This document shows positions 1-27,301 of a stretch of DNA of 27,301 nucleotides, in pieces. Where the stretch lies: positions 1-27,301 of the forward strand of contig DAOVZQ010000001.1 in assembly GCA_030635025.1 (NCBI GenBank). The letters are read 5' to 3'. Within the stretch, counting starts at the first letter, position 1. Each line of letters opens with the position of its first letter. Position numbers and translations under genes: made by a program. The notes beneath the pieces were generated by a model, which was given only the letters and a program-made list of their open reading frames with translations, was not told where the DNA came from and did not search any database. This DNA is from a bacterium. Its GTDB lineage: Bacteria > Krumholzibacteriota > Krumholzibacteriia > LZORAL124-64-63.

Positions 1-271
1 CCGCCTCGGCCATCTTGCCGAGAGAGACCTCGAAGAGGTTCTCGCTTTCGATTACGTCTGTGCCGAGTTTGGCGATAGCCACGGTCGCGGCCGTGATAGC
101 GGCGCCGATCGCGGCAATAGACACGGCCGCGATCTTCGCCCCCTTTTTCAGTACGGCGCCGATCGAGGCAATTCCCTTGGCTGCGATGCTCTTGGCGTCC
201 TTGAGCCCATTTTTCAGGCCCTTGGTATCCAGGCGAACAACCCCAAGTGCGTCGAAAATCTTAATCGCCAT
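1..271 (-). CDS. Tape measure protein, N-terminal part (runs off the left edge)
   Basis: Not in the ORF track. ATG at 271 reads MAIKIFDALGVVRLDTKGLKNGLKDAKSIAAKGIASIGAVLKKGAKIAAVSIAAIGAAITAATVAIAKLGTDVIESENLFEVSLGKMAEA, open to the edge. Ala/Gly-rich amphipathic start directly after the chaperone pair. Confidence 0.88.
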   Translation of the reverse strand, partial: MAIKIFDALGVVRLDTKGLKNGLKDAKSIAAKGIASIGAVLKKGAKIAAVSIAAIGAAITAATVAIAKLGTDVIESENLFEVSLGKMAEA

Positions 272-656
272 CGGTCTTTCCCTTGGCCTTCTTCTCGGGC
301 CCCACCCGCGTCGCCCTGACCCCGTTTGCTGCCATCCACGCGGCCCCGCTGATCTTCTTCTTGCCGCCGCTTCCGTTGGGCCCAGCCTTTGCCTGCGCGT
401 CTTCCGCCGCTTTCTTCTGCGCCTCGATCATCGCCTCGCGCTCCTCGAACATGACGGCCAAGCGTTCGTCGCTCCAGGTGTTGAGGATCTCGTCCGGGCC
501 GACATGCCACTCGGTGAGGGCGACGAACATGGCGCGCGAGAACTTGTCGTCGTCGCTTAGGGCTTCGTCTTCTCGGCCTTCGCCTTGTTTCCGGCCATCT
601 GTTGCAGCGCCCTCGTCCACAACGTCTTGAGCAAAGGGAACACCAGTTGCAGCACC
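261..656 (-). CDS. Tail assembly chaperone T segment (lambda gpT-like), probably made as a GT frameshift fusion
   Basis: The -1 frame relative to 557..1063 is open from 656 to 261. It contains EWHVGPDEILNTWSDERL, like gpT-type segments, and lies between chaperone G and TMP. Confidence 0.7.
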   Translation of the reverse strand, partial: GAATGVPFAQDVVDEGAATDGRKQGEGREDEALSDDDKFSRAMFVALTEWHVGPDEILNTWSDERLAVMFEEREAMIEAQKKAAEDAQAKAGPNGSGGKKKISGAAWMAANGVRATRVGPEKKAKGKTDGD

Positions 657-1063
657 TCACAGGCCGCGTCGATGATCTCCTCGTCCGTCGCCTTGCCCTC
701 GCCGATCGTGCCGTCCGGAGCGGGCTCGTACTTCTTGAGTTCCGGCGCGTACTGCCACAACATGTCGAGCATGAAGTCGAACCCGTCGCACATCAGGGTC
801 GGCATCAGATCACAGAGCGATGGCAGGGCCTCGCGATTCTCCATGGTCCCGTCGTCGTTCATCTTGTCCAGCAGATCAAGGACCGGGTCCTGGTTGTTCC
901 GGACCAGCGAGCTGACCATCTCGCCCAGCGATTTGCGAAACGCCCTGTTCGCCAAGATGGACTTGACGGGCAGGGTCAGGACCTCGCCCGCCATAGTCAC
1001 CTCGAACGTCTGGAGGATACGCTCTGTCTTACTCCGTTTCTCCTTTGGCTGCGCGTCTGTCAT
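557..1063 (-). CDS. Tail assembly chaperone G
   Basis: 168-aa helical protein between major tail protein and TMP, with an overlapping -1 ORF at its 3' end. Confidence 0.75.
   Translation of the reverse strand: MTDAQPKEKRSKTERILQTFEVTMAGEVLTLPVKSILANRAFRKSLGEMVSSLVRNNQDPVLDLLDKMNDDGTMENREALPSLCDLMPTLMCDGFDFMLDMLWQYAPELKKYEPAPDGTIGEGKATDEEIIDAACEVLQLVFPLLKTLWTRALQQMAGNKAKAEKTKP
632..638 (-). promoter_or_regulatory. -1 ribosomal frameshift slippery heptamer C CCU UUG
   Basis: X XXY YYZ in the G reading frame (TTC CCT TTG), inside the only window where the -1 frame is open. A possible stem GTTGTGG/CTGCAAC starts 8 nt downstream. Confidence 0.7.
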
Positions 1064-1081
1064 GGCAGCACCTTTCCCCGC

Positions 1082-1669
1082 CTATGCGGATGTGATCTCG
1101 AAGACCTTGTACATTCTCTCCCCGGCGCTCCGGGCCGCGTCCATCAGAAGCACCCACGTGTATCGGAACATCACGTCTCCCAGTTTGTTGAACGCGATCT
1201 CCTCGATACTGTCGAGGCGCACTTTGGGGAAATACCAGACCTGCCCGACTCCGGCGGCGGGTGCCGGGCCGTCACCAGAGAACGCGAGGCTCTGTGTGGC
1301 GACAATCGCCTTGTCGCCACCCCCCAGCACGTTCGGGTTGGTCCCCGCCGCAGCCGCAACGGTATAGGTTGACGGCGCCAGCGTCTCGCTGATCGTCAGC
1401 AGGTCCGACTCCTTCGTGTCGAAGGTGACGGTCCCGCCCTCGCGGATCAGCTGGGCCTCGATCGCCGCCCGGTGCTCCTGGACGATGGTCTCCTGCCACT
1501 CGAAGTTGAGGTTCAATTTCGCGCCCTCGTCGGTCCCGGCGGTCATCTGGTCCCAGGACGAAAAGTCTATCACCTGGTCGGCGACGTTCACCGGGTCATT
1601 CCCGGCCACGAAGTCGGTCGTGTAGGGCTCCACAATACCCCTGAGGATGTTGATCTCTGTTACAGCCAT
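1082..1669 (-). CDS. Major tail (tube) protein
   Basis: 195 aa, beta-rich; between tail terminator and chaperones; GGAG RBS upstream of ATG. Confidence 0.78.
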   Translation of the reverse strand: MAVTEINILRGIVEPYTTDFVAGNDPVNVADQVIDFSSWDQMTAGTDEGAKLNLNFEWQETIVQEHRAAIEAQLIREGGTVTFDTKESDLLTISETLAPSTYTVAAAAGTNPNVLGGGDKAIVATQSLAFSGDGPAPAAGVGQVWYFPKVRLDSIEEIAFNKLGDVMFRYTWVLLMDAARSAGERMYKVFEITSA

Positions 1670-1689
1670 GATGGTCTCCTAAGGGCGGC

Positions 1690-2121
1690 CTACGTTACGC
1701 CCAAGAATGTGACGGTGAAGAAACCCAACACCATCGGGATGCCCTTGTCCGGCCCGTCTGCCTCGATGGGCGGCTCCTGGGGTTCTTGCTCGGGCAACGC
1801 GCTGTGAATGCCGTATGTTGCCCAAGTGGCTCTCTGTTCGGGCTGGTTGTCCGGGGTGCCTATGAGGGCCACCTTGACCAATTCATAGACCTCCATCGCG
1901 TCCTCGGCCGTGTTTGCGTAACACATGACGGTCCATGACGGATCGCGGACCAGGCCAACCGCGTCGGTGTCGCCCCCGTTTCCTGCGAAGACGACGCTCC
2001 CGCGTTCCCGCGGGATAGCCCGACTGGCACGGGGCGAGCCGATATCCTTCGCGGCGACAACTGCGGTCAGCGCCGAGTTGTTGACCAAGAGGTCCCGGAT
2101 GTGTTCGCGCGTCGTCGTCAT
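1690..2121 (-). CDS. Tail terminator / tail completion protein
   Basis: 143 aa, starts with IRDLLVNNSALTAVV helix and has a WTVMCYA strand; position just before the major tail protein. Confidence 0.65.
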   Translation of the reverse strand: MTTTREHIRDLLVNNSALTAVVAAKDIGSPRASRAIPRERGSVVFAGNGGDTDAVGLVRDPSWTVMCYANTAEDAMEVYELVKVALIGTPDNQPEQRATWATYGIHSALPEQEPQEPPIEADGPDKGIPMVLGFFTVTFLGVT

Positions 2122-2537
2122 TACGTGACCACCCCGTCGATGATCTTGCGTATCCGCCGCTTCACGGCGTTGAAGGCCGGCCTCAGGTACGGTTGTGCCC
2201 TCATCCCCTTGACCGAGGCGAACGGATGGGGGGCCCCGGGCCAGAACAGCGCCTTCTTGGTCTTCGGCCTGATCCGCTCCTTACTACGGCCGAAAAGGCC
2301 TGTCCCGAGTTCGAGGTGCGCCCCGTAGCCCGACTGCGTGAAGATGTGCCACACGGCGCCGGTGATCTTCTTCCACGCTATCGAGCGGCGGTTCGTGCCC
2401 GTCTTGTAGGGCGAGCGCTGGACTGCCTCGACTTCCATCTCCTCCATGACCCGGGTCATAACCGTATCGCCTGCCGCGAGGATCTTCTTCTCCGCCGCCT
2501 TGTTGAACTTGAGGGTCATGCCCGAATCGTTGGCCAT
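2121..2537 (-). CDS. HK97 gp10-like tail completion protein
   Basis: Motifs SPYKTGTNRRSI, YGAHLELGT and GMRAQPYLRPAF characteristic of the HK97 gp10 family. Confidence 0.85.
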   Translation of the reverse strand: MANDSGMTLKFNKAAEKKILAAGDTVMTRVMEEMEVEAVQRSPYKTGTNRRSIAWKKITGAVWHIFTQSGYGAHLELGTGLFGRSKERIRPKTKKALFWPGAPHPFASVKGMRAQPYLRPAFNAVKRRIRKIIDGVVT

Positions 2538-2538
2538 G

Positions 2539-3129
2539 TTACGACCTCACCCTCTCGCACTCGGCTTCGACGTGGTGTTCGTCCACGTCGTCGTCCTGAC
2601 GGTGGATCTTGATAGGCGACAGGGGGCCAGCGTCGACCACGCTCGAATCCGACGGGTTCACCACATCGATTATCCTGTCCCGTTCGGTGATATCTGTCAG
2701 CCGGGGCAAAAGCAGGTTCACGTCAACCACCTCCGCCCGTTGGCTCGTGTTGCTCTGGTTCACGGCGCCGAAGCCCGACAAGACCTCGTGTCGGCACGCC
2801 ACCCCGGTAGCCAGATCTGTCCACACGGGCACCCTCTGCCCACCCCCATCGACTTCCCACACCCTACCCCCCGAAACGTACGCCCCGTCCCCTGTCGACC
2901 CCGCGAGCGCGAAGGTGTTTGCCGTGGCCGCCGCAACGTCGAAGTCCCCGTTCGCCGCCGTGTTGCCCGTGACATCCTCGACCCGGACTTTCTCCCCGTC
3001 TGAGAACCCGTGCCCGGCGCCCGTGACCACTATTGGGCTCGCGTTCGTCGCATCGGTCACAGCCCGGCCGTCACGCTGGATCGTGCACGTGTGGATCAGG
3101 GCGGCGGTGAAAGCATCATCCGAGGCCAC
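2539..3129 (-). CDS. Head closure protein with an inserted E1-FCCH-like beta domain
   Basis: GTG start with AGGAGG RBS. LIHTCTIQR...DGGGQRVPVW...VACR and final HHVEAECERV fit SPP1 gp16-type head closure proteins; residues ~22-90 form an insert. Confidence 0.7.
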   Translation of the reverse strand: MASDDAFTAALIHTCTIQRDGRAVTDATNASPIVVTGAGHGFSDGEKVRVEDVTGNTAANGDFDVAAATANTFALAGSTGDGAYVSGGRVWEVDGGGQRVPVWTDLATGVACRHEVLSGFGAVNQSNTSQRAEVVDVNLLLPRLTDITERDRIIDVVNPSDSSVVDAGPLSPIKIHRQDDDVDEHHVEAECERVRS

Positions 3130-3502
3130 TGCGTTGCTCCTCCTTGCGCTGGATGTCCCAACTGTTGTACGGCGTGTGCCCCTTCTCTATGACGCCGCGG
3201 GCCGCCACGTTGGCATCCGCGTCCTCGCGTAGCGCCGCCGCCTGCTTGCGAAGGGACTCGGCCGCCGCCCTGTCGTCCATCGTCCAGTTGAGCGTCTTCT
3301 GCATCTTAGCCAGCCGCGACTTGCTACTCGCCACGGCCTCGAGGGCCATCGCCGATGCGAGCCGGACCGTCGCCGTCTCGCCAATCCAGTAATCCAGTTC
3401 CTCGTCGGTGAAGACCGGGGACGCGGAATCCGTGTCCTGGATCGTCAACCGGACTTGCGAGAGCGTGGTTGTCAAGACCTCTGGATCGTAAGTGAATGTC
3501 AT
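3116..3502 (-). CDS. Head-tail adaptor (connector) protein
   Basis: 128 aa with VRLTIQDTD...FTDEELDYW motif, directly upstream of head closure. Confidence 0.75.
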   Translation of the reverse strand: MTFTYDPEVLTTTLSQVRLTIQDTDSASPVFTDEELDYWIGETATVRLASAMALEAVASSKSRLAKMQKTLNWTMDDRAAAESLRKQAAALREDADANVAARGVIEKGHTPYNSWDIQRKEEQRSGLG

Positions 3503-3520
3503 CTCGCAACCTCTGCCTGA

Positions 3521-5437
3521 TTAGAAGAATATGACTACTGGCGATGCTGCGCTGATAGTGGCGGTGGATTCTGCTGACGCGAACTCCAGGGCCCCCATCG
3601 TCCATACTCCGGCCTGGCGACAAACCCCGTCCACATCCACGTCAAAATCATAGTCCGGGAACTCTGTGGTCGGGAACATGGCCGAGACATCGGTGCCGGC
3701 GCCGATCCCCTGATTTGCGGCAACCAGGTGGAAGTCCCCTCCGGCGTAGTCAGAGAACGTCGAGGTGGTGTCTTCGTCTACGATTTCTCCGGTCTCGGGA
3801 TACCACTCGGGGGGGGCCGGAGTTTGATCCCAACGTAGTCCGCAGTACAGGTTGTAAGCCCTATCGTCCGCAGTCCCACCGTCAATGATATTGTTCCGGA
3901 CGACAAACATAGAGCCCAGTGTCCCTACGAAGCCGATGTCATCGACACTCCTCATCACCGAATTATGGAGCACGTAATTCGTGCCTCGGCATGGACTCCA
4001 TACCGCGATACCCCAAGCGGCTTCTCCACCATCAAAGATGTTGCCTATCGTATAGATGTCTTCGGAATCCGACATGGTAAAAGGGATGTTCGCGCTTGAC
4101 ATCAGAATCCTGTTGTGCGCCACGAGAACATTGGATGACTGCGCGTAGACCGACAAGCCGTTCGCATGAGTTCCCCAACAGTACTGGACAAGATTGCCTG
4201 TAGCCTGACTGTCAGAACATCCTTGAAACCAAATCCCAACATACCCAACATACTCAACCGTATTGTTGTCCACTTTGTTGCGATCCCCTGTCAACATAAT
4301 TCCGGGGTTGTATTGAGAATGGTGGACGTAATTCGAGGTGACCTCGAACGCTTCACCTTCGTGCAAGCGAATCGAGCCAACCCGCTCCATCGAACGCAGG
4401 TTATGGATCTCGTTGTTCCGAACGATGATATCAGATGCCGAGGTGTTCCACGTGTAAACCCCTACCCCGCCCGTCTCGCCCAGATCGCCATAAAACCCAC
4501 GAATCTCAAAACCTTCAAAGACCACGTACTGGCAACCAGAGAAGTTGACACCTACGGGCCTCTGGGACACGCTGTAAACATGATTCGATGGGGCGTCGGA
4601 GTCGTGTGTCCAGATAAAGACGGTGTTGTCCTTGTAGCCAACCGTGCCAGCGGAATTCATCACGCCGGGATGGCCAAGAATGGAATATCCACCATCGACA
4701 TCCGTATGGAGATCCGCCCCGATATCGTCAAAAGTAATCGTGTCTGTAGCGGGATTGAAAGATGTGATGGGCGAGAAAGACAACGAACTTGAGATATGGA
4801 AAAGCATGACGTAAGAATCATCCCAATACGACGAGTCTGATTGAGTGAAGTACGTTTGATCCGTAACGGTTGTTCGTGTCGCGGAAGTGGTCTCAGAGTC
4901 CAGCGGAATAGGCGTCTGCCCTTCGTGGGTGTTGAAGAATATCGGATATTCCGGGGCGGGATCTTGGGAAAACCAGAGAAACGCCGCGTCTTCATAAACT
5001 GACTGAAACGTAGCGAACCCTGCGGGTGCGGTGGTGTACCAGATGTTGGCCCAGTTTTCGTTGCCATAGCACTCCGTGGATGTCGTGCATTGCGTCCACG
5101 AAGGAGCCCACACGTCTGCACCCTCCAGGATAGCGTCGGGCGACCCCCAACCATCGCCCTTGTAGGTGATCAGCGAGACGCTCGTTCCGCTTGTGGCAAT
5201 CACAAGGTTGCCACGATAGACGACATCGCCACGAAACAGGAAGGTGTCGCCGGCCGCCGGCGTAGTCGAGTCGGCCACGCCGGTCGCATTCGGATCGCCG
5301 GGACAGTGTTTCCATGCCGTGGAGTCGGACGTGCCGTTGTTGGCATCCGACCCCGAATCGAAGTCGATGTAGTAGTCCGCGCAGAACGCCAGGCCAACGG
5401 TCAGGAAAAGGAAGAGAGTGAGTGTCGCGATCCTCAT
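3521..5437 (-). CDS. Signal-peptide-bearing right-handed parallel beta-helix (pectin-lyase-like) protein, 638 aa
   Basis: Preferred start ATG 5437: MRIATLTLFLFLTVGLAFC then ADYYIDFDSGSDANNGTS..AWKH. Repeated xxVxxNxxx beta-helix rungs (IIVRNNEIHN, VTSNYVHH, VDNNTVEY, ATGNLVQY). C-terminal GDFHL..NQGIGAG..DVDG..R....TMGALEF resembles choice-of-anchor Q endings. Confidence 0.8.
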   Translation of the reverse strand: MRIATLTLFLFLTVGLAFCADYYIDFDSGSDANNGTSDSTAWKHCPGDPNATGVADSTTPAAGDTFLFRGDVVYRGNLVIATSGTSVSLITYKGDGWGSPDAILEGADVWAPSWTQCTTSTECYGNENWANIWYTTAPAGFATFQSVYEDAAFLWFSQDPAPEYPIFFNTHEGQTPIPLDSETTSATRTTVTDQTYFTQSDSSYWDDSYVMLFHISSSLSFSPITSFNPATDTITFDDIGADLHTDVDGGYSILGHPGVMNSAGTVGYKDNTVFIWTHDSDAPSNHVYSVSQRPVGVNFSGCQYVVFEGFEIRGFYGDLGETGGVGVYTWNTSASDIIVRNNEIHNLRSMERVGSIRLHEGEAFEVTSNYVHHSQYNPGIMLTGDRNKVDNNTVEYVGYVGIWFQGCSDSQATGNLVQYCWGTHANGLSVYAQSSNVLVAHNRILMSSANIPFTMSDSEDIYTIGNIFDGGEAAWGIAVWSPCRGTNYVLHNSVMRSVDDIGFVGTLGSMFVVRNNIIDGGTADDRAYNLYCGLRWDQTPAPPEWYPETGEIVDEDTTSTFSDYAGGDFHLVAANQGIGAGTDVSAMFPTTEFPDYDFDVDVDGVCRQAGVWTMGALEFASAESTATISAASPVVIFF

Positions 5438-5451
5438 ATCAGCCTGTCCTG

Positions 5452-6546
5452 CTACTCGAACGTGCAAACGACGGAGAGCCCAAAAGGTTCGGTACCGGAA
5501 TGGATGGCATCCACGTCGAAGTAGATCTCGTCGCCGGTCGCAACATCGTCATTCGACGTGTTGATCGTTTCGTCGTTGGCGAAGAACTCGTCGCCGATGG
5601 TGACGGCGGCGCTCAACATGTCGGCATTTGCACCGCCCCTCCTGCGGACCACCATCACGTTTGTGGTACCGGTCACGCCTTTCGTGTTGACGGTGGCCAG
5701 AACATCTGTCAGCTCGAGCCCGTTCAGTGCTGCCGGTATTGGTATGCCGTTGATGCCAGATCCGACCGTCACAGACGTAGCCGAGTCGAAGATGTTGATA
5801 GCAACCATACGAGAACGAATGGCCACATTAACCACGGGAACGATGTTCACAAGGATCTCGCCATTGCTGACGTGCGCGGCTACTACCTGCCCGACGCGCA
5901 TCGGGAACTCCGTGGGGGCCGATGGGCATGTGTCTGTGGTGGCGCCTGAAACGGCGGCCGACAGAAAGATGTCGTCGCCCTCGGAAAACGCGCTGGTATT
6001 GAGATCCCGCACGAGCCCGAAGACTGTTACCTTTCCGTTCGTGTTGTGCGCAATATCATGTGTGGCCACGCCGAGCAGCCGGCTGGTATCCTCCGCGTCC
6101 GCTCGGGCGAGCGCGATTGTCGGCCTGTTGCCCGTGGCGCCCGAGATGTATACCACCTGGCCGTTGGTGACCTCTTCGCCCGTCTCGTTGCGCGCAACCA
6201 CCCAAGACTCCTGGCCAATCTGGTTCGTCACCCCGGTGACGTTGGCCCGAAACGCAAGCGTGCCAGCCGCAGAGTCCCAGAACATCTGGCCGGGGTTGTG
6301 TTCCTCGGGGGGCTCGACATCGGTGTCGAACTGGATTGCGTAGGCGTAGTTGGCTACCACCCGCCGGACACCATCGACGATCACATTCATGGCGCCAGAG
6401 CCAAACAGGGCGATCAGGGCCAGGACGATGAAGGCCCACATGGTCTTGCGGGGAAATCGTCTGGTGCGCCGCGCAGGTACCTGTCTCCGCGAAGCCCCAG
6501 CAGTTCGCCTTACCGTTCTTGGCGTAGTCTGTGGCCATTTCCTCAT
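5452..6546 (-). CDS. Membrane-anchored protein with a capsid-cement (DUF2190)-like middle domain and a C-terminal beta-sandwich
   Basis: ATGA overlap with upstream stop. Arg-rich N-terminus, then hydrophobic MWAFIVLALIALFGSGA. RNETG..VYISGATG.RPTIALA...LLGVATHDI...GKVTVFGLV module. Confidence 0.6.
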   Translation of the reverse strand: MRKWPQTTPRTVRRTAGASRRQVPARRTRRFPRKTMWAFIVLALIALFGSGAMNVIVDGVRRVVANYAYAIQFDTDVEPPEEHNPGQMFWDSAAGTLAFRANVTGVTNQIGQESWVVARNETGEEVTNGQVVYISGATGNRPTIALARADAEDTSRLLGVATHDIAHNTNGKVTVFGLVRDLNTSAFSEGDDIFLSAAVSGATTDTCPSAPTEFPMRVGQVVAAHVSNGEILVNIVPVVNVAIRSRMVAINIFDSATSVTVGSGINGIPIPAALNGLELTDVLATVNTKGVTGTTNVMVVRRRGGANADMLSAAVTIGDEFFANDETINTSNDDVATGDEIYFDVDAIHSGTEPFGLSVVCTFE

Positions 6547-7139
6547 TCCACCGACTCCGTGATACCGAAAAGGATATCGACCGTCCCGCTCGCCTGGCCG
6601 TCCGCCCAGACGCGCGCCCAGGCCTTGGTCCCCGCGTCGTGCCGCTTGCCGATCACCTCTACCGACACTTCCGTTGACGCAGCGCCAGTGGGGCGGAAAA
6701 CGATCTCAAGGAGCGTGTTCTCGGCAATGGCTGTCGCGGTCGTCGCCCCGAAAGCGATTTGCATCTGGTGGGTGCTGTTGAACTGCTGCACGTTCTCGAC
6801 GAAGATCTCGTGCAGGTCGTAGAAGTTGTTCCCGGCAACGTGCGGCGTGTCCGCACTACCCATAATCTGCACGAAGTCGCCAAAATCATCGTTCCCGGCG
6901 TCCATCTGGAAGGTCGTGAAGGTCTCGTGATCGGCGCGATGCGTCTCTCCAGACGGCACGGCGGCAAGGCCAAACCAATGCTCATAGGCGTGGACATGCC
7001 CGTCGAGTTTGGCTGTCAACCTCGCGGCCTTCCTGGCGCTGTCCTCGCCGTCCTTGACCGTCGTTCTCGCGCCACACAACGCCGCGATTACCATCAGGGC
7101 GCACAGTGTGACCTCGCACCTTGTCGGCTTGCGAATCAT
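6543..7139 (-). CDS. Hypothetical exported beta-rich protein, 198 aa
   Basis: ATG 7139 overlaps the upstream TGA. MIRKPTRCEVTLCALMVIAALCGA looks like a signal peptide; His-rich HVHAYEHWFG follows. Confidence 0.65.
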   Translation of the reverse strand: MIRKPTRCEVTLCALMVIAALCGARTTVKDGEDSARKAARLTAKLDGHVHAYEHWFGLAAVPSGETHRADHETFTTFQMDAGNDDFGDFVQIMGSADTPHVAGNNFYDLHEIFVENVQQFNSTHQMQIAFGATTATAIAENTLLEIVFRPTGAASTEVSVEVIGKRHDAGTKAWARVWADGQASGTVDILFGITESVE

Positions 7140-7648
7140 GGCAGCGCCCTCCACATGGCCTCGAGACCAACCGTATCCGAGTCGTCGTTCAGGAAACTGA
7201 ATGTCACCGAGTCGGTGGCCCTGAAGTTCATCGGAGGATCGAACTGGATAACCAGGTCGGCGTCGTTCTGCATGCTCTCCGAGATGACCACCGTATCGAA
7301 CTCCACGCCGGACCCGTGGTCAATCTGGGCCAGGAACGGGGTGGTGGTCGTCGCGTTCGCACTGAGGTGGAGCCGGACCTCGACCAGTTCCCAGGCCGTG
7401 GTCGGGTTGATCGTCGTCGTGGTATCGCCCGCGACCAGCGCCAGGGTTGTAGATATCAACAGGCGGGTCTCGCCGCCGGTGGCCTGCGTGACGAAGGGCG
7501 TGTTGACGCCACTGCTCACAGAGCCCGACCTGACCTGGCCGCGCCCGTCGTTGAAATCGCCCGCGGCCGAAGCGAGTGCGAGAAGGGCGGCAAGACAGAG
7601 GATCGATATAGCGATGCCGCCCGGTGTGATCTTTCCATGCGTGCTCAT
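7136..7648 (-). CDS. Hypothetical exported beta-sandwich protein, 170 aa
   Basis: GGAGG RBS; MSTHGKITPGGIAISILCLAALLALASA signal peptide, then AGDFNDG; alternating beta-strand pattern. Confidence 0.7.
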   Translation of the reverse strand: MSTHGKITPGGIAISILCLAALLALASAAGDFNDGRGQVRSGSVSSGVNTPFVTQATGGETRLLISTTLALVAGDTTTTINPTTAWELVEVRLHLSANATTTTPFLAQIDHGSGVEFDTVVISESMQNDADLVIQFDPPMNFRATDSVTFSFLNDDSDTVGLEAMWRALP

Positions 7649-7663
7649 GTCTTGCCTCCCTTC

Positions 7664-8203
7664 TTAGTTGGCGCTGAAGAACATCTGGGTGAAGTCGTCC
7701 CCATCGGCGCTCGTGCACAGTAGGCCCAGGACGCTTCCGTTGCCTTCGGTGAGGACCCGGTTACCGCCGAGGGTGTAGCTCGTCCCGTCGTCGAATTGCA
7801 TCGTGTTGGTCCCATCGGTCCCGGCAACGATGACGATCACTTCGCCGAGCGTAGCCCCGGTGATCGTGATGCCGGTAATGCTCTCATCGCTGGTCAGGGT
7901 AATGCGTTCGGTCGTTGCGGCGGCGCTGATCGTCGTGCTCGGGCTTGTGATGACGGCATTGGTATTGGCGAGAACCCGCTTGCCGTGGGTCAATGTGCCG
8001 GTCACGGTAACCGTACCCGTCACAGAAAGGGTCCCGGCAAGCGTTGAGGTCCCACCGGTGACAACGTTCAGGTTCTGTGTCCGAACAGTGTTGATCTGCT
8101 GCGTCTGCCCGTCGTTGAAGGGCTTCAGGGCCATGCAAAGCACGCCCACGACCAGCATAAGGGCCAAGGCGATAACGGCCTGTCGAATCGTTCGGTTCTT
8201 CAT
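7664..8203 (-). CDS. Hypothetical exported Thr/Gly-rich protein, 179 aa
   Basis: Real start ATG 8203 with GAGGAG RBS (the ORF-track start at 8494 overlaps the upstream gene). MKNRTIRQAVIALALMLVVGVLCMA signal peptide, then LKPFNDG and fibre-like GTLSVTGTVTVTGTL repeats. Confidence 0.7.
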   Translation of the reverse strand: MKNRTIRQAVIALALMLVVGVLCMALKPFNDGQTQQINTVRTQNLNVVTGGTSTLAGTLSVTGTVTVTGTLTHGKRVLANTNAVITSPSTTISAAATTERITLTSDESITGITITGATLGEVIVIVAGTDGTNTMQFDDGTSYTLGGNRVLTEGNGSVLGLLCTSADGDDFTQMFFSAN

Positions 8204-8229
8204 GTCAGTCTCCTCGGCCCTGCTGGGCC

Positions 8230-8667
8230 CTACTTCTTGGTGGTCTTTTTCTTCTTCTTGGCGGTTCGTTTCTTGCGGGTCTTCTTCGCGGGTTTCTTGG
8301 GCTTCTCCGGCGCCTCTGGGGCAACCTCTTCGTCGAGATCGATGTGGGTCGCGGGCTCTTCGTCGACCATCGTCGTCACAGGCGCCGGCGCGGCGCCCCG
8401 GCGCGGCAACGCCTCGGGGAACGGGTGCGGATCGTTGCGCCCGCGCACCCTCGGCTTGGCCATCCCAACCAGTTCGATCTTGTCGGTCCGCCACTGCTTG
8501 TGGATCGTCGGGAAAGGACAGCCGGCGCGCTTGAGGGCCTCGACCTGAACGCCGTTGTTGTCGTCCAGGAGCCGTTTGTAGCGGGGCGTGATGTCGAAAT
8601 ACGAGTCCTTCGACACCTTCATGATCTCGCGCCCCGTGTTCTTGAACTTCGTTCCTTTTTCAGGCAT
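8230..8667 (-). CDS. Hypothetical protein with Lys-rich C-terminal tail, 145 aa
   Basis: ATG 8667 with GAGGA RBS; ends KPKKPAKKTRKKRTAKKKKKTTKK. Confidence 0.65.
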   Translation of the reverse strand: MPEKGTKFKNTGREIMKVSKDSYFDITPRYKRLLDDNNGVQVEALKRAGCPFPTIHKQWRTDKIELVGMAKPRVRGRNDPHPFPEALPRRGAAPAPVTTMVDEEPATHIDLDEEVAPEAPEKPKKPAKKTRKKRTAKKKKKTTKK

Positions 8668-8687
8668 CGGACTATCCTCTCTGTCGT

Positions 8688-8749
8688 GTTGGGCGGCGCC
8701 CGGGACCCGTTTACGTGGGCCCCAGACGCCTGCCCGGTTTGCCCCCAAC
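8688..8749 (-). promoter_or_regulatory. Structured RNA element downstream of the capsid gene
   Basis: 14-bp stem GGCGTCTGGGGCCC/GGGTCCCGGGCGCC (3 G-U pairs, loop ACGTAAAC) at 8695..8730, enclosed by GTTGGG/CCCAAC; no U-tract. Confidence 0.45.
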
Positions 8750-8755
8750 GCTATC

Positions 8756-9697
8756 CTACGCCTGGAGGGCGTTCGTGAGCCGGTAGCCGGAGCCAGCGGT
8801 GACGACCTTCTGGTCGTACCAGTGGTTCAGGCGGATCATGTCGGAGATCCGCTCGTCGTCTCGCCAACGACTGACGAGTCGGCCTGCGACCGCGTTCGGA
8901 GACCCATTCCACGCAAACGTCTGGGCCATCGAGTTGCTGCGAATGCCGAGCGCCTCGACGAAGCCGATGTAGACCGTGTCGCTCCAGATCGACGACATGG
9001 AGGCTGCGGCCCCCTTGGCCGACGTGTTTTTCTTCGCCGATGCCACAACAACGCGGTCGACGTTGAAAATCTGTGCGATGGTGGCCTCGTTGACGACGGT
9101 CGGGCGGTCGATACTGCCGGTCGCCTTCGCGCGGTCCACGATCAACGGATGATCTTGGAGCGCCTCGAACACGTCGATGTCCATCCCGATGACGTTCGGC
9201 TGCTTGCCGGTGGCGTCGCGGATGGCCTTGGTGCCGACCTTGACCTCGGCAATCGGATCGCCGGTGTCTTCGTCCCACCCCGCCGTCAGGGCGGTGGTGG
9301 CCGTAACGCCGGCGTCGATGGCGACCTTGAGTGCGATCTCCCTGTCGACGCCGATCATCTCCGTAAGGAAATTCACAACGCCAATTTCGTCGTTGATCGG
9401 CACGTCCGCGTTCTGCAAGACCTCGTCGGGGAGGGGCTCGGTGAGCGCGTGGTCGTTGGCAGAGTAACTGCCGGTCGTGAAGTGCCGCGTCACGACCTCG
9501 GCCTTCGTCCCGGGCGCGCGGTTCGTGGCTTGCTGGCGCGCCGCCTCTCTCAGGACGTCGTTGATGAAATAGACATCCGATTGCTTGACAACCGCAATGC
9601 TCGGCGCCAACGCGTCAGCCATGAAAACGCCGTTCGCGAACTCAATCGAGACGTTGGTGAGCGCTGCATCTTCGTGTACTTCTTTCAGATCTGGCAT
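8756..9697 (-). CDS. Major capsid protein (HK97 fold, capsid-E/Mu gpT-like group)
   Basis: 313 aa. HEDAALTNVSIEFANGVFMADALAPSIAVVKQS start and DPIAEV..TGKQPNVIGMDIDVFEALQDHP segment are typical of this MCP group; follows protease and cement genes. Confidence 0.92.
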   Translation of the reverse strand: MPDLKEVHEDAALTNVSIEFANGVFMADALAPSIAVVKQSDVYFINDVLREAARQQATNRAPGTKAEVVTRHFTTGSYSANDHALTEPLPDEVLQNADVPINDEIGVVNFLTEMIGVDREIALKVAIDAGVTATTALTAGWDEDTGDPIAEVKVGTKAIRDATGKQPNVIGMDIDVFEALQDHPLIVDRAKATGSIDRPTVVNEATIAQIFNVDRVVVASAKKNTSAKGAAASMSSIWSDTVYIGFVEALGIRSNSMAQTFAWNGSPNAVAGRLVSRWRDDERISDMIRLNHWYDQKVVTAGSGYRLTNALQA

Positions 9698-9720
9698 GGT
9701 TCTGTTCTCCTTTGTCTCGG

Positions 9721-10125
9721 TTAGGCGATGGAGCGCTCGGACCCAGGCGGCAACACGAAGACGGGAATGAGTTCCCCGGCTGTCGTAGACGCCGCAAGGG
9801 CGATGGCGAAGATCTTGTCCAGGTCGGTGGTCGACTTGACGCCGCGCCCGCTGGCATCGGCCAACAGGTAGTCGCCAGCCGCAATCGCGCCAGCGTTACC
9901 ATCCACCGTGCACCAGGTCTTGCCGTAGACGACAACCTCAACGTCTTTGTTGGCCTCGGTCGTGGTCTGGCCGGTGACGCCAAAGACCTGCTCGCCAGCG
10001 CCGACAAGGTCAACCGAGACCTTCGTGGCGTCGGTGTTTGTGGTGTCCAGTTCCACCGCAAAATACCGAGCAATAGCGACCCCGGATGTGGCAGGAATGG
10101 AGATGTTTGCATTGCCTTCAGCCAT
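9721..10125 (-). CDS. Capsid cement / decoration protein (DUF2190-like)
   Basis: 134 aa, VFGVT...KDVEVVVYG...AGAIAAGDYLLADASGRGV...AIALAAST.AGELIPVFV; between scaffold and MCP. Confidence 0.8.
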   Translation of the reverse strand: MAEGNANISIPATSGVAIARYFAVELDTTNTDATKVSVDLVGAGEQVFGVTGQTTTEANKDVEVVVYGKTWCTVDGNAGAIAAGDYLLADASGRGVKSTTDLDKIFAIALAASTTAGELIPVFVLPPGSERSIA

Positions 10126-10191
10126 AATGGCTCTCCCTCGGGCCTACTCTCAATTCGGCCCATGTGTGGTGTGTTTCTTCACTCGGCGCCA

Positions 10192-10650
10192 CTACGACTT
10201 CTTCGGGCCGAGCGAGCGGAGGGCATCCGTGTAGGAAGTCCCGTCCTTGGCGGCCTTTTCCTTGGCGGCGGCGTCCAGTTGACTCCGGTCGTTGAGATCC
10301 GGGGTCCCTTCGTCATCGCCCATGCCTTTGACCTCGCCGCCCTTCTCTTCGGCGAAGGTCATGCCCAGCGCGACATTCTCGATCGCACCGGCCACGCCCT
10401 CGTCGGTCTCGGCGTCGGCGAACTGTTCGCGAAGTTTGGTCTTGGCGTCGTCGGGCAGTTCGGCATTGGCGATAGCGTCCTCGATCTTCTGGGACATTTC
10501 CGCCTTGGCCTTGTCTGCCTCGAACGCGTCCACCTTCGCGGTGAGTTCGGCAACTTCGCCGTCCTTCGTGTCCAGAGCGGCCTTGAATTCGTCCCGCTCC
10601 TTTGTGGCTACGTCCAGGTCGGCCTGGAGAGCCTCTTCTTTGTCCGCCAT
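10192..10650 (-). CDS. Nested scaffolding protein from an internal in-frame start, 152 aa
   Basis: GAGGAGACTATCATG: strong RBS before in-frame Met388, exactly where the coiled coil MADKEEALQADLD begins; analogous to Mu I/Z and lambda C/Nu3. Confidence 0.65.
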   Translation of the reverse strand: MADKEEALQADLDVATKERDEFKAALDTKDGEVAELTAKVDAFEADKAKAEMSQKIEDAIANAELPDDAKTKLREQFADAETDEGVAGAIENVALGMTFAEEKGGEVKGMGDDEGTPDLNDRSQLDAAAKEKAAKDGTSYTDALRSLGPKKS

Positions 10651-11811
10651 GATAGTCTCCTCGTGTTGCTCTTGGATTTCCTGGACGATATCGGGCCGAG
10701 CCCGCGTGAACGTCTCCAGGTCGATCTCGGACAGATTGATGGCCTGTCCAGCCGTTACTGCCTTCTCGATCCACTCGGGGACCGTCTCGCCGAGGGCCTC
10801 GTAGTCCGTGGCGAGCTGCGCAGCGGCGTAGCGCGCCAGATCAGCGTCCTTGCACATCTCGGCGACCTTGGCGTGCTGTTCCCCGAACCCGCCGGGCGTG
10901 TAGTGCGCGACGGCCTGGCCAAGGCGCTCCTTGGTCGGCCCGCTGTCCTTGTCCTCCCATGTCCGCAGGGCCCAGGTGGTCGGGTCGTTTTCGTCCAGAG
11001 CCAATGCGAAGGCCCCGCGCGGCAGCGGCTTGCCGTCGATGACGACCACGGACTCGTTCATCTTGACGGCCGCCGGGATCTCGTCCTCGGGGACCCCGAT
11101 GGAGCGATAGGCCGAGCGGATGGTCCGCTTGACCCCGGCCACGGCGTTGCTCGGAACCTCGGTGCGGCGGCCGTGAAAGCCCTGGGGCGAGAACGCGGCG
11201 GCGGCCCGGCCCAACTGCGTGCGGGTGACCTTGTCCTCGGTGTTCTCCCAGAGCCGCAACCGCCAGCCGCTTGAGTCCTCGGCGTCGGGGACGTAGGCGA
11301 AGGCCTCGGCGGGGAAGGCTTGGCCGGCCTCGCTCTTTGTCTCCTGGAGATCCTCGGCCGATTCGGCATCAAAATCGAAAGAGTCATACTTGCCGTCCGC
11401 CCCGTCATCGGAAAACGCAATCTTCCGCATCCCCTTGACGTGAGGAACGCCTGCGCCCAAGAACGTCACGGCGCGCAAGCCGACGGGGTCGTGCCAAACC
11501 TCGATAGACCGCGTTTTGTATCGCCCAGCCTTCACGGCTTCCATCAGATCCGTGGCCATGCCTGTCAGGCGGGCAAAAATGCTGTTGCCCCGGCGCTCAA
11601 TCTTCTCGACCCACCCCGCCGCAGGGCCTTCTTGGGCATGGTCAAGGGTCACGGGCGCTTCATGTTGGGCCGGGTTGTACCCCTGCGCCATGGCGTCGAG
11701 ATCCTTTCGGCCGAACTTGCCCTTGTAGCCATAGTCACCCGTGCGGAAGATCTCAACATCGTGAAACGCCGCGCTCAGATCGTTGGCCTTACCCTTTTCG
11801 TCGTCAGGCAT
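10192..11811 (-). CDS. Mu gpI-like prohead protease fused to scaffold, 539 aa
   Basis: Start MPDD at 11811 with GAGGAG RBS. VEIFRTG, EAPVTLDH..GPAAGWV, YKTRSIE and LRAVTFLGAGVPHVKGM motifs; acidic coiled-coil C-terminus. Confidence 0.85.
   Translation of the reverse strand: MPDDEKGKANDLSAAFHDVEIFRTGDYGYKGKFGRKDLDAMAQGYNPAQHEAPVTLDHAQEGPAAGWVEKIERRGNSIFARLTGMATDLMEAVKAGRYKTRSIEVWHDPVGLRAVTFLGAGVPHVKGMRKIAFSDDGADGKYDSFDFDAESAEDLQETKSEAGQAFPAEAFAYVPDAEDSSGWRLRLWENTEDKVTRTQLGRAAAAFSPQGFHGRRTEVPSNAVAGVKRTIRSAYRSIGVPEDEIPAAVKMNESVVVIDGKPLPRGAFALALDENDPTTWALRTWEDKDSGPTKERLGQAVAHYTPGGFGEQHAKVAEMCKDADLARYAAAQLATDYEALGETVPEWIEKAVTAGQAINLSEIDLETFTRARPDIVQEIQEQHEETIMADKEEALQADLDVATKERDEFKAALDTKDGEVAELTAKVDAFEADKAKAEMSQKIEDAIANAELPDDAKTKLREQFADAETDEGVAGAIENVALGMTFAEEKGGEVKGMGDDEGTPDLNDRSQLDAAAKEKAAKDGTSYTDALRSLGPKKS
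10762..11319 (-). repeat. Tandem ~87-aa protein domain repeat inside the protease/scaffold
   Basis: Repeat 1 (aa 165-250) and repeat 2 (aa 262-350) share 19 identities over the first 47 ungapped positions. Confidence 0.75.
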
Positions 11812-13489
11812 CGTCTGTCTCCTCTTGGTCGCCGTCGGCCGCCCCTGTTTCATCGTCGGGGGCGCTATCGGGCTCATTCTTGGCTCGCAACGTCTGTGTC
11901 AGCGCCTGCACGCTCTCGCGCATCGCAAGGTATCCCTCGGCGCTCGACATGCCGGGCTCGTCGTCATCCTCGGTGGCCTCTGCTTCCACGTCGTCGGGGT
12001 TCTCGACCCCCATGAGTGTCAGGGTGAGCCGCCGCACCTGCTCGTCGCCCTGGAGCCCCAGGGCTGTGGCCGCCGCCGCAACGGCCTTCAGTCGCTCGGC
12101 CGCCTCTTCCTCTTCCACCGGCGCGGCGAGGATGGTGACATTGTTGCTCCCGGTGTCGCTCCCCGCCGACTGCTCGAGCGCGAACTCGGAGATCAGCGCA
12201 TAGGTGTCGGTCAGCAACTTCTGGTACGCGGAGAACATCCGGATCATCGGCCCGACCATGGCCGTCGCGGTCGCCAGGCGGAACGATTCGCCGGCCCCCA
12301 GGTAGATTGGGAAGATCCCGGCATAGAGGCCGCACGCCTGGAGGAGTTGGCCCCCGTCCTTGATGGCGTCGCCCCCGCCGGTCTCCTGCTTGATCTCGAC
12401 GGGCGCCACAGCCTGGTTGTGTACCTCTTCGGACCCGTAGGCGTGCGGTGGGTTCGTGTCCGTGCGATCGGTCGCGGTGATCGTCGAATCACGGGCCGCG
12501 ACGAAGTTCGCCACATCTGTCGGGCCGCCCTTGATAGCCGTCTTGGTGATAAACTGGGCGCGGGCCTGCTGGATCGCCGACCGGGCCTTCATGAACTTCA
12601 GGAACAGGAACGCCCAGTCCATGCAACCGGCCAAGACGGACAGCCCCGTGCTGTCGAACCCTACGGCGTTGAACATCAGGTGATAGACGGCGGCCTTCTC
12701 GGTAAATCGGACCTTGCTGCCGTGTGTGACCTTCACCGTGCCGTCCTCGGCGACATTCACCGCGTGGGCGTTCTCGGCGAGCGTCGTGTCTTCCGTGACG
12801 GTCACGTTCTTTTCCCGGAAGGCGTCGAGGGACAGATAGAGCCACGTGGTCTTCTTCTGGGCCTTGTCAACCGTCTCGCGGACGTAGAGCCATACCTCGT
12901 CCGAGTCCTCGGGGTTCGAGATAGTGCCGACCATCTGCAGTGAATCGATGACCCGGACCTTGACCACCCCGTTGGTCACGAACAGCGCATAGTACAGGTT
13001 GCCGTCCACCAGGGTGCGGTCCGAGTTGCGGCGCTGGCCGAAGGAAGAGAGCTGCAGGCGGTTTGCCGGGTGTTCCCAGAAGGCGTCGAGTGTGTCCTGT
13101 TTGCCCTCTTCCTCGGCCTTGTGGGCCACAATCCCGTTCCCGATGCTGTAGTCTGTCCACATCCGGACGATCTGATGGGAGGGCCCATCCCAGCGGAAGA
13201 ACTTGCGGGCGCGCTGCGCCACCTTTTTGTTCGTGAGCGAGCTCGCCGCGTCGCCCCGCCCGGTCAGACCCGCAAACAACCTCTCGCTCGTTTGGCGGAA
13301 TTCCTGGTACTCAGCGTCGACGCGCATCAACAGGGCATCGCGGTCGGACACGGCGCCGCCCGCAGTCGAAGCCATCTCGACCGTGGCGGCCGTGTCGGAC
13401 ATAGCGGTCGCGGGAGCGGCCTTGCCCTTCTTGCGGGGGGTGCGTTTTGTGGTCGTTTTCGCCATCGTTTGCGCTCTTGGTGCTCGCAT
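11804..13489 (-). CDS. Portal protein
   Basis: About 560 aa (alternative start 13465) directly upstream of and overlapping the protease; helical/beta pattern, FWEHPANRL..LVDGNLYYAL segment, acidic disordered tail. Called mainly from size and synteny. Confidence 0.8.
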   Translation of the reverse strand: MRAPRAQTMAKTTTKRTPRKKGKAAPATAMSDTAATVEMASTAGGAVSDRDALLMRVDAEYQEFRQTSERLFAGLTGRGDAASSLTNKKVAQRARKFFRWDGPSHQIVRMWTDYSIGNGIVAHKAEEEGKQDTLDAFWEHPANRLQLSSFGQRRNSDRTLVDGNLYYALFVTNGVVKVRVIDSLQMVGTISNPEDSDEVWLYVRETVDKAQKKTTWLYLSLDAFREKNVTVTEDTTLAENAHAVNVAEDGTVKVTHGSKVRFTEKAAVYHLMFNAVGFDSTGLSVLAGCMDWAFLFLKFMKARSAIQQARAQFITKTAIKGGPTDVANFVAARDSTITATDRTDTNPPHAYGSEEVHNQAVAPVEIKQETGGGDAIKDGGQLLQACGLYAGIFPIYLGAGESFRLATATAMVGPMIRMFSAYQKLLTDTYALISEFALEQSAGSDTGSNNVTILAAPVEEEEAAERLKAVAAAATALGLQGDEQVRRLTLTLMGVENPDDVEAEATEDDDEPGMSSAEGYLAMRESVQALTQTLRAKNEPDSAPDDETGAADGDQEETDDA

Positions 13490-13518
13490 TCCGCCTCAGC
13501 GGTTCCCGACGGTGGGGA

Positions 13519-14574
13519 TCAAGCCTCAGGTTCCACCTCTTGCTCGCCGGGCGGTGGTCTCAGAATCGGCTCGACGATGAGCCCGATGACCGCGGTGGTC
13601 CCCACCAGCCGAAGAAATGATTGCTGGCCGGCCGGACTCACGCCCTCGGCGACCGATGCCCTTGTGGCGCCGAGGGTCACGATTGAGCAGCGGCAACGGG
13701 GATGTCCCGGCGTGTTCGTATGCCCAGAACCGAACGCCCCCCGGATATCGATCCGCCCATCCGCCTCGTTGGGCTCACAGATCTGCTGAGACACTCGATC
13801 ATCGCCCACGGTGATCCACGTCTTCTGCGTGGAACCGAGCGACAACCCTTTCTCAAGGGCCGCGGTGGACATCATCGAGTTCATCTCGGTGTTGGCTATC
13901 AGCGCCGCCCGGTCGTCGCTGAAACTGTCGAACTTGGCGCGCAGGGCCCGCGCCACGTCTGCCACGCCCCTGTTTTTCTGGCGGAGGGCCCGTGCGATGG
14001 TCTCCGACAACTCTGTCAGCGACGTTTCGTCGAGCCCGACCACCCGGCCGGTGGACCACGCGCGGGCAAACTGGCGGATCTCTTCGGGTACAGGCAGGTC
14101 GCGGATGCCAGGAATCACCTCGACGAATCGGGCGGGGCAGGAAAACTGGGGCACCTCAGGCGCAGGCAGGCCGAACTCCTTGACAGCGGCGTCCTGGACC
14201 TGGCGGGCGGACTCGGTGTAGGCGACGGCCCCGTTCTCAGAGAGCAGGGTCTCCAGCCGGTCGGACAGCGCATCGACGGACGGGGAGATGATGGCCCGCG
14301 CCTGCTGCTCGATCTGGGCGACCTCTCCATCCGATGCCTCGCGGTCGGAGGGGATCACCTGGGCCCACTGGGCGGACAGGGCGGCGATGGACCGGCGTGG
14401 CATAGCCCGCTCGAGGGCCCGGAAATACCGCTGGAGGCGCTCGGTGGTCGCGTTGACGATCCGCCGGCCGTTGCGGCTCGACACGGACCCCGGTACCTCG
14501 GCCGACGTTTCGTCGAGGAAGGCGCGGAGATCCTGGACAAGGCCTGCGGGGTCTGGGGGGGCGGCGATTACCAT
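13519..14574 (-). CDS. Head morphogenesis protein (SPP1 gp7 / Mu gpF-like)
   Basis: RAALIANTE, KTWITVGDDRV..IC..NE and PGHPRCRCSI motifs; ATG 14574 overlaps the upstream TGA. Confidence 0.88.
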   Translation of the reverse strand: MVIAAPPDPAGLVQDLRAFLDETSAEVPGSVSSRNGRRIVNATTERLQRYFRALERAMPRRSIAALSAQWAQVIPSDREASDGEVAQIEQQARAIISPSVDALSDRLETLLSENGAVAYTESARQVQDAAVKEFGLPAPEVPQFSCPARFVEVIPGIRDLPVPEEIRQFARAWSTGRVVGLDETSLTELSETIARALRQKNRGVADVARALRAKFDSFSDDRAALIANTEMNSMMSTAALEKGLSLGSTQKTWITVGDDRVSQQICEPNEADGRIDIRGAFGSGHTNTPGHPRCRCSIVTLGATRASVAEGVSPAGQQSFLRLVGTTAVIGLIVEPILRPPPGEQEVEPEA

Positions 14575-14912
14575 CAAGGGGTCCCGTGTGGTGTCTGAAT
14601 ATGGGCCGTGACGGCGTCGACCAAGCGGTCAACGGTCTTGCTCTGCGCTTCGGCAGCTGCGGCCGTCCGGGCGGCGTCGACGGATATGTCCAGTATGGCT
14701 TTCTGCATCGCCTGCCGGTCAGAGTCGGTTTTCACCGAAAGAGAGTCGATGGCAGCGGTATTCACGGCGATAGTCGTCGTCTGCGTGGTCTCCCGCGCCT
14801 CATCTGCGACCGCCGGGTCCCGTATTGCCCCGAAGAGCGCAAGTGCGGCCACGAGAAAGGCTCCGATTCCTGCGGTGGTGTTCTTGGCAACCTGCTTCGC
14901 CTTGGGAGACAT
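14574..14912 (-). CDS. Single-TM coiled-coil protein (holin-like or exported; uncertain)
   Basis: AGIGAFLVAALALFGAI hydrophobic segment followed by Ala-rich helices; AGGA RBS. Confidence 0.5.
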   Translation of the reverse strand: MSPKAKQVAKNTTAGIGAFLVAALALFGAIRDPAVADEARETTQTTTIAVNTAAIDSLSVKTDSDRQAMQKAILDISVDAARTAAAAEAQSKTVDRLVDAVTAHIQTPHGTP

Positions 14913-14948
14913 TCGCCATCCTGTCCTGACAGTGGTGGTCTGACATGG

Positions 14949-14988
14949 AAAAACGCCCCTGCCTCCCCGGGTGGGGAAACAGAGGCGT
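14949..14988 (-). terminator. Intrinsic terminator-like hairpin
   Basis: ACGCCTCTGTTTCCCC-ACCC-GGGGAGGCAGGGGCGT (16 bp with G-U pairs) followed by a short U run. Confidence 0.6.
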
Positions 14989-15042
14989 CGGCTCTTTGGC
15001 CGGGGCTTCTGGTCTTGCTATGTCACGTGCCGAGAGGGGCTG

Positions 15043-15222
15043 TTAAGCGTCTTCCGGCTTCGTGGTCTCCTCAAACTCGGCGAGAGTAGCCAACACGGAC
15101 TTGACGTTGCCAGCCAAGTTTTGCAGTTGCCGCACAACCGCGCCCAAGACTTTCATCGACTCCTGGATCGCCGCGCCCTCCTGTGTTGCATGGGTGTCGC
15201 CTTTGGATGCTTTCGCCATCAT
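15043..15222 (-). CDS. Small helical hypothetical protein, ~59 aa
   Basis: MMAKASKGDTHATQEGAAIQESMKVLGAVVRQLQNLAGNVKSVLATLAEFEETTKPEDA; amphipathic heptads. Confidence 0.55.
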   Translation of the reverse strand: MMAKASKGDTHATQEGAAIQESMKVLGAVVRQLQNLAGNVKSVLATLAEFEETTKPEDA

Positions 15223-15243
15223 GCGTTCGCCTTGTCGGTGGTT

Positions 15244-15309
15244 GGGGGTCGGCCGGCCCGAAGGGGGTGAGTCGGGGAGGATGCCGACTCGTCTCGGGGG
15301 CCGACCCCC
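15244..15309 (-). promoter_or_regulatory. Branched GC-rich RNA structure in an intergenic leader
   Basis: Perfect 11-bp arms GGGGGTCGGCC/GGCCGACCCCC enclose a 7-bp hairpin GAGTCGG/CCGACTC and a CC-TTCG-GG mini-loop. Confidence 0.45.
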
Positions 15310-15344
15310 GTAGGACTCTACCCGTAACGCATGGGCGGGGGCGG

Positions 15345-15350
15345 TGTCAA
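15345..15350 (-). promoter_or_regulatory. Possible sigma70 -35 hexamer TTGACA
   Basis: Perfect TTGACA overlapping the TGA stop of the 696-aa gene; no convincing -10 at 17 bp. An inverted copy lies at 15360..15365. Confidence 0.25.
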
Positions 15351-17437
15351 GGGGTTTCTTTGACAGTCTCGACAGGGCCCACGACGCACGTCGCCGTTTC
15401 GCCGACACATACAGGCAACCCCAGCACGCTCGACAGCCACGTTTGGTCCACAAGTCGCCCGTTCGCCGCGTCCACCGTGCTTCTGAACCACTCGCCAACC
15501 TGGGCGTGGTCGAAAAGCATGCGCCAATCGCTGCTCGTGAAGTGCAAGGCGGCTGGGGGTTTCCCGTGCGTTTCTCTGAACAGGGCGATAGCGCCCTCAA
15601 TGTCATACTGCAAGTCCGTCGCAGGACAGCCCCAGCAACTCGTGTTGATGGGGATTTCGTTCCGGCCGGACTCGGGCTTCTCGTTCTCTTCGACGGACCC
15701 CTGTTCCCTCGCCAACGCTTCCCCGTACGCCACGAGATGCTCGGGGGTGCGGTACATGAGGATTATGATCCCTTCGCAGCAGGGGTGGATCTCTACCAAA
15801 AGGTGCCAGTGCGGCCCCCCTTGCTTTTCTACCCTCATACTCAGAACGAACTGGTCGTCAAGCCACGCGTTTGTGCCATCCTTGTCGATATCGGAATACA
15901 TGGCGTGCCATGTGTCTTGATCGACTGCCACGACGGTCGGAGATTCGCCGACGGTGGCGTCCATCTCGAAGCACCCTTGCGCCAGGTTCTCGATCCAGCG
16001 GGAGTCGTACGCGATATGCCACACGCAACCGGCGCCGCGATAGGCCGGGGCGAAAGAGGGGGCCATGTCTGACGGAGTGGGGGACGTTTCGACCGGCCCA
16101 ACAATCTCCGACTGGGGCTCCCTATAGAGCACCCGCACAACCTCGGGCACATCCTCTTCGAGGACGATGTCCATGGGAAAGGCGCCTGCGGAGCCGGGCA
16201 GGCGGAACACAGCAGGGCCTTTCGTCGCGTCACCTTGATGGCCCTTGGCAAACTGGGCGCTTAGCTCGCTATCGCGCTCCATGCCCCAGATCGCCAACTG
16301 GTAAAGGCCTCTGTCGATGACGAGCGTGTTGGGCATCCCCTTATCGGCCTCTGGCATCGCGTCGAACGCCTTCTTGATCTTGGGGACGAGGGTGTCCTTC
16401 GCCGGGTCGTGTTCAGAGGTCCTTGGGATGAACTCCCCGCAGATCTCATGGTCCGCGCCGACGAGGCAGCAGCCCGGACTGGCGTGGCCGAATGTCTCAC
16501 AATCGCCACACGTCTTCGGCCCTTTCCACTCGCCACAGCCGCCCGTGTGGTTGATGTCCTGCGCGCACGGGGTGTCGGGGCGCGGCGGGTTGTCTTTGAG
16601 CGTGCACGTGTCGCATGAGCCGAAGGGCGTGGGCGGGTCTTCGGGGTCCGTGTCGGCCCCGCCGAGTTCGTCGCGAATCTGCTCGAGGTCGCGGCGGACA
16701 ACGTCCAGTTCGGCCAGCAGCGTCGCATTGGCTTCTTGCAGTTCCAGGTTCGCCTCCTGAAGTTCGACCAACAACTCTCTGGTGGCGGTCAAGGCCTCCT
16801 CGACAAGCCGTTGGTGAGGGCCCTTGGGCTGCCCCTCTTCAACCACTCGCCGCTCAATCTCGCGCACCTTGTCGGCGATGTTTTCCGGGAGCGGGTCCAC
16901 GATGTCGAGCGCGACCGCCGTCGTGGTCTCGGGCGCTTCTTTTGCGGGGTCCACGCCCTGGAGGACGTTCAACGGGTGGTCTTCCGGCAACGGCTCGACA
17001 AAGTCGTCTGGCATCTTCTTTGCCCGATCCGCCTCTCGCAAAAGAGCCTCCTCGGCTTTCAACCTTTCCTGAGCCTGCCTCTCCGCCTGTGCGGCCCGCG
17101 CGCTCCAGTCGGGGAACCAGACGACCTGGGTCAGGCGGTTGACGTGGGCGCCCTTGTACTCGTCGCCCTCGAAGAAGACCTGGCTGATCAGCGTCTGAAA
17201 CGCACTGCGCGCGACATCGCTGGCCGGCGTCGAGTCGTTGAAGTTGTCGCGGAGCGAAAGGTACAGCGATTGTCCTGGCTGCGAGCTGGCCGGCGCGTCC
17301 CGCTGATCCTTGAAGCACGCGACGTGCCAGTCCATCAGCCCGAAGCACTGGTACCACCGCGCCACCTCCTCCTGGAATATCTGGTACGCCTGGTCCCGGC
17401 CGTCGCTTTCCTTCAGGGCTTGCTGGTCGTCTGTCAT
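15347..17437 (-). CDS. Mosaic hypothetical protein, 696 aa, with coiled coil, Cys repeats and a C-terminal capsid-protein-like domain
   Basis: ATGA-coupled to the upstream gene; the last ~95 aa align without gaps to MCP 9035..9277. Confidence 0.75.
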   Translation of the reverse strand: MTDDQQALKESDGRDQAYQIFQEEVARWYQCFGLMDWHVACFKDQRDAPASSQPGQSLYLSLRDNFNDSTPASDVARSAFQTLISQVFFEGDEYKGAHVNRLTQVVWFPDWSARAAQAERQAQERLKAEEALLREADRAKKMPDDFVEPLPEDHPLNVLQGVDPAKEAPETTTAVALDIVDPLPENIADKVREIERRVVEEGQPKGPHQRLVEEALTATRELLVELQEANLELQEANATLLAELDVVRRDLEQIRDELGGADTDPEDPPTPFGSCDTCTLKDNPPRPDTPCAQDINHTGGCGEWKGPKTCGDCETFGHASPGCCLVGADHEICGEFIPRTSEHDPAKDTLVPKIKKAFDAMPEADKGMPNTLVIDRGLYQLAIWGMERDSELSAQFAKGHQGDATKGPAVFRLPGSAGAFPMDIVLEEDVPEVVRVLYREPQSEIVGPVETSPTPSDMAPSFAPAYRGAGCVWHIAYDSRWIENLAQGCFEMDATVGESPTVVAVDQDTWHAMYSDIDKDGTNAWLDDQFVLSMRVEKQGGPHWHLLVEIHPCCEGIIILMYRTPEHLVAYGEALAREQGSVEENEKPESGRNEIPINTSCWGCPATDLQYDIEGAIALFRETHGKPPAALHFTSSDWRMLFDHAQVGEWFRSTVDAANGRLVDQTWLSSVLGLPVCVGETATCVVGPVETVKETP

Positions 17438-17913
17438 CGGTCTTCGTCCTTTCGTTTGGGTGCGCGGTTCTTGTCTTCGGCGAGGTCGGCCTCAAATTGC
17501 GCCGTCCGAGACGTTGGTACATACGAGCATCCCGGCACGCCGTGGTCGGATAGGCAGCGCCAATCCTCCTCGGAAATCCCTGACAAGGCCGCATCGATAG
17601 CAGCGATCCTTCTGCCGAAGGCCTCAATGAGAAGCGACTGGTGGTCGCCTATGCGCGCCTGTTCCGCGCGCGCCCGGACTACGGTTGTGTTGATCTGTGT
17701 TTGAGCGGCGTTCACTATCGCCTGGTTAGCGAGTTCCCCGAAGACAAACGCATTGATGTCTTCCTGCGTGTGGAAGGGGCGCGGACTCGCAGTGAGCGCC
17801 GGGGTCTCTTCGGGCGGAACTGGGGGGCGCGTTGCCCTTCCGATTCCGAAACCCAACCCGCCGCCTACCAACACGGCCACGATGCAGATGGCTATCCTTT
17901 CGCTCGTTTTCAT
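17434..17913 (-). CDS. Membrane-anchored hypothetical protein, 159 aa
   Basis: ATG 17913 in ATGA overlap with GGAG RBS; IAICIVAVLVGGGLGFGIG TM, Pro-rich linker, helical region. Confidence 0.65.
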   Translation of the reverse strand: MKTSERIAICIVAVLVGGGLGFGIGRATRPPVPPEETPALTASPRPFHTQEDINAFVFGELANQAIVNAAQTQINTTVVRARAEQARIGDHQSLLIEAFGRRIAAIDAALSGISEEDWRCLSDHGVPGCSYVPTSRTAQFEADLAEDKNRAPKRKDEDR

Positions 17914-18434
17914 CGGTCTCCCTTTCCTGTTTCGTTCTCGTCTTTGGGTTGACGCGGGGTCCAGCACGGGCAGTCTTTGCCGTCGTTTTCGCCTTGGCTA
18001 TCCCCAGCCTCCACCTCAACCCCGTCTGGGACCGGCCCCCTGCAATGCCCCATCTTACCCAAGATCGAGTCGAACCAATACTTCTCCCAGGTCCCACAAG
18101 TCCCACACCGCCTATCCTGCGGCGGGATAGGAATCTTGAGAGCCTTCTCGGCCTCTTTGGGATCATCCAGCACGAACCGCGCAAGATCCGTGTCGGGCAC
18201 ATGCCGCAGACGGCCCGAAACCATGACGCCTTTGAGGTCTATCTGCGCGGGCAAATCATCGATGGAGACGGAGACTTGCCACGAATCGAAAGAGAGGCCG
18301 ATTACCCTCTTGTCAGCACAGCCTGGTCCGTAGTTCCCGTAGTTTTCGCGCATCTCGATGAACATCTCCCCGTCTCGCGTCGCGGGGCCGATAGTCACCG
18401 AGATCGGGAACTTCATGTTGGTTCCAGCCATCAT
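17910..18434 (-). CDS. Hypothetical protein with C-terminal Cys cluster, 174 aa
   Basis: GGAGGAG RBS before ATG 18434; CGTC...C...CPCW. Confidence 0.65.
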   Translation of the reverse strand: MMAGTNMKFPISVTIGPATRDGEMFIEMRENYGNYGPGCADKRVIGLSFDSWQVSVSIDDLPAQIDLKGVMVSGRLRHVPDTDLARFVLDDPKEAEKALKIPIPPQDRRCGTCGTWEKYWFDSILGKMGHCRGPVPDGVEVEAGDSQGENDGKDCPCWTPRQPKDENETGKGDR

Positions 18435-18441
18435 GCTCCTC

Positions 18442-18714
18442 CTATCCGTCTTCCCTCTCATACACAAGCCGCCCGTCGAGCCAGACCGCCGAGGGTTCGC
18501 CGGGCGTGACGGACTCGATGAACCTCCTCGCGCGCTCGATCTCCTCGAGGCGCCGCGTCTTGCCCTGCTGCCGAGGCGAAACGACATGGGCCGTCTTGCC
18601 GGTTGGGGAACACGCCCCCGACAGGGAAGCCAGGGCGGCATCCAGATCCGCCCTCGGGTCACGCCGCCGCCTCTTCGTGTACCGCGCGGTGATCTCGGGG
18701 TGGGGGTCAGTCAT
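18442..18714 (-). CDS. Hypothetical protein, ~90 aa, with a Walker-A-like VVSPRQQGKT
   Basis: ATG 18714 in ATGA overlap with the upstream stop; GAGG RBS. Confidence 0.55.
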   Translation of the reverse strand: MTDPHPEITARYTKRRRRDPRADLDAALASLSGACSPTGKTAHVVSPRQQGKTRRLEEIERARRFIESVTPGEPSAVWLDGRLVYEREDG

Positions 18715-19007
18715 GTACCAGTCCTCACTATCACGCATCGGCATGACCCGTGTTTTGGCGCCGGTGGCCCAGGGAATCGTTTTGCGAGCGCTATTTCTCG
18801 CGCGTGCGCCATGCCATAGGATGGCCCATACCGCTCTTGAGTGAGTTGGTCGATGGCTTCTGCCAGGATTTCCTCCACGGCCCTCTCGGGATAGTCAGGA
18901 TGTAAAGACTGCGCATCGCAGACGGCCCTCTCCCAAGCCATCTCTGGGGAGAGCCATTCCGGCAGGTTGTTGATAATCTCGGTGACAGATCCAGTCATGG
19001 CCTTCAC
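18711..19007 (-). CDS. Hypothetical protein, ~95 aa
   Basis: GTGA/ATGA overlaps at both ends; acidic helical core. Confidence 0.55.
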   Translation of the reverse strand: MKAMTGSVTEIINNLPEWLSPEMAWERAVCDAQSLHPDYPERAVEEILAEAIDQLTQERYGPSYGMAHAREIALAKRFPGPPAPKHGSCRCVIVRTGT

Positions 19008-19207
19008 CTTCTCCAGTCAGCGTGTTCCTCGATCTCGGCAACACGTTTCTGAAGCGCTTGGATCTTCCTGAGGTGCGCCCGCACGAAAAGCGCTGGTAGG
19101 GAAGTGAATGTGCCTAAAGCCCAAGCCACCGCAACGATCAAGATCGCTATTGCGAGATCCATCAACAGGAACAGAAAGACGAGCGGAACCACGTCACGCC
19201 ATTCCAT
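19004..19207 (-). CDS. Small membrane protein, 67 aa
   Basis: MEWRDVVPLVFLFLLMDLAIAILIVAVAWALGTF long hydrophobic stretch, then a short coiled coil. Confidence 0.55.
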   Translation of the reverse strand: MEWRDVVPLVFLFLLMDLAIAILIVAVAWALGTFTSLPALFVRAHLRKIQALQKRVAEIEEHADWRR

Positions 19208-19415
19208 CTCGGGCCTCCCTCTCAGCCTTCCCCCACGCAATCCACAGATCCGTGAGCCGCGCCTCAACAGCCGGGTGGCAGCGGTCCCCGTTCGGCTTGA
19301 ACCATGCGCCCCGACTGTATCCGAACTCCATCGGCGCGGCGACGCCACGGACCTTGACCGTCACGCTCTGGAGGACGCCGTCCCTTACGTTCGCGGCTGT
19401 GATCTTCATGGGCAT
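19194..19415 (-). CDS. Hypothetical protein, 73 aa
   Basis: Strong AGGAGGAGGAG RBS before ATG 19415. Confidence 0.6.
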   Translation of the reverse strand: MPMKITAANVRDGVLQSVTVKVRGVAAPMEFGYSRGAWFKPNGDRCHPAVEARLTDLWIAWGKAEREARDGMA

Positions 19416-19582
19416 GGGGTGGGCTCCTCCTCCTTTAGAAACGCCCGCCGAAGGGTGAGGCGTGCGTTTACCCTCCAAATCAACCGCGCCATTCGGCGCT
19501 TGAGCCTGTTCCGCGCCAGCCACCTCTGCCCCGCAGGCTCTCTGAGCCACCTCGCATCGTCTTCTTCTTTTTGGCCTGCCAT
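19406..19582 (-). CDS. Arg-rich hypothetical protein, 58 aa
   Basis: ATG 19582 two nt after the HTH stop; GGGAG RBS. Confidence 0.5.
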   Translation of the reverse strand: MAGQKEEDDARWLREPAGQRWLARNRLKRRMARLIWRVNARLTLRRAFLKEEEPTPCP

Positions 19583-19583
19583 G

Positions 19584-19772
19584 CTACTCCCCCTTGCCCC
19601 TCTTCCTCTCCTCAATGAACCGGCGGATGTCCTCCGGGTCGTATCGGATGGCCCGCCCGATCTGGACGAAGGCGAGCCCGTACCGCCCGGTCCGCCGCCA
19701 GATAGCCAGCGTGCCGGGCCGGACGCCGAGCATCTCCGCCGCCTCGTCCGTTCTGATCAGGTTGCCCGCCAT
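19584..19772 (-). CDS. Excisionase/MerR-like helix-turn-helix protein (HTH_17-like), 62 aa
   Basis: LIRTDEAAEMLGVRPGTLAIWRRTG...FVQIGRAIRYDPEDIRRFIE is a classic winged-HTH excisionase pattern. Confidence 0.85.
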   Translation of the reverse strand: MAGNLIRTDEAAEMLGVRPGTLAIWRRTGRYGLAFVQIGRAIRYDPEDIRRFIEERKRGKGE

Positions 19773-19798
19773 GGTGGGTGCGCCTCCGTGTCTCTGGG

Positions 19799-19828
19799 CA
19801 CATAAGCACACGTCGCGGCGCATGTCAA
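19799..19828 (-). promoter_or_regulatory. Possible promoter at the end of terL
   Basis: TTGACA (19823..19828) immediately after the terL TAG, then TTATGT at 17 bp or TATGTG at 18 bp; upstream of the HTH gene. Confidence 0.35.
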
Positions 19829-21244
19829 CTACAAATCGAAGTCCGCGGCCATCAGGTTGTCGAAGTCGGTCAGGGAGTCGTAGACCTTGACGCTGGTCGT
19901 CGGCTCGGGCCGCTGCAGGGCGGTCAGTGCCCACACAAGGGCGTCCAGGCGGTCAGGGGAGTCCATGCCTGTGTTGGGTTGCCAGTCGCACATCTGGGCC
20001 TCGAGCACGCCGAACTTGCCCACATGGTGGACGCGGCGCTGTTCGTACAGCATCGAGATCGGTTCGGCCCGCGTCGCCTTGCCCCTGGATGCGTGGACGG
20101 CCTTAAACGGGATGTTCGGGTCTTCAGTGTGGATGGCCATCTCGATGAGATCGCCGCCGTTGTTGACCTCACCGATCATGCAGTTCACCCGATGCGCGTG
20201 AAAGGTCCCTATAGAGGCCTCGGCCCACTCTTGGGGGCGCCCCCTCAGCGACGCGTCGTCGAAGACGTAGTATTCGCCATGGCCGTTCGTGGCCGCGGTC
20301 ACGATGCCGGTCTCGCTCGATGTCTCTTTGGCAGAGACGGCTGGGTCTACGCCAACAACGGCGTAAGTCATGCCAGGCAAAAGCCTCTGGACAAGGGCGT
20401 CGAGTTCCTTTTTTCCCAGGTCCCCACCCATCCGGGTCTCGTCGATCCACGCGCGTTGCCACAGGGCGTTCGGGTTGTCTTCCAAGAGTTCGGCATGCAG
20501 TTCCTGCCGGCCACGGCGCGTCCCCTCGTACTTGTTCAGCAAGTGGGCGAGATATTTGGGGGCGAGGTGCGCGCGGTTCTCATACGTGTTGCCGGTTGTC
20601 AGCACAGTGTTCGGATCATCGCTACGCGCATCCTTGACCAACTGGCGCATGATCGGCACGTTCTGGGGCGTGGTCGTGACCATGACCTGGGGATTGTCGC
20701 CCTCGCGCAGGCCCATGATAAGGCCATCATCCCACGCTTCTTCCGCATACCTCCACTTCGCTACCTCGTCAGCCCAGGCGCGATCATGCCCCGGCCCCCG
20801 CAACTGGCCCGGCTCTTGTCCTGAGTAAGTCGTGGCTATAGCGCCGTTCGGCCACGTCAACTGGCGGTTGGTCCACTGGTACTCGGGCATGAAATCTGGC
20901 GGGCTGTTCTGGAGTATGCCACCCGGCCCTTCGACCAACACCTTGCGGGCATCGGCGGCCGTCTCAGCAACGAGCGCGATGTTCTTGCACTCCCCCTTGC
21001 GCACCCCATCGATGATCCACTCGGCGCCGGCCCGCGTCTTCCCCGACCCTCGGCCAGCCATGAAGAGCCAGACGAACCAATCGCCCTCGGGCGGCAACTG
21101 GTTCGGCCTGGCCCAGAAGGTCCAGTCAAAGGACAGCGCCTCGAGTTCGTCGGGGGTCAGTTTCTTGAGGATCTTCGCGGAGACCTCGGGCGGCATCTCC
21201 GCCAGGTCGGCGAAGGTGGGGAGGGCTGTGGGGGCGGGGGTCAT
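19829..21244 (-). CDS. terL: Terminase large subunit
   Basis: DWTFWARPNQLPP start motif, Walker A AGRGSGKT, LRGP, Walker B AWADE, nuclease VVGVDPA and SPDRLDALVWA. Start ATG 21244 lies 1 nt after the upstream stop. Confidence 0.95.
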   Translation of the reverse strand: MTPAPTALPTFADLAEMPPEVSAKILKKLTPDELEALSFDWTFWARPNQLPPEGDWFVWLFMAGRGSGKTRAGAEWIIDGVRKGECKNIALVAETAADARKVLVEGPGGILQNSPPDFMPEYQWTNRQLTWPNGAIATTYSGQEPGQLRGPGHDRAWADEVAKWRYAEEAWDDGLIMGLREGDNPQVMVTTTPQNVPIMRQLVKDARSDDPNTVLTTGNTYENRAHLAPKYLAHLLNKYEGTRRGRQELHAELLEDNPNALWQRAWIDETRMGGDLGKKELDALVQRLLPGMTYAVVGVDPAVSAKETSSETGIVTAATNGHGEYYVFDDASLRGRPQEWAEASIGTFHAHRVNCMIGEVNNGGDLIEMAIHTEDPNIPFKAVHASRGKATRAEPISMLYEQRRVHHVGKFGVLEAQMCDWQPNTGMDSPDRLDALVWALTALQRPEPTTSVKVYDSLTDFDNLMAADFDL

Positions 21245-21245
21245 T

Positions 21246-21530
21246 TCAAGGCAGGCCGACGGGGCGCCTCTCCTGCCGAGCAGGATCTCGGCGAAACTGA
21301 AAGCCCCTCTTGGGGTGAACGCCATGCGATCTCAGCAACCGCCGTAGCGCCTGGTCTCGGCCTTTCTCGGTCCGGTATCTGTGCCAGACGCACCACGGGT
21401 CCCACCGGTCTTCCCTGTGTTTCTTGTAGTCGCAGAACGGCCACTTCTCTCGACACCAGATCAGGAAGTGCCCGACCGGCCTCTTGCGCTTTGGCCTCAT
21501 GTCTGGCGGGCGTTCTTCCTCGGGCCTCAT
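21246..21530 (-). CDS. Basic Trp-rich hypothetical protein, 94 aa
   Basis: ATGA overlap at its start; stop abuts the terL start. Confidence 0.5.
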   Translation of the reverse strand: MRPEEERPPDMRPKRKRPVGHFLIWCREKWPFCDYKKHREDRWDPWCVWHRYRTEKGRDQALRRLLRSHGVHPKRGFQFRRDPARQERRPVGLP

Positions 21531-21850
21531 GCGTTCGCCGCCTGCACACAGACAGTATTCGCCAGCCAGGTCTCTTTCAGGCGAATGGCCGACTCGGTCA
21601 TCGCGTCGTCATCCTCCATGGCATACTCTTCCCAGATCACAACGGCCTCGTCCTCGCAGTCGGATTGCAGGGACCCGATCGGGCCCGCAACGCTCATCTG
21701 GAACTCGTGGTTGCAGGCGACATGCACCTGATCCGAGTCGGGGCCGTCGTGCGGGTGTGCGTGCCAGATATCCAACACGATCGGACGCTTGAAGCGCAAG
21801 GACAGCCCGTCGCGATTGATCTCTGCGATAACAATGGCGTTTCCGCTCAT
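21527..21850 (-). CDS. Acidic hypothetical protein, 107 aa
   Basis: Start trimmed to ATG 21850, just after the structured RNA. Confidence 0.55.
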   Translation of the reverse strand: MSGNAIVIAEINRDGLSLRFKRPIVLDIWHAHPHDGPDSDQVHVACNHEFQMSVAGPIGSLQSDCEDEAVVIWEEYAMEDDDAMTESAIRLKETWLANTVCVQAANA

Positions 21851-21856
21851 GGTAGA

Positions 21857-22009
21857 TTTCTGGCGGGCCGGACTCGAAACCGACTGCCCGTGTTTCACAG
21901 CAGATCTTTGCGCATGGTACCCTTACGCCACGGGAAACGACCATCAGCCAGGGTGTAAGCCTGGAGACCTGAAAACGCTTAGCGTGTCCTTCCACGCCGC
22001 CGCCAGAAA
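21857..22009 (-). ncRNA. tRNA-like structured RNA, 153 nt (not a canonical tRNA)
   Basis: Closing stem TTTCTGGCGG/CCGCCAGAAA; D-like arm GCGTG-GAAGGA-CACGC; T-like arm GTCGG-TTTCGAGT-CCGGC stacked on the closing stem; branched central insert. Confidence 0.65.
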
Positions 22010-22035
22010 CTCCTTTCACCCATTGGTGATTCTCT

Positions 22036-22134
22036 TCATCCGATCTTCCTCTTCACGCCCCAAAAGAATCCGCCAAGCACAACCGCACACCAAACGAACC
22101 CACACGTCACCCGGAAGCACTCCCAGCCGGTCAT
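22036..22134 (-). CDS. Small single-TM peptide, 32 aa
   Basis: MTGWECFRVTCGFVWCAVVLGGFFWGVKRKIG; starts 4 nt after the methyltransferase stop. Confidence 0.4.
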   Translation of the reverse strand: MTGWECFRVTCGFVWCAVVLGGFFWGVKRKIG

Positions 22135-22138
22135 AGCG

Positions 22139-23011
22139 CTACTCCCCCGCAACCTTCACGATGCCGACCGGCTGATAGGTCGGGTTCCAGTGTCTCGTTC
22201 GTTCGCGGAGCATCTGGCAGTTGACCACCGCGTCAAAGATCGCGTCGAACTTCGACCAGTTCGTCGTGAAGTTCTCGCGCCCACTGACCCGAAGCAGGCG
22301 CATCAGGGTCTCGATGGTCAGGCACTGCGCGTTGTAGAAGTCGTGGTACCAATCGATGTCGCGAGACGCGCAGACGGTCGCGATCAGTTTGCCGCCCGAC
22401 TTGATGCAGCCCATGAGGTTCGCTATCGACGCCTCCATCGTGTCAACCGAGTTGTGCTCCAGGGCGGAGATGCTGATAACGTGGTCGACCTTGAGGGTAG
22501 GCAGTTTCCAGGAGACGCCGTCCGCGAGGACCGCAGACAGGCCGGGGTCGTCGAGAGCGTGGCGCAGGATCTGGACGCGGCCTTTCCGTCGGCGGGTCAA
22601 CATGCCGGTCTTGCGGATCTTCTTGGCCCAGCCTCGCAGGTATCGCGGGGGGAGAAACGAGATGAGGTTGAGCGGGTCGTTGTGGGGCTCGAGTTCGCCG
22701 GGTCGAAAACCCTCGACCTCGCACCATTGGCGGAACCGCCGGGGAACCGCGCCGTGTTGCATCCCCTTGTCCACGGAGATCACCGTGGCGCCCTCGGACG
22801 CAAGCCACCACTGCATTAGGCCCCGGCCGGCACCGGCGTCCAGGATGGTCAGCCCCTTGACGTCGTCGGGCAACTGTTTGCGGCACCAGATCAGATCGAG
22901 GTAGTAGTGCCACCCCAGATCGAGGACGAGCCGTTTCTCGATGTCTTTGACGCGGTGGAGGAGCCGGTGGTTGTTGAGTAGCGCCGGTCCGAGCAGTTCG
23001 ATCTTGGTCAT
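22139..23011 (-). CDS. Class I SAM-dependent methyltransferase, 290 aa
   Basis: Motif I ILDAGAGRG, then VISVD, VDHVISISALEH and KSGGKLIATV; ATGA-coupled to terS. Confidence 0.85.
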   Translation of the reverse strand: MTKIELLGPALLNNHRLLHRVKDIEKRLVLDLGWHYYLDLIWCRKQLPDDVKGLTILDAGAGRGLMQWWLASEGATVISVDKGMQHGAVPRRFRQWCEVEGFRPGELEPHNDPLNLISFLPPRYLRGWAKKIRKTGMLTRRRKGRVQILRHALDDPGLSAVLADGVSWKLPTLKVDHVISISALEHNSVDTMEASIANLMGCIKSGGKLIATVCASRDIDWYHDFYNAQCLTIETLMRLLRVSGRENFTTNWSKFDAIFDAVVNCQMLRERTRHWNPTYQPVGIVKVAGE

Positions 23012-23577
23012 GCGGCCTTCCCTTTCTTCTTGCCCTTGACCCCTTTGCCGCTCGCCAGCGCCGCGATCTTCTTGCGGGCCTCGTCGGCTCTTGTGTGGGT
23101 GACTATGGCGGTCAGGTCCACGTCGTGTTGCTGAGCATCCCGCCATTCTTTCGGCTTCCGATTCTTGAGCCAGAAGATCTGGGCGGTCACATTCCCAAGG
23201 CGCCGCTTGGGTATTTCCTTCACGCTGACCAGTTTCTTCTTGCCCTTGACCACGATGTAGCGGCTCTCAACTTCAATCCATTGCTCGGACCGGCAGTTGT
23301 GCAGGAGTTCGTTTTCGACGCTTTTGTCGACCGGCTCTTTGCCACCTTTTAGGGACTGACAGAAATCAGGGTGGCTGTTCTTCCAGCGATTGAGCGTCCT
23401 CTCCGTTACGCCGAGAATCTTGGCGATCTCCACGTCCGTGTGACCACCGAGGGCAAGACATCGCGCAAGTTCGGGGTGACGATCCGGGTTGTAGGTAGAG
23501 GGTCGCCCTTTGCCAGCCGCCTTCTTCGGCTTCCCCTTCTTGCGGCTCACCGAGGCCTTGGATGCGGCGGCTACCAT
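23008..23577 (-). CDS. terS: Terminase small subunit, 189 aa
   Basis: GRPSTY, HTH (TDVEIAKILGVTERTLNRWKNSHPDF) and AQIFWLKNRKPKEWRD motifs; start trimmed to ATG 23577. Confidence 0.88.
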   Translation of the reverse strand: MVAAASKASVSRKKGKPKKAAGKGRPSTYNPDRHPELARCLALGGHTDVEIAKILGVTERTLNRWKNSHPDFCQSLKGGKEPVDKSVENELLHNCRSEQWIEVESRYIVVKGKKKLVSVKEIPKRRLGNVTAQIFWLKNRKPKEWRDAQQHDVDLTAIVTHTRADEARKKIAALASGKGVKGKKKGKAA

Positions 23578-23605
23578 AGATAGCGGTCCAGTCCGATACG
23601 AGATC

Positions 23606-23693
23606 GACCGGAAGCCCACAGAGCGTTCGGCGGGTACCATCTGAGGAATGGCGCGTTGGCCAACGCTCCAGCGGAGCCCCGTGGGCCCCGGTC
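23606..23693 (-). promoter_or_regulatory. Structured 5' leader of terS containing a 14-bp palindrome
   Basis: Long imperfect stem GACCGG-GGCCCACGG / CTGTGGGCT-T-CCGGTC, inner GAGCGTT/AACGCTC; GCGTTGGCCAACGC at 23653..23666. Confidence 0.4.
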
Positions 23694-23870
23694 TCTTTAC
23701 CCCTACGCCCAGCGCGCCCCCGGCGTCAAGCCTTTCCCGCGCCCCAGCCCGCAGAAGTTCACCCTTTTTCTGTAACAAAAAACACGCCCCTCTCGCGCCA
23801 AGGGCTATAAGTCCCGCAGCGCCAACACTCCCCGCCCCTCTCCCCAAGCCAAAGAAATTTGCTTTTCCCC

Positions 23871-23900
23871 TTGACAGTCCCCCGCAATCTGTGGCACTCT
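23871..23900 (+). promoter_or_regulatory. Probable sigma70-type promoter of the rightward operon
   Basis: AT-rich upstream tract, TTGACA, 18 bp, TG-n-CACTCT, 37 nt before the first ATG. Confidence 0.45.
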
Positions 23901-23937
23901 GTAGGCAGACAGAGAGGGGCCGCAAAGGAGAGAGACG

Positions 23938-24180
23938 ATGAAAACGATCTTTGAACTTGACGACCACGAAGGCGTTCAGGTCTTCCAGAGGGAATCCGAC
24001 AAGATGGTGGTCCTCGGCTTCTGGCGCGAGGACTTGGTTGACGATGCCGGAAACCGCACCCGCACCACCGATGCCGTCGAAATCGAAATCGGCGGTATCG
24101 GCGACTTAAAGCGCCTCGTTAACGGCGCCAAGAACCTGCTTCACGACATGGCGAAGACTGCGGGAGGGACCCCAGCCTGA
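23938..24180 (+). CDS. Hypothetical protein, 80 aa
   Basis: AAGGAG RBS; first gene of the divergent operon. Confidence 0.7.
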   Translation: MKTIFELDDHEGVQVFQRESDKMVVLGFWREDLVDDAGNRTRTTDAVEIEIGGIGDLKRLVNGAKNLLHDMAKTAGGTPA

Positions 24181-24264
24181 CGGCCACGGGGGCGCGGTGG
24201 CCGGTTGGGAGGCTGGTCGCCGCGCCGAGGGGGAGGCCAAACTGGACACGGAAAGGACCGGACC

Positions 24265-24468
24265 ATGAAACGGACGACGATCAGAGTAGGAGACAGGACG
24301 ATCAACGAGAGAGGCGGCGGGCTTAGGGCGATGAAGGACCGCCTCGAGCAACGCCTGGCCGAAGAGGATGAGCACGACGAGTGTCCCCGGCGGATACGGC
24401 GGCCTGAGGACATGACCTACCTCGACACGCGCGTCGCGGCGGCGTTCGCTGAGAGGGGGGTGGCGTGA
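24265..24468 (+). CDS. Hypothetical protein, 67 aa
   Basis: GAAAGGA RBS before ATG 24265. Confidence 0.55.
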   Translation: MKRTTIRVGDRTINERGGGLRAMKDRLEQRLAEEDEHDECPRRIRRPEDMTYLDTRVAAAFAERGVA

Positions 24469-24470
24469 TT

Positions 24471-25328
24471 ATGAAGATGGAACGAACTCCCAAGCCAATC
24501 TTGATTGCACTTTTCATGGCAGCTATTCTGCTTCTGACAATAGTCTTTCGCGACCGTGGCCGACGGATAGACCGCGTTGAAACGCGCGTCGAGCGCCTGG
24601 AGCCCAAGAGGGCGTGGCTGCGCAGGGCAACCGATGAGGATCTCAAGGCTGTCGTGAAAACCCTTGCGGCCATCGGCGGAGCGCATGCGCTGAGAGAAGC
24701 ATACGCGCCACAAGGCGTCGAACTCAGACAGAGAGTCCGCAACAACACCGGCGCGGCCATCCTGGATCGGGCGCGCGTCTACATCAATGGCGCGGAGGGA
24801 CATATGCCAACAGTTGCCCCCGTTCCCGAAAACCAACCCTTGGGAACGCGTTGGTCTATTGGGCTTGCGGAAGGCGACATTGAGCCGGGCGACTACGGGC
24901 TCGTCCTCCTCGATTCATGCACGCACGGCCAGGAATCTTCCGAGAACAGGATCGGCAAGATCGATGGTCTCACGTGGCCGTGTTGCGGCCGTGACGTTTG
25001 GATTACAATGACCCCGCCCGTCCGAGTGCTCAACGCCCCCTCTGTCGCCCTCTCCTACAAGACGGCCGTGGAGAAGATCGAGAAGATCGACCGCCTGAAG
25101 CGAAGGCGGAATACCCTCGCGTCCGCTGATCGGACGACCGGCACAGTCAGGGTGGTGTGGGACAGCCTCGAGACCCACTGGGCTGATCACTGTCCGGGCC
25201 ACGACGTTTCGATCTCCCTTACCGCACGCCAATTCCGCTCTGGATATGATGGAACGAAGGCCGAGGCCGCCCAGATCGCGCGGGACATCGAGGCGCTGCA
25301 ATCCGAGTTCTCTGGAGGCCCTCGATGA
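24471..25328 (+). CDS. Membrane-anchored mosaic protein with a cement-like domain, ~285 aa
   Basis: ILIALFMAAILLLTIVF TM; residues at 24735..24917 match the module in 5452..6546 (20 identities over 56 positions). Confidence 0.7.
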   Translation: MKMERTPKPILIALFMAAILLLTIVFRDRGRRIDRVETRVERLEPKRAWLRRATDEDLKAVVKTLAAIGGAHALREAYAPQGVELRQRVRNNTGAAILDRARVYINGAEGHMPTVAPVPENQPLGTRWSIGLAEGDIEPGDYGLVLLDSCTHGQESSENRIGKIDGLTWPCCGRDVWITMTPPVRVLNAPSVALSYKTAVEKIEKIDRLKRRRNTLASADRTTGTVRVVWDSLETHWADHCPGHDVSISLTARQFRSGYDGTKAEAAQIARDIEALQSEFSGGPR

Positions 25329-25582
25329 CGAGCGAGCCCACTCTCGATAGCGCCCAGTTGCGCGAGGCGTTCGAACGCATGCCTTCTGAGCAGACGAAGA
25401 TGGACGTTCAGATCTCTTGGATACCACTATCTTTGTTGCCGCTGCCGCTGCCCATGCGCTGGATCAGACGAATCGTGAAGAAAACGCACCGGCAACGTAG
25501 CCCGAAGACGTGGCGAATCAACAAGCGCTCACCGCGCCGACGCTCCCGGCGTTTGGCTCGGCGTTGGGGGAGAACGACATGA
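25325..25582 (+). CDS. Basic hypothetical protein, 85 aa
   Basis: ATGA overlaps at both ends. Confidence 0.45.
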   Translation: MTSEPTLDSAQLREAFERMPSEQTKMDVQISWIPLSLLPLPLPMRWIRRIVKKTHRQRSPKTWRINKRSPRRRSRRLARRWGRTT

Positions 25583-25935
25583 GTTATGACCTTTACCTCT
25601 CGCGCTCAGAGACGGGCGAGACCATCGAACTGGCCGAGAAGCACCAACTCAGGGGCGGGACGTACGCTGTTGGCGGAACAACCGAAGCCCACCTCAATGT
25701 CACCTGGAACTACGGCCGCCACTTCGCTCGGGTCCTGGGAGTGAGCGGCATTCGCACCATCTACGGCCTAGCCGGCGCAGAGTCTATCCCGGTGCTGGAA
25801 AAGGCCATCGGCGAACTCGGTGACGACGCGACGGACAACTACTGGGACGCGACAGAGGGCAACGCCGCCCGCGCCCTGCGGGATCTTGTGGCTCTCGCCA
25901 AACTCGCCCCAGAGGATGTGTGGGCGGGAGACTGA
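25579..25935 (+). CDS. Conserved phage hypothetical protein, 118 aa
   Basis: MSYDLYL..GGTYAVGGT.EAHLNVTWNY..GIRTIYG..G.ESIPVL..YW..TEGNA pattern recalled from a recurrent phage family of unknown function. Confidence 0.75.
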   Translation: MSYDLYLSRSETGETIELAEKHQLRGGTYAVGGTTEAHLNVTWNYGRHFARVLGVSGIRTIYGLAGAESIPVLEKAIGELGDDATDNYWDATEGNAARALRDLVALAKLAPEDVWAGD

Positions 25936-25951
25936 GAAGAAAGGACGAACG

Positions 25952-26476
25952 ATGCGAAAAGCCGAAGCCGAAAGAGCGGGCCGCGAGTTGGTCGAGAGGT
26001 TGGAGGGGAAGGGGTGGGAGGTTGAGGCCTGCCTGTGTGGCATCGGCCTTACGACATGGTGGGCTTGTTTCGCGACTAAGGGCCAACTGCAGGTCAACCA
26101 TGCCGGGTTCAGAGATGGAGCCCCCGTCTATTTGGCTATGCTCTGTCCGCTCGATAAGCCCACGGCCTGCTACCCAGACCCCAACGAAGCCGTCCGCCAA
26201 ACCCTCGCCGAAGCGCGCGCCCACGTCGCCGAACTCACGGCGGCTATTGAGAGCGTCGAGCCGACGCCCCAGGACCTCAACAGCATCGTCGCGGCGAATG
26301 GCTACGAAGGCCCGGGCCTCGAGAGCGAGACGGAGATCGAGAAGGCGTTCCGTGAGGGCCACGAATGGGCGCTTGGCACGAGATGTGGCGAGACCGAGGC
26401 ATGGGACAAATCCGAGGCGAAGGCGCGGCTCGAGAAGCGTCACGAACTCGCGCGAAGGGAGATGGGGAATGGCTGA
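25952..26476 (+). CDS. Hypothetical protein, 174 aa
   Basis: AAGGA RBS before ATG 25952. Confidence 0.65.
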   Translation: MRKAEAERAGRELVERLEGKGWEVEACLCGIGLTTWWACFATKGQLQVNHAGFRDGAPVYLAMLCPLDKPTACYPDPNEAVRQTLAEARAHVAELTAAIESVEPTPQDLNSIVAANGYEGPGLESETEIEKAFREGHEWALGTRCGETEAWDKSEAKARLEKRHELARREMGNG

Positions 26477-26918
26477 GAACGAAGTGAAAGAGGTGGTGTT
26501 GGAGCCTGGGCTGTATGTGTCCCAGGATCGTGACGATGCGTCTGGATGTGGGCGGATACTCCTCAACGACGTGTGGGAAGGCAACGCCACTTTCAAAGAA
26601 GACGGCGATGGGCGCTGGTGGTGGGATGACGACACAGGCGAGGAAGAAGACGTTTATGTGATGGAGATGCAGTCCAAGCACTTCGAGATCGCAAGCGGCG
26701 AGCCCCCTGTCCGCGTGGAGTTGCGCCGGGCCGACACAATGGCCAGCGTGGCGAGAACCCTTGGCCTTCAAGATTGCCTCTGGTGGCACAACCGCTGCGT
26801 TGCCTGTCCGAAGTCCTGCAAGGGGGCGGGGCATGTTGGGGAGTGCACTGGCGAAAAGGTTGAAGACACAGGGGACGAAGACCATCCGCACAGCACAGCA
26901 AAAGAACTCGCTCTCTGA
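26469..26918 (+). CDS. Acidic hypothetical protein with C-terminal Cys cluster, 149 aa
   Basis: ATG 26469 overlaps the upstream stop; CLWW...CVACPKSC...C. Confidence 0.6.
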   Translation: MAENEVKEVVLEPGLYVSQDRDDASGCGRILLNDVWEGNATFKEDGDGRWWWDDDTGEEEDVYVMEMQSKHFEIASGEPPVRVELRRADTMASVARTLGLQDCLWWHNRCVACPKSCKGAGHVGECTGEKVEDTGDEDHPHSTAKELAL

Positions 26919-26946
26919 TCCACGTCTACAGAAAGGAAGCCCGACA

Positions 26947-27301
26947 ATGCCTAACCACAACGACAAGCCGCAGGACTGGCCGGAGAACTTGCCGTTCCCA
27001 GGGGAGGAGGCGATGGAACTGTCTGTCAACGCCGAGCCCCACACCCGTAGGCGTCTTTGGTGTAGATCTTACGGGTTCCTCATAGAAGCGCGCGACCAAA
27101 CGCGCGATGAGTGGTATAGTATAGCGAGCCTCGACACAAAGACGATGAACACCCTCGCCGCCGCCCACATCGAGCGAGCGCTGAGGAGGGAGGCCGAGGA
27201 GTTGCAGGAGTTGCTTTACGAGATCGCCAGAAAAGACTCGGCCTACCCCGTCGGAGAATACGAGTTGATTCTCGGGATACAAGAAACCCGCGAAGAAGAA
27301 A
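26947..27301 (+). CDS. Hypothetical protein, truncated by the right edge
   Basis: GAAAGGA RBS, ATG 26947, MPNHNDKPQDWPENLPF..., open to the end; absent from the ORF track. Confidence 0.6.
   Translation, partial: MPNHNDKPQDWPENLPFPGEEAMELSVNAEPHTRRRLWCRSYGFLIEARDQTRDEWYSIASLDTKTMNTLAAAHIERALRREAEELQELLYEIARKDSAYPVGEYELILGIQETREEE

Follow-up and report, generated by a model that had tools for sequence, protein, structure and literature searches.

The capsid turret of Haloferax tailed virus 1 (HFTV1) is composed of two proteins, a hexamer of the base protein gp30 and a trimer of the head protein gp31 (PDB entry 8qpg), and has been proposed to bind glycans on the host surface and to process them (bioRxiv 10.1101/2024.12.09.627619). 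The genes of the two proteins are adjacent, and the turret is an add-on to the hexamers of the major capsid protein (MCP). Both proteins dock by short N-terminal stalks; they lack an export signal, and their assembly onto the capsid takes place within the archaeal cell. The late protein XepA of PBSX is exported and absent from particles (PMC6834076), and the HFTV1 authors see in a PBSX protein the only homolog that the turret base probably has (bioRxiv 10.1101/2024.12.09.627619). XepA and YomS of SPbeta are late phage beta-sandwich proteins of monoderm hosts, which are encoded in lysis cassettes and form pentamers, and for which no transmembrane segment or classical leader has been described (PMC6834076). 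Export is also known for phage enzymes: some endolysins bear Sec signal peptides or SAR domains, among them Lys44 of fOg44 and Lyz of P1 (reviewed in PMC6116005). Endolysin families toggle repeatedly between leaderless, lysis-released forms and Sec-exported forms. Finally, T5 Llp, T1/phi80 Cor and lambda Lom and Bor are exported proteins that target the host envelope and whose genes lie beside those of the virion; they prevent superinfection or the loss of progeny on debris. These proteins, small lipoproteins or outer-membrane proteins, have no relationship to components of the virion.

Five genes between capsid and neck genes

The window analysed here is the whole stretch of 27,301 nucleotides; about 9.4 kb of a longer, 36.8-kb assembly of the same phage lie outside it. 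A run of five genes (G1 to G5) is found between the MCP gene and the neck genes of this uncultured tailed phage, an arrangement that is conserved and has evolved repeatedly. The five genes are placed exactly as first noted, on the minus strand with the MCP gene on one side and the head–tail adaptor on the other:

8756-9697, minus strand: MCP, upstream boundary of the slot (phrog_1005, E = 7.6e-57)
8230-8667, minus strand: 145-aa protein between MCP and G1, leaderless, with a C-terminal tail rich in Lys
7664-8203, minus strand: G1, 179 aa, fibre-like, with a leader
7136-7648, minus strand: G2, 170 aa, beta-sandwich, with a leader
6543-7139, minus strand: G3, 198 aa, helical stalk and jelly-roll, with a leader
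5452-6546, minus strand: G4, 364 aa, tail-fibre modules, with a hydrophobic N-terminal segment
3521-5437, minus strand: G5, 638 aa, beta-helix, with a leader
3116-3502, minus strand: head–tail adaptor-like protein, downstream boundary of the slot (matching only PHROGs of unknown function)

The tight packing that had been described is borne out: the gaps are 15 nt between G1 and G2, 14 nt between G4 and G5 and 18 nt between G5 and the adaptor gene, and the G2/G3 and G3/G4 junctions are ATGA overlaps. The N-terminus of the adaptor-like protein is similar to that of the product of the adaptor-position gene of a distant relative (L014), and head-closure and tail-terminator genes follow. The 145-aa protein is always located between MCP and G1 in relatives, with homologs in L003, L005, L016 and L020 (92 aa in the latter), and its position is occupied by a 104-aa protein in L053. 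It is part of the conserved neighbourhood and lies outside the exported set.

The genome bin that contains this contig encodes Omp85 and LpxC, and a periplasm therefore exists if that bin is the host, binning being the only link between phage and host. In the other genomes of the phylum no G3-like gene was found, and just three of them contain a distant relative of this MCP (25-29% identity).

Export-type N-termini and the domains behind them

Basic residues followed by a hydrophobic core had been noticed at the start of each protein, and all five were recovered by our leader heuristic, a rule of our own based on hydrophobicity and charge and not a SignalP call. In G1 to G5 the basic residues precede an uncharged hydrophobic core of 13-20 residues, at the end of which a small-residue site fitting the −3/−1 rule is found after residue 25 (G1), 28 (G2), 24 (G3), 52 (G4) or 19 (G5). 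The highest Kyte–Doolittle peak over 19 residues (1.87-2.63) lies at the N-terminus in five of five cassette proteins, but in none of the ten flanking virion genes (557 to 13489). By our leader rule, seven of the approximately 34 genes on the minus strand bear a leader, and a run of at least five such genes arises in 0.2% of permutations. The leaders change in sequence at least as fast as the mature parts do: P0100 is 66% identical to G2 overall, with 46% for the leader and 70% for the mature part, and the corresponding values for G4 are 66% and 88%. Despite this drift, their charge and hydrophobicity are kept. Unlike Llp, Cor, Lom and Bor, the cassette proteins have no lipobox and are homologs of virion-type modules. 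Taken from these sequence features, Sec-type export of the cassette proteins is quite probable, and the leaders of G1, G2, G3 and G5 look cleavable.

The bodies of the proteins do resemble virion parts, as had been proposed: G1 is fibre-like, G2 a beta-sandwich, G3 a jelly-roll, G4 cement-like (PF09956) and G5 a beta-helix (PF13229). The leader of G1 (residues 1-25, with four basic residues, an 18-residue uncharged core and a site after Ala25) is followed by a fibre-like stretch rich in Thr, Gly and Val and then by a domain of about 110 aa at the C-terminus. No Pfam or PHROG match was found for G1, and its nearest Atlas clusters are all viral; leader-bearing homologs occur in L003 (73% identity), L016 and L020 (335 aa, 41% identity in the C-terminal part). 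G1 and G2 have an FNDG motif in common, and in both of them the segment directly behind the leader shows high conservation. In G2, the leader (residues 1-28) precedes a linker of about 30 residues that is conserved and disordered, and a beta-sandwich (residues 62-168) modelled by AF2 with a pLDDT of about 90. The structure most similar to it is that of the HFTV1 turret base protein (8qpg_TD; Z = 10.2, r.m.s.d. of 2.6 Å, 96 of 114 residues), and leaderless G2 homologs have 105-125 aa, compared with about 114 aa for the HFTV1 base; as in HFTV1, the G2-like and G3-like genes are adjacent. The fold of G2 also resembles XepA and YomS (Z = 8.4), with no sequence similarity.

G3 consists of a leader (residues 1-24), a helical stalk that contains an HxHxxEHW motif, and a jelly-roll (residues 54-196). 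Its AF2 model has a mean pLDDT of 90 and shows the leader running into the stalk as a single unbroken helix, with low confidence there. The nearest folds to the jelly-roll are CBM35/CBM6-type modules (Z = 7-8), a middling match of a model that indicates fold and not function. The jelly-roll can also be aligned to the CBM portion of the turret head protein of HFTV1, which likewise combines a stalk with a galactose-binding-like CBM (Z = 6.5), although G3 is without the deacetylase domain. It should be noted that no match in sequence to any solved structure was found, and that the likeness to the turret is one of fold alone.

In G4, an Arg-rich tail of 35 residues is followed by a hydrophobic segment (residues 37-52) that looks like a signal anchor, or might be a signal with a site after Ala52. 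A start at Met36, as given by the gene caller, was ruled out: the 87%-identical homolog P0018 has an arginine there and keeps the upstream basic N-terminus, and the upstream ATGA-coupled start is therefore real. Module A of G4 (approximately 70-235) includes PF09956 (25.8 bits for a cut-off of 24), and module B covers approximately 245-364; the two occur apart in at least 80 fibre-like proteins, mostly leaderless, with six bearing signal peptides. Module A matches annotated tail fibres of the cultured Roseobacter phage CRP-6, Pseudomonas phage Rollin and Synechococcus phage S-SM2 (31-40% identity), which, unlike G4, are encoded in tail modules, and most of its metagenomic homologs are leaderless.

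The G5 leader (residues 1-19) is followed by a right-handed beta-helix (PF13229, E = 8e-17; PF05048, E = 6e-8; tail spike phrog_7458, E = 3.5e-5), and G5 is a glycanase or spike-like protein that is probably glycan-cleaving. Its codons 100-500 have a GC3 of 0.58-0.62, compared with about 0.82 in the neighbouring genes, and the GC content of its core is below that of the rest of the window. None of the five proteins matches a lysin family.

Leader states among relatives

Although the cassette had been viewed as a unit of five, only G1, G2 and G3 form a conserved core, whereas G4 and G5 are later additions; G4 is not found in the cassettes of L020 and L019. Conservation of the leaders in related phages had been named beforehand as a test, and they are kept in all of the close and distant relatives found, at 87%, 70%, 66% and 36% identity, covering MCP identities from 87% down to 36%; the G5 leader is kept in L015 and L020. 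Moreover, leaders occur in the same slot of an unrelated phage, L053, the MCP of which belongs to a different family (phrog_1328), in the order MCP, 346-aa protein (leader), 104-aa protein, 151-aa protein (leader), G3-like protein (leader) and adaptor.

Homologs lacking leaders had been named as a ground for refuting the original proposal. Such homologs do exist, but they make up whole leaderless cassettes in other phages and are no evidence that the leaders of G1 to G5 are noise; the proposal survived these checks. In most phages G2 and G3 are leaderless and are direct neighbours in this slot between MCP and adaptor genes, as is the pair of L035 between a phrog_10 MCP and a phrog_442 adaptor. 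Of 12 distinct leaderless loci, 11 have a leaderless G2 homolog adjoining a G3-like gene, and in the twelfth the partner has 471 aa. The leader states of the pair are all or none (three pairs with both leaders, 12 with neither and none mixed). In L077 the G3 homolog has a leader and its upstream neighbour has none, which counts against the Sec-routed reading given below. The leaderless proteins begin where the leaders end, in the G2 family as well as in P0156, a G5 homolog that starts exactly at the end of the G5 leader (residues 19-106 of G5 align with residues 1-91 of P0156; 51% identity, E = 7e-23).

Both the G2 and the G3 families are large, uncharacterised and found only in uncultured phages. 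The G3 family comprises 438 representatives at E ≤ 1e-3, and about 13-15% of the best 150 of these bear a leader (22 of 150 by the hydrophobicity peak; 20 by the leader rule, among 179 tree rows). Most of these leaders end in classical AxA-type sites, while some homologs have long, uncleavable-looking segments. On the G3 tree (179 rows), leader state requires 15 changes, of which at least seven are forced by well-supported branches. This recalls the repeated toggling of endolysins; however, endolysins are single peptidoglycan-cutting enzymes, whereas here a whole multi-gene cassette toggles. To call this an undescribed system seems fair: no cultured phage in GenBank carries a G3-like or G5-like gene, and our literature search found no paper on a leader-bearing cassette of this kind.

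Possible roles of the cassette proteins

The explanation that we tentatively prefer is that the cassette is the Sec-routed form of a mobile appendage cassette and acts on envelope polysaccharide in the periplasm. Alternatively, the exported and processed proteins could wait in the periplasm and bind finished heads when lysis mixes the compartments, with G2 hexamers on the MCP hexamers and with G3 trimers and the G1, G4 and G5 fibres above; the virions set free would then bear turrets able to bind and cut glycans. These two roles correspond to the two that had been offered originally, envelope remodelling and decoration at lysis, and both are live models. Such staging would fit the matches of G2 and G3 to two proteins whose genes are adjacent and whose turret is an add-on to the capsid, the position of the cassette within the head module and its coupling to capsid genes. 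All-or-none leaders are the exact need of a multi-part assembly, the mature proteins would equal the leaderless forms after cleavage, and the strong conservation just after the leader in G1 and G2 is as expected of a docking element. In addition, a G2 turret base would be a structural adaptor to MCP hexamers, with no obvious reason to be exported unless the turret is still built. We nevertheless consider staging less likely than action on the envelope: the addition of head proteins from the periplasm is not known to us for any tailed phage, nor did the literature search turn up a case; binding after lysis must compete with dilution; G4 looks stably anchored in the membrane, with a long tail on the cytoplasmic side, and the segments of some homologs look uncleavable; and the turret match is limited to fold. 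An improbable role is that of a lysis accessory, in which the beta-sandwich proteins would act on the membrane or wall as XepA does, helping or timing lysis, while G5 degrades an outer polymer. The XepA-like and YomS-like fold of G2, the late export of XepA and its absence from particles, the proposed kinship of a PBSX protein with the turret base and the lack of any recognisable holin, endolysin or spanin gene in the window agree with this, but the cassette lies in the head module and does not adjoin lysis genes, XepA has no transmembrane segment, a Z-score of 8.4 is not unusual for a match between beta-sandwiches and five proteins with fibre and CBM-like features exceed the needs of a lysis helper.

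The N-termini might also serve purposes other than export, as virion-internal anchors (for example capsomer-pore plugs) or as tethers for assembly at the cytoplasmic face of the membrane. The stalks by which both HFTV1 turret proteins dock are at the very end that the leaders replace or extend, and the modelled G3 leader helix runs on into its stalk, if with low confidence there. This is made very doubtful by the same generic pattern of basic, hydrophobic and small residues on five unrelated folds, by the free drift of the leaders, by the textbook AxA sites of homologs and by the basic residues before the core, which by the positive-inside rule would place the body outside the cytoplasm. Least probable of all is that the genes are moron-type cargo for host conversion or superinfection exclusion, an inserted set that a prophage would express and that has no connection with the virion. 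Exported proteins among late genes have precedents in lambda Lom and Bor and T5 Llp, the slot is variable (nine unrelated genes in L014, including one for a GH43 enzyme) and the base composition of G5 is foreign. Yet the coding strand holds neither a promoter nor a terminator belonging to the cassette, ATGA coupling ties its genes together, G1 to G3 have the same GC3 as the virion genes and the core is kept along with the MCP down to 36% identity; neither an integrase nor host flanks were found within the window, nor a related prophage among 207 genomes of the phylum, nor a G5 homolog in 90 genomes of the putative host family.

According to the preferred, Sec-routed reading, a mobile appendage cassette would reside between the capsid and head–tail adaptor genes of many uncultured tailed phages, with a core of fibre-like G1, turret-base-like sandwich G2 and stalk/CBM-like jelly-roll G3, which G4 and G5 would have joined later. 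Every member would have gained an N-terminal Sec-type signal in this lineage, cleaved in G1, G2, G3 and G5 and retained in G4 as a signal anchor whose basic tail of 35 residues stays in the cytoplasm. Two analogies, the switching of endolysins between holin-dependent and Sec-dependent delivery and the exported XepA of PBSX, support this route; leaderless paralogs of cassette genes, which may lie in the approximately 9.4 kb beyond the window, would count against it. Envelope glycans are proposed as the target because G3 resembles CBM35/CBM6-type modules, G5 is a beta-helix and module A of G4 occurs in annotated tail fibres, and we hold this target with about half the confidence that we place in export. 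The proteins would be expressed late from the capsid operon, partly through translational coupling, and be transported across the inner membrane of a probably diderm host. In the periplasm they would act jointly on envelope polysaccharide, G3 and G4 binding and G5 cutting it, and the phage's own glycan receptor would thereby be masked or destroyed, or its escape eased.

A run of leader-bearing genes in the head module

The siphovirus-type late operon lies on the minus strand of the window. It runs from the terminase through the genes for a MuF-like protein, the portal, a protease-scaffold, a 134-aa PF09956 cement-like protein and the major capsid protein (MCP) to the cassette, beyond which come the adaptor, head-closure, tail terminator and tube genes. 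The slot between the MCP and adaptor genes holds six genes: the first encodes a 145-aa protein whose tail is Lys-rich, and the others are G1–G5, the five genes that form the cassette.

Genes in and around the MCP-to-adaptor slot
9721-10125, minus strand: cement-like protein, 134 aa (PF09956, 26.0 bits)
8756-9697, minus strand: MCP (phrog_1005)
8230-8667, minus strand: 145-aa protein
7664-8203, minus strand: G1
7136-7648, minus strand: G2
6543-7139, minus strand: G3
5452-6546, minus strand: G4
3521-5437, minus strand: G5
3116-3502, minus strand: adaptor-like gene

The genes of the cassette follow one another, from G1 to G5, with spacings of 15 nt, ATGA, ATGA and 14 nt. The 145-aa protein directly after the MCP is acidic in its middle and strongly Lys-rich in its C-terminal tail. 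Its position is retained in the compared loci L003, L005, L016 and L020, with a positional analogue in L053, and it may bind DNA or be an internal protein of the head.

The original prediction of five consecutive leader-bearing genes within the head module is borne out: in all five proteins the strongest hydrophobic peak is N-terminal, with basic residues before it and a −3/−1 site after it. The Kyte–Doolittle means over 19 residues peak at 1.87–2.63 in these N-termini, and the 13-residue windows of the cores reach 2.5–3.2 with zero charged residues. The core is preceded by three K/R in G1, one K and a His in G2, three K/R in G3, 12 K/R in G4 and one R in G5, and a positive n-region is retained in the homologs of G1–G5. 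A rule scan placed small-residue −3/−1 sites after residue 25 (G1), 28/29 (G2), 24 (G3), 52 (G4) and 19 (G5). By these sequence rules, G1–G5 have the three Sec-type (signal peptidase I) features, namely a basic n-region, an uncharged h-region and small residues at −3/−1. The leader calls are heuristic, and the same rule was used for all loci. No leader-type N-terminus was found in the ten flanking virion genes (557 to 13489); seven of the approximately 34 minus-strand genes are of the leader type, and a run of five occurs in 0.2% of permutations.

The gene caller had chosen Met36 as the start of G4. Since the 87%-identical homologous protein P0018 has an Arg at this position and a basic N-terminus upstream of it, we accepted the upstream start and take the long Arg-rich N-terminus of G4 as genuine. 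A lipoprotein (signal peptidase II) signal was rejected: the lipobox [LVI][ASTVI][GAS]C occurs in none of the five proteins, the nearest strings being L-A-F-C in G5 and A-A-L-C in G3 (that is, Phe or Leu at −1), and a Cys in the lipobox register is absent from G1, G2 and G4. G4 does contain R-R pairs, as in the Tat motif (S/T-R-R-x-F-L-K), but P0018 lacks the twin arginine and has a far shorter n-region; since the pairs are not conserved, a Tat signal is unlikely for G4. In a comparison with SAR domains, the G2 core is Ala/Leu/Ser-rich and the cores of G1 and G5 are strongly hydrophobic.

In two of the proteins a conserved Met lies at or beside the predicted cleavage site, namely Met24 of G1 (8134-8132), one residue before the site, and Met53 of G4 (6390-6388), at the site itself. 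Both also occur in homologs, and a start there would yield leaderless proteins; neither is preceded by a Shine–Dalgarno-like sequence, and internal starts were therefore set aside. An F-N-D-G motif common to G1 and G2 is found three to four residues past the predicted cleavage site. The 10–20 residues that follow it are identical among close homologs with differing leaders, and this segment may, to judge from its conservation, be a common docking element.

Leaders and gene content in relatives

The question posed at the outset, whether the leaders are conserved in related phages, is answered by the relatives examined, in which they are kept. Contigs from sister samples carry leader-bearing homologs of G1, G4 and G5 at 70–87% identity, and a locus from an unrelated study (L016) has the basic protein followed by G1, G2 and the beginning of G3, with leaders on G1–G3. 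In locus L020, the MCP of which is only 36% identical to that of the window, the cement and MCP genes are followed by genes for two small proteins and then for G1-like (335 aa), G2-like (153 aa) and G3-like (201 aa) proteins, after which a beta-helix protein begins; leaders are present on the last four (4/4), and G4 is absent. In L019 a G2-like gene and a leader-bearing G3-like gene have the adaptor immediately after them. From the gene content of these relatives we infer that G1–G2–G3 is the core of the cassette and that G4 and G5 are additions, with which the composition agrees (GC3 of 0.79–0.82 for G1–G3, as in virion genes, 0.74 for G4 and about 0.60 for the core of G5). The drift of the leaders equals or exceeds that of the mature parts (46% versus 70% identity for G2), with charge and hydrophobicity retained.

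The G3-family profiles were run over IMG/VR and JGI metagenomes, using one gene-calling rule for all loci. Adjacency of G2 and G3 is conserved across loci. A leaderless G2-like gene stands beside a leaderless G3-like gene in 12 distinct loci (the G2-like protein having 105–125 aa except in one locus), and where the context is long enough this pair lies between the MCP and the head–tail adaptor, for example in L035 (phrog_10 MCP and phrog_442 adaptor). Wherever a leader-bearing G3 has a recognizable G2 partner (the window, L016 and L020), the partner is also leader-bearing; the pairs therefore comprise three with both leaders, which are not fully independent, 12 with neither and none that is mixed. 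Locus L053, with an MCP of another family (phrog_1328), has the order MCP, 346-aa protein (leader), 104-aa protein, 151-aa protein (leader), G3-like protein (leader) and adaptor. A leader-bearing neighbour is also found beside the G3-like gene in L123 and L140, L077 being the exception to this pattern.

On a tree of 179 G3 cores, from which the leader columns were left out, the leader state changes 15 times, and at least seven of these changes are forced by well-supported branches. Classical AxA-type sites close the leaders of most leader-bearing G3 homologs, and leaderless homologs start where the leaders end: residue 1 of the metagenomic protein P0156 aligns with residue 19 of G5 (51% identity over 91 residues). 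Judged from these sequence patterns, the leader is a generic, transferable and selected feature of the entire cassette, which favours an export signal over a specific protein–protein contact. Export of G1–G5 is, in our assessment, probable.

An unrelated podophage contig with an SU10/P22-type portal has a tail module (L017:7731-11972) with three signal-peptide-like N-termini (proteins of 405, 342 and 309 aa), one of them being that of a homolog of G4. Fibre-type proteins may carry export signals more generally, beyond the cassette. In L014, a distant relative (MCP 34% identical), the MCP-to-adaptor slot (L014:10960-16639) holds nine unrelated genes, none with a leader; a GH43 glycosidase is among their products, as are two paralogs of about 267 aa. 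From such gene content, the slot is a putative hotspot for glycan-directed cargo.

Protein bodies and likeness to the HFTV1 turret

Pfam and PHROGs gave no match for G1–G3, and Atlas look-ups returned only unnamed viral clusters. The body of G3 belongs to an uncharacterized family with 438 representatives at E ≤ 1e-3. No G3-like gene was found with two queries in 50,697 GenBank phage records, and a scan of genome contigs yielded only two homologs, both leaderless and in metagenome-assembled genomes. The G3 model (113 homologs; pLDDT 90) has a long helix followed by a jelly-roll, which is nearest to CBM35/CBM6-type carbohydrate-binding modules with middling Z values of 7–8; Foldseek returned only generic jelly-roll capsid proteins (TM 0.25–0.39). 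The G2 model consists of the leader helix, a disordered linker and a beta-sandwich; of 48,161 chains, the one that it matches best is the base protein of the turret in Haloferax tailed virus 1 (HFTV1; 8qpg_TD, Z 10.2, r.m.s.d. 2.6 Å, 96/114 residues).

In HFTV1 a hexamer of the turret base sits on each MCP hexamer and carries the trimeric turret head protein, residues 57–198 of which form a galactose-binding-like module; the genes for base and head are numbered consecutively, gp30 and gp31 (bioRxiv 10.1101/2024.12.09.627619). G2 shares the small beta-sandwich fold of the base (approximately 114 aa), and the G3 jelly-roll aligns with residues 53–199 of the turret head (8qpg_TC) with a Z of 6.5, which is within the common range. 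The G2 and G3 family profiles found no virus or phage chain among PDB sequences at E ≤ 10. As G2 and G3 differ from gp30 and gp31 in having no sequence similarity to them, the relationship, as modelled, is one of structural and syntenic analogy rather than shown homology. Complex prediction for mature G3 with mature G2 scored 0.00 in a single run, which is uninformative either way. Going by the models, bacterial phages appear to have their counterpart of the HFTV1 turret in the G2-type base together with the G3-type head, a stalk plus CBM.

G4 combines PF09956 (Phage_cement_2, residues 119–230; 25.8 bits for a gathering cut-off of 24) and a module known from annotated tail fibres of cultured phages, joined to a C-terminal fibre-type module. 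The earlier proposal that a 287-aa protein (24465-25325, plus strand) is a paralog of module A of G4 is plausible, but the similarity is weak (20/58 identical residues, pairwise E of 8e-5). G5 is a right-handed beta-helix (PF13229; 61.7 bits for a gathering cut-off of 25.9), and no G5-like gene was found among GenBank phages. Its codons from about 100 to 500 have a GC of 0.50–0.55 and a GC3 of about 0.60, compared with 0.62 and 0.82 for the neighbours, and this deviation suggests that the G5 core was recently acquired; the first 100 codons, leader included, are native in composition. A G5 homolog (L015:1085-1889) has a frameshift after about residue 100 and is a pseudogene or an assembly error. 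In P0156 (838 aa) a leaderless G5-like beta-helix is naturally fused to a G3-like domain at the C-terminus, which speaks for G3 and G5 being functionally linked.

Destination and possible role of the cassette

The window takes up one entire 27.3-kb contig, the longest one in a fragmented metagenome-assembled genome of 2.9 Mb. The same phage is also represented by a longer assembly (ENA ERZ23498442 scaffold_912, 36,767 bp), which overhangs the window start by 4,072 bp and its end by 5,394 bp. An IMG/VR scan with the MCP found no relative, its matches in GenBank phages are at 31% identity or less, and no G5 homolog was found among 90 genomes of the putative host family. Among 208 genomes of the phylum, G3-like genes were found on this contig only, and elsewhere the MCP had just three distant relatives (25–29% identical); the contig may therefore be a free phage that was placed in the bin by its composition. 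The bin that holds it encodes Omp85 and LpxC, so that the destination of the exported proteins would be the periplasm if the bin is the host, a link given by binning only.

Once exported, the cassette could act on envelope glycans, by masking or destroying receptors or by helping with escape. We favour this reading, albeit tentatively, on account of the endolysin-like toggling of the leaders, the glycan-directed look of the bodies and the precedent of XepA: endolysins have repeatedly toggled between leaderless and exported forms, with a target outside the membrane (PMC6116005), and XepA of PBSX, a beta-sandwich protein made late, is exported and does not occur in particles (PMC6834076). Its strongest rival would have the exported subunits loaded onto capsids at lysis. 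The head would then be built partly outside the cytoplasm, its turret and fibre subunits being Sec-exported, matured in the periplasm and added to finished capsids only at lysis, by a route that would have evolved several times independently in a large head-appendage family for which uncultured phages are the only source. In favour of such loading, which we regard as rather unlikely, are the position in the head module, the conservation of the segment that follows the leaders of G1 and G2, and the fact that a base protein with a purely structural role would be exported as well. A literature search found no matching case of signal peptides on virion or decoration proteins.

Most of the remaining weight is taken jointly by a lysis-helper role, anchors that do not serve export and moron cargo. 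As regards the last, the minus strand has no promoter-like site, convincing terminators are lacking between the cassette genes, and composition deviates only in G5 and mildly in G4, the GC3 of G1–G3 being as in the neighbours. With no promoter or terminator of its own, translational coupling and a core of native composition, the cassette does not qualify as a moron. Two further small proteins (14574-14912 and 17434-17913, minus strand), neither of which matches a family, each have a single transmembrane segment at the N-terminus and are candidates for lysis proteins of the holin or spanin type; an endolysin was not recognized in the window.

In tailed phages the virion modules are, to our knowledge, regarded as cytoplasmic. 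The cassette described here, an entire set of appendage genes, has predicted export signals that are kept across deep divergence, and its families have switched many times between leaderless and leader-bearing forms. Either outcome, action on the envelope or assembly from outside the cytoplasm, would be new. The analysis also defines two large families known only from uncultured phages, the G2-type base and the G3-type stalk-plus-CBM head; the HFTV1 turret is the sole archaeal-virus turret solved so far. Were loading at lysis true, some virion parts would be assembled from outside the cytoplasm. If instead the cassette acts on the envelope, phages may routinely redeploy their own glycan-binding and glycan-cutting head appendages in the periplasm as tools against the envelope of the host, which would be a new class of late accessory function.

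What the first reader, a model, noticed from the sequence alone, without database searches (positions are those of the whole stretch)
15392..15634. A non-structural protein ends in a copy of part of the major capsid protein
Seen: WGCPATDLQYDIEGAIALFRETHGKPPAALHFTSSDWRMLFDHAQVGEWFRSTVDAANGRLVDQTWLSSVLGLPVCVGETA aligns without gaps over 81 aa to MCP WDEDTGDPIAEVKVGTKAIRDATGKQPNVIGMDIDVFEALQDHPLIVDRAKATGSIDRPTVVNEATIAQIFNVDRVVVASA (9035..9277). There are 13 identities, including W, D, R..GK.P and L.DH, plus many conservative changes. Inference: this is the A-domain region, which forms capsomer centres in the HK97 fold. A free copy could bind or poison capsid assembly of competing phages, alter capsid size as MCP-derived satellite Ccm proteins do, or decoy capsid-sensing immunity.
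Basis: partly seen in the sequence, partly recalled or inferred. Interest (0 to 1): 0.75.

Follow-up and report, generated by a model that had tools for sequence, protein, structure and literature searches.

The report
Orphan phage protein with capsid-like repeats
A 696-residue phage protein with no relatives in any database searched ends in three diverged tandem modules, each faintly but specifically resembling one piece of the phage's capsid protein family; this is unusual if real, but no reliable fold prediction could be made.

Summary
The alignment is in the sequence as described, on the minus strand: 81 residues, no gaps, 13 identities. BLASTP alone does not support it (E 2.2). Family-level tests do.

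- **Forward test:** a 91-sequence capsid-family HMM scores the C-terminus highest of 28,064 natural non-capsid windows in the whole MAG.
- **Three modules:** the same capsid region also matches two upstream segments. The C-terminal half is therefore three tandem modules of about 100-130 aa.
- **Profile against profile:** P about 1e-4 and probability 42-56%. No other of 21 phage protein families matches.
- **Reverse test:** an HMM built from the modules alone finds capsid proteins as its top 12 hits in related phages. In the MAG its best non-self hit is the phage's own capsid protein.

It is not a recent copy: the resident capsid protein ranks 7th of 91, and nucleotide identity is 36%. The gene lies in a roughly 4.5-kb accessory block that five related phages lack.

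The protein is a complete orphan, so AlphaFold failed (pLDDT 34) and the fold is unverified. I put the odds of true relatedness at about 65%. Function is unknown, and capsid poisoning or decoy roles are untested. Notes from this scan on other DNA describe capsid-fold domains in plasmid membrane proteins; that is a different thing.

The parts
15347..17437 (-). Gene for the 696-aa orphan protein (P0005). Very acidic (net charge -61), with 19 Cys. Its start overlaps the stop of the upstream ORF by 4 nt.
   Evidence: ORF list and translation. Coding-type GC pattern by codon position: 0.65/0.45/0.79. The same 696-aa gene was called on an ENA contig. No homologue among 5.8e9 clusters or 1.84e9 representatives. 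Composition.
15350..15652 (-). Matches capsid protein aa 140-215/221.
   Evidence: Capsid HMM 8.1 bits, i-E 7e-5, HMM positions 156-220. Top natural non-capsid window in the MAG. hhalign P 0.0039. Its only PHROG hit is phrog_29, major head protein, E 0.2.
15653..16042 (-). Module 2 (aa 466-595). Its first ~42 aa (473-514) match the same capsid region.
   Evidence: Capsid HMM 2.8 bits, HMM positions 150-191, reached by 1 of 3000 shuffles. As a natural window it scores 4.3 bits. hhalign top hit is capsid aa 140-182, P 0.21.
16058..16429 (-). Module 1 (aa 337-460). Residues 352-380 match capsid aa 150-178. Like module 3 it ends in a VGPVET motif.
   Evidence: hhalign P 0.0043. Capsid HMM -0.9 bits, HMM positions 160-185, shuffle p 0.02. 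The VGPVET repeat was found by local alignment. MAFFT alignment A3.
15494..15637 (-). Core motif of module 3 (aa 601-648): W, helix, G-x-x-P loop, hydrophobic strand, then a helix starting D-W. This is the part shared by all three modules and the capsid family.
   Evidence: Profile against profile, 48 aligned columns, capsid aa 140-186. Robust to module boundaries.
16418..16651 (-). Cys-rich segment (aa 263-340) with 9 Cys, including two CxxC pairs. Possibly metal-binding.
   Evidence: Cys positions. Only a weak phrog_38300 hit, E 0.052. No Pfam hit.
16652..17107 (-). Acidic, probably coiled-coil segment (aa 111-262).
   Evidence: Sub-threshold coiled-coil-type Pfam hits HalX and XRCC4_CC at aa 212-260. 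Net charge -17.
17108..17437 (-). N-terminal region (aa 1-110) with no recognisable family.
   Evidence: No Pfam or PHROG hit at E<=10 for aa 1-130.
8756..9697 (-). Major capsid protein gene (313 aa), lambda gpE type, HK97 fold.
   Evidence: phrog_1005 E 8e-57. Homologues carry PF03864. AlphaFold pLDDT 81.5. Foldseek hits 3bjq and phage capsids.
9035..9280 (-). Capsid protein aa 140-221: the first part of the A-domain (helix 148-163, strand 169-173, helices 174-181, 184-193 and 204-211, strand 215-219). This is the region matched by the modules.
   Evidence: Secondary structure of the model. Alignments.
15347..19828 (-). Accessory block of about 4.5 kb between terL (19829-21325) and the 112-aa ORF, MuF and portal genes. 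It holds P0005 and several small orphan ORFs.
   Evidence: PHROG and Pfam annotation of neighbours. Five relatives have terL followed directly by a ~310-aa protein and a 465-560-aa protein in the portal position, with 5.5-6.6 kb from terL to the capsid gene against 10.1 kb here.

Best explanation
P0005 is a lineage-specific accessory protein, encoded in a ~4.5-kb block inserted into the packaging and head operon of a tailed phage.

Shown:
- Architecture: an unrecognisable N-terminal region, an acidic coiled-coil-like segment, a Cys-rich segment, then three diverged tandem modules of about 100-130 aa.
- Each module opens with the same signature: Trp, an amphipathic helix, a G-x-x-P loop, a hydrophobic strand, then a helix with an aromatic residue.
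- That signature matches, specifically and reciprocally, the first helix-loop-strand-helix of the A-domain of lambda-gpE-type HK97-fold capsid proteins.

Inferred:
- The modules are old, fast-evolving relatives of that A-domain core, not a recent copy of the resident capsid gene. They may have been duplicated twice after a partial capture, or may descend from a free-standing ancestor.
- The gene is co-oriented with the head genes and coupled to the ORF upstream. It carries a scaffold-like acidic coiled coil and repeats a capsid surface element. The most likely role is therefore protein-protein docking during head assembly, either to the capsid protein's A-domain or to a partner that reads this element (scaffold, protease or cement protein). 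That would make it an optional head-associated or assembly-modulating factor. This functional step is a guess with no direct evidence.
For: - Forward test: the capsid HMM gives only two domain hits in P0005, both to HMM positions 150-220. The C-terminal window (8.1 bits) is the top non-capsid window of 28,064 natural windows.
- Three independent hhalign runs put modules 1, 2 and 3 on capsid aa 150-178, 140-182 and 140-215, in one register.
- MAFFT alone aligns the modules in that register.
- Module profile against capsid profile: score 35.1, P 1.1e-4, probability 56%. 400 column shuffles reach at most 21.1, and the reversed alignment scores 12.7.
- Of 21 family profiles from related phages, only the capsid family hits (33.3, against 15.4 or less for the rest). 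That capsid set excludes the phage's own protein.
- The result holds for 4 of 5 ways of cutting the modules.
- Reverse test: an HMM of the modules finds capsid proteins as its top 12 of 986 ORFs (best E 0.0015). Its best non-self hit among 2,595 MAG ORFs is the phage's own capsid protein, aa 144-186.
- The only PHROG hit of module 3 is a major-head family, in the same register as the capsid protein's own hit.
- Secondary-structure elements of the low-confidence model of module 3 (H644-654, H665-672, E676-678, E683-685) coincide with the capsid protein's elements shifted by 461.
- Accessory status rests; operon context.
Against: - All absolute scores are low: 8 bits, and an HH probability of about 50%. 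BLASTP gives E 2.2.
- The module HMM scores unrelated PDB proteins as high (13-14 bits: D-serine dehydratase and a Phd/YefM antitoxin, E 0.4-0.8) and finds no capsid protein there.
- If the three modules are homologous to each other, their three matches are not independent.
- Only about 48 columns align at profile level. The rest of the A-domain and the rest of the HK97 fold have no counterpart.
- No fold evidence: AlphaFold gave pLDDT 34. The Atlas gave nothing usable.
- A PF05065-type HMM gave nothing, but it also missed the true capsid protein, so it says nothing either way.
- tblastn against 50,697 phage records gave no capsid hits.
- Nothing bears on function. The complex prediction gave no verdict.
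Confidence: 0.5

Rival explanations
1. Chance or convergence. The C-terminal half is three repeats of a new domain unrelated to capsid proteins. Its helix / G-x-x-P / strand / helix signature resembles the capsid motif only because such short supersecondary patterns recur in many folds.
For: - BLASTP is not significant.
- hhalign probabilities for single modules are at most 9%.
- The module HMM reaches 13-14 bits on unrelated PDB proteins.
- A near-identical short motif occurs in a Phd/YefM antitoxin.
- Only 48 columns align.
Against: - The relation is reciprocal-best within the whole MAG.
- It is specific among 21 families.
- Profile-level P is 1e-4, far above shuffles.
- The single PHROG hit is a capsid family in the same register.
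- Secondary-structure elements coincide over the whole 81 aa of module 3.
Confidence: 0.3
2. The C-terminus is a recently captured copy of this phage's own A-domain, and it binds or poisons capsid assembly of competitors, resizes capsids like satellite Ccm proteins, or decoys capsid-sensing immunity.
For: - The similarity is to the capsid A-domain region.
- The gene is accessory.
- From my own knowledge, not checked in a paper here: capsid-derived Ccm proteins and capsid-sensing defences do exist.
Against: - The resident capsid protein is not the closest family member: rank 7 of 91 overall and 22 of 91 in the core.
- Identity is 16% at amino-acid level (13 of 81) and 36% at nucleotide level.
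- Ccm-type proteins are, as I recall, full-length HK97-fold proteins. Here no N-arm, E-loop or P-domain is detectable.
- The complex prediction did not reach the mark, which is not evidence either way.
- A decoy that resembles the trigger would be expected to set off a sensor rather than block it. This is my inference.
Confidence: 0.07
3. The modules are Phd/YefM-like (antitoxin N-domain fold) protein- or DNA-binding units, not capsid-like.
For: - The module HMM hits Rv2865, a Phd/YefM-family antitoxin (PDB 3g5o), at E 0.6.
- Module 3 has H-G-K-P-P-A-A-L against H-G-K-P-V-A-A-L in a YefM homologue from a related genome.
Against: - hhalign of the module alignment against a 15-sequence YefM alignment: score 11.9, P 0.2. 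Only module 3 gives P 0.05, over 11 columns.
- Pfam PF02604 is not hit at E<=10.
- Modules 1 and 2 show no such likeness.
- The YefM alignment used has low diversity, so this test is weak.
Confidence: 0.05

Closest known systems
A-domain of lambda gpE-type HK97-fold major capsid proteins (Pfam PF03864; solved relative 3bjq, Bordetella prophage protein BB3626)
   Same: Shares the Trp, helix, G-x-x-P(N) loop, hydrophobic strand and aromatic-bearing helix, in the same order and spacing. For module 3, the following two helices and two strands also fall in the same places.
   Different: Only about 48-81 aa of a roughly 310-aa fold are present. There is no N-arm, E-loop, spine helix or P-domain. The unit is repeated three times in tandem inside a 696-aa acidic, Cys-rich protein. 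Identity is about 15-20%, and the fold is unverified.
Capsid-protein paralogues with altered roles: satellite Ccm proteins (SaPIbov5, EcCICFT073) and the T4 gp24 vertex protein. Recalled from my own knowledge, not tested here.
   Same: A second capsid-derived gene, encoded by a mobile element or phage, that acts on head assembly.
   Different: Those are full-length HK97-fold proteins that enter the lattice. P0005 has at most a sub-domain and could not occupy a lattice position.
Phd/YefM antitoxin N-terminal domain (Pfam PF02604; PDB 3g5o)
   Same: A short G-K-P-x-A-A-L strand followed by a helix with Trp/Tyr, as in module 3.
   Different: No profile-level support (P 0.2). No toxin partner and no dimeric antitoxin architecture.
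Phage scaffolding proteins (general class; recalled knowledge)
   Same: An acidic, coiled-coil-like segment, encoded in the head operon.
   Different: No sequence match to any scaffold family. The phage already has a protease/scaffold gene and a small gene that hits a head-scaffolding PHROG (phrog_673) and, weakly, a cement Pfam (PF09956).

Membership tests
HK97-fold major capsid protein (lambda gpE type, PF03864) | Significant match to the family profile over most of its length | tested here: not met
   The capsid HMM (320 positions) matches only positions 150-220, at 8.1 bits or less. Pfam gives no hit at E<=10.
HK97-fold major capsid protein (lambda gpE type, PF03864) | Complete fold: N-arm, E-loop, P-domain with spine helix, and A-domain | tested here: not met
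   No part of P0005 matches capsid profile positions outside 149-221. The modules are only 100-130 aa.
HK97 A-domain core (sub-domain likeness, not membership) | Profile-profile similarity to the first helix-loop-strand-helix of the A-domain (capsid protein aa 140-186), specific and reciprocal | tested here: met
   hhalign P 1.1e-4, probability 56%. Shuffle and family controls. Reciprocal HMM search. Robust to boundaries.
HK97 A-domain core (sub-domain likeness, not membership) | Predicted or solved 3-D structure superposes on the A-domain | tested here: inconclusive
   AlphaFold single-sequence model has pLDDT 34.5, and no homologues exist to build an alignment. Only its local secondary-structure elements agree with the capsid model.
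Satellite Ccm-type capsid-size redirecting proteins | Full-length HK97-fold homologue of the helper's capsid protein | tested here: not met
   As above, only a sub-domain-sized match. The definition of the family is from my own knowledge.
Phd/YefM antitoxin (PF02604) | Match to the family profile | tested here: not met
   No Pfam hit at E<=10. hhalign against 15 YefM sequences gives P 0.2. Only a weak PDB hit, E 0.6.
Virion structural protein of this phage | Presence in purified particles or proheads | not testable with these tools
   Needs proteomics. Gene context is ambiguous: it sits in the head operon, but in a block that relatives lack.

The most novel reading that the evidence does not exclude
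P0005 may be a free-standing, triplicated version of the HK97 A-domain core. Dimerised through its coiled coil, it would present six such modules as a mimic of a capsomer centre. That could nucleate, cap or block hexamer formation, or engage whatever reads capsomer centres (scaffold, cement or host capsid sensors). It would be the first capsid sub-domain known to be exapted as a repeat module outside a capsid protein, and a rare window on how the HK97 fold can be taken apart.
Probability: 0.07. Interest if true: 0.85.

Novelty: new variant of a known kind. Interest (0 to 1): 0.5.

Why it matters
As far as I know, HK97-fold capsid proteins occur as whole folds: capsids, encapsulins, and satellite or vertex paralogues. 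A sub-domain of the A-domain reused as a tandem repeat in a non-capsid protein would be new.

- It would show that part of the fold can exist and evolve outside the lattice. That bears on the origin of the fold.
- It would point to an undescribed way for a phage to act on head assembly or on capsid recognition.
- The case also shows how a total orphan, with no homologue among 15 billion proteins, can still be linked to a family through internal repeats plus a family profile.

The caveat is large: without a structure, this rests on sub-threshold sequence statistics.

Tried and rejected
- **Homologue searches for P0005 found nothing.** Word-index search, exhaustive phmmer over 1.84e9 representatives, tblastn against 50,697 phage records for the whole protein and for modules, megablast of the region, a profile of the three modules against 5.8e9 clusters, and tblastn against 80 related-phage loci.
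- **Family libraries.** Pfam and PHROGs on the whole protein and five pieces at E<=10 gave only phrog_29 (E 0.2) and phrog_38300 (E 0.052).
- **ESM Atlas.** No usable hit for the whole protein. For the C-terminus, only unnamed viral clusters at 0.88, below the 0.9 line.
- **AlphaFold** on aa 340-696 without an alignment: pLDDT 34.5, unusable for fold search.
- **Aligning the modules to capsid sequences as input for AlphaFold:** I did not do this because it would be circular.
- **PF05065 (HK97-type) HMM** from 30 relatives' genomes: no signal on P0005, but none on the true capsid protein either, so the test has no power.
- **Phd/YefM rival:** not supported.
- **Complex prediction**, capsid protein plus aa 596-696: no verdict (0.30 against a mark of 0.32). 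This is not evidence for or against binding.
- **Pairwise Smith-Waterman between modules:** not significant (p 0.07-0.46). The repeat architecture rests on the shared register, the shared G-[PS]-V-E-[TE] end motif and the profile results.
- **Promoter and terminator scan of 14400-20000:** nothing above shuffles.
- **** timed out and was redone.
Full report
**1. What is there**

The finding is on the minus strand. window:15392-15634:- translates to the quoted 81 residues. These are aa 602-682 of a 696-aa ORF, P0005, at 15347-17437. window:9035-9277:- translates to aa 141-221 of a 313-aa ORF, P0006, at 8756-9697.

P0006 is the major capsid protein:
- It matches phrog_1005 at E 8e-57.
- Its homologues carry PF03864, the lambda gpE type.
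- An AlphaFold model built on 50 sequences has pLDDT 81.5.
- Foldseek finds 3bjq first, then many HK97-fold capsids including lambda and HK97.

In that model the spine helix is 103-130. The matched stretch holds H148-163, E169-173, H174-181, H184-193, H204-211 and E215-219, which is the first part of the A-domain.

**2. Context**

The window is a whole 27.3-kb contig of a 2.9-Mb MAG, at 62% GC. The same sequence lies on a 36.8-kb ENA metagenome contig.

Reading down the minus strand, the genes are:
- terS, then a methyltransferase, an unknown ORF, and terL (19829-21325)
- an HTH/Xis-like ORF and four small orphans
- P0005, then a 112-aa ORF
- a MuF-like minor head protein, the portal, and a protease/scaffold
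- a 134-aa protein that hits a head-scaffolding PHROG (phrog_673) and, weakly, a cement Pfam (PF09956)
- the capsid protein, then further unknown ORFs, a beta-helix/tail-spike-like protein and neck and tail-connector genes

P0005 has a coding-type GC pattern. Its start overlaps the stop of the upstream ORF.

Five IMG/VR phages share terL at 43-46% identity and the capsid protein at 31-33%. In them terL is followed directly by a ~310-aa protein (the MuF position) and a 465-560-aa protein in the portal position. The distance from terL to the capsid gene is 5.5-6.6 kb, against 10.1 kb here. P0005 therefore sits in a lineage-specific accessory block of about 4.5 kb. 'Accessory' is supported. 'Non-structural' is plausible but unproven.

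**3. Is the similarity more than chance?**

Pairwise, it is borderline:
- BLASTP gives E 2.2 over 46 aa.
- The 81-aa ungapped score of +36 is the best diagonal of the pair. It exceeds all 300 shuffles (maximum 35).
- By my own Gumbel fit to the shuffle mean and sd, this is p of about 0.003 for this pair. It would not survive correction for all the pairs a reader could scan.

I then built a 91-sequence capsid-family HMM from 11 database homologues plus 80 IMG/VR loci.
- Against full P0005 it gives exactly two domain hits. Both fall on HMM positions 150-220: aa 606-675 and aa 473-514.
- Cut out as a 101-aa piece, the C-terminus scores 8.1 bits (i-E 7e-5), reached by 0 of 3000 shuffles.
- The middle segment scores 2.8 bits (1 of 3000 shuffles).
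- A third segment, aa 352-377, maps to HMM positions 160-185 (p 0.02).
- Shuffles flatter such tests, so I used natural sequence as the null. Among 28,064 windows of 101 aa from all 2,595 coding-like ORFs of the MAG, the P0005 C-terminus is the top non-capsid window (8.1 bits, next 7.4). The middle segment scores 4.3 bits; ORFs on 14 other contigs reach 4 bits or more.

**4. Three modules**

hhalign of the 50-sequence capsid alignment against each segment separately returns the same capsid region as top hit, in one register:
- module 3: capsid aa 140-215, P 0.0039
- module 2: capsid aa 140-182, P 0.21
- module 1: capsid aa 150-178, P 0.0043

MAFFT, given only the three segments, aligns them in that same register. 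It also aligns a shared end motif, G-[PS]-V-E-[TE]-x(2,3)-P. Modules 1 and 3 both carry VGPVET.

The module profile against the capsid profile scores 35.1, with P 1.1e-4 and probability 56%, over 48 columns covering capsid aa 140-186.

Controls:
- 400 column shuffles of the module alignment reach at most 21.1, and the reversed alignment scores 12.7.
- Of 21 protein-family profiles built from the related-phage loci, only the capsid family hits (33.3, P 2.4e-4). That set has 80 sequences and excludes this phage's own protein. All other families score 15.4 or less.
- The result holds for four of five ways of cutting the modules, including cuts defined without any capsid information (P 1.1-2.6e-4).

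Reverse test. An HMM made only from the three modules was run against two sets:
- Against 986 ORFs of the related loci, its top 12 hits are all capsid proteins, at about residues 143-206 (best 14.7 bits, E 0.0015).
- Against the 2,595 MAG ORFs, its best non-self hit is this phage's capsid protein, aa 144-186 (10 bits, E 0.11).

Other supporting points:
- The only PHROG hit of module 3 among 38,880 families is phrog_29, a major head protein (E 0.2), at profile positions 191-242. The capsid protein itself hits positions 170-264 with aa 122-215, which is the same register.
- The unusable AlphaFold model of aa 340-696 still places secondary-structure elements in module 3 at H644-654, H665-672, E676-678 and E683-685. 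The capsid protein's elements shifted by 461 fall at 645-654, 665-672, 676-680 and 683-685.

**5. What weakens it**

- Every absolute score is small.
- The module HMM reaches 13-14 bits on unrelated PDB proteins: D-serine dehydratase and the Phd/YefM-family antitoxin Rv2865 (3g5o), at E 0.4-0.8. It finds no capsid protein there. In a large database the signal would drown.
- Module 3 carries a G-K-P-x-A-A-L motif almost identical to one in a YefM homologue. I tested that rival. hhalign of the modules against 15 YefM sequences gives P 0.2 and Pfam PF02604 is not hit, so it is not supported. It does show that such motifs recur.
- If the modules are true repeats of one another, their three capsid matches are not independent.
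- Only the first ~48 residues of each module align at profile level.
- P0005 has no homologue anywhere. No alignment could be made, and AlphaFold gave pLDDT 34.5. The decisive fold test therefore could not be run.

I put true relatedness or fold equivalence of the module core and the A-domain core at about 65%.

**6. Not a recent copy**

- A distant IMG/VR capsid protein (L011) shares 15 of 47 residues.
- Nucleotide identity of the two stretches is 36%.

The likeness is to positions conserved across the family (W141, G164, P167, L180, H183). That fits old divergence or convergence, not a fresh capture of this phage's own gene.

**7. Rest of the protein**

- aa 1-110: no family found.
- aa 111-262: acidic and probably coiled-coil (sub-threshold HalX and XRCC4_CC hits).
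- aa 263-340: nine Cys, including two CxxC pairs.
- Overall: 19 Cys and a net charge of -61.

**8. Mechanism**

Shown: the architecture, the accessory position in the head operon, and the specific capsid-motif likeness.

Inferred: the modules are protein-docking units derived from, or sharing an ancestor with, the A-domain core. The protein probably acts on or rides with the assembling head. As far as I recall, Ccm-type proteins are whole HK97 folds, which P0005 is not. One complex prediction of the capsid protein with aa 596-696 gave 0.30 against a mark of 0.32. That is no verdict either way.

**9. Verdict**

The domain assignment is right and the similarity is probably real, but 'copy' and the proposed functions are unsupported.
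- The finding is enlarged from one C-terminal stretch to three tandem modules.
- Novelty: a new variant of a known kind, namely a capsid sub-domain outside a capsid protein, pending a structure.

Earlier notes on this window (e1-5333785) had flagged the accessory block. I partly tested that by comparison with relatives. Notes on other DNA (e1-098058) describe capsid-fold domains in plasmid membrane proteins, which are full domains in host defence contexts and a different thing.

Noticed in passing
window 15347-19828 (-): A ~4.5-kb block of orphan ORFs (an HTH/Xis-like ORF, several small proteins of which some are Cys-rich, and P0005) lies between terL and the MuF and portal genes. Five phages with 43-46% identical terL have no such block.
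   Followed up: partly
window 11804-14577 (-) and loci L008, L036, L062: The MuF-like minor head gene comes before the portal gene rather than after it. The same positional order (terL, a ~310-aa ORF, then a 465-560-aa ORF) is seen in three relatives whose ORFs I listed, though I did not annotate those ORFs.
   Followed up: partly
window 10192-11877 (-) and 11804-13489 (-): By longest-ORF starts, the portal and the 561-aa protease/scaffold ORFs overlap by 74 nt. The ENA gene calls give 553 and 539 aa, so the true starts are uncertain.
   Followed up: no
window 9721-10125 (-) and 5452-6546 (-): Two proteins carry weak Phage_cement_2 (PF09956) hits: the 134-aa protein just upstream of the capsid gene, which is also phrog_673 'head scaffolding', and a 329-364-aa protein further downstream.
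   Followed up: no
window 16418-16651 (-), P0005 aa 263-340: A Cys-rich segment with nine Cys, including two CxxC pairs. It has a weak hit to phrog_38300, of unknown function (E 0.052). It may bind metal.
   Followed up: no
G000 contig C43:18710-19576 (locus L085): The MAG has a second, HK97-type (PF05065) capsid gene on another contig. This is probably another prophage or a GTA-like cluster.
   Followed up: no
loci L099, L101-L108 (relatives' genomes): Many PF05065 capsid matches in related genomes lie in open frames of 664-676 aa, with the capsid domain at about residues 295-657. This suggests fused protease/scaffold-capsid genes.
   Followed up: no
window 3521-5467 (-): A 648-aa acidic protein with beta-helix hits (NosD, Beta_helix; tail-spike phrog_7458) lies between the head genes and the neck genes.
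   Followed up: no

What the first reader, a model, noticed from the sequence alone, without database searches (positions are those of the whole stretch)
21857..22009. tRNA-like RNA with an expanded, branched anticodon domain between terS and terL
Seen (minus sense): acceptor-like CTGGCGG/CCGCCAG, 2-nt linker, D-like arm GCGTG-GAAGGA-CACGC. Then a three-way junction closed by CAGGTCT/AGATCTG, holding CCAGG-CTTACAC-CCTGG (5-bp stem, 7-nt loop reading CU-UAC-AC, like a Val anticodon loop) and ATGGT..CCC-GTGGCGTAA-GGG..ACCAT. Then a variable-like arm CTGTG-AAA-CACGG and a T-like arm GTCGG-TTTCGAGT-CCGGC. CTTAC in the first loop is complementary to GTAAG at the second, allowing a kissing or pseudoknot contact. 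It has no U8, an 8-nt T loop and no terminal CCA. Inference: a tRNA mimic that could be an RNase P/Z processing signal splitting the late mRNA, a decoy for anticodon nucleases or tRNA-sensing defences, or a packaging-linked RNA.
Basis: partly seen in the sequence, partly recalled or inferred. Interest (0 to 1): 0.8.

Follow-up and report, generated by a model that had tools for sequence, protein, structure and literature searches.

The report
Phage tRNA-like RNA gene family
The stretch is a real, conserved small RNA gene carried by many phages: it copies the upper half and "elbow" of a tRNA but replaces the anticodon half with a freely varying domain, and no curated RNA family describes it.

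Summary
The window is a phage contig from a cold-seep metagenome bin. Positions 22010..21856 (minus strand) lie in a 288-nt gap that has no coding signal.

What is confirmed: the closing stem, the D-like hairpin and the T-like hairpin are real. About 55 related elements share them: about 48 distinct sequences in the 52-row alignment, plus two later model hits and five copies cut by contig ends. They come from unrelated phage, prophage and metagenome contigs.
- The outer four pairs of the closing stem covary through all four Watson-Crick types; 95.8% of cells are paired, against 32-43% when partners are slid.
- A model built without the window finds the window copy at 77.9 bits (E 3.5e-14).
- That model also finds a second copy in the same phage, outside the window.

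The middle 42-109 nt varies freely between members.

How it differs from a tRNA: the closing stem is 6-18 bp (11 bp here) rather than a 7-bp acceptor with CCA.

ARAGORN and Rfam 15 call nothing. Members are co-oriented with reliably annotated neighbouring genes, often sit beside real phage tRNA genes, and two abut one by 2 and 5 nt.

Best reading: a stand-alone tRNA-mimic RNA gene with a constant tRNA-like handle and a variable cargo domain. Its function is untested.

The parts
21856..22010 (-). Whole tRNA-like RNA element (155 nt)
   Evidence: Hit by model R1 (91.6 bits) and by the leave-out model R2, built without the window (77.9 bits, E 3.5e-14). No coding signal in any frame across 22150..21880.
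22000..22010 (-). 5' strand of the closing (acceptor-like) stem, GUUUCUGGCGG
   Evidence: Pairs with 21866..21856. Pair probability 0.98. The outer four pairs covary through GC, CG, AU and UA across 49 distinct aligned rows.
21998..21999 (-). Two-nt linker CG (tRNA positions 8-9 by analogy)
   Evidence: CG in 47 of 49 distinct family rows.
21982..21997 (-). D-like hairpin GCGUG-GAAGGA-CACGC
   Evidence: Pair probability 0.93. The stem is conserved, and its fifth pair switches GC to UA in 6 members. The loop carries GG, as a tRNA D loop does.
21885..21981 (-). Variable middle domain (97 nt). The MFE gives two long arms: AAGCG/CGUUU + UCAG/CUGA + the CCAGG hairpin, and CCCGUG/CACGGG + GCGUA/UGCGC
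Evidence: Homologs have 42-109 nt here with unrelated sequence and fold.
21867..21884 (-). T-like hairpin GUCGG-UUUCGAGU-CCGGC (8-nt loop)
   Evidence: Pair probability 0.84. The stem is kept in the family, with U.G pairs and GC-to-AU changes. It abuts the closing stem with no spacer in every member shown in the printed alignment, apart from a few misaligned rows.
21856..21866 (-). 3' strand of the closing stem, CCGCCAGAAAU
   Evidence: Complement of 22010..22000. No CCA follows.
21527..21850 (-). Flanking gene ORF107. Its ATG lies 5 nt after the closing stem and has no Shine-Dalgarno motif
   Evidence: Coding signal from about 21880 onward. Called by the public gene caller. No homolog among 5.8 billion proteins. 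Start context.
22139..23011 (-). Flanking gene: class I SAM-dependent methyltransferase. Its 58%-identical homolog led to the first related RNA element
   Evidence: Pfam Methyltransf_11/25. Homolog P0123 lies on contig L033, which holds a family member about 430 nt downstream of that gene.

Best explanation
The element is one copy of a phage-borne small RNA gene family that no curated resource I searched describes.

Every member has a constant tRNA-like handle:
- a G+C-rich closing helix of 6-18 bp whose inner five pairs are GGCGG/CCGCC;
- a CG linker;
- a D-like hairpin, GCGU(G)-loop-(C)ACGC;
- a T-like hairpin, GYCGG-loop-CCGGC, stacked directly on the closing helix.

Between the D and T hairpins sits a domain of 42-109 nt that varies freely, even between closely related prophages.

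Shown: it is a conserved, base-paired element, read on the strand of the reliably annotated flanking genes. It travels among unrelated phages, and it often sits in tRNA gene clusters.

Inferred: it is transcribed with its neighbours and cut out by the same enzymes that release the adjacent tRNAs. It folds into an L-shape with a tRNA-type elbow. It acts in trans, with the constant handle docking on a host factor that recognises the tRNA upper half and elbow. Candidates are RNase P, tRNA-modifying enzymes, the ribosome, or a tRNA-targeting defence enzyme. The variable domain would carry the phage-specific part of the function.

It cannot decode, because it has no conserved anticodon loop, no 7-bp acceptor and no CCA.

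The confidence figure of 0.5 is for the whole statement. I put about 0.9 on 'a genuine conserved structured RNA family' and about 0.4-0.5 on 'acts in trans as a tRNA mimic or scaffold'.
For: Non-coding setting:
- A 288-nt gap has no coding signal in any frame and no gene call on the public contig.

Homologs:
- The first came from a contig that shares only the methyltransferase gene.
- Pattern scans gave 11 full members among about 157 hits to the 3' block. Two-block scans of IMG/VR gave 54 more loci.

Pairing and covariation:
- 95.8% of cells pair, against 32-43% when partners are slid.
- Covariation score is 0.319 against 0.081 in shuffles (0 of 500 reach it).
- The four outer closing-stem pairs, which were not part of any search pattern, each show GC, CG, AU and UA, with 23-32 double changes.

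Independent detection:
- Leave-out model R2 finds the window copy (E 3.5e-14) and a second copy in the same phage outside the window, at L031:937-1062 on the minus strand. The two copies differ in the closing stem by a compensatory pair.

Elbow:
- A D loop with GG goes with a T loop holding UC[GA]A in 30 members. No GG goes with UUGA in 5. Only 3 members are off the diagonal.

Strand:
- G.U pairs outnumber A.C by 20 to 10.
- Elements are co-oriented with the neighbouring genes that have confident family hits.

Gene-like setting:
- 12 of 53 elements lie within 1 kb of a real tRNA; in 10 of those 11 loci the tRNA is on the same strand. Two abut a tRNA by 2 and 5 nt.
- In a 41% G+C locus the element is 57% G+C.

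Modularity:
- The same closing stem occurs with different middles, and the same middle with a different closing stem.

Distribution:
- Found in 1 of 141 genomes of one bacterial class, so it is not a host core gene.
Against: - No RNA data. The only public runs holding this phage are DNA, so transcription, ends and processing are inferred.
- The family was collected with patterns that fixed the inner closing stem and part of the D and T stems. Their invariance is therefore partly ascertainment, and the true family may be broader.
- Closing stems of 9-18 bp are poor RNase P substrates by the 7-bp rule, which the YrlA paper cites as a major determinant of cleavage (PMC4201824).
- The D-loop/T-loop correlation may rest on only a few evolutionary events.
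- No partner protein recurs beside the elements, so the proposed docking partner is unknown.
- Some T loops (UGCAAUU, CUGGGGUAA, GAUAGUC) depart far from the tRNA consensus.
Confidence: 0.5

Rival explanations
1. It acts in cis as RNA 'punctuation'. The tRNA-like fold is only a cleavage signal (RNase P, RNase Z, or RNase III on the long closing helix) that splits the polycistronic phage transcript and sets the ends and stability of the flanking mRNAs. The excised RNA has no role of its own.
For: - Members sit at module boundaries: repressor/antirepressor before, RecET, helicase or terL after.
- In the window, ORF107 starts 5 nt after the stem and has no Shine-Dalgarno motif. Cleavage there would leave a nearly leaderless mRNA.
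- Two members abut tRNAs by 2-5 nt.
Against: - A pure cleavage signal needs shape, not sequence. Yet the CG linker and the D stem GCGU/ACGC were conserved in members found with a pattern that did not include them.
- It does not explain a variable domain of 42-109 nt that is swapped between related prophages.
- Nor does it explain two copies in tandem (L074, L078, L195).
Confidence: 0.2
2. It is an antisense immunity or regulatory RNA of the P1/P7 C4 or P4 CI kind. A tRNA-like frame lets RNase P release it, and the variable loops pair with target sites in phage transcripts, which would explain their phage-specific sequences.
For: - Constant frame with hypervariable middle in related prophages.
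- Frequent location near repressor and antirepressor genes.
- The second copy in this phage has a perfect 14-nt complement to a site 17 nt upstream of the Shine-Dalgarno motif of a downstream gene on the same strand.
Against: - Across 47 members, the longest antisense match of the middle to its own +-800 nt flanks is no better than to other loci's flanks (self maximum 11 nt, same distribution).
- The window copy has no match of 11 nt or more anywhere in the phage.
- There were no Rfam hits at all, so none to C4 or related families.
- The single 14-nt match has an expectation of about 0.04 before correcting for G+C content.
Confidence: 0.1
3. It is a DNA-level element: an attP-type tRNA fragment, a miniature inverted-repeat transposable element whose closing stem is its terminal inverted repeats, or a pac/cos-type packaging site.
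For: - It has terminal inverted repeats of 9-18 bp.
- One member lies next to an integrase gene.
- The window copy lies between terS and terL.
Against: - The outer repeat sequences differ in almost every member while staying complementary. A transposase- or terminase-recognised end would keep its sequence.
- Both halves of the frame are present, not only a tRNA 3' part.
- No match to any of the 34 tRNAs of the genome bin.
- G.U pairs are favoured on the strand of the reliably annotated flanking genes.
- Most members are not near terminase or integrase genes.
Confidence: 0.03
4. It is a true decoding tRNA with inserted sequence: either a tRNA-Sec/UGA suppressor with a 52-nt intron, as relaxed ARAGORN draws it, or a tRNA-Val read from the CUUACAC loop.
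For: ARAGORN at 92% of its threshold, with introns allowed, calls tRNA-SeC(tca) with an 8-bp acceptor. The CCAGG hairpin has a 7-nt loop with U33 and A37.
Against: - The same ARAGORN setting gives 223 intron calls in the 2.9-Mb bin and 3 in this window.
- TGA is the stop codon of 20 of the 30 genes whose start and stop context was read, so a UGA reader would be harmful.
- No homolog keeps either loop.
- Closing stems of 9-18 bp with no CCA.
- No hit to the Rfam tRNA or tRNA-Sec models even at E up to 10.
Confidence: 0.02

Closest known systems
Bacterial Y RNAs with tRNA-like modules (YrlA; D. radiodurans Yrn1)
   Same: [quoted passage not shown] That paper says the order of arms in Yrn1 differs from YrlA. 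Whether Yrn1's order is the D, middle, T order seen here is my inference.
   Different: YrlA is circularly permuted (T arm, acceptor-like hairpin, D arm), has a Ro60-binding helix and lies next to a Ro60 (rsr) gene. Here the order is that of a tRNA. No Ro60-like family was among the top neighbour families, no protein recurs beside the elements, and there is no Rfam hit.
P1/P7 C4 antisense RNA and P4 CI RNA (own knowledge: small phage immunity RNAs released from longer transcripts by RNase P)
   Same: Small RNAs of temperate phages, embedded in operons of the immunity or early region. They have a frame recognised by tRNA-processing enzymes and phage-specific variable loops.
   Different: C4 and CI act on nearby complementary sites, and no such excess complementarity is seen here. 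No Rfam hit. C4 and CI are not known to me to carry a D-loop/T-loop elbow.
tmRNA tRNA-like domain
   Same: An acceptor helix stacked on a T arm, a D-loop analogue, and a large non-tRNA insert between them. Also carried by some phages.
   Different: tmRNA has a 7-bp acceptor with G3.U70 and CCA, a tag reading frame and pseudoknots, and is 230 nt or longer (own knowledge). Here position 3 is G-C, there is no CCA, the length is 99-167 nt, and neither ARAGORN -m nor Rfam finds anything.
Canonical phage-encoded tRNAs
   Same: Same genomic niches, including direct adjacency on the same strand. Similar D and T hairpins; some members have the exact UUCGAAU T loop.
   Different: No anticodon arm, a closing stem of 6-18 bp, 8-nt T loops in most members, C8 instead of U8, and no ARAGORN or Rfam tRNA call.
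phi29 pRNA (own knowledge)
   Different: The junction and loop complementarity are not favoured in this copy and are absent from homologs. Most members are not near packaging genes.

Membership tests
Canonical tRNA | Detected by tRNA finders and models (ARAGORN default, Rfam RF00005/RF01852) | tested here: not met
   ARAGORN finds 0 genes in the window. Rfam gives no hit at gathering scores or at E up to 10. The relaxed ARAGORN call is at noise level.
Canonical tRNA | 7-bp acceptor stem followed by a discriminator base and CCA (encoded or addable) | tested here: not met
   The closing stem is 11 bp here and 6-18 bp in the family, pairing on through positions 73-76. No CCA is encoded. CCA addition could not be tested.
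Canonical tRNA | Anticodon arm: 5-bp stem with a 7-nt loop holding U33 and a purine at 37 | tested here: not met
   This copy has one such loop, at the end of a 14-bp bent arm. Homologs have loops of 4-11 nt or single long arms.
Canonical tRNA | T arm abutting the acceptor, a D arm two nt after the acceptor, and loops able to form the elbow | tested here: met
   The geometry is kept in nearly all aligned members. D-loop and T-loop types change together. Three-dimensional structure was not tested.
tmRNA | G3.U70 pair, CCA end, tag reading frame, detection by ARAGORN -m or the Rfam tmRNA models | tested here: not met
   Position 3 is G-C in 46 of 49 rows. ARAGORN -m finds nothing even at 80% of its threshold. 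No Rfam hit.
YrlA / Y RNA | Permuted order (T arm, acceptor-like hairpin, D arm), a Ro60-binding helix, and a neighbouring Ro60 gene | tested here: not met
   The order here is closing stem, D, middle, T, against the YrlA description in PMC4201824. No recurrent neighbour protein. No Rfam hit.
C4 / CI antisense immunity RNA | Loops complementary to target sites in the same transcript; match to Rfam C4-type models | tested here: inconclusive
   No Rfam hit. No excess self-complementarity within +-800 nt in 47 members. One 14-nt match exists for the phage's second copy. Distant or host targets were not tested.
phi29-type pRNA | Conserved three-way junction with two mutually complementary loops | tested here: not met
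   Junction helix probability is 0.07. It is not conserved in homologs.
MITE or att-site remnant (DNA element) | Conserved terminal repeat sequence, or identity to a host tRNA 3' end | tested here: not met
   The outer repeats covary rather than stay constant. There is no similar tRNA among the 34 tRNAs of the bin.
The family defined here (phage tRNA-like RNA with a variable middle) | Closing helix ending in GGCGG/CCGCC, a CG linker, a GCGU..ACGC hairpin, and a GYCGG..CCGGC hairpin abutting the 3' strand | tested here: met
   The window scores 77.9 bits (E 3.5e-14) against a model built without it.

The most novel reading that the evidence does not exclude
Phages carry a modular RNA made of a conserved tRNA-shaped handle and an exchangeable cargo domain. 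The handle would recruit or block a host factor that reads the tRNA elbow and acceptor helix, for instance a tRNA-targeting defence enzyme or RNase P. The cargo domain, which is swapped between related prophages, would set specificity. That would make it a new class of trans-acting phage counter-defence or regulatory RNA.
Probability: 0.3. Interest if true: 0.85.

Novelty: new variant of a known kind. Interest (0 to 1): 0.7.

Why it matters
tRNA mimicry is a recurring strategy (tmRNA, Y RNAs, viral tRNA-like structures), and tRNAs are a main battleground between phages and bacterial defences. This is a widespread phage RNA family with good covariation support. It keeps only the tRNA upper half and elbow, sits in tRNA gene clusters, and carries a fast-changing internal domain. 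ARAGORN and Rfam 15 both miss it.

If it binds a host tRNA-recognising factor, it would add a new kind of phage-encoded RNA effector, and it would give a natural 'tRNA scaffold' for displaying variable RNA domains. At the least, it is an annotation gap: these loci are currently read as empty intergenic DNA or as spurious ORFs.

Tried and rejected
- **Relatives of this phage.** There are none close. The phage collection gave no DNA match. The best terL relative is 55% identical among 5.8 billion proteins. ORF107 has no homolog. The 29 IMG/VR terL loci hold no tRNA and no related element.
- **Microdiversity.** Three cold-seep runs of one study carry the identical sequence with no variants and are not RNA runs. 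This gave neither covariation nor expression data.
- **Relaxed ARAGORN call** of tRNA-SeC with an intron. Rejected as noise.
- **Host tRNA or att origin.** No similar tRNA in the bin.
- **My own tRNA-frame scan.** It also flagged 22155..22270 on the plus strand, antisense inside the methyltransferase gene. I judged this a chance palindrome. Background was 5 long hits in 5.8 Mb, so that statistic alone is weak.
- **Exact 25-nt pattern** in IMG/VR: no hits.
I replaced it with two scans.
- **blastn of two family members** against 50,697 phage records: no match.
- **RNAduplex test** of the middle against its flanks. It timed out, then proved uninformative because of long interior loops. I replaced it with a longest-complement test, which was negative.
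- **Shared neighbour proteins.** None beyond the methyltransferase in two loci and a weak terS similarity.
- **Literature.** No paper was found describing this family. One search failed on a short term.
- **Genome sampling.** 140 further genomes of the class of one carrier hold no other copy.

Full report
**Setting**

The window is the whole of contig C358 of a 75%-complete metagenome bin. The only public runs that hold it are cold-seep DNA metagenomes of one study. It is a phage contig with 62% G+C. On the minus strand the gene order is:
- terS, 23967..23008 (phrog_309);
- a class I SAM-dependent methyltransferase, 23011..22139;
- a 288-nt gap;
- ORF107, 21850..21527;
- ORF94;
- terL (Terminase_6N/6C).

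A codon-usage and GC3 scan shows strong coding signal in the methyltransferase frame down to about 22150 and in the ORF107 frame from about 21880. Between these points no frame shows any signal. The gene caller on the public contig did not call it either. The finding therefore lies in true non-coding sequence.

**The observation itself**

ARAGORN at default settings and Rfam 15 call nothing, whether at gathering scores or at E up to 10 on the local 500 nt.

The 153-nt fold is not unusually stable (z = -1.69). However, the MFE is a cloverleaf whose spacers match a class II tRNA:
- closing stem, 2 nt, D hairpin, 1 nt, a long bent arm, 0 nt, a second long arm, 2 nt, T hairpin, 0 nt, closing stem.

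In the ensemble the closing stem (0.98), D hairpin (0.93), T hairpin (0.84) and CCAGG hairpin (0.94) are robust. His fold scores -51.3 against -62.3 kcal/mol for the MFE. The closing stem is 11 bp, not 7.

With thresholds lowered to 92% and introns allowed, ARAGORN draws a tRNA-SeC with a 52-nt intron. The same setting gives 223 intron calls in the 2.9-Mb bin and three in this window, so the call carries no weight. TGA is also the stop codon of 20 of the 30 genes whose start and stop context was read.

**Finding relatives**

The phage itself is an orphan:
- no DNA match in 50,697 phage records;
- the best terL relative is 55% identical;
- ORF107 has no homolog;
- three samples hold the identical sequence, with no variants.

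The methyltransferase has a 58%-identical homolog on a 2.5-kb JGI contig. About 430 nt downstream of that gene lies an element with two conserved blocks and a middle of 54 nt instead of 97 nt:
- the same 5' block: closing strand, CG, then GCGUG...;
- the same 3' block: CGGUUU-GA-N-UCCGGCCCGCC.

Its first two closing pairs are C-G and C-G where the window has U-A at the corresponding outer positions.

A pattern taken from the 3' block alone gave 3 viral, 96 metagenome and 58 genome hits. Most lack a 5' partner and are chance hits. Eleven carry the full frame, including the CG linker and the GCGU..ACGC hairpin, which the pattern did not specify. Five more copies are cut by contig ends. Two-block patterns then found 54 further IMG/VR loci.

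A covariance model aligned 52 elements, 49 of them distinct rows, with lengths of 99-167 nt.

**Evidence for a conserved RNA structure** (unless stated)

- On the 52-sequence alignment, 95.8% of cells form standard pairs, against 32-43% when the 3' partners are slid by one to three columns.
- The covariation score is 0.319 against 0.081 in shuffles; none of 500 shuffles reaches it.
- The four outer pairs of the closing stem were never part of a search pattern. Each shows GC, CG, AU and UA, with 23-32 double changes.
- The fifth pair of the D stem switches GC to UA in six members, and a T-stem pair switches GC to AU in three.
- G.U pairs outnumber A.C by 20 to 10 on the strand that matches the reliably annotated flanking genes.

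A model built only from IMG/VR sequences, without the window, finds the window element at 77.9 bits (E 3.5e-14). It also finds a second copy of the same phage on the longer public contig, outside the window (L031:937-1062, minus strand, 46.7 bits). That copy lies in the oppositely oriented early operon. Its closing stem differs from the window copy's by a compensatory pair.

**What is tRNA-like and what is not**

Conserved features:
- a G+C-rich closing helix whose inner five pairs are GGCGG/CCGCC;
- the CG linker, in 47 of 49 rows;
- a 4-5-bp D-like stem with a 6-8-nt loop;
- an A before the T stem, in 39 of 47;
- a 5-bp T-like stem stacked on the closing helix.

T loops come in types, and D loops track them:
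- Type 1: the exact tRNA consensus UUCGAAU and near variants.
- Type 2: 8-nt loops such as UAUCAAGC, AAUCAAGC and UUUCGAGU (the window's type).
- Type 3: UUUGA-N-U.
- A D loop with GG goes with UC[GA]A in the T loop in 30 members. A D loop without GG goes with UUGA in five. Three members are off the diagonal.
- This is what the tRNA 18/19-55/56 elbow contact predicts. It may rest on few evolutionary events, so I treat it as suggestive.

Against a true tRNA:
- closing stems run from 6 to 18 bp, mostly 9-16, and no CCA follows;
- position 8 is C;
- the 42-109 nt between the D and T hairpins has no conserved sequence, length or fold, with one or two arms, sometimes possible pseudoknots, and loops of 4-11 nt.

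The Val-like loop and the CUUAC/GUAAG complementarity are therefore peculiarities of this copy.

**Genomic behaviour**

All annotated contexts are phage or prophage.
- Among large co-oriented neighbours, the upstream set is led by CI-like repressors, other regulators, antirepressors and integrases. The downstream set is led by RecE/RecT, helicases, DNA methyltransferases and large terminases.
- No protein family recurs beside the element. The exceptions are the methyltransferase in two loci and a weak terS similarity.
- Twelve of 53 elements lie within 1 kb of a real tRNA gene, and in 10 of those 11 loci the tRNA is on the same strand. In L078 a tRNA-Arg ends 2 nt before the closing stem. In L061 a tRNA-Phe starts 5 nt after it. 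Cleavage at those tRNA ends would release the element with its full extended helix.
- Several contigs carry two copies (L074, L078, L195, L240, L242, and this phage).
- In a 41% G+C locus the element is 57% G+C.
- Related prophages, one of which carries a Burkholderiales-2 RNA, share an identical 15-16-bp closing stem but have different middles. One middle recurs with a different closing stem. Frame and middle therefore behave as separate modules.
- In 141 genomes of the class of one carrier, only the carrier has the element. It is an accessory phage gene, not a host RNA.

**How it most likely works**

Shown: this is a conserved, base-paired, strand-specific element that moves among unrelated phages and sits among tRNA genes.

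Inferred: it is transcribed with its neighbours, released by tRNA-type processing and folded into an L-shape. It then acts in trans through its constant handle, with the variable domain supplying a phage-specific function.

Confidence:
- About 0.9 that this is a genuine structured RNA family.
- About 0.4-0.5 that it acts in trans as a mimic or scaffold rather than in cis.

Rivals:
- **A pure processing signal** (0.2) explains the positions and the Shine-Dalgarno-less ORF107 start. It does not explain the conserved primary sequence or the swapped middle.
- **A C4/CI-type antisense RNA** (0.1) fits the modularity and the immunity-region setting. However, the middle is no more complementary to its own flanks than to foreign ones. 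The only lead is a 14-nt match of this phage's second copy to a site 17 nt upstream of a downstream gene's Shine-Dalgarno motif.
- **DNA-level readings** (att site, MITE, pac site) and **a decoding tRNA** are disfavoured, as set out under the rival explanations.

**Comparison with known families**

The element works most like the tRNA-like modules of bacterial and phage Y RNAs and like the tmRNA tRNA-like domain. It fails the defining tests of each: order of arms, Ro60 linkage, G3.U70/CCA/tag, and model hits. It also fails the tests for a canonical tRNA and for phi29 pRNA.

No Rfam 15 family matches any of the members tested. The literature searches found no description. I cannot exclude that it is among the 10,006 unnamed candidate RNAs of PMC10690425, whose sequences I could not search.

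**Verdict**

- The 'tRNA mimic' reading is supported; its proposed functions are untested.
- The finding leads to a widespread phage RNA family absent from Rfam 15 and from the papers I could search. I rate it a new variant of a known kind (tRNA-like non-coding RNAs), with interest 0.7.

Noticed in passing
L031:937-1062 (minus strand; same phage, longer public contig, outside the window): A second copy of the tRNA-like element sits in the leftward early operon, between an IstB/DnaC-like gene and a 68-aa gene. Its closing stem is UUUCCCGGCGG/CCGCCGGGAAA. A (GGAGA)n purine run follows it, directly before the next ATG.
   Followed up: partly
L031:321-334 (minus-strand RNA): A perfect 14-nt complement to the middle domain of the second copy lies about 600 nt downstream on the same strand, 17 nt upstream of the Shine-Dalgarno motif of the next gene. 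Expectation is about 0.04 before G+C correction, and the site may also be part of a local hairpin.
   Followed up: partly
window 21850 (minus strand): ORF107 starts 5 nt after the closing stem with no Shine-Dalgarno motif, although most genes of this phage have GGAG-type motifs. It has no homolog among 5.8 billion proteins.
   Followed up: partly
window 22039..22016 (minus strand): A seven-codon mini-ORF (MKRITNG) with a GAGGA motif upstream ends in the GGTGAAAGGAG that immediately precedes the element. An AAAGGA-type purine motif also precedes the element in L033 and the second copy.
   Followed up: no
window 21530..21246 and 21325..19829 (minus strand): ORF94 has coding signal (GC3 0.80-0.87), but the public gene caller did not call it. 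It overlaps the annotated terL start. terL homologs align only from residue 37-51 onward, so the true terL start is probably downstream of 21325.
   Followed up: partly
window 22155..22270 (plus strand): My own scan for tRNA-like frames also flagged a 116-nt stretch antisense to the end of the methyltransferase gene. It has a 7-bp closing stem and a hairpin CGAAC-TTCGACCA-GTTCG. I judged it a chance palindrome inside coding sequence (fold z = -1.42).
   Followed up: partly
L074:2716-2882 and 3109-3212; L078:3575-3711 and 3806-3939; L195:5271-5378 and 5473-5581: Tandem pairs of family members lie 90-230 nt apart. In L074 and L078 the two copies share the same closing-stem sequence but have different D loops, T loops and middles.
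   Followed up: partly
L241:10046-10189 (minus strand): The 3' end of the 16-bp closing stem runs straight into GGTGTAGCTCAGTTGAT, which looks like the 5' part of a tRNA. Neither ARAGORN nor Rfam calls a tRNA there.
   Followed up: no
window, whole contig: TGA is the stop codon of 20 of the 30 genes read on the public contig, so there is no sign of stop-codon reassignment. The public ENA contig of the same phage is 36.8 kb, longer than the 27.3-kb contig in the bin. An ungapped comparison of the two showed many mismatches, which I did not resolve (probably an indel offset).
   Followed up: partly
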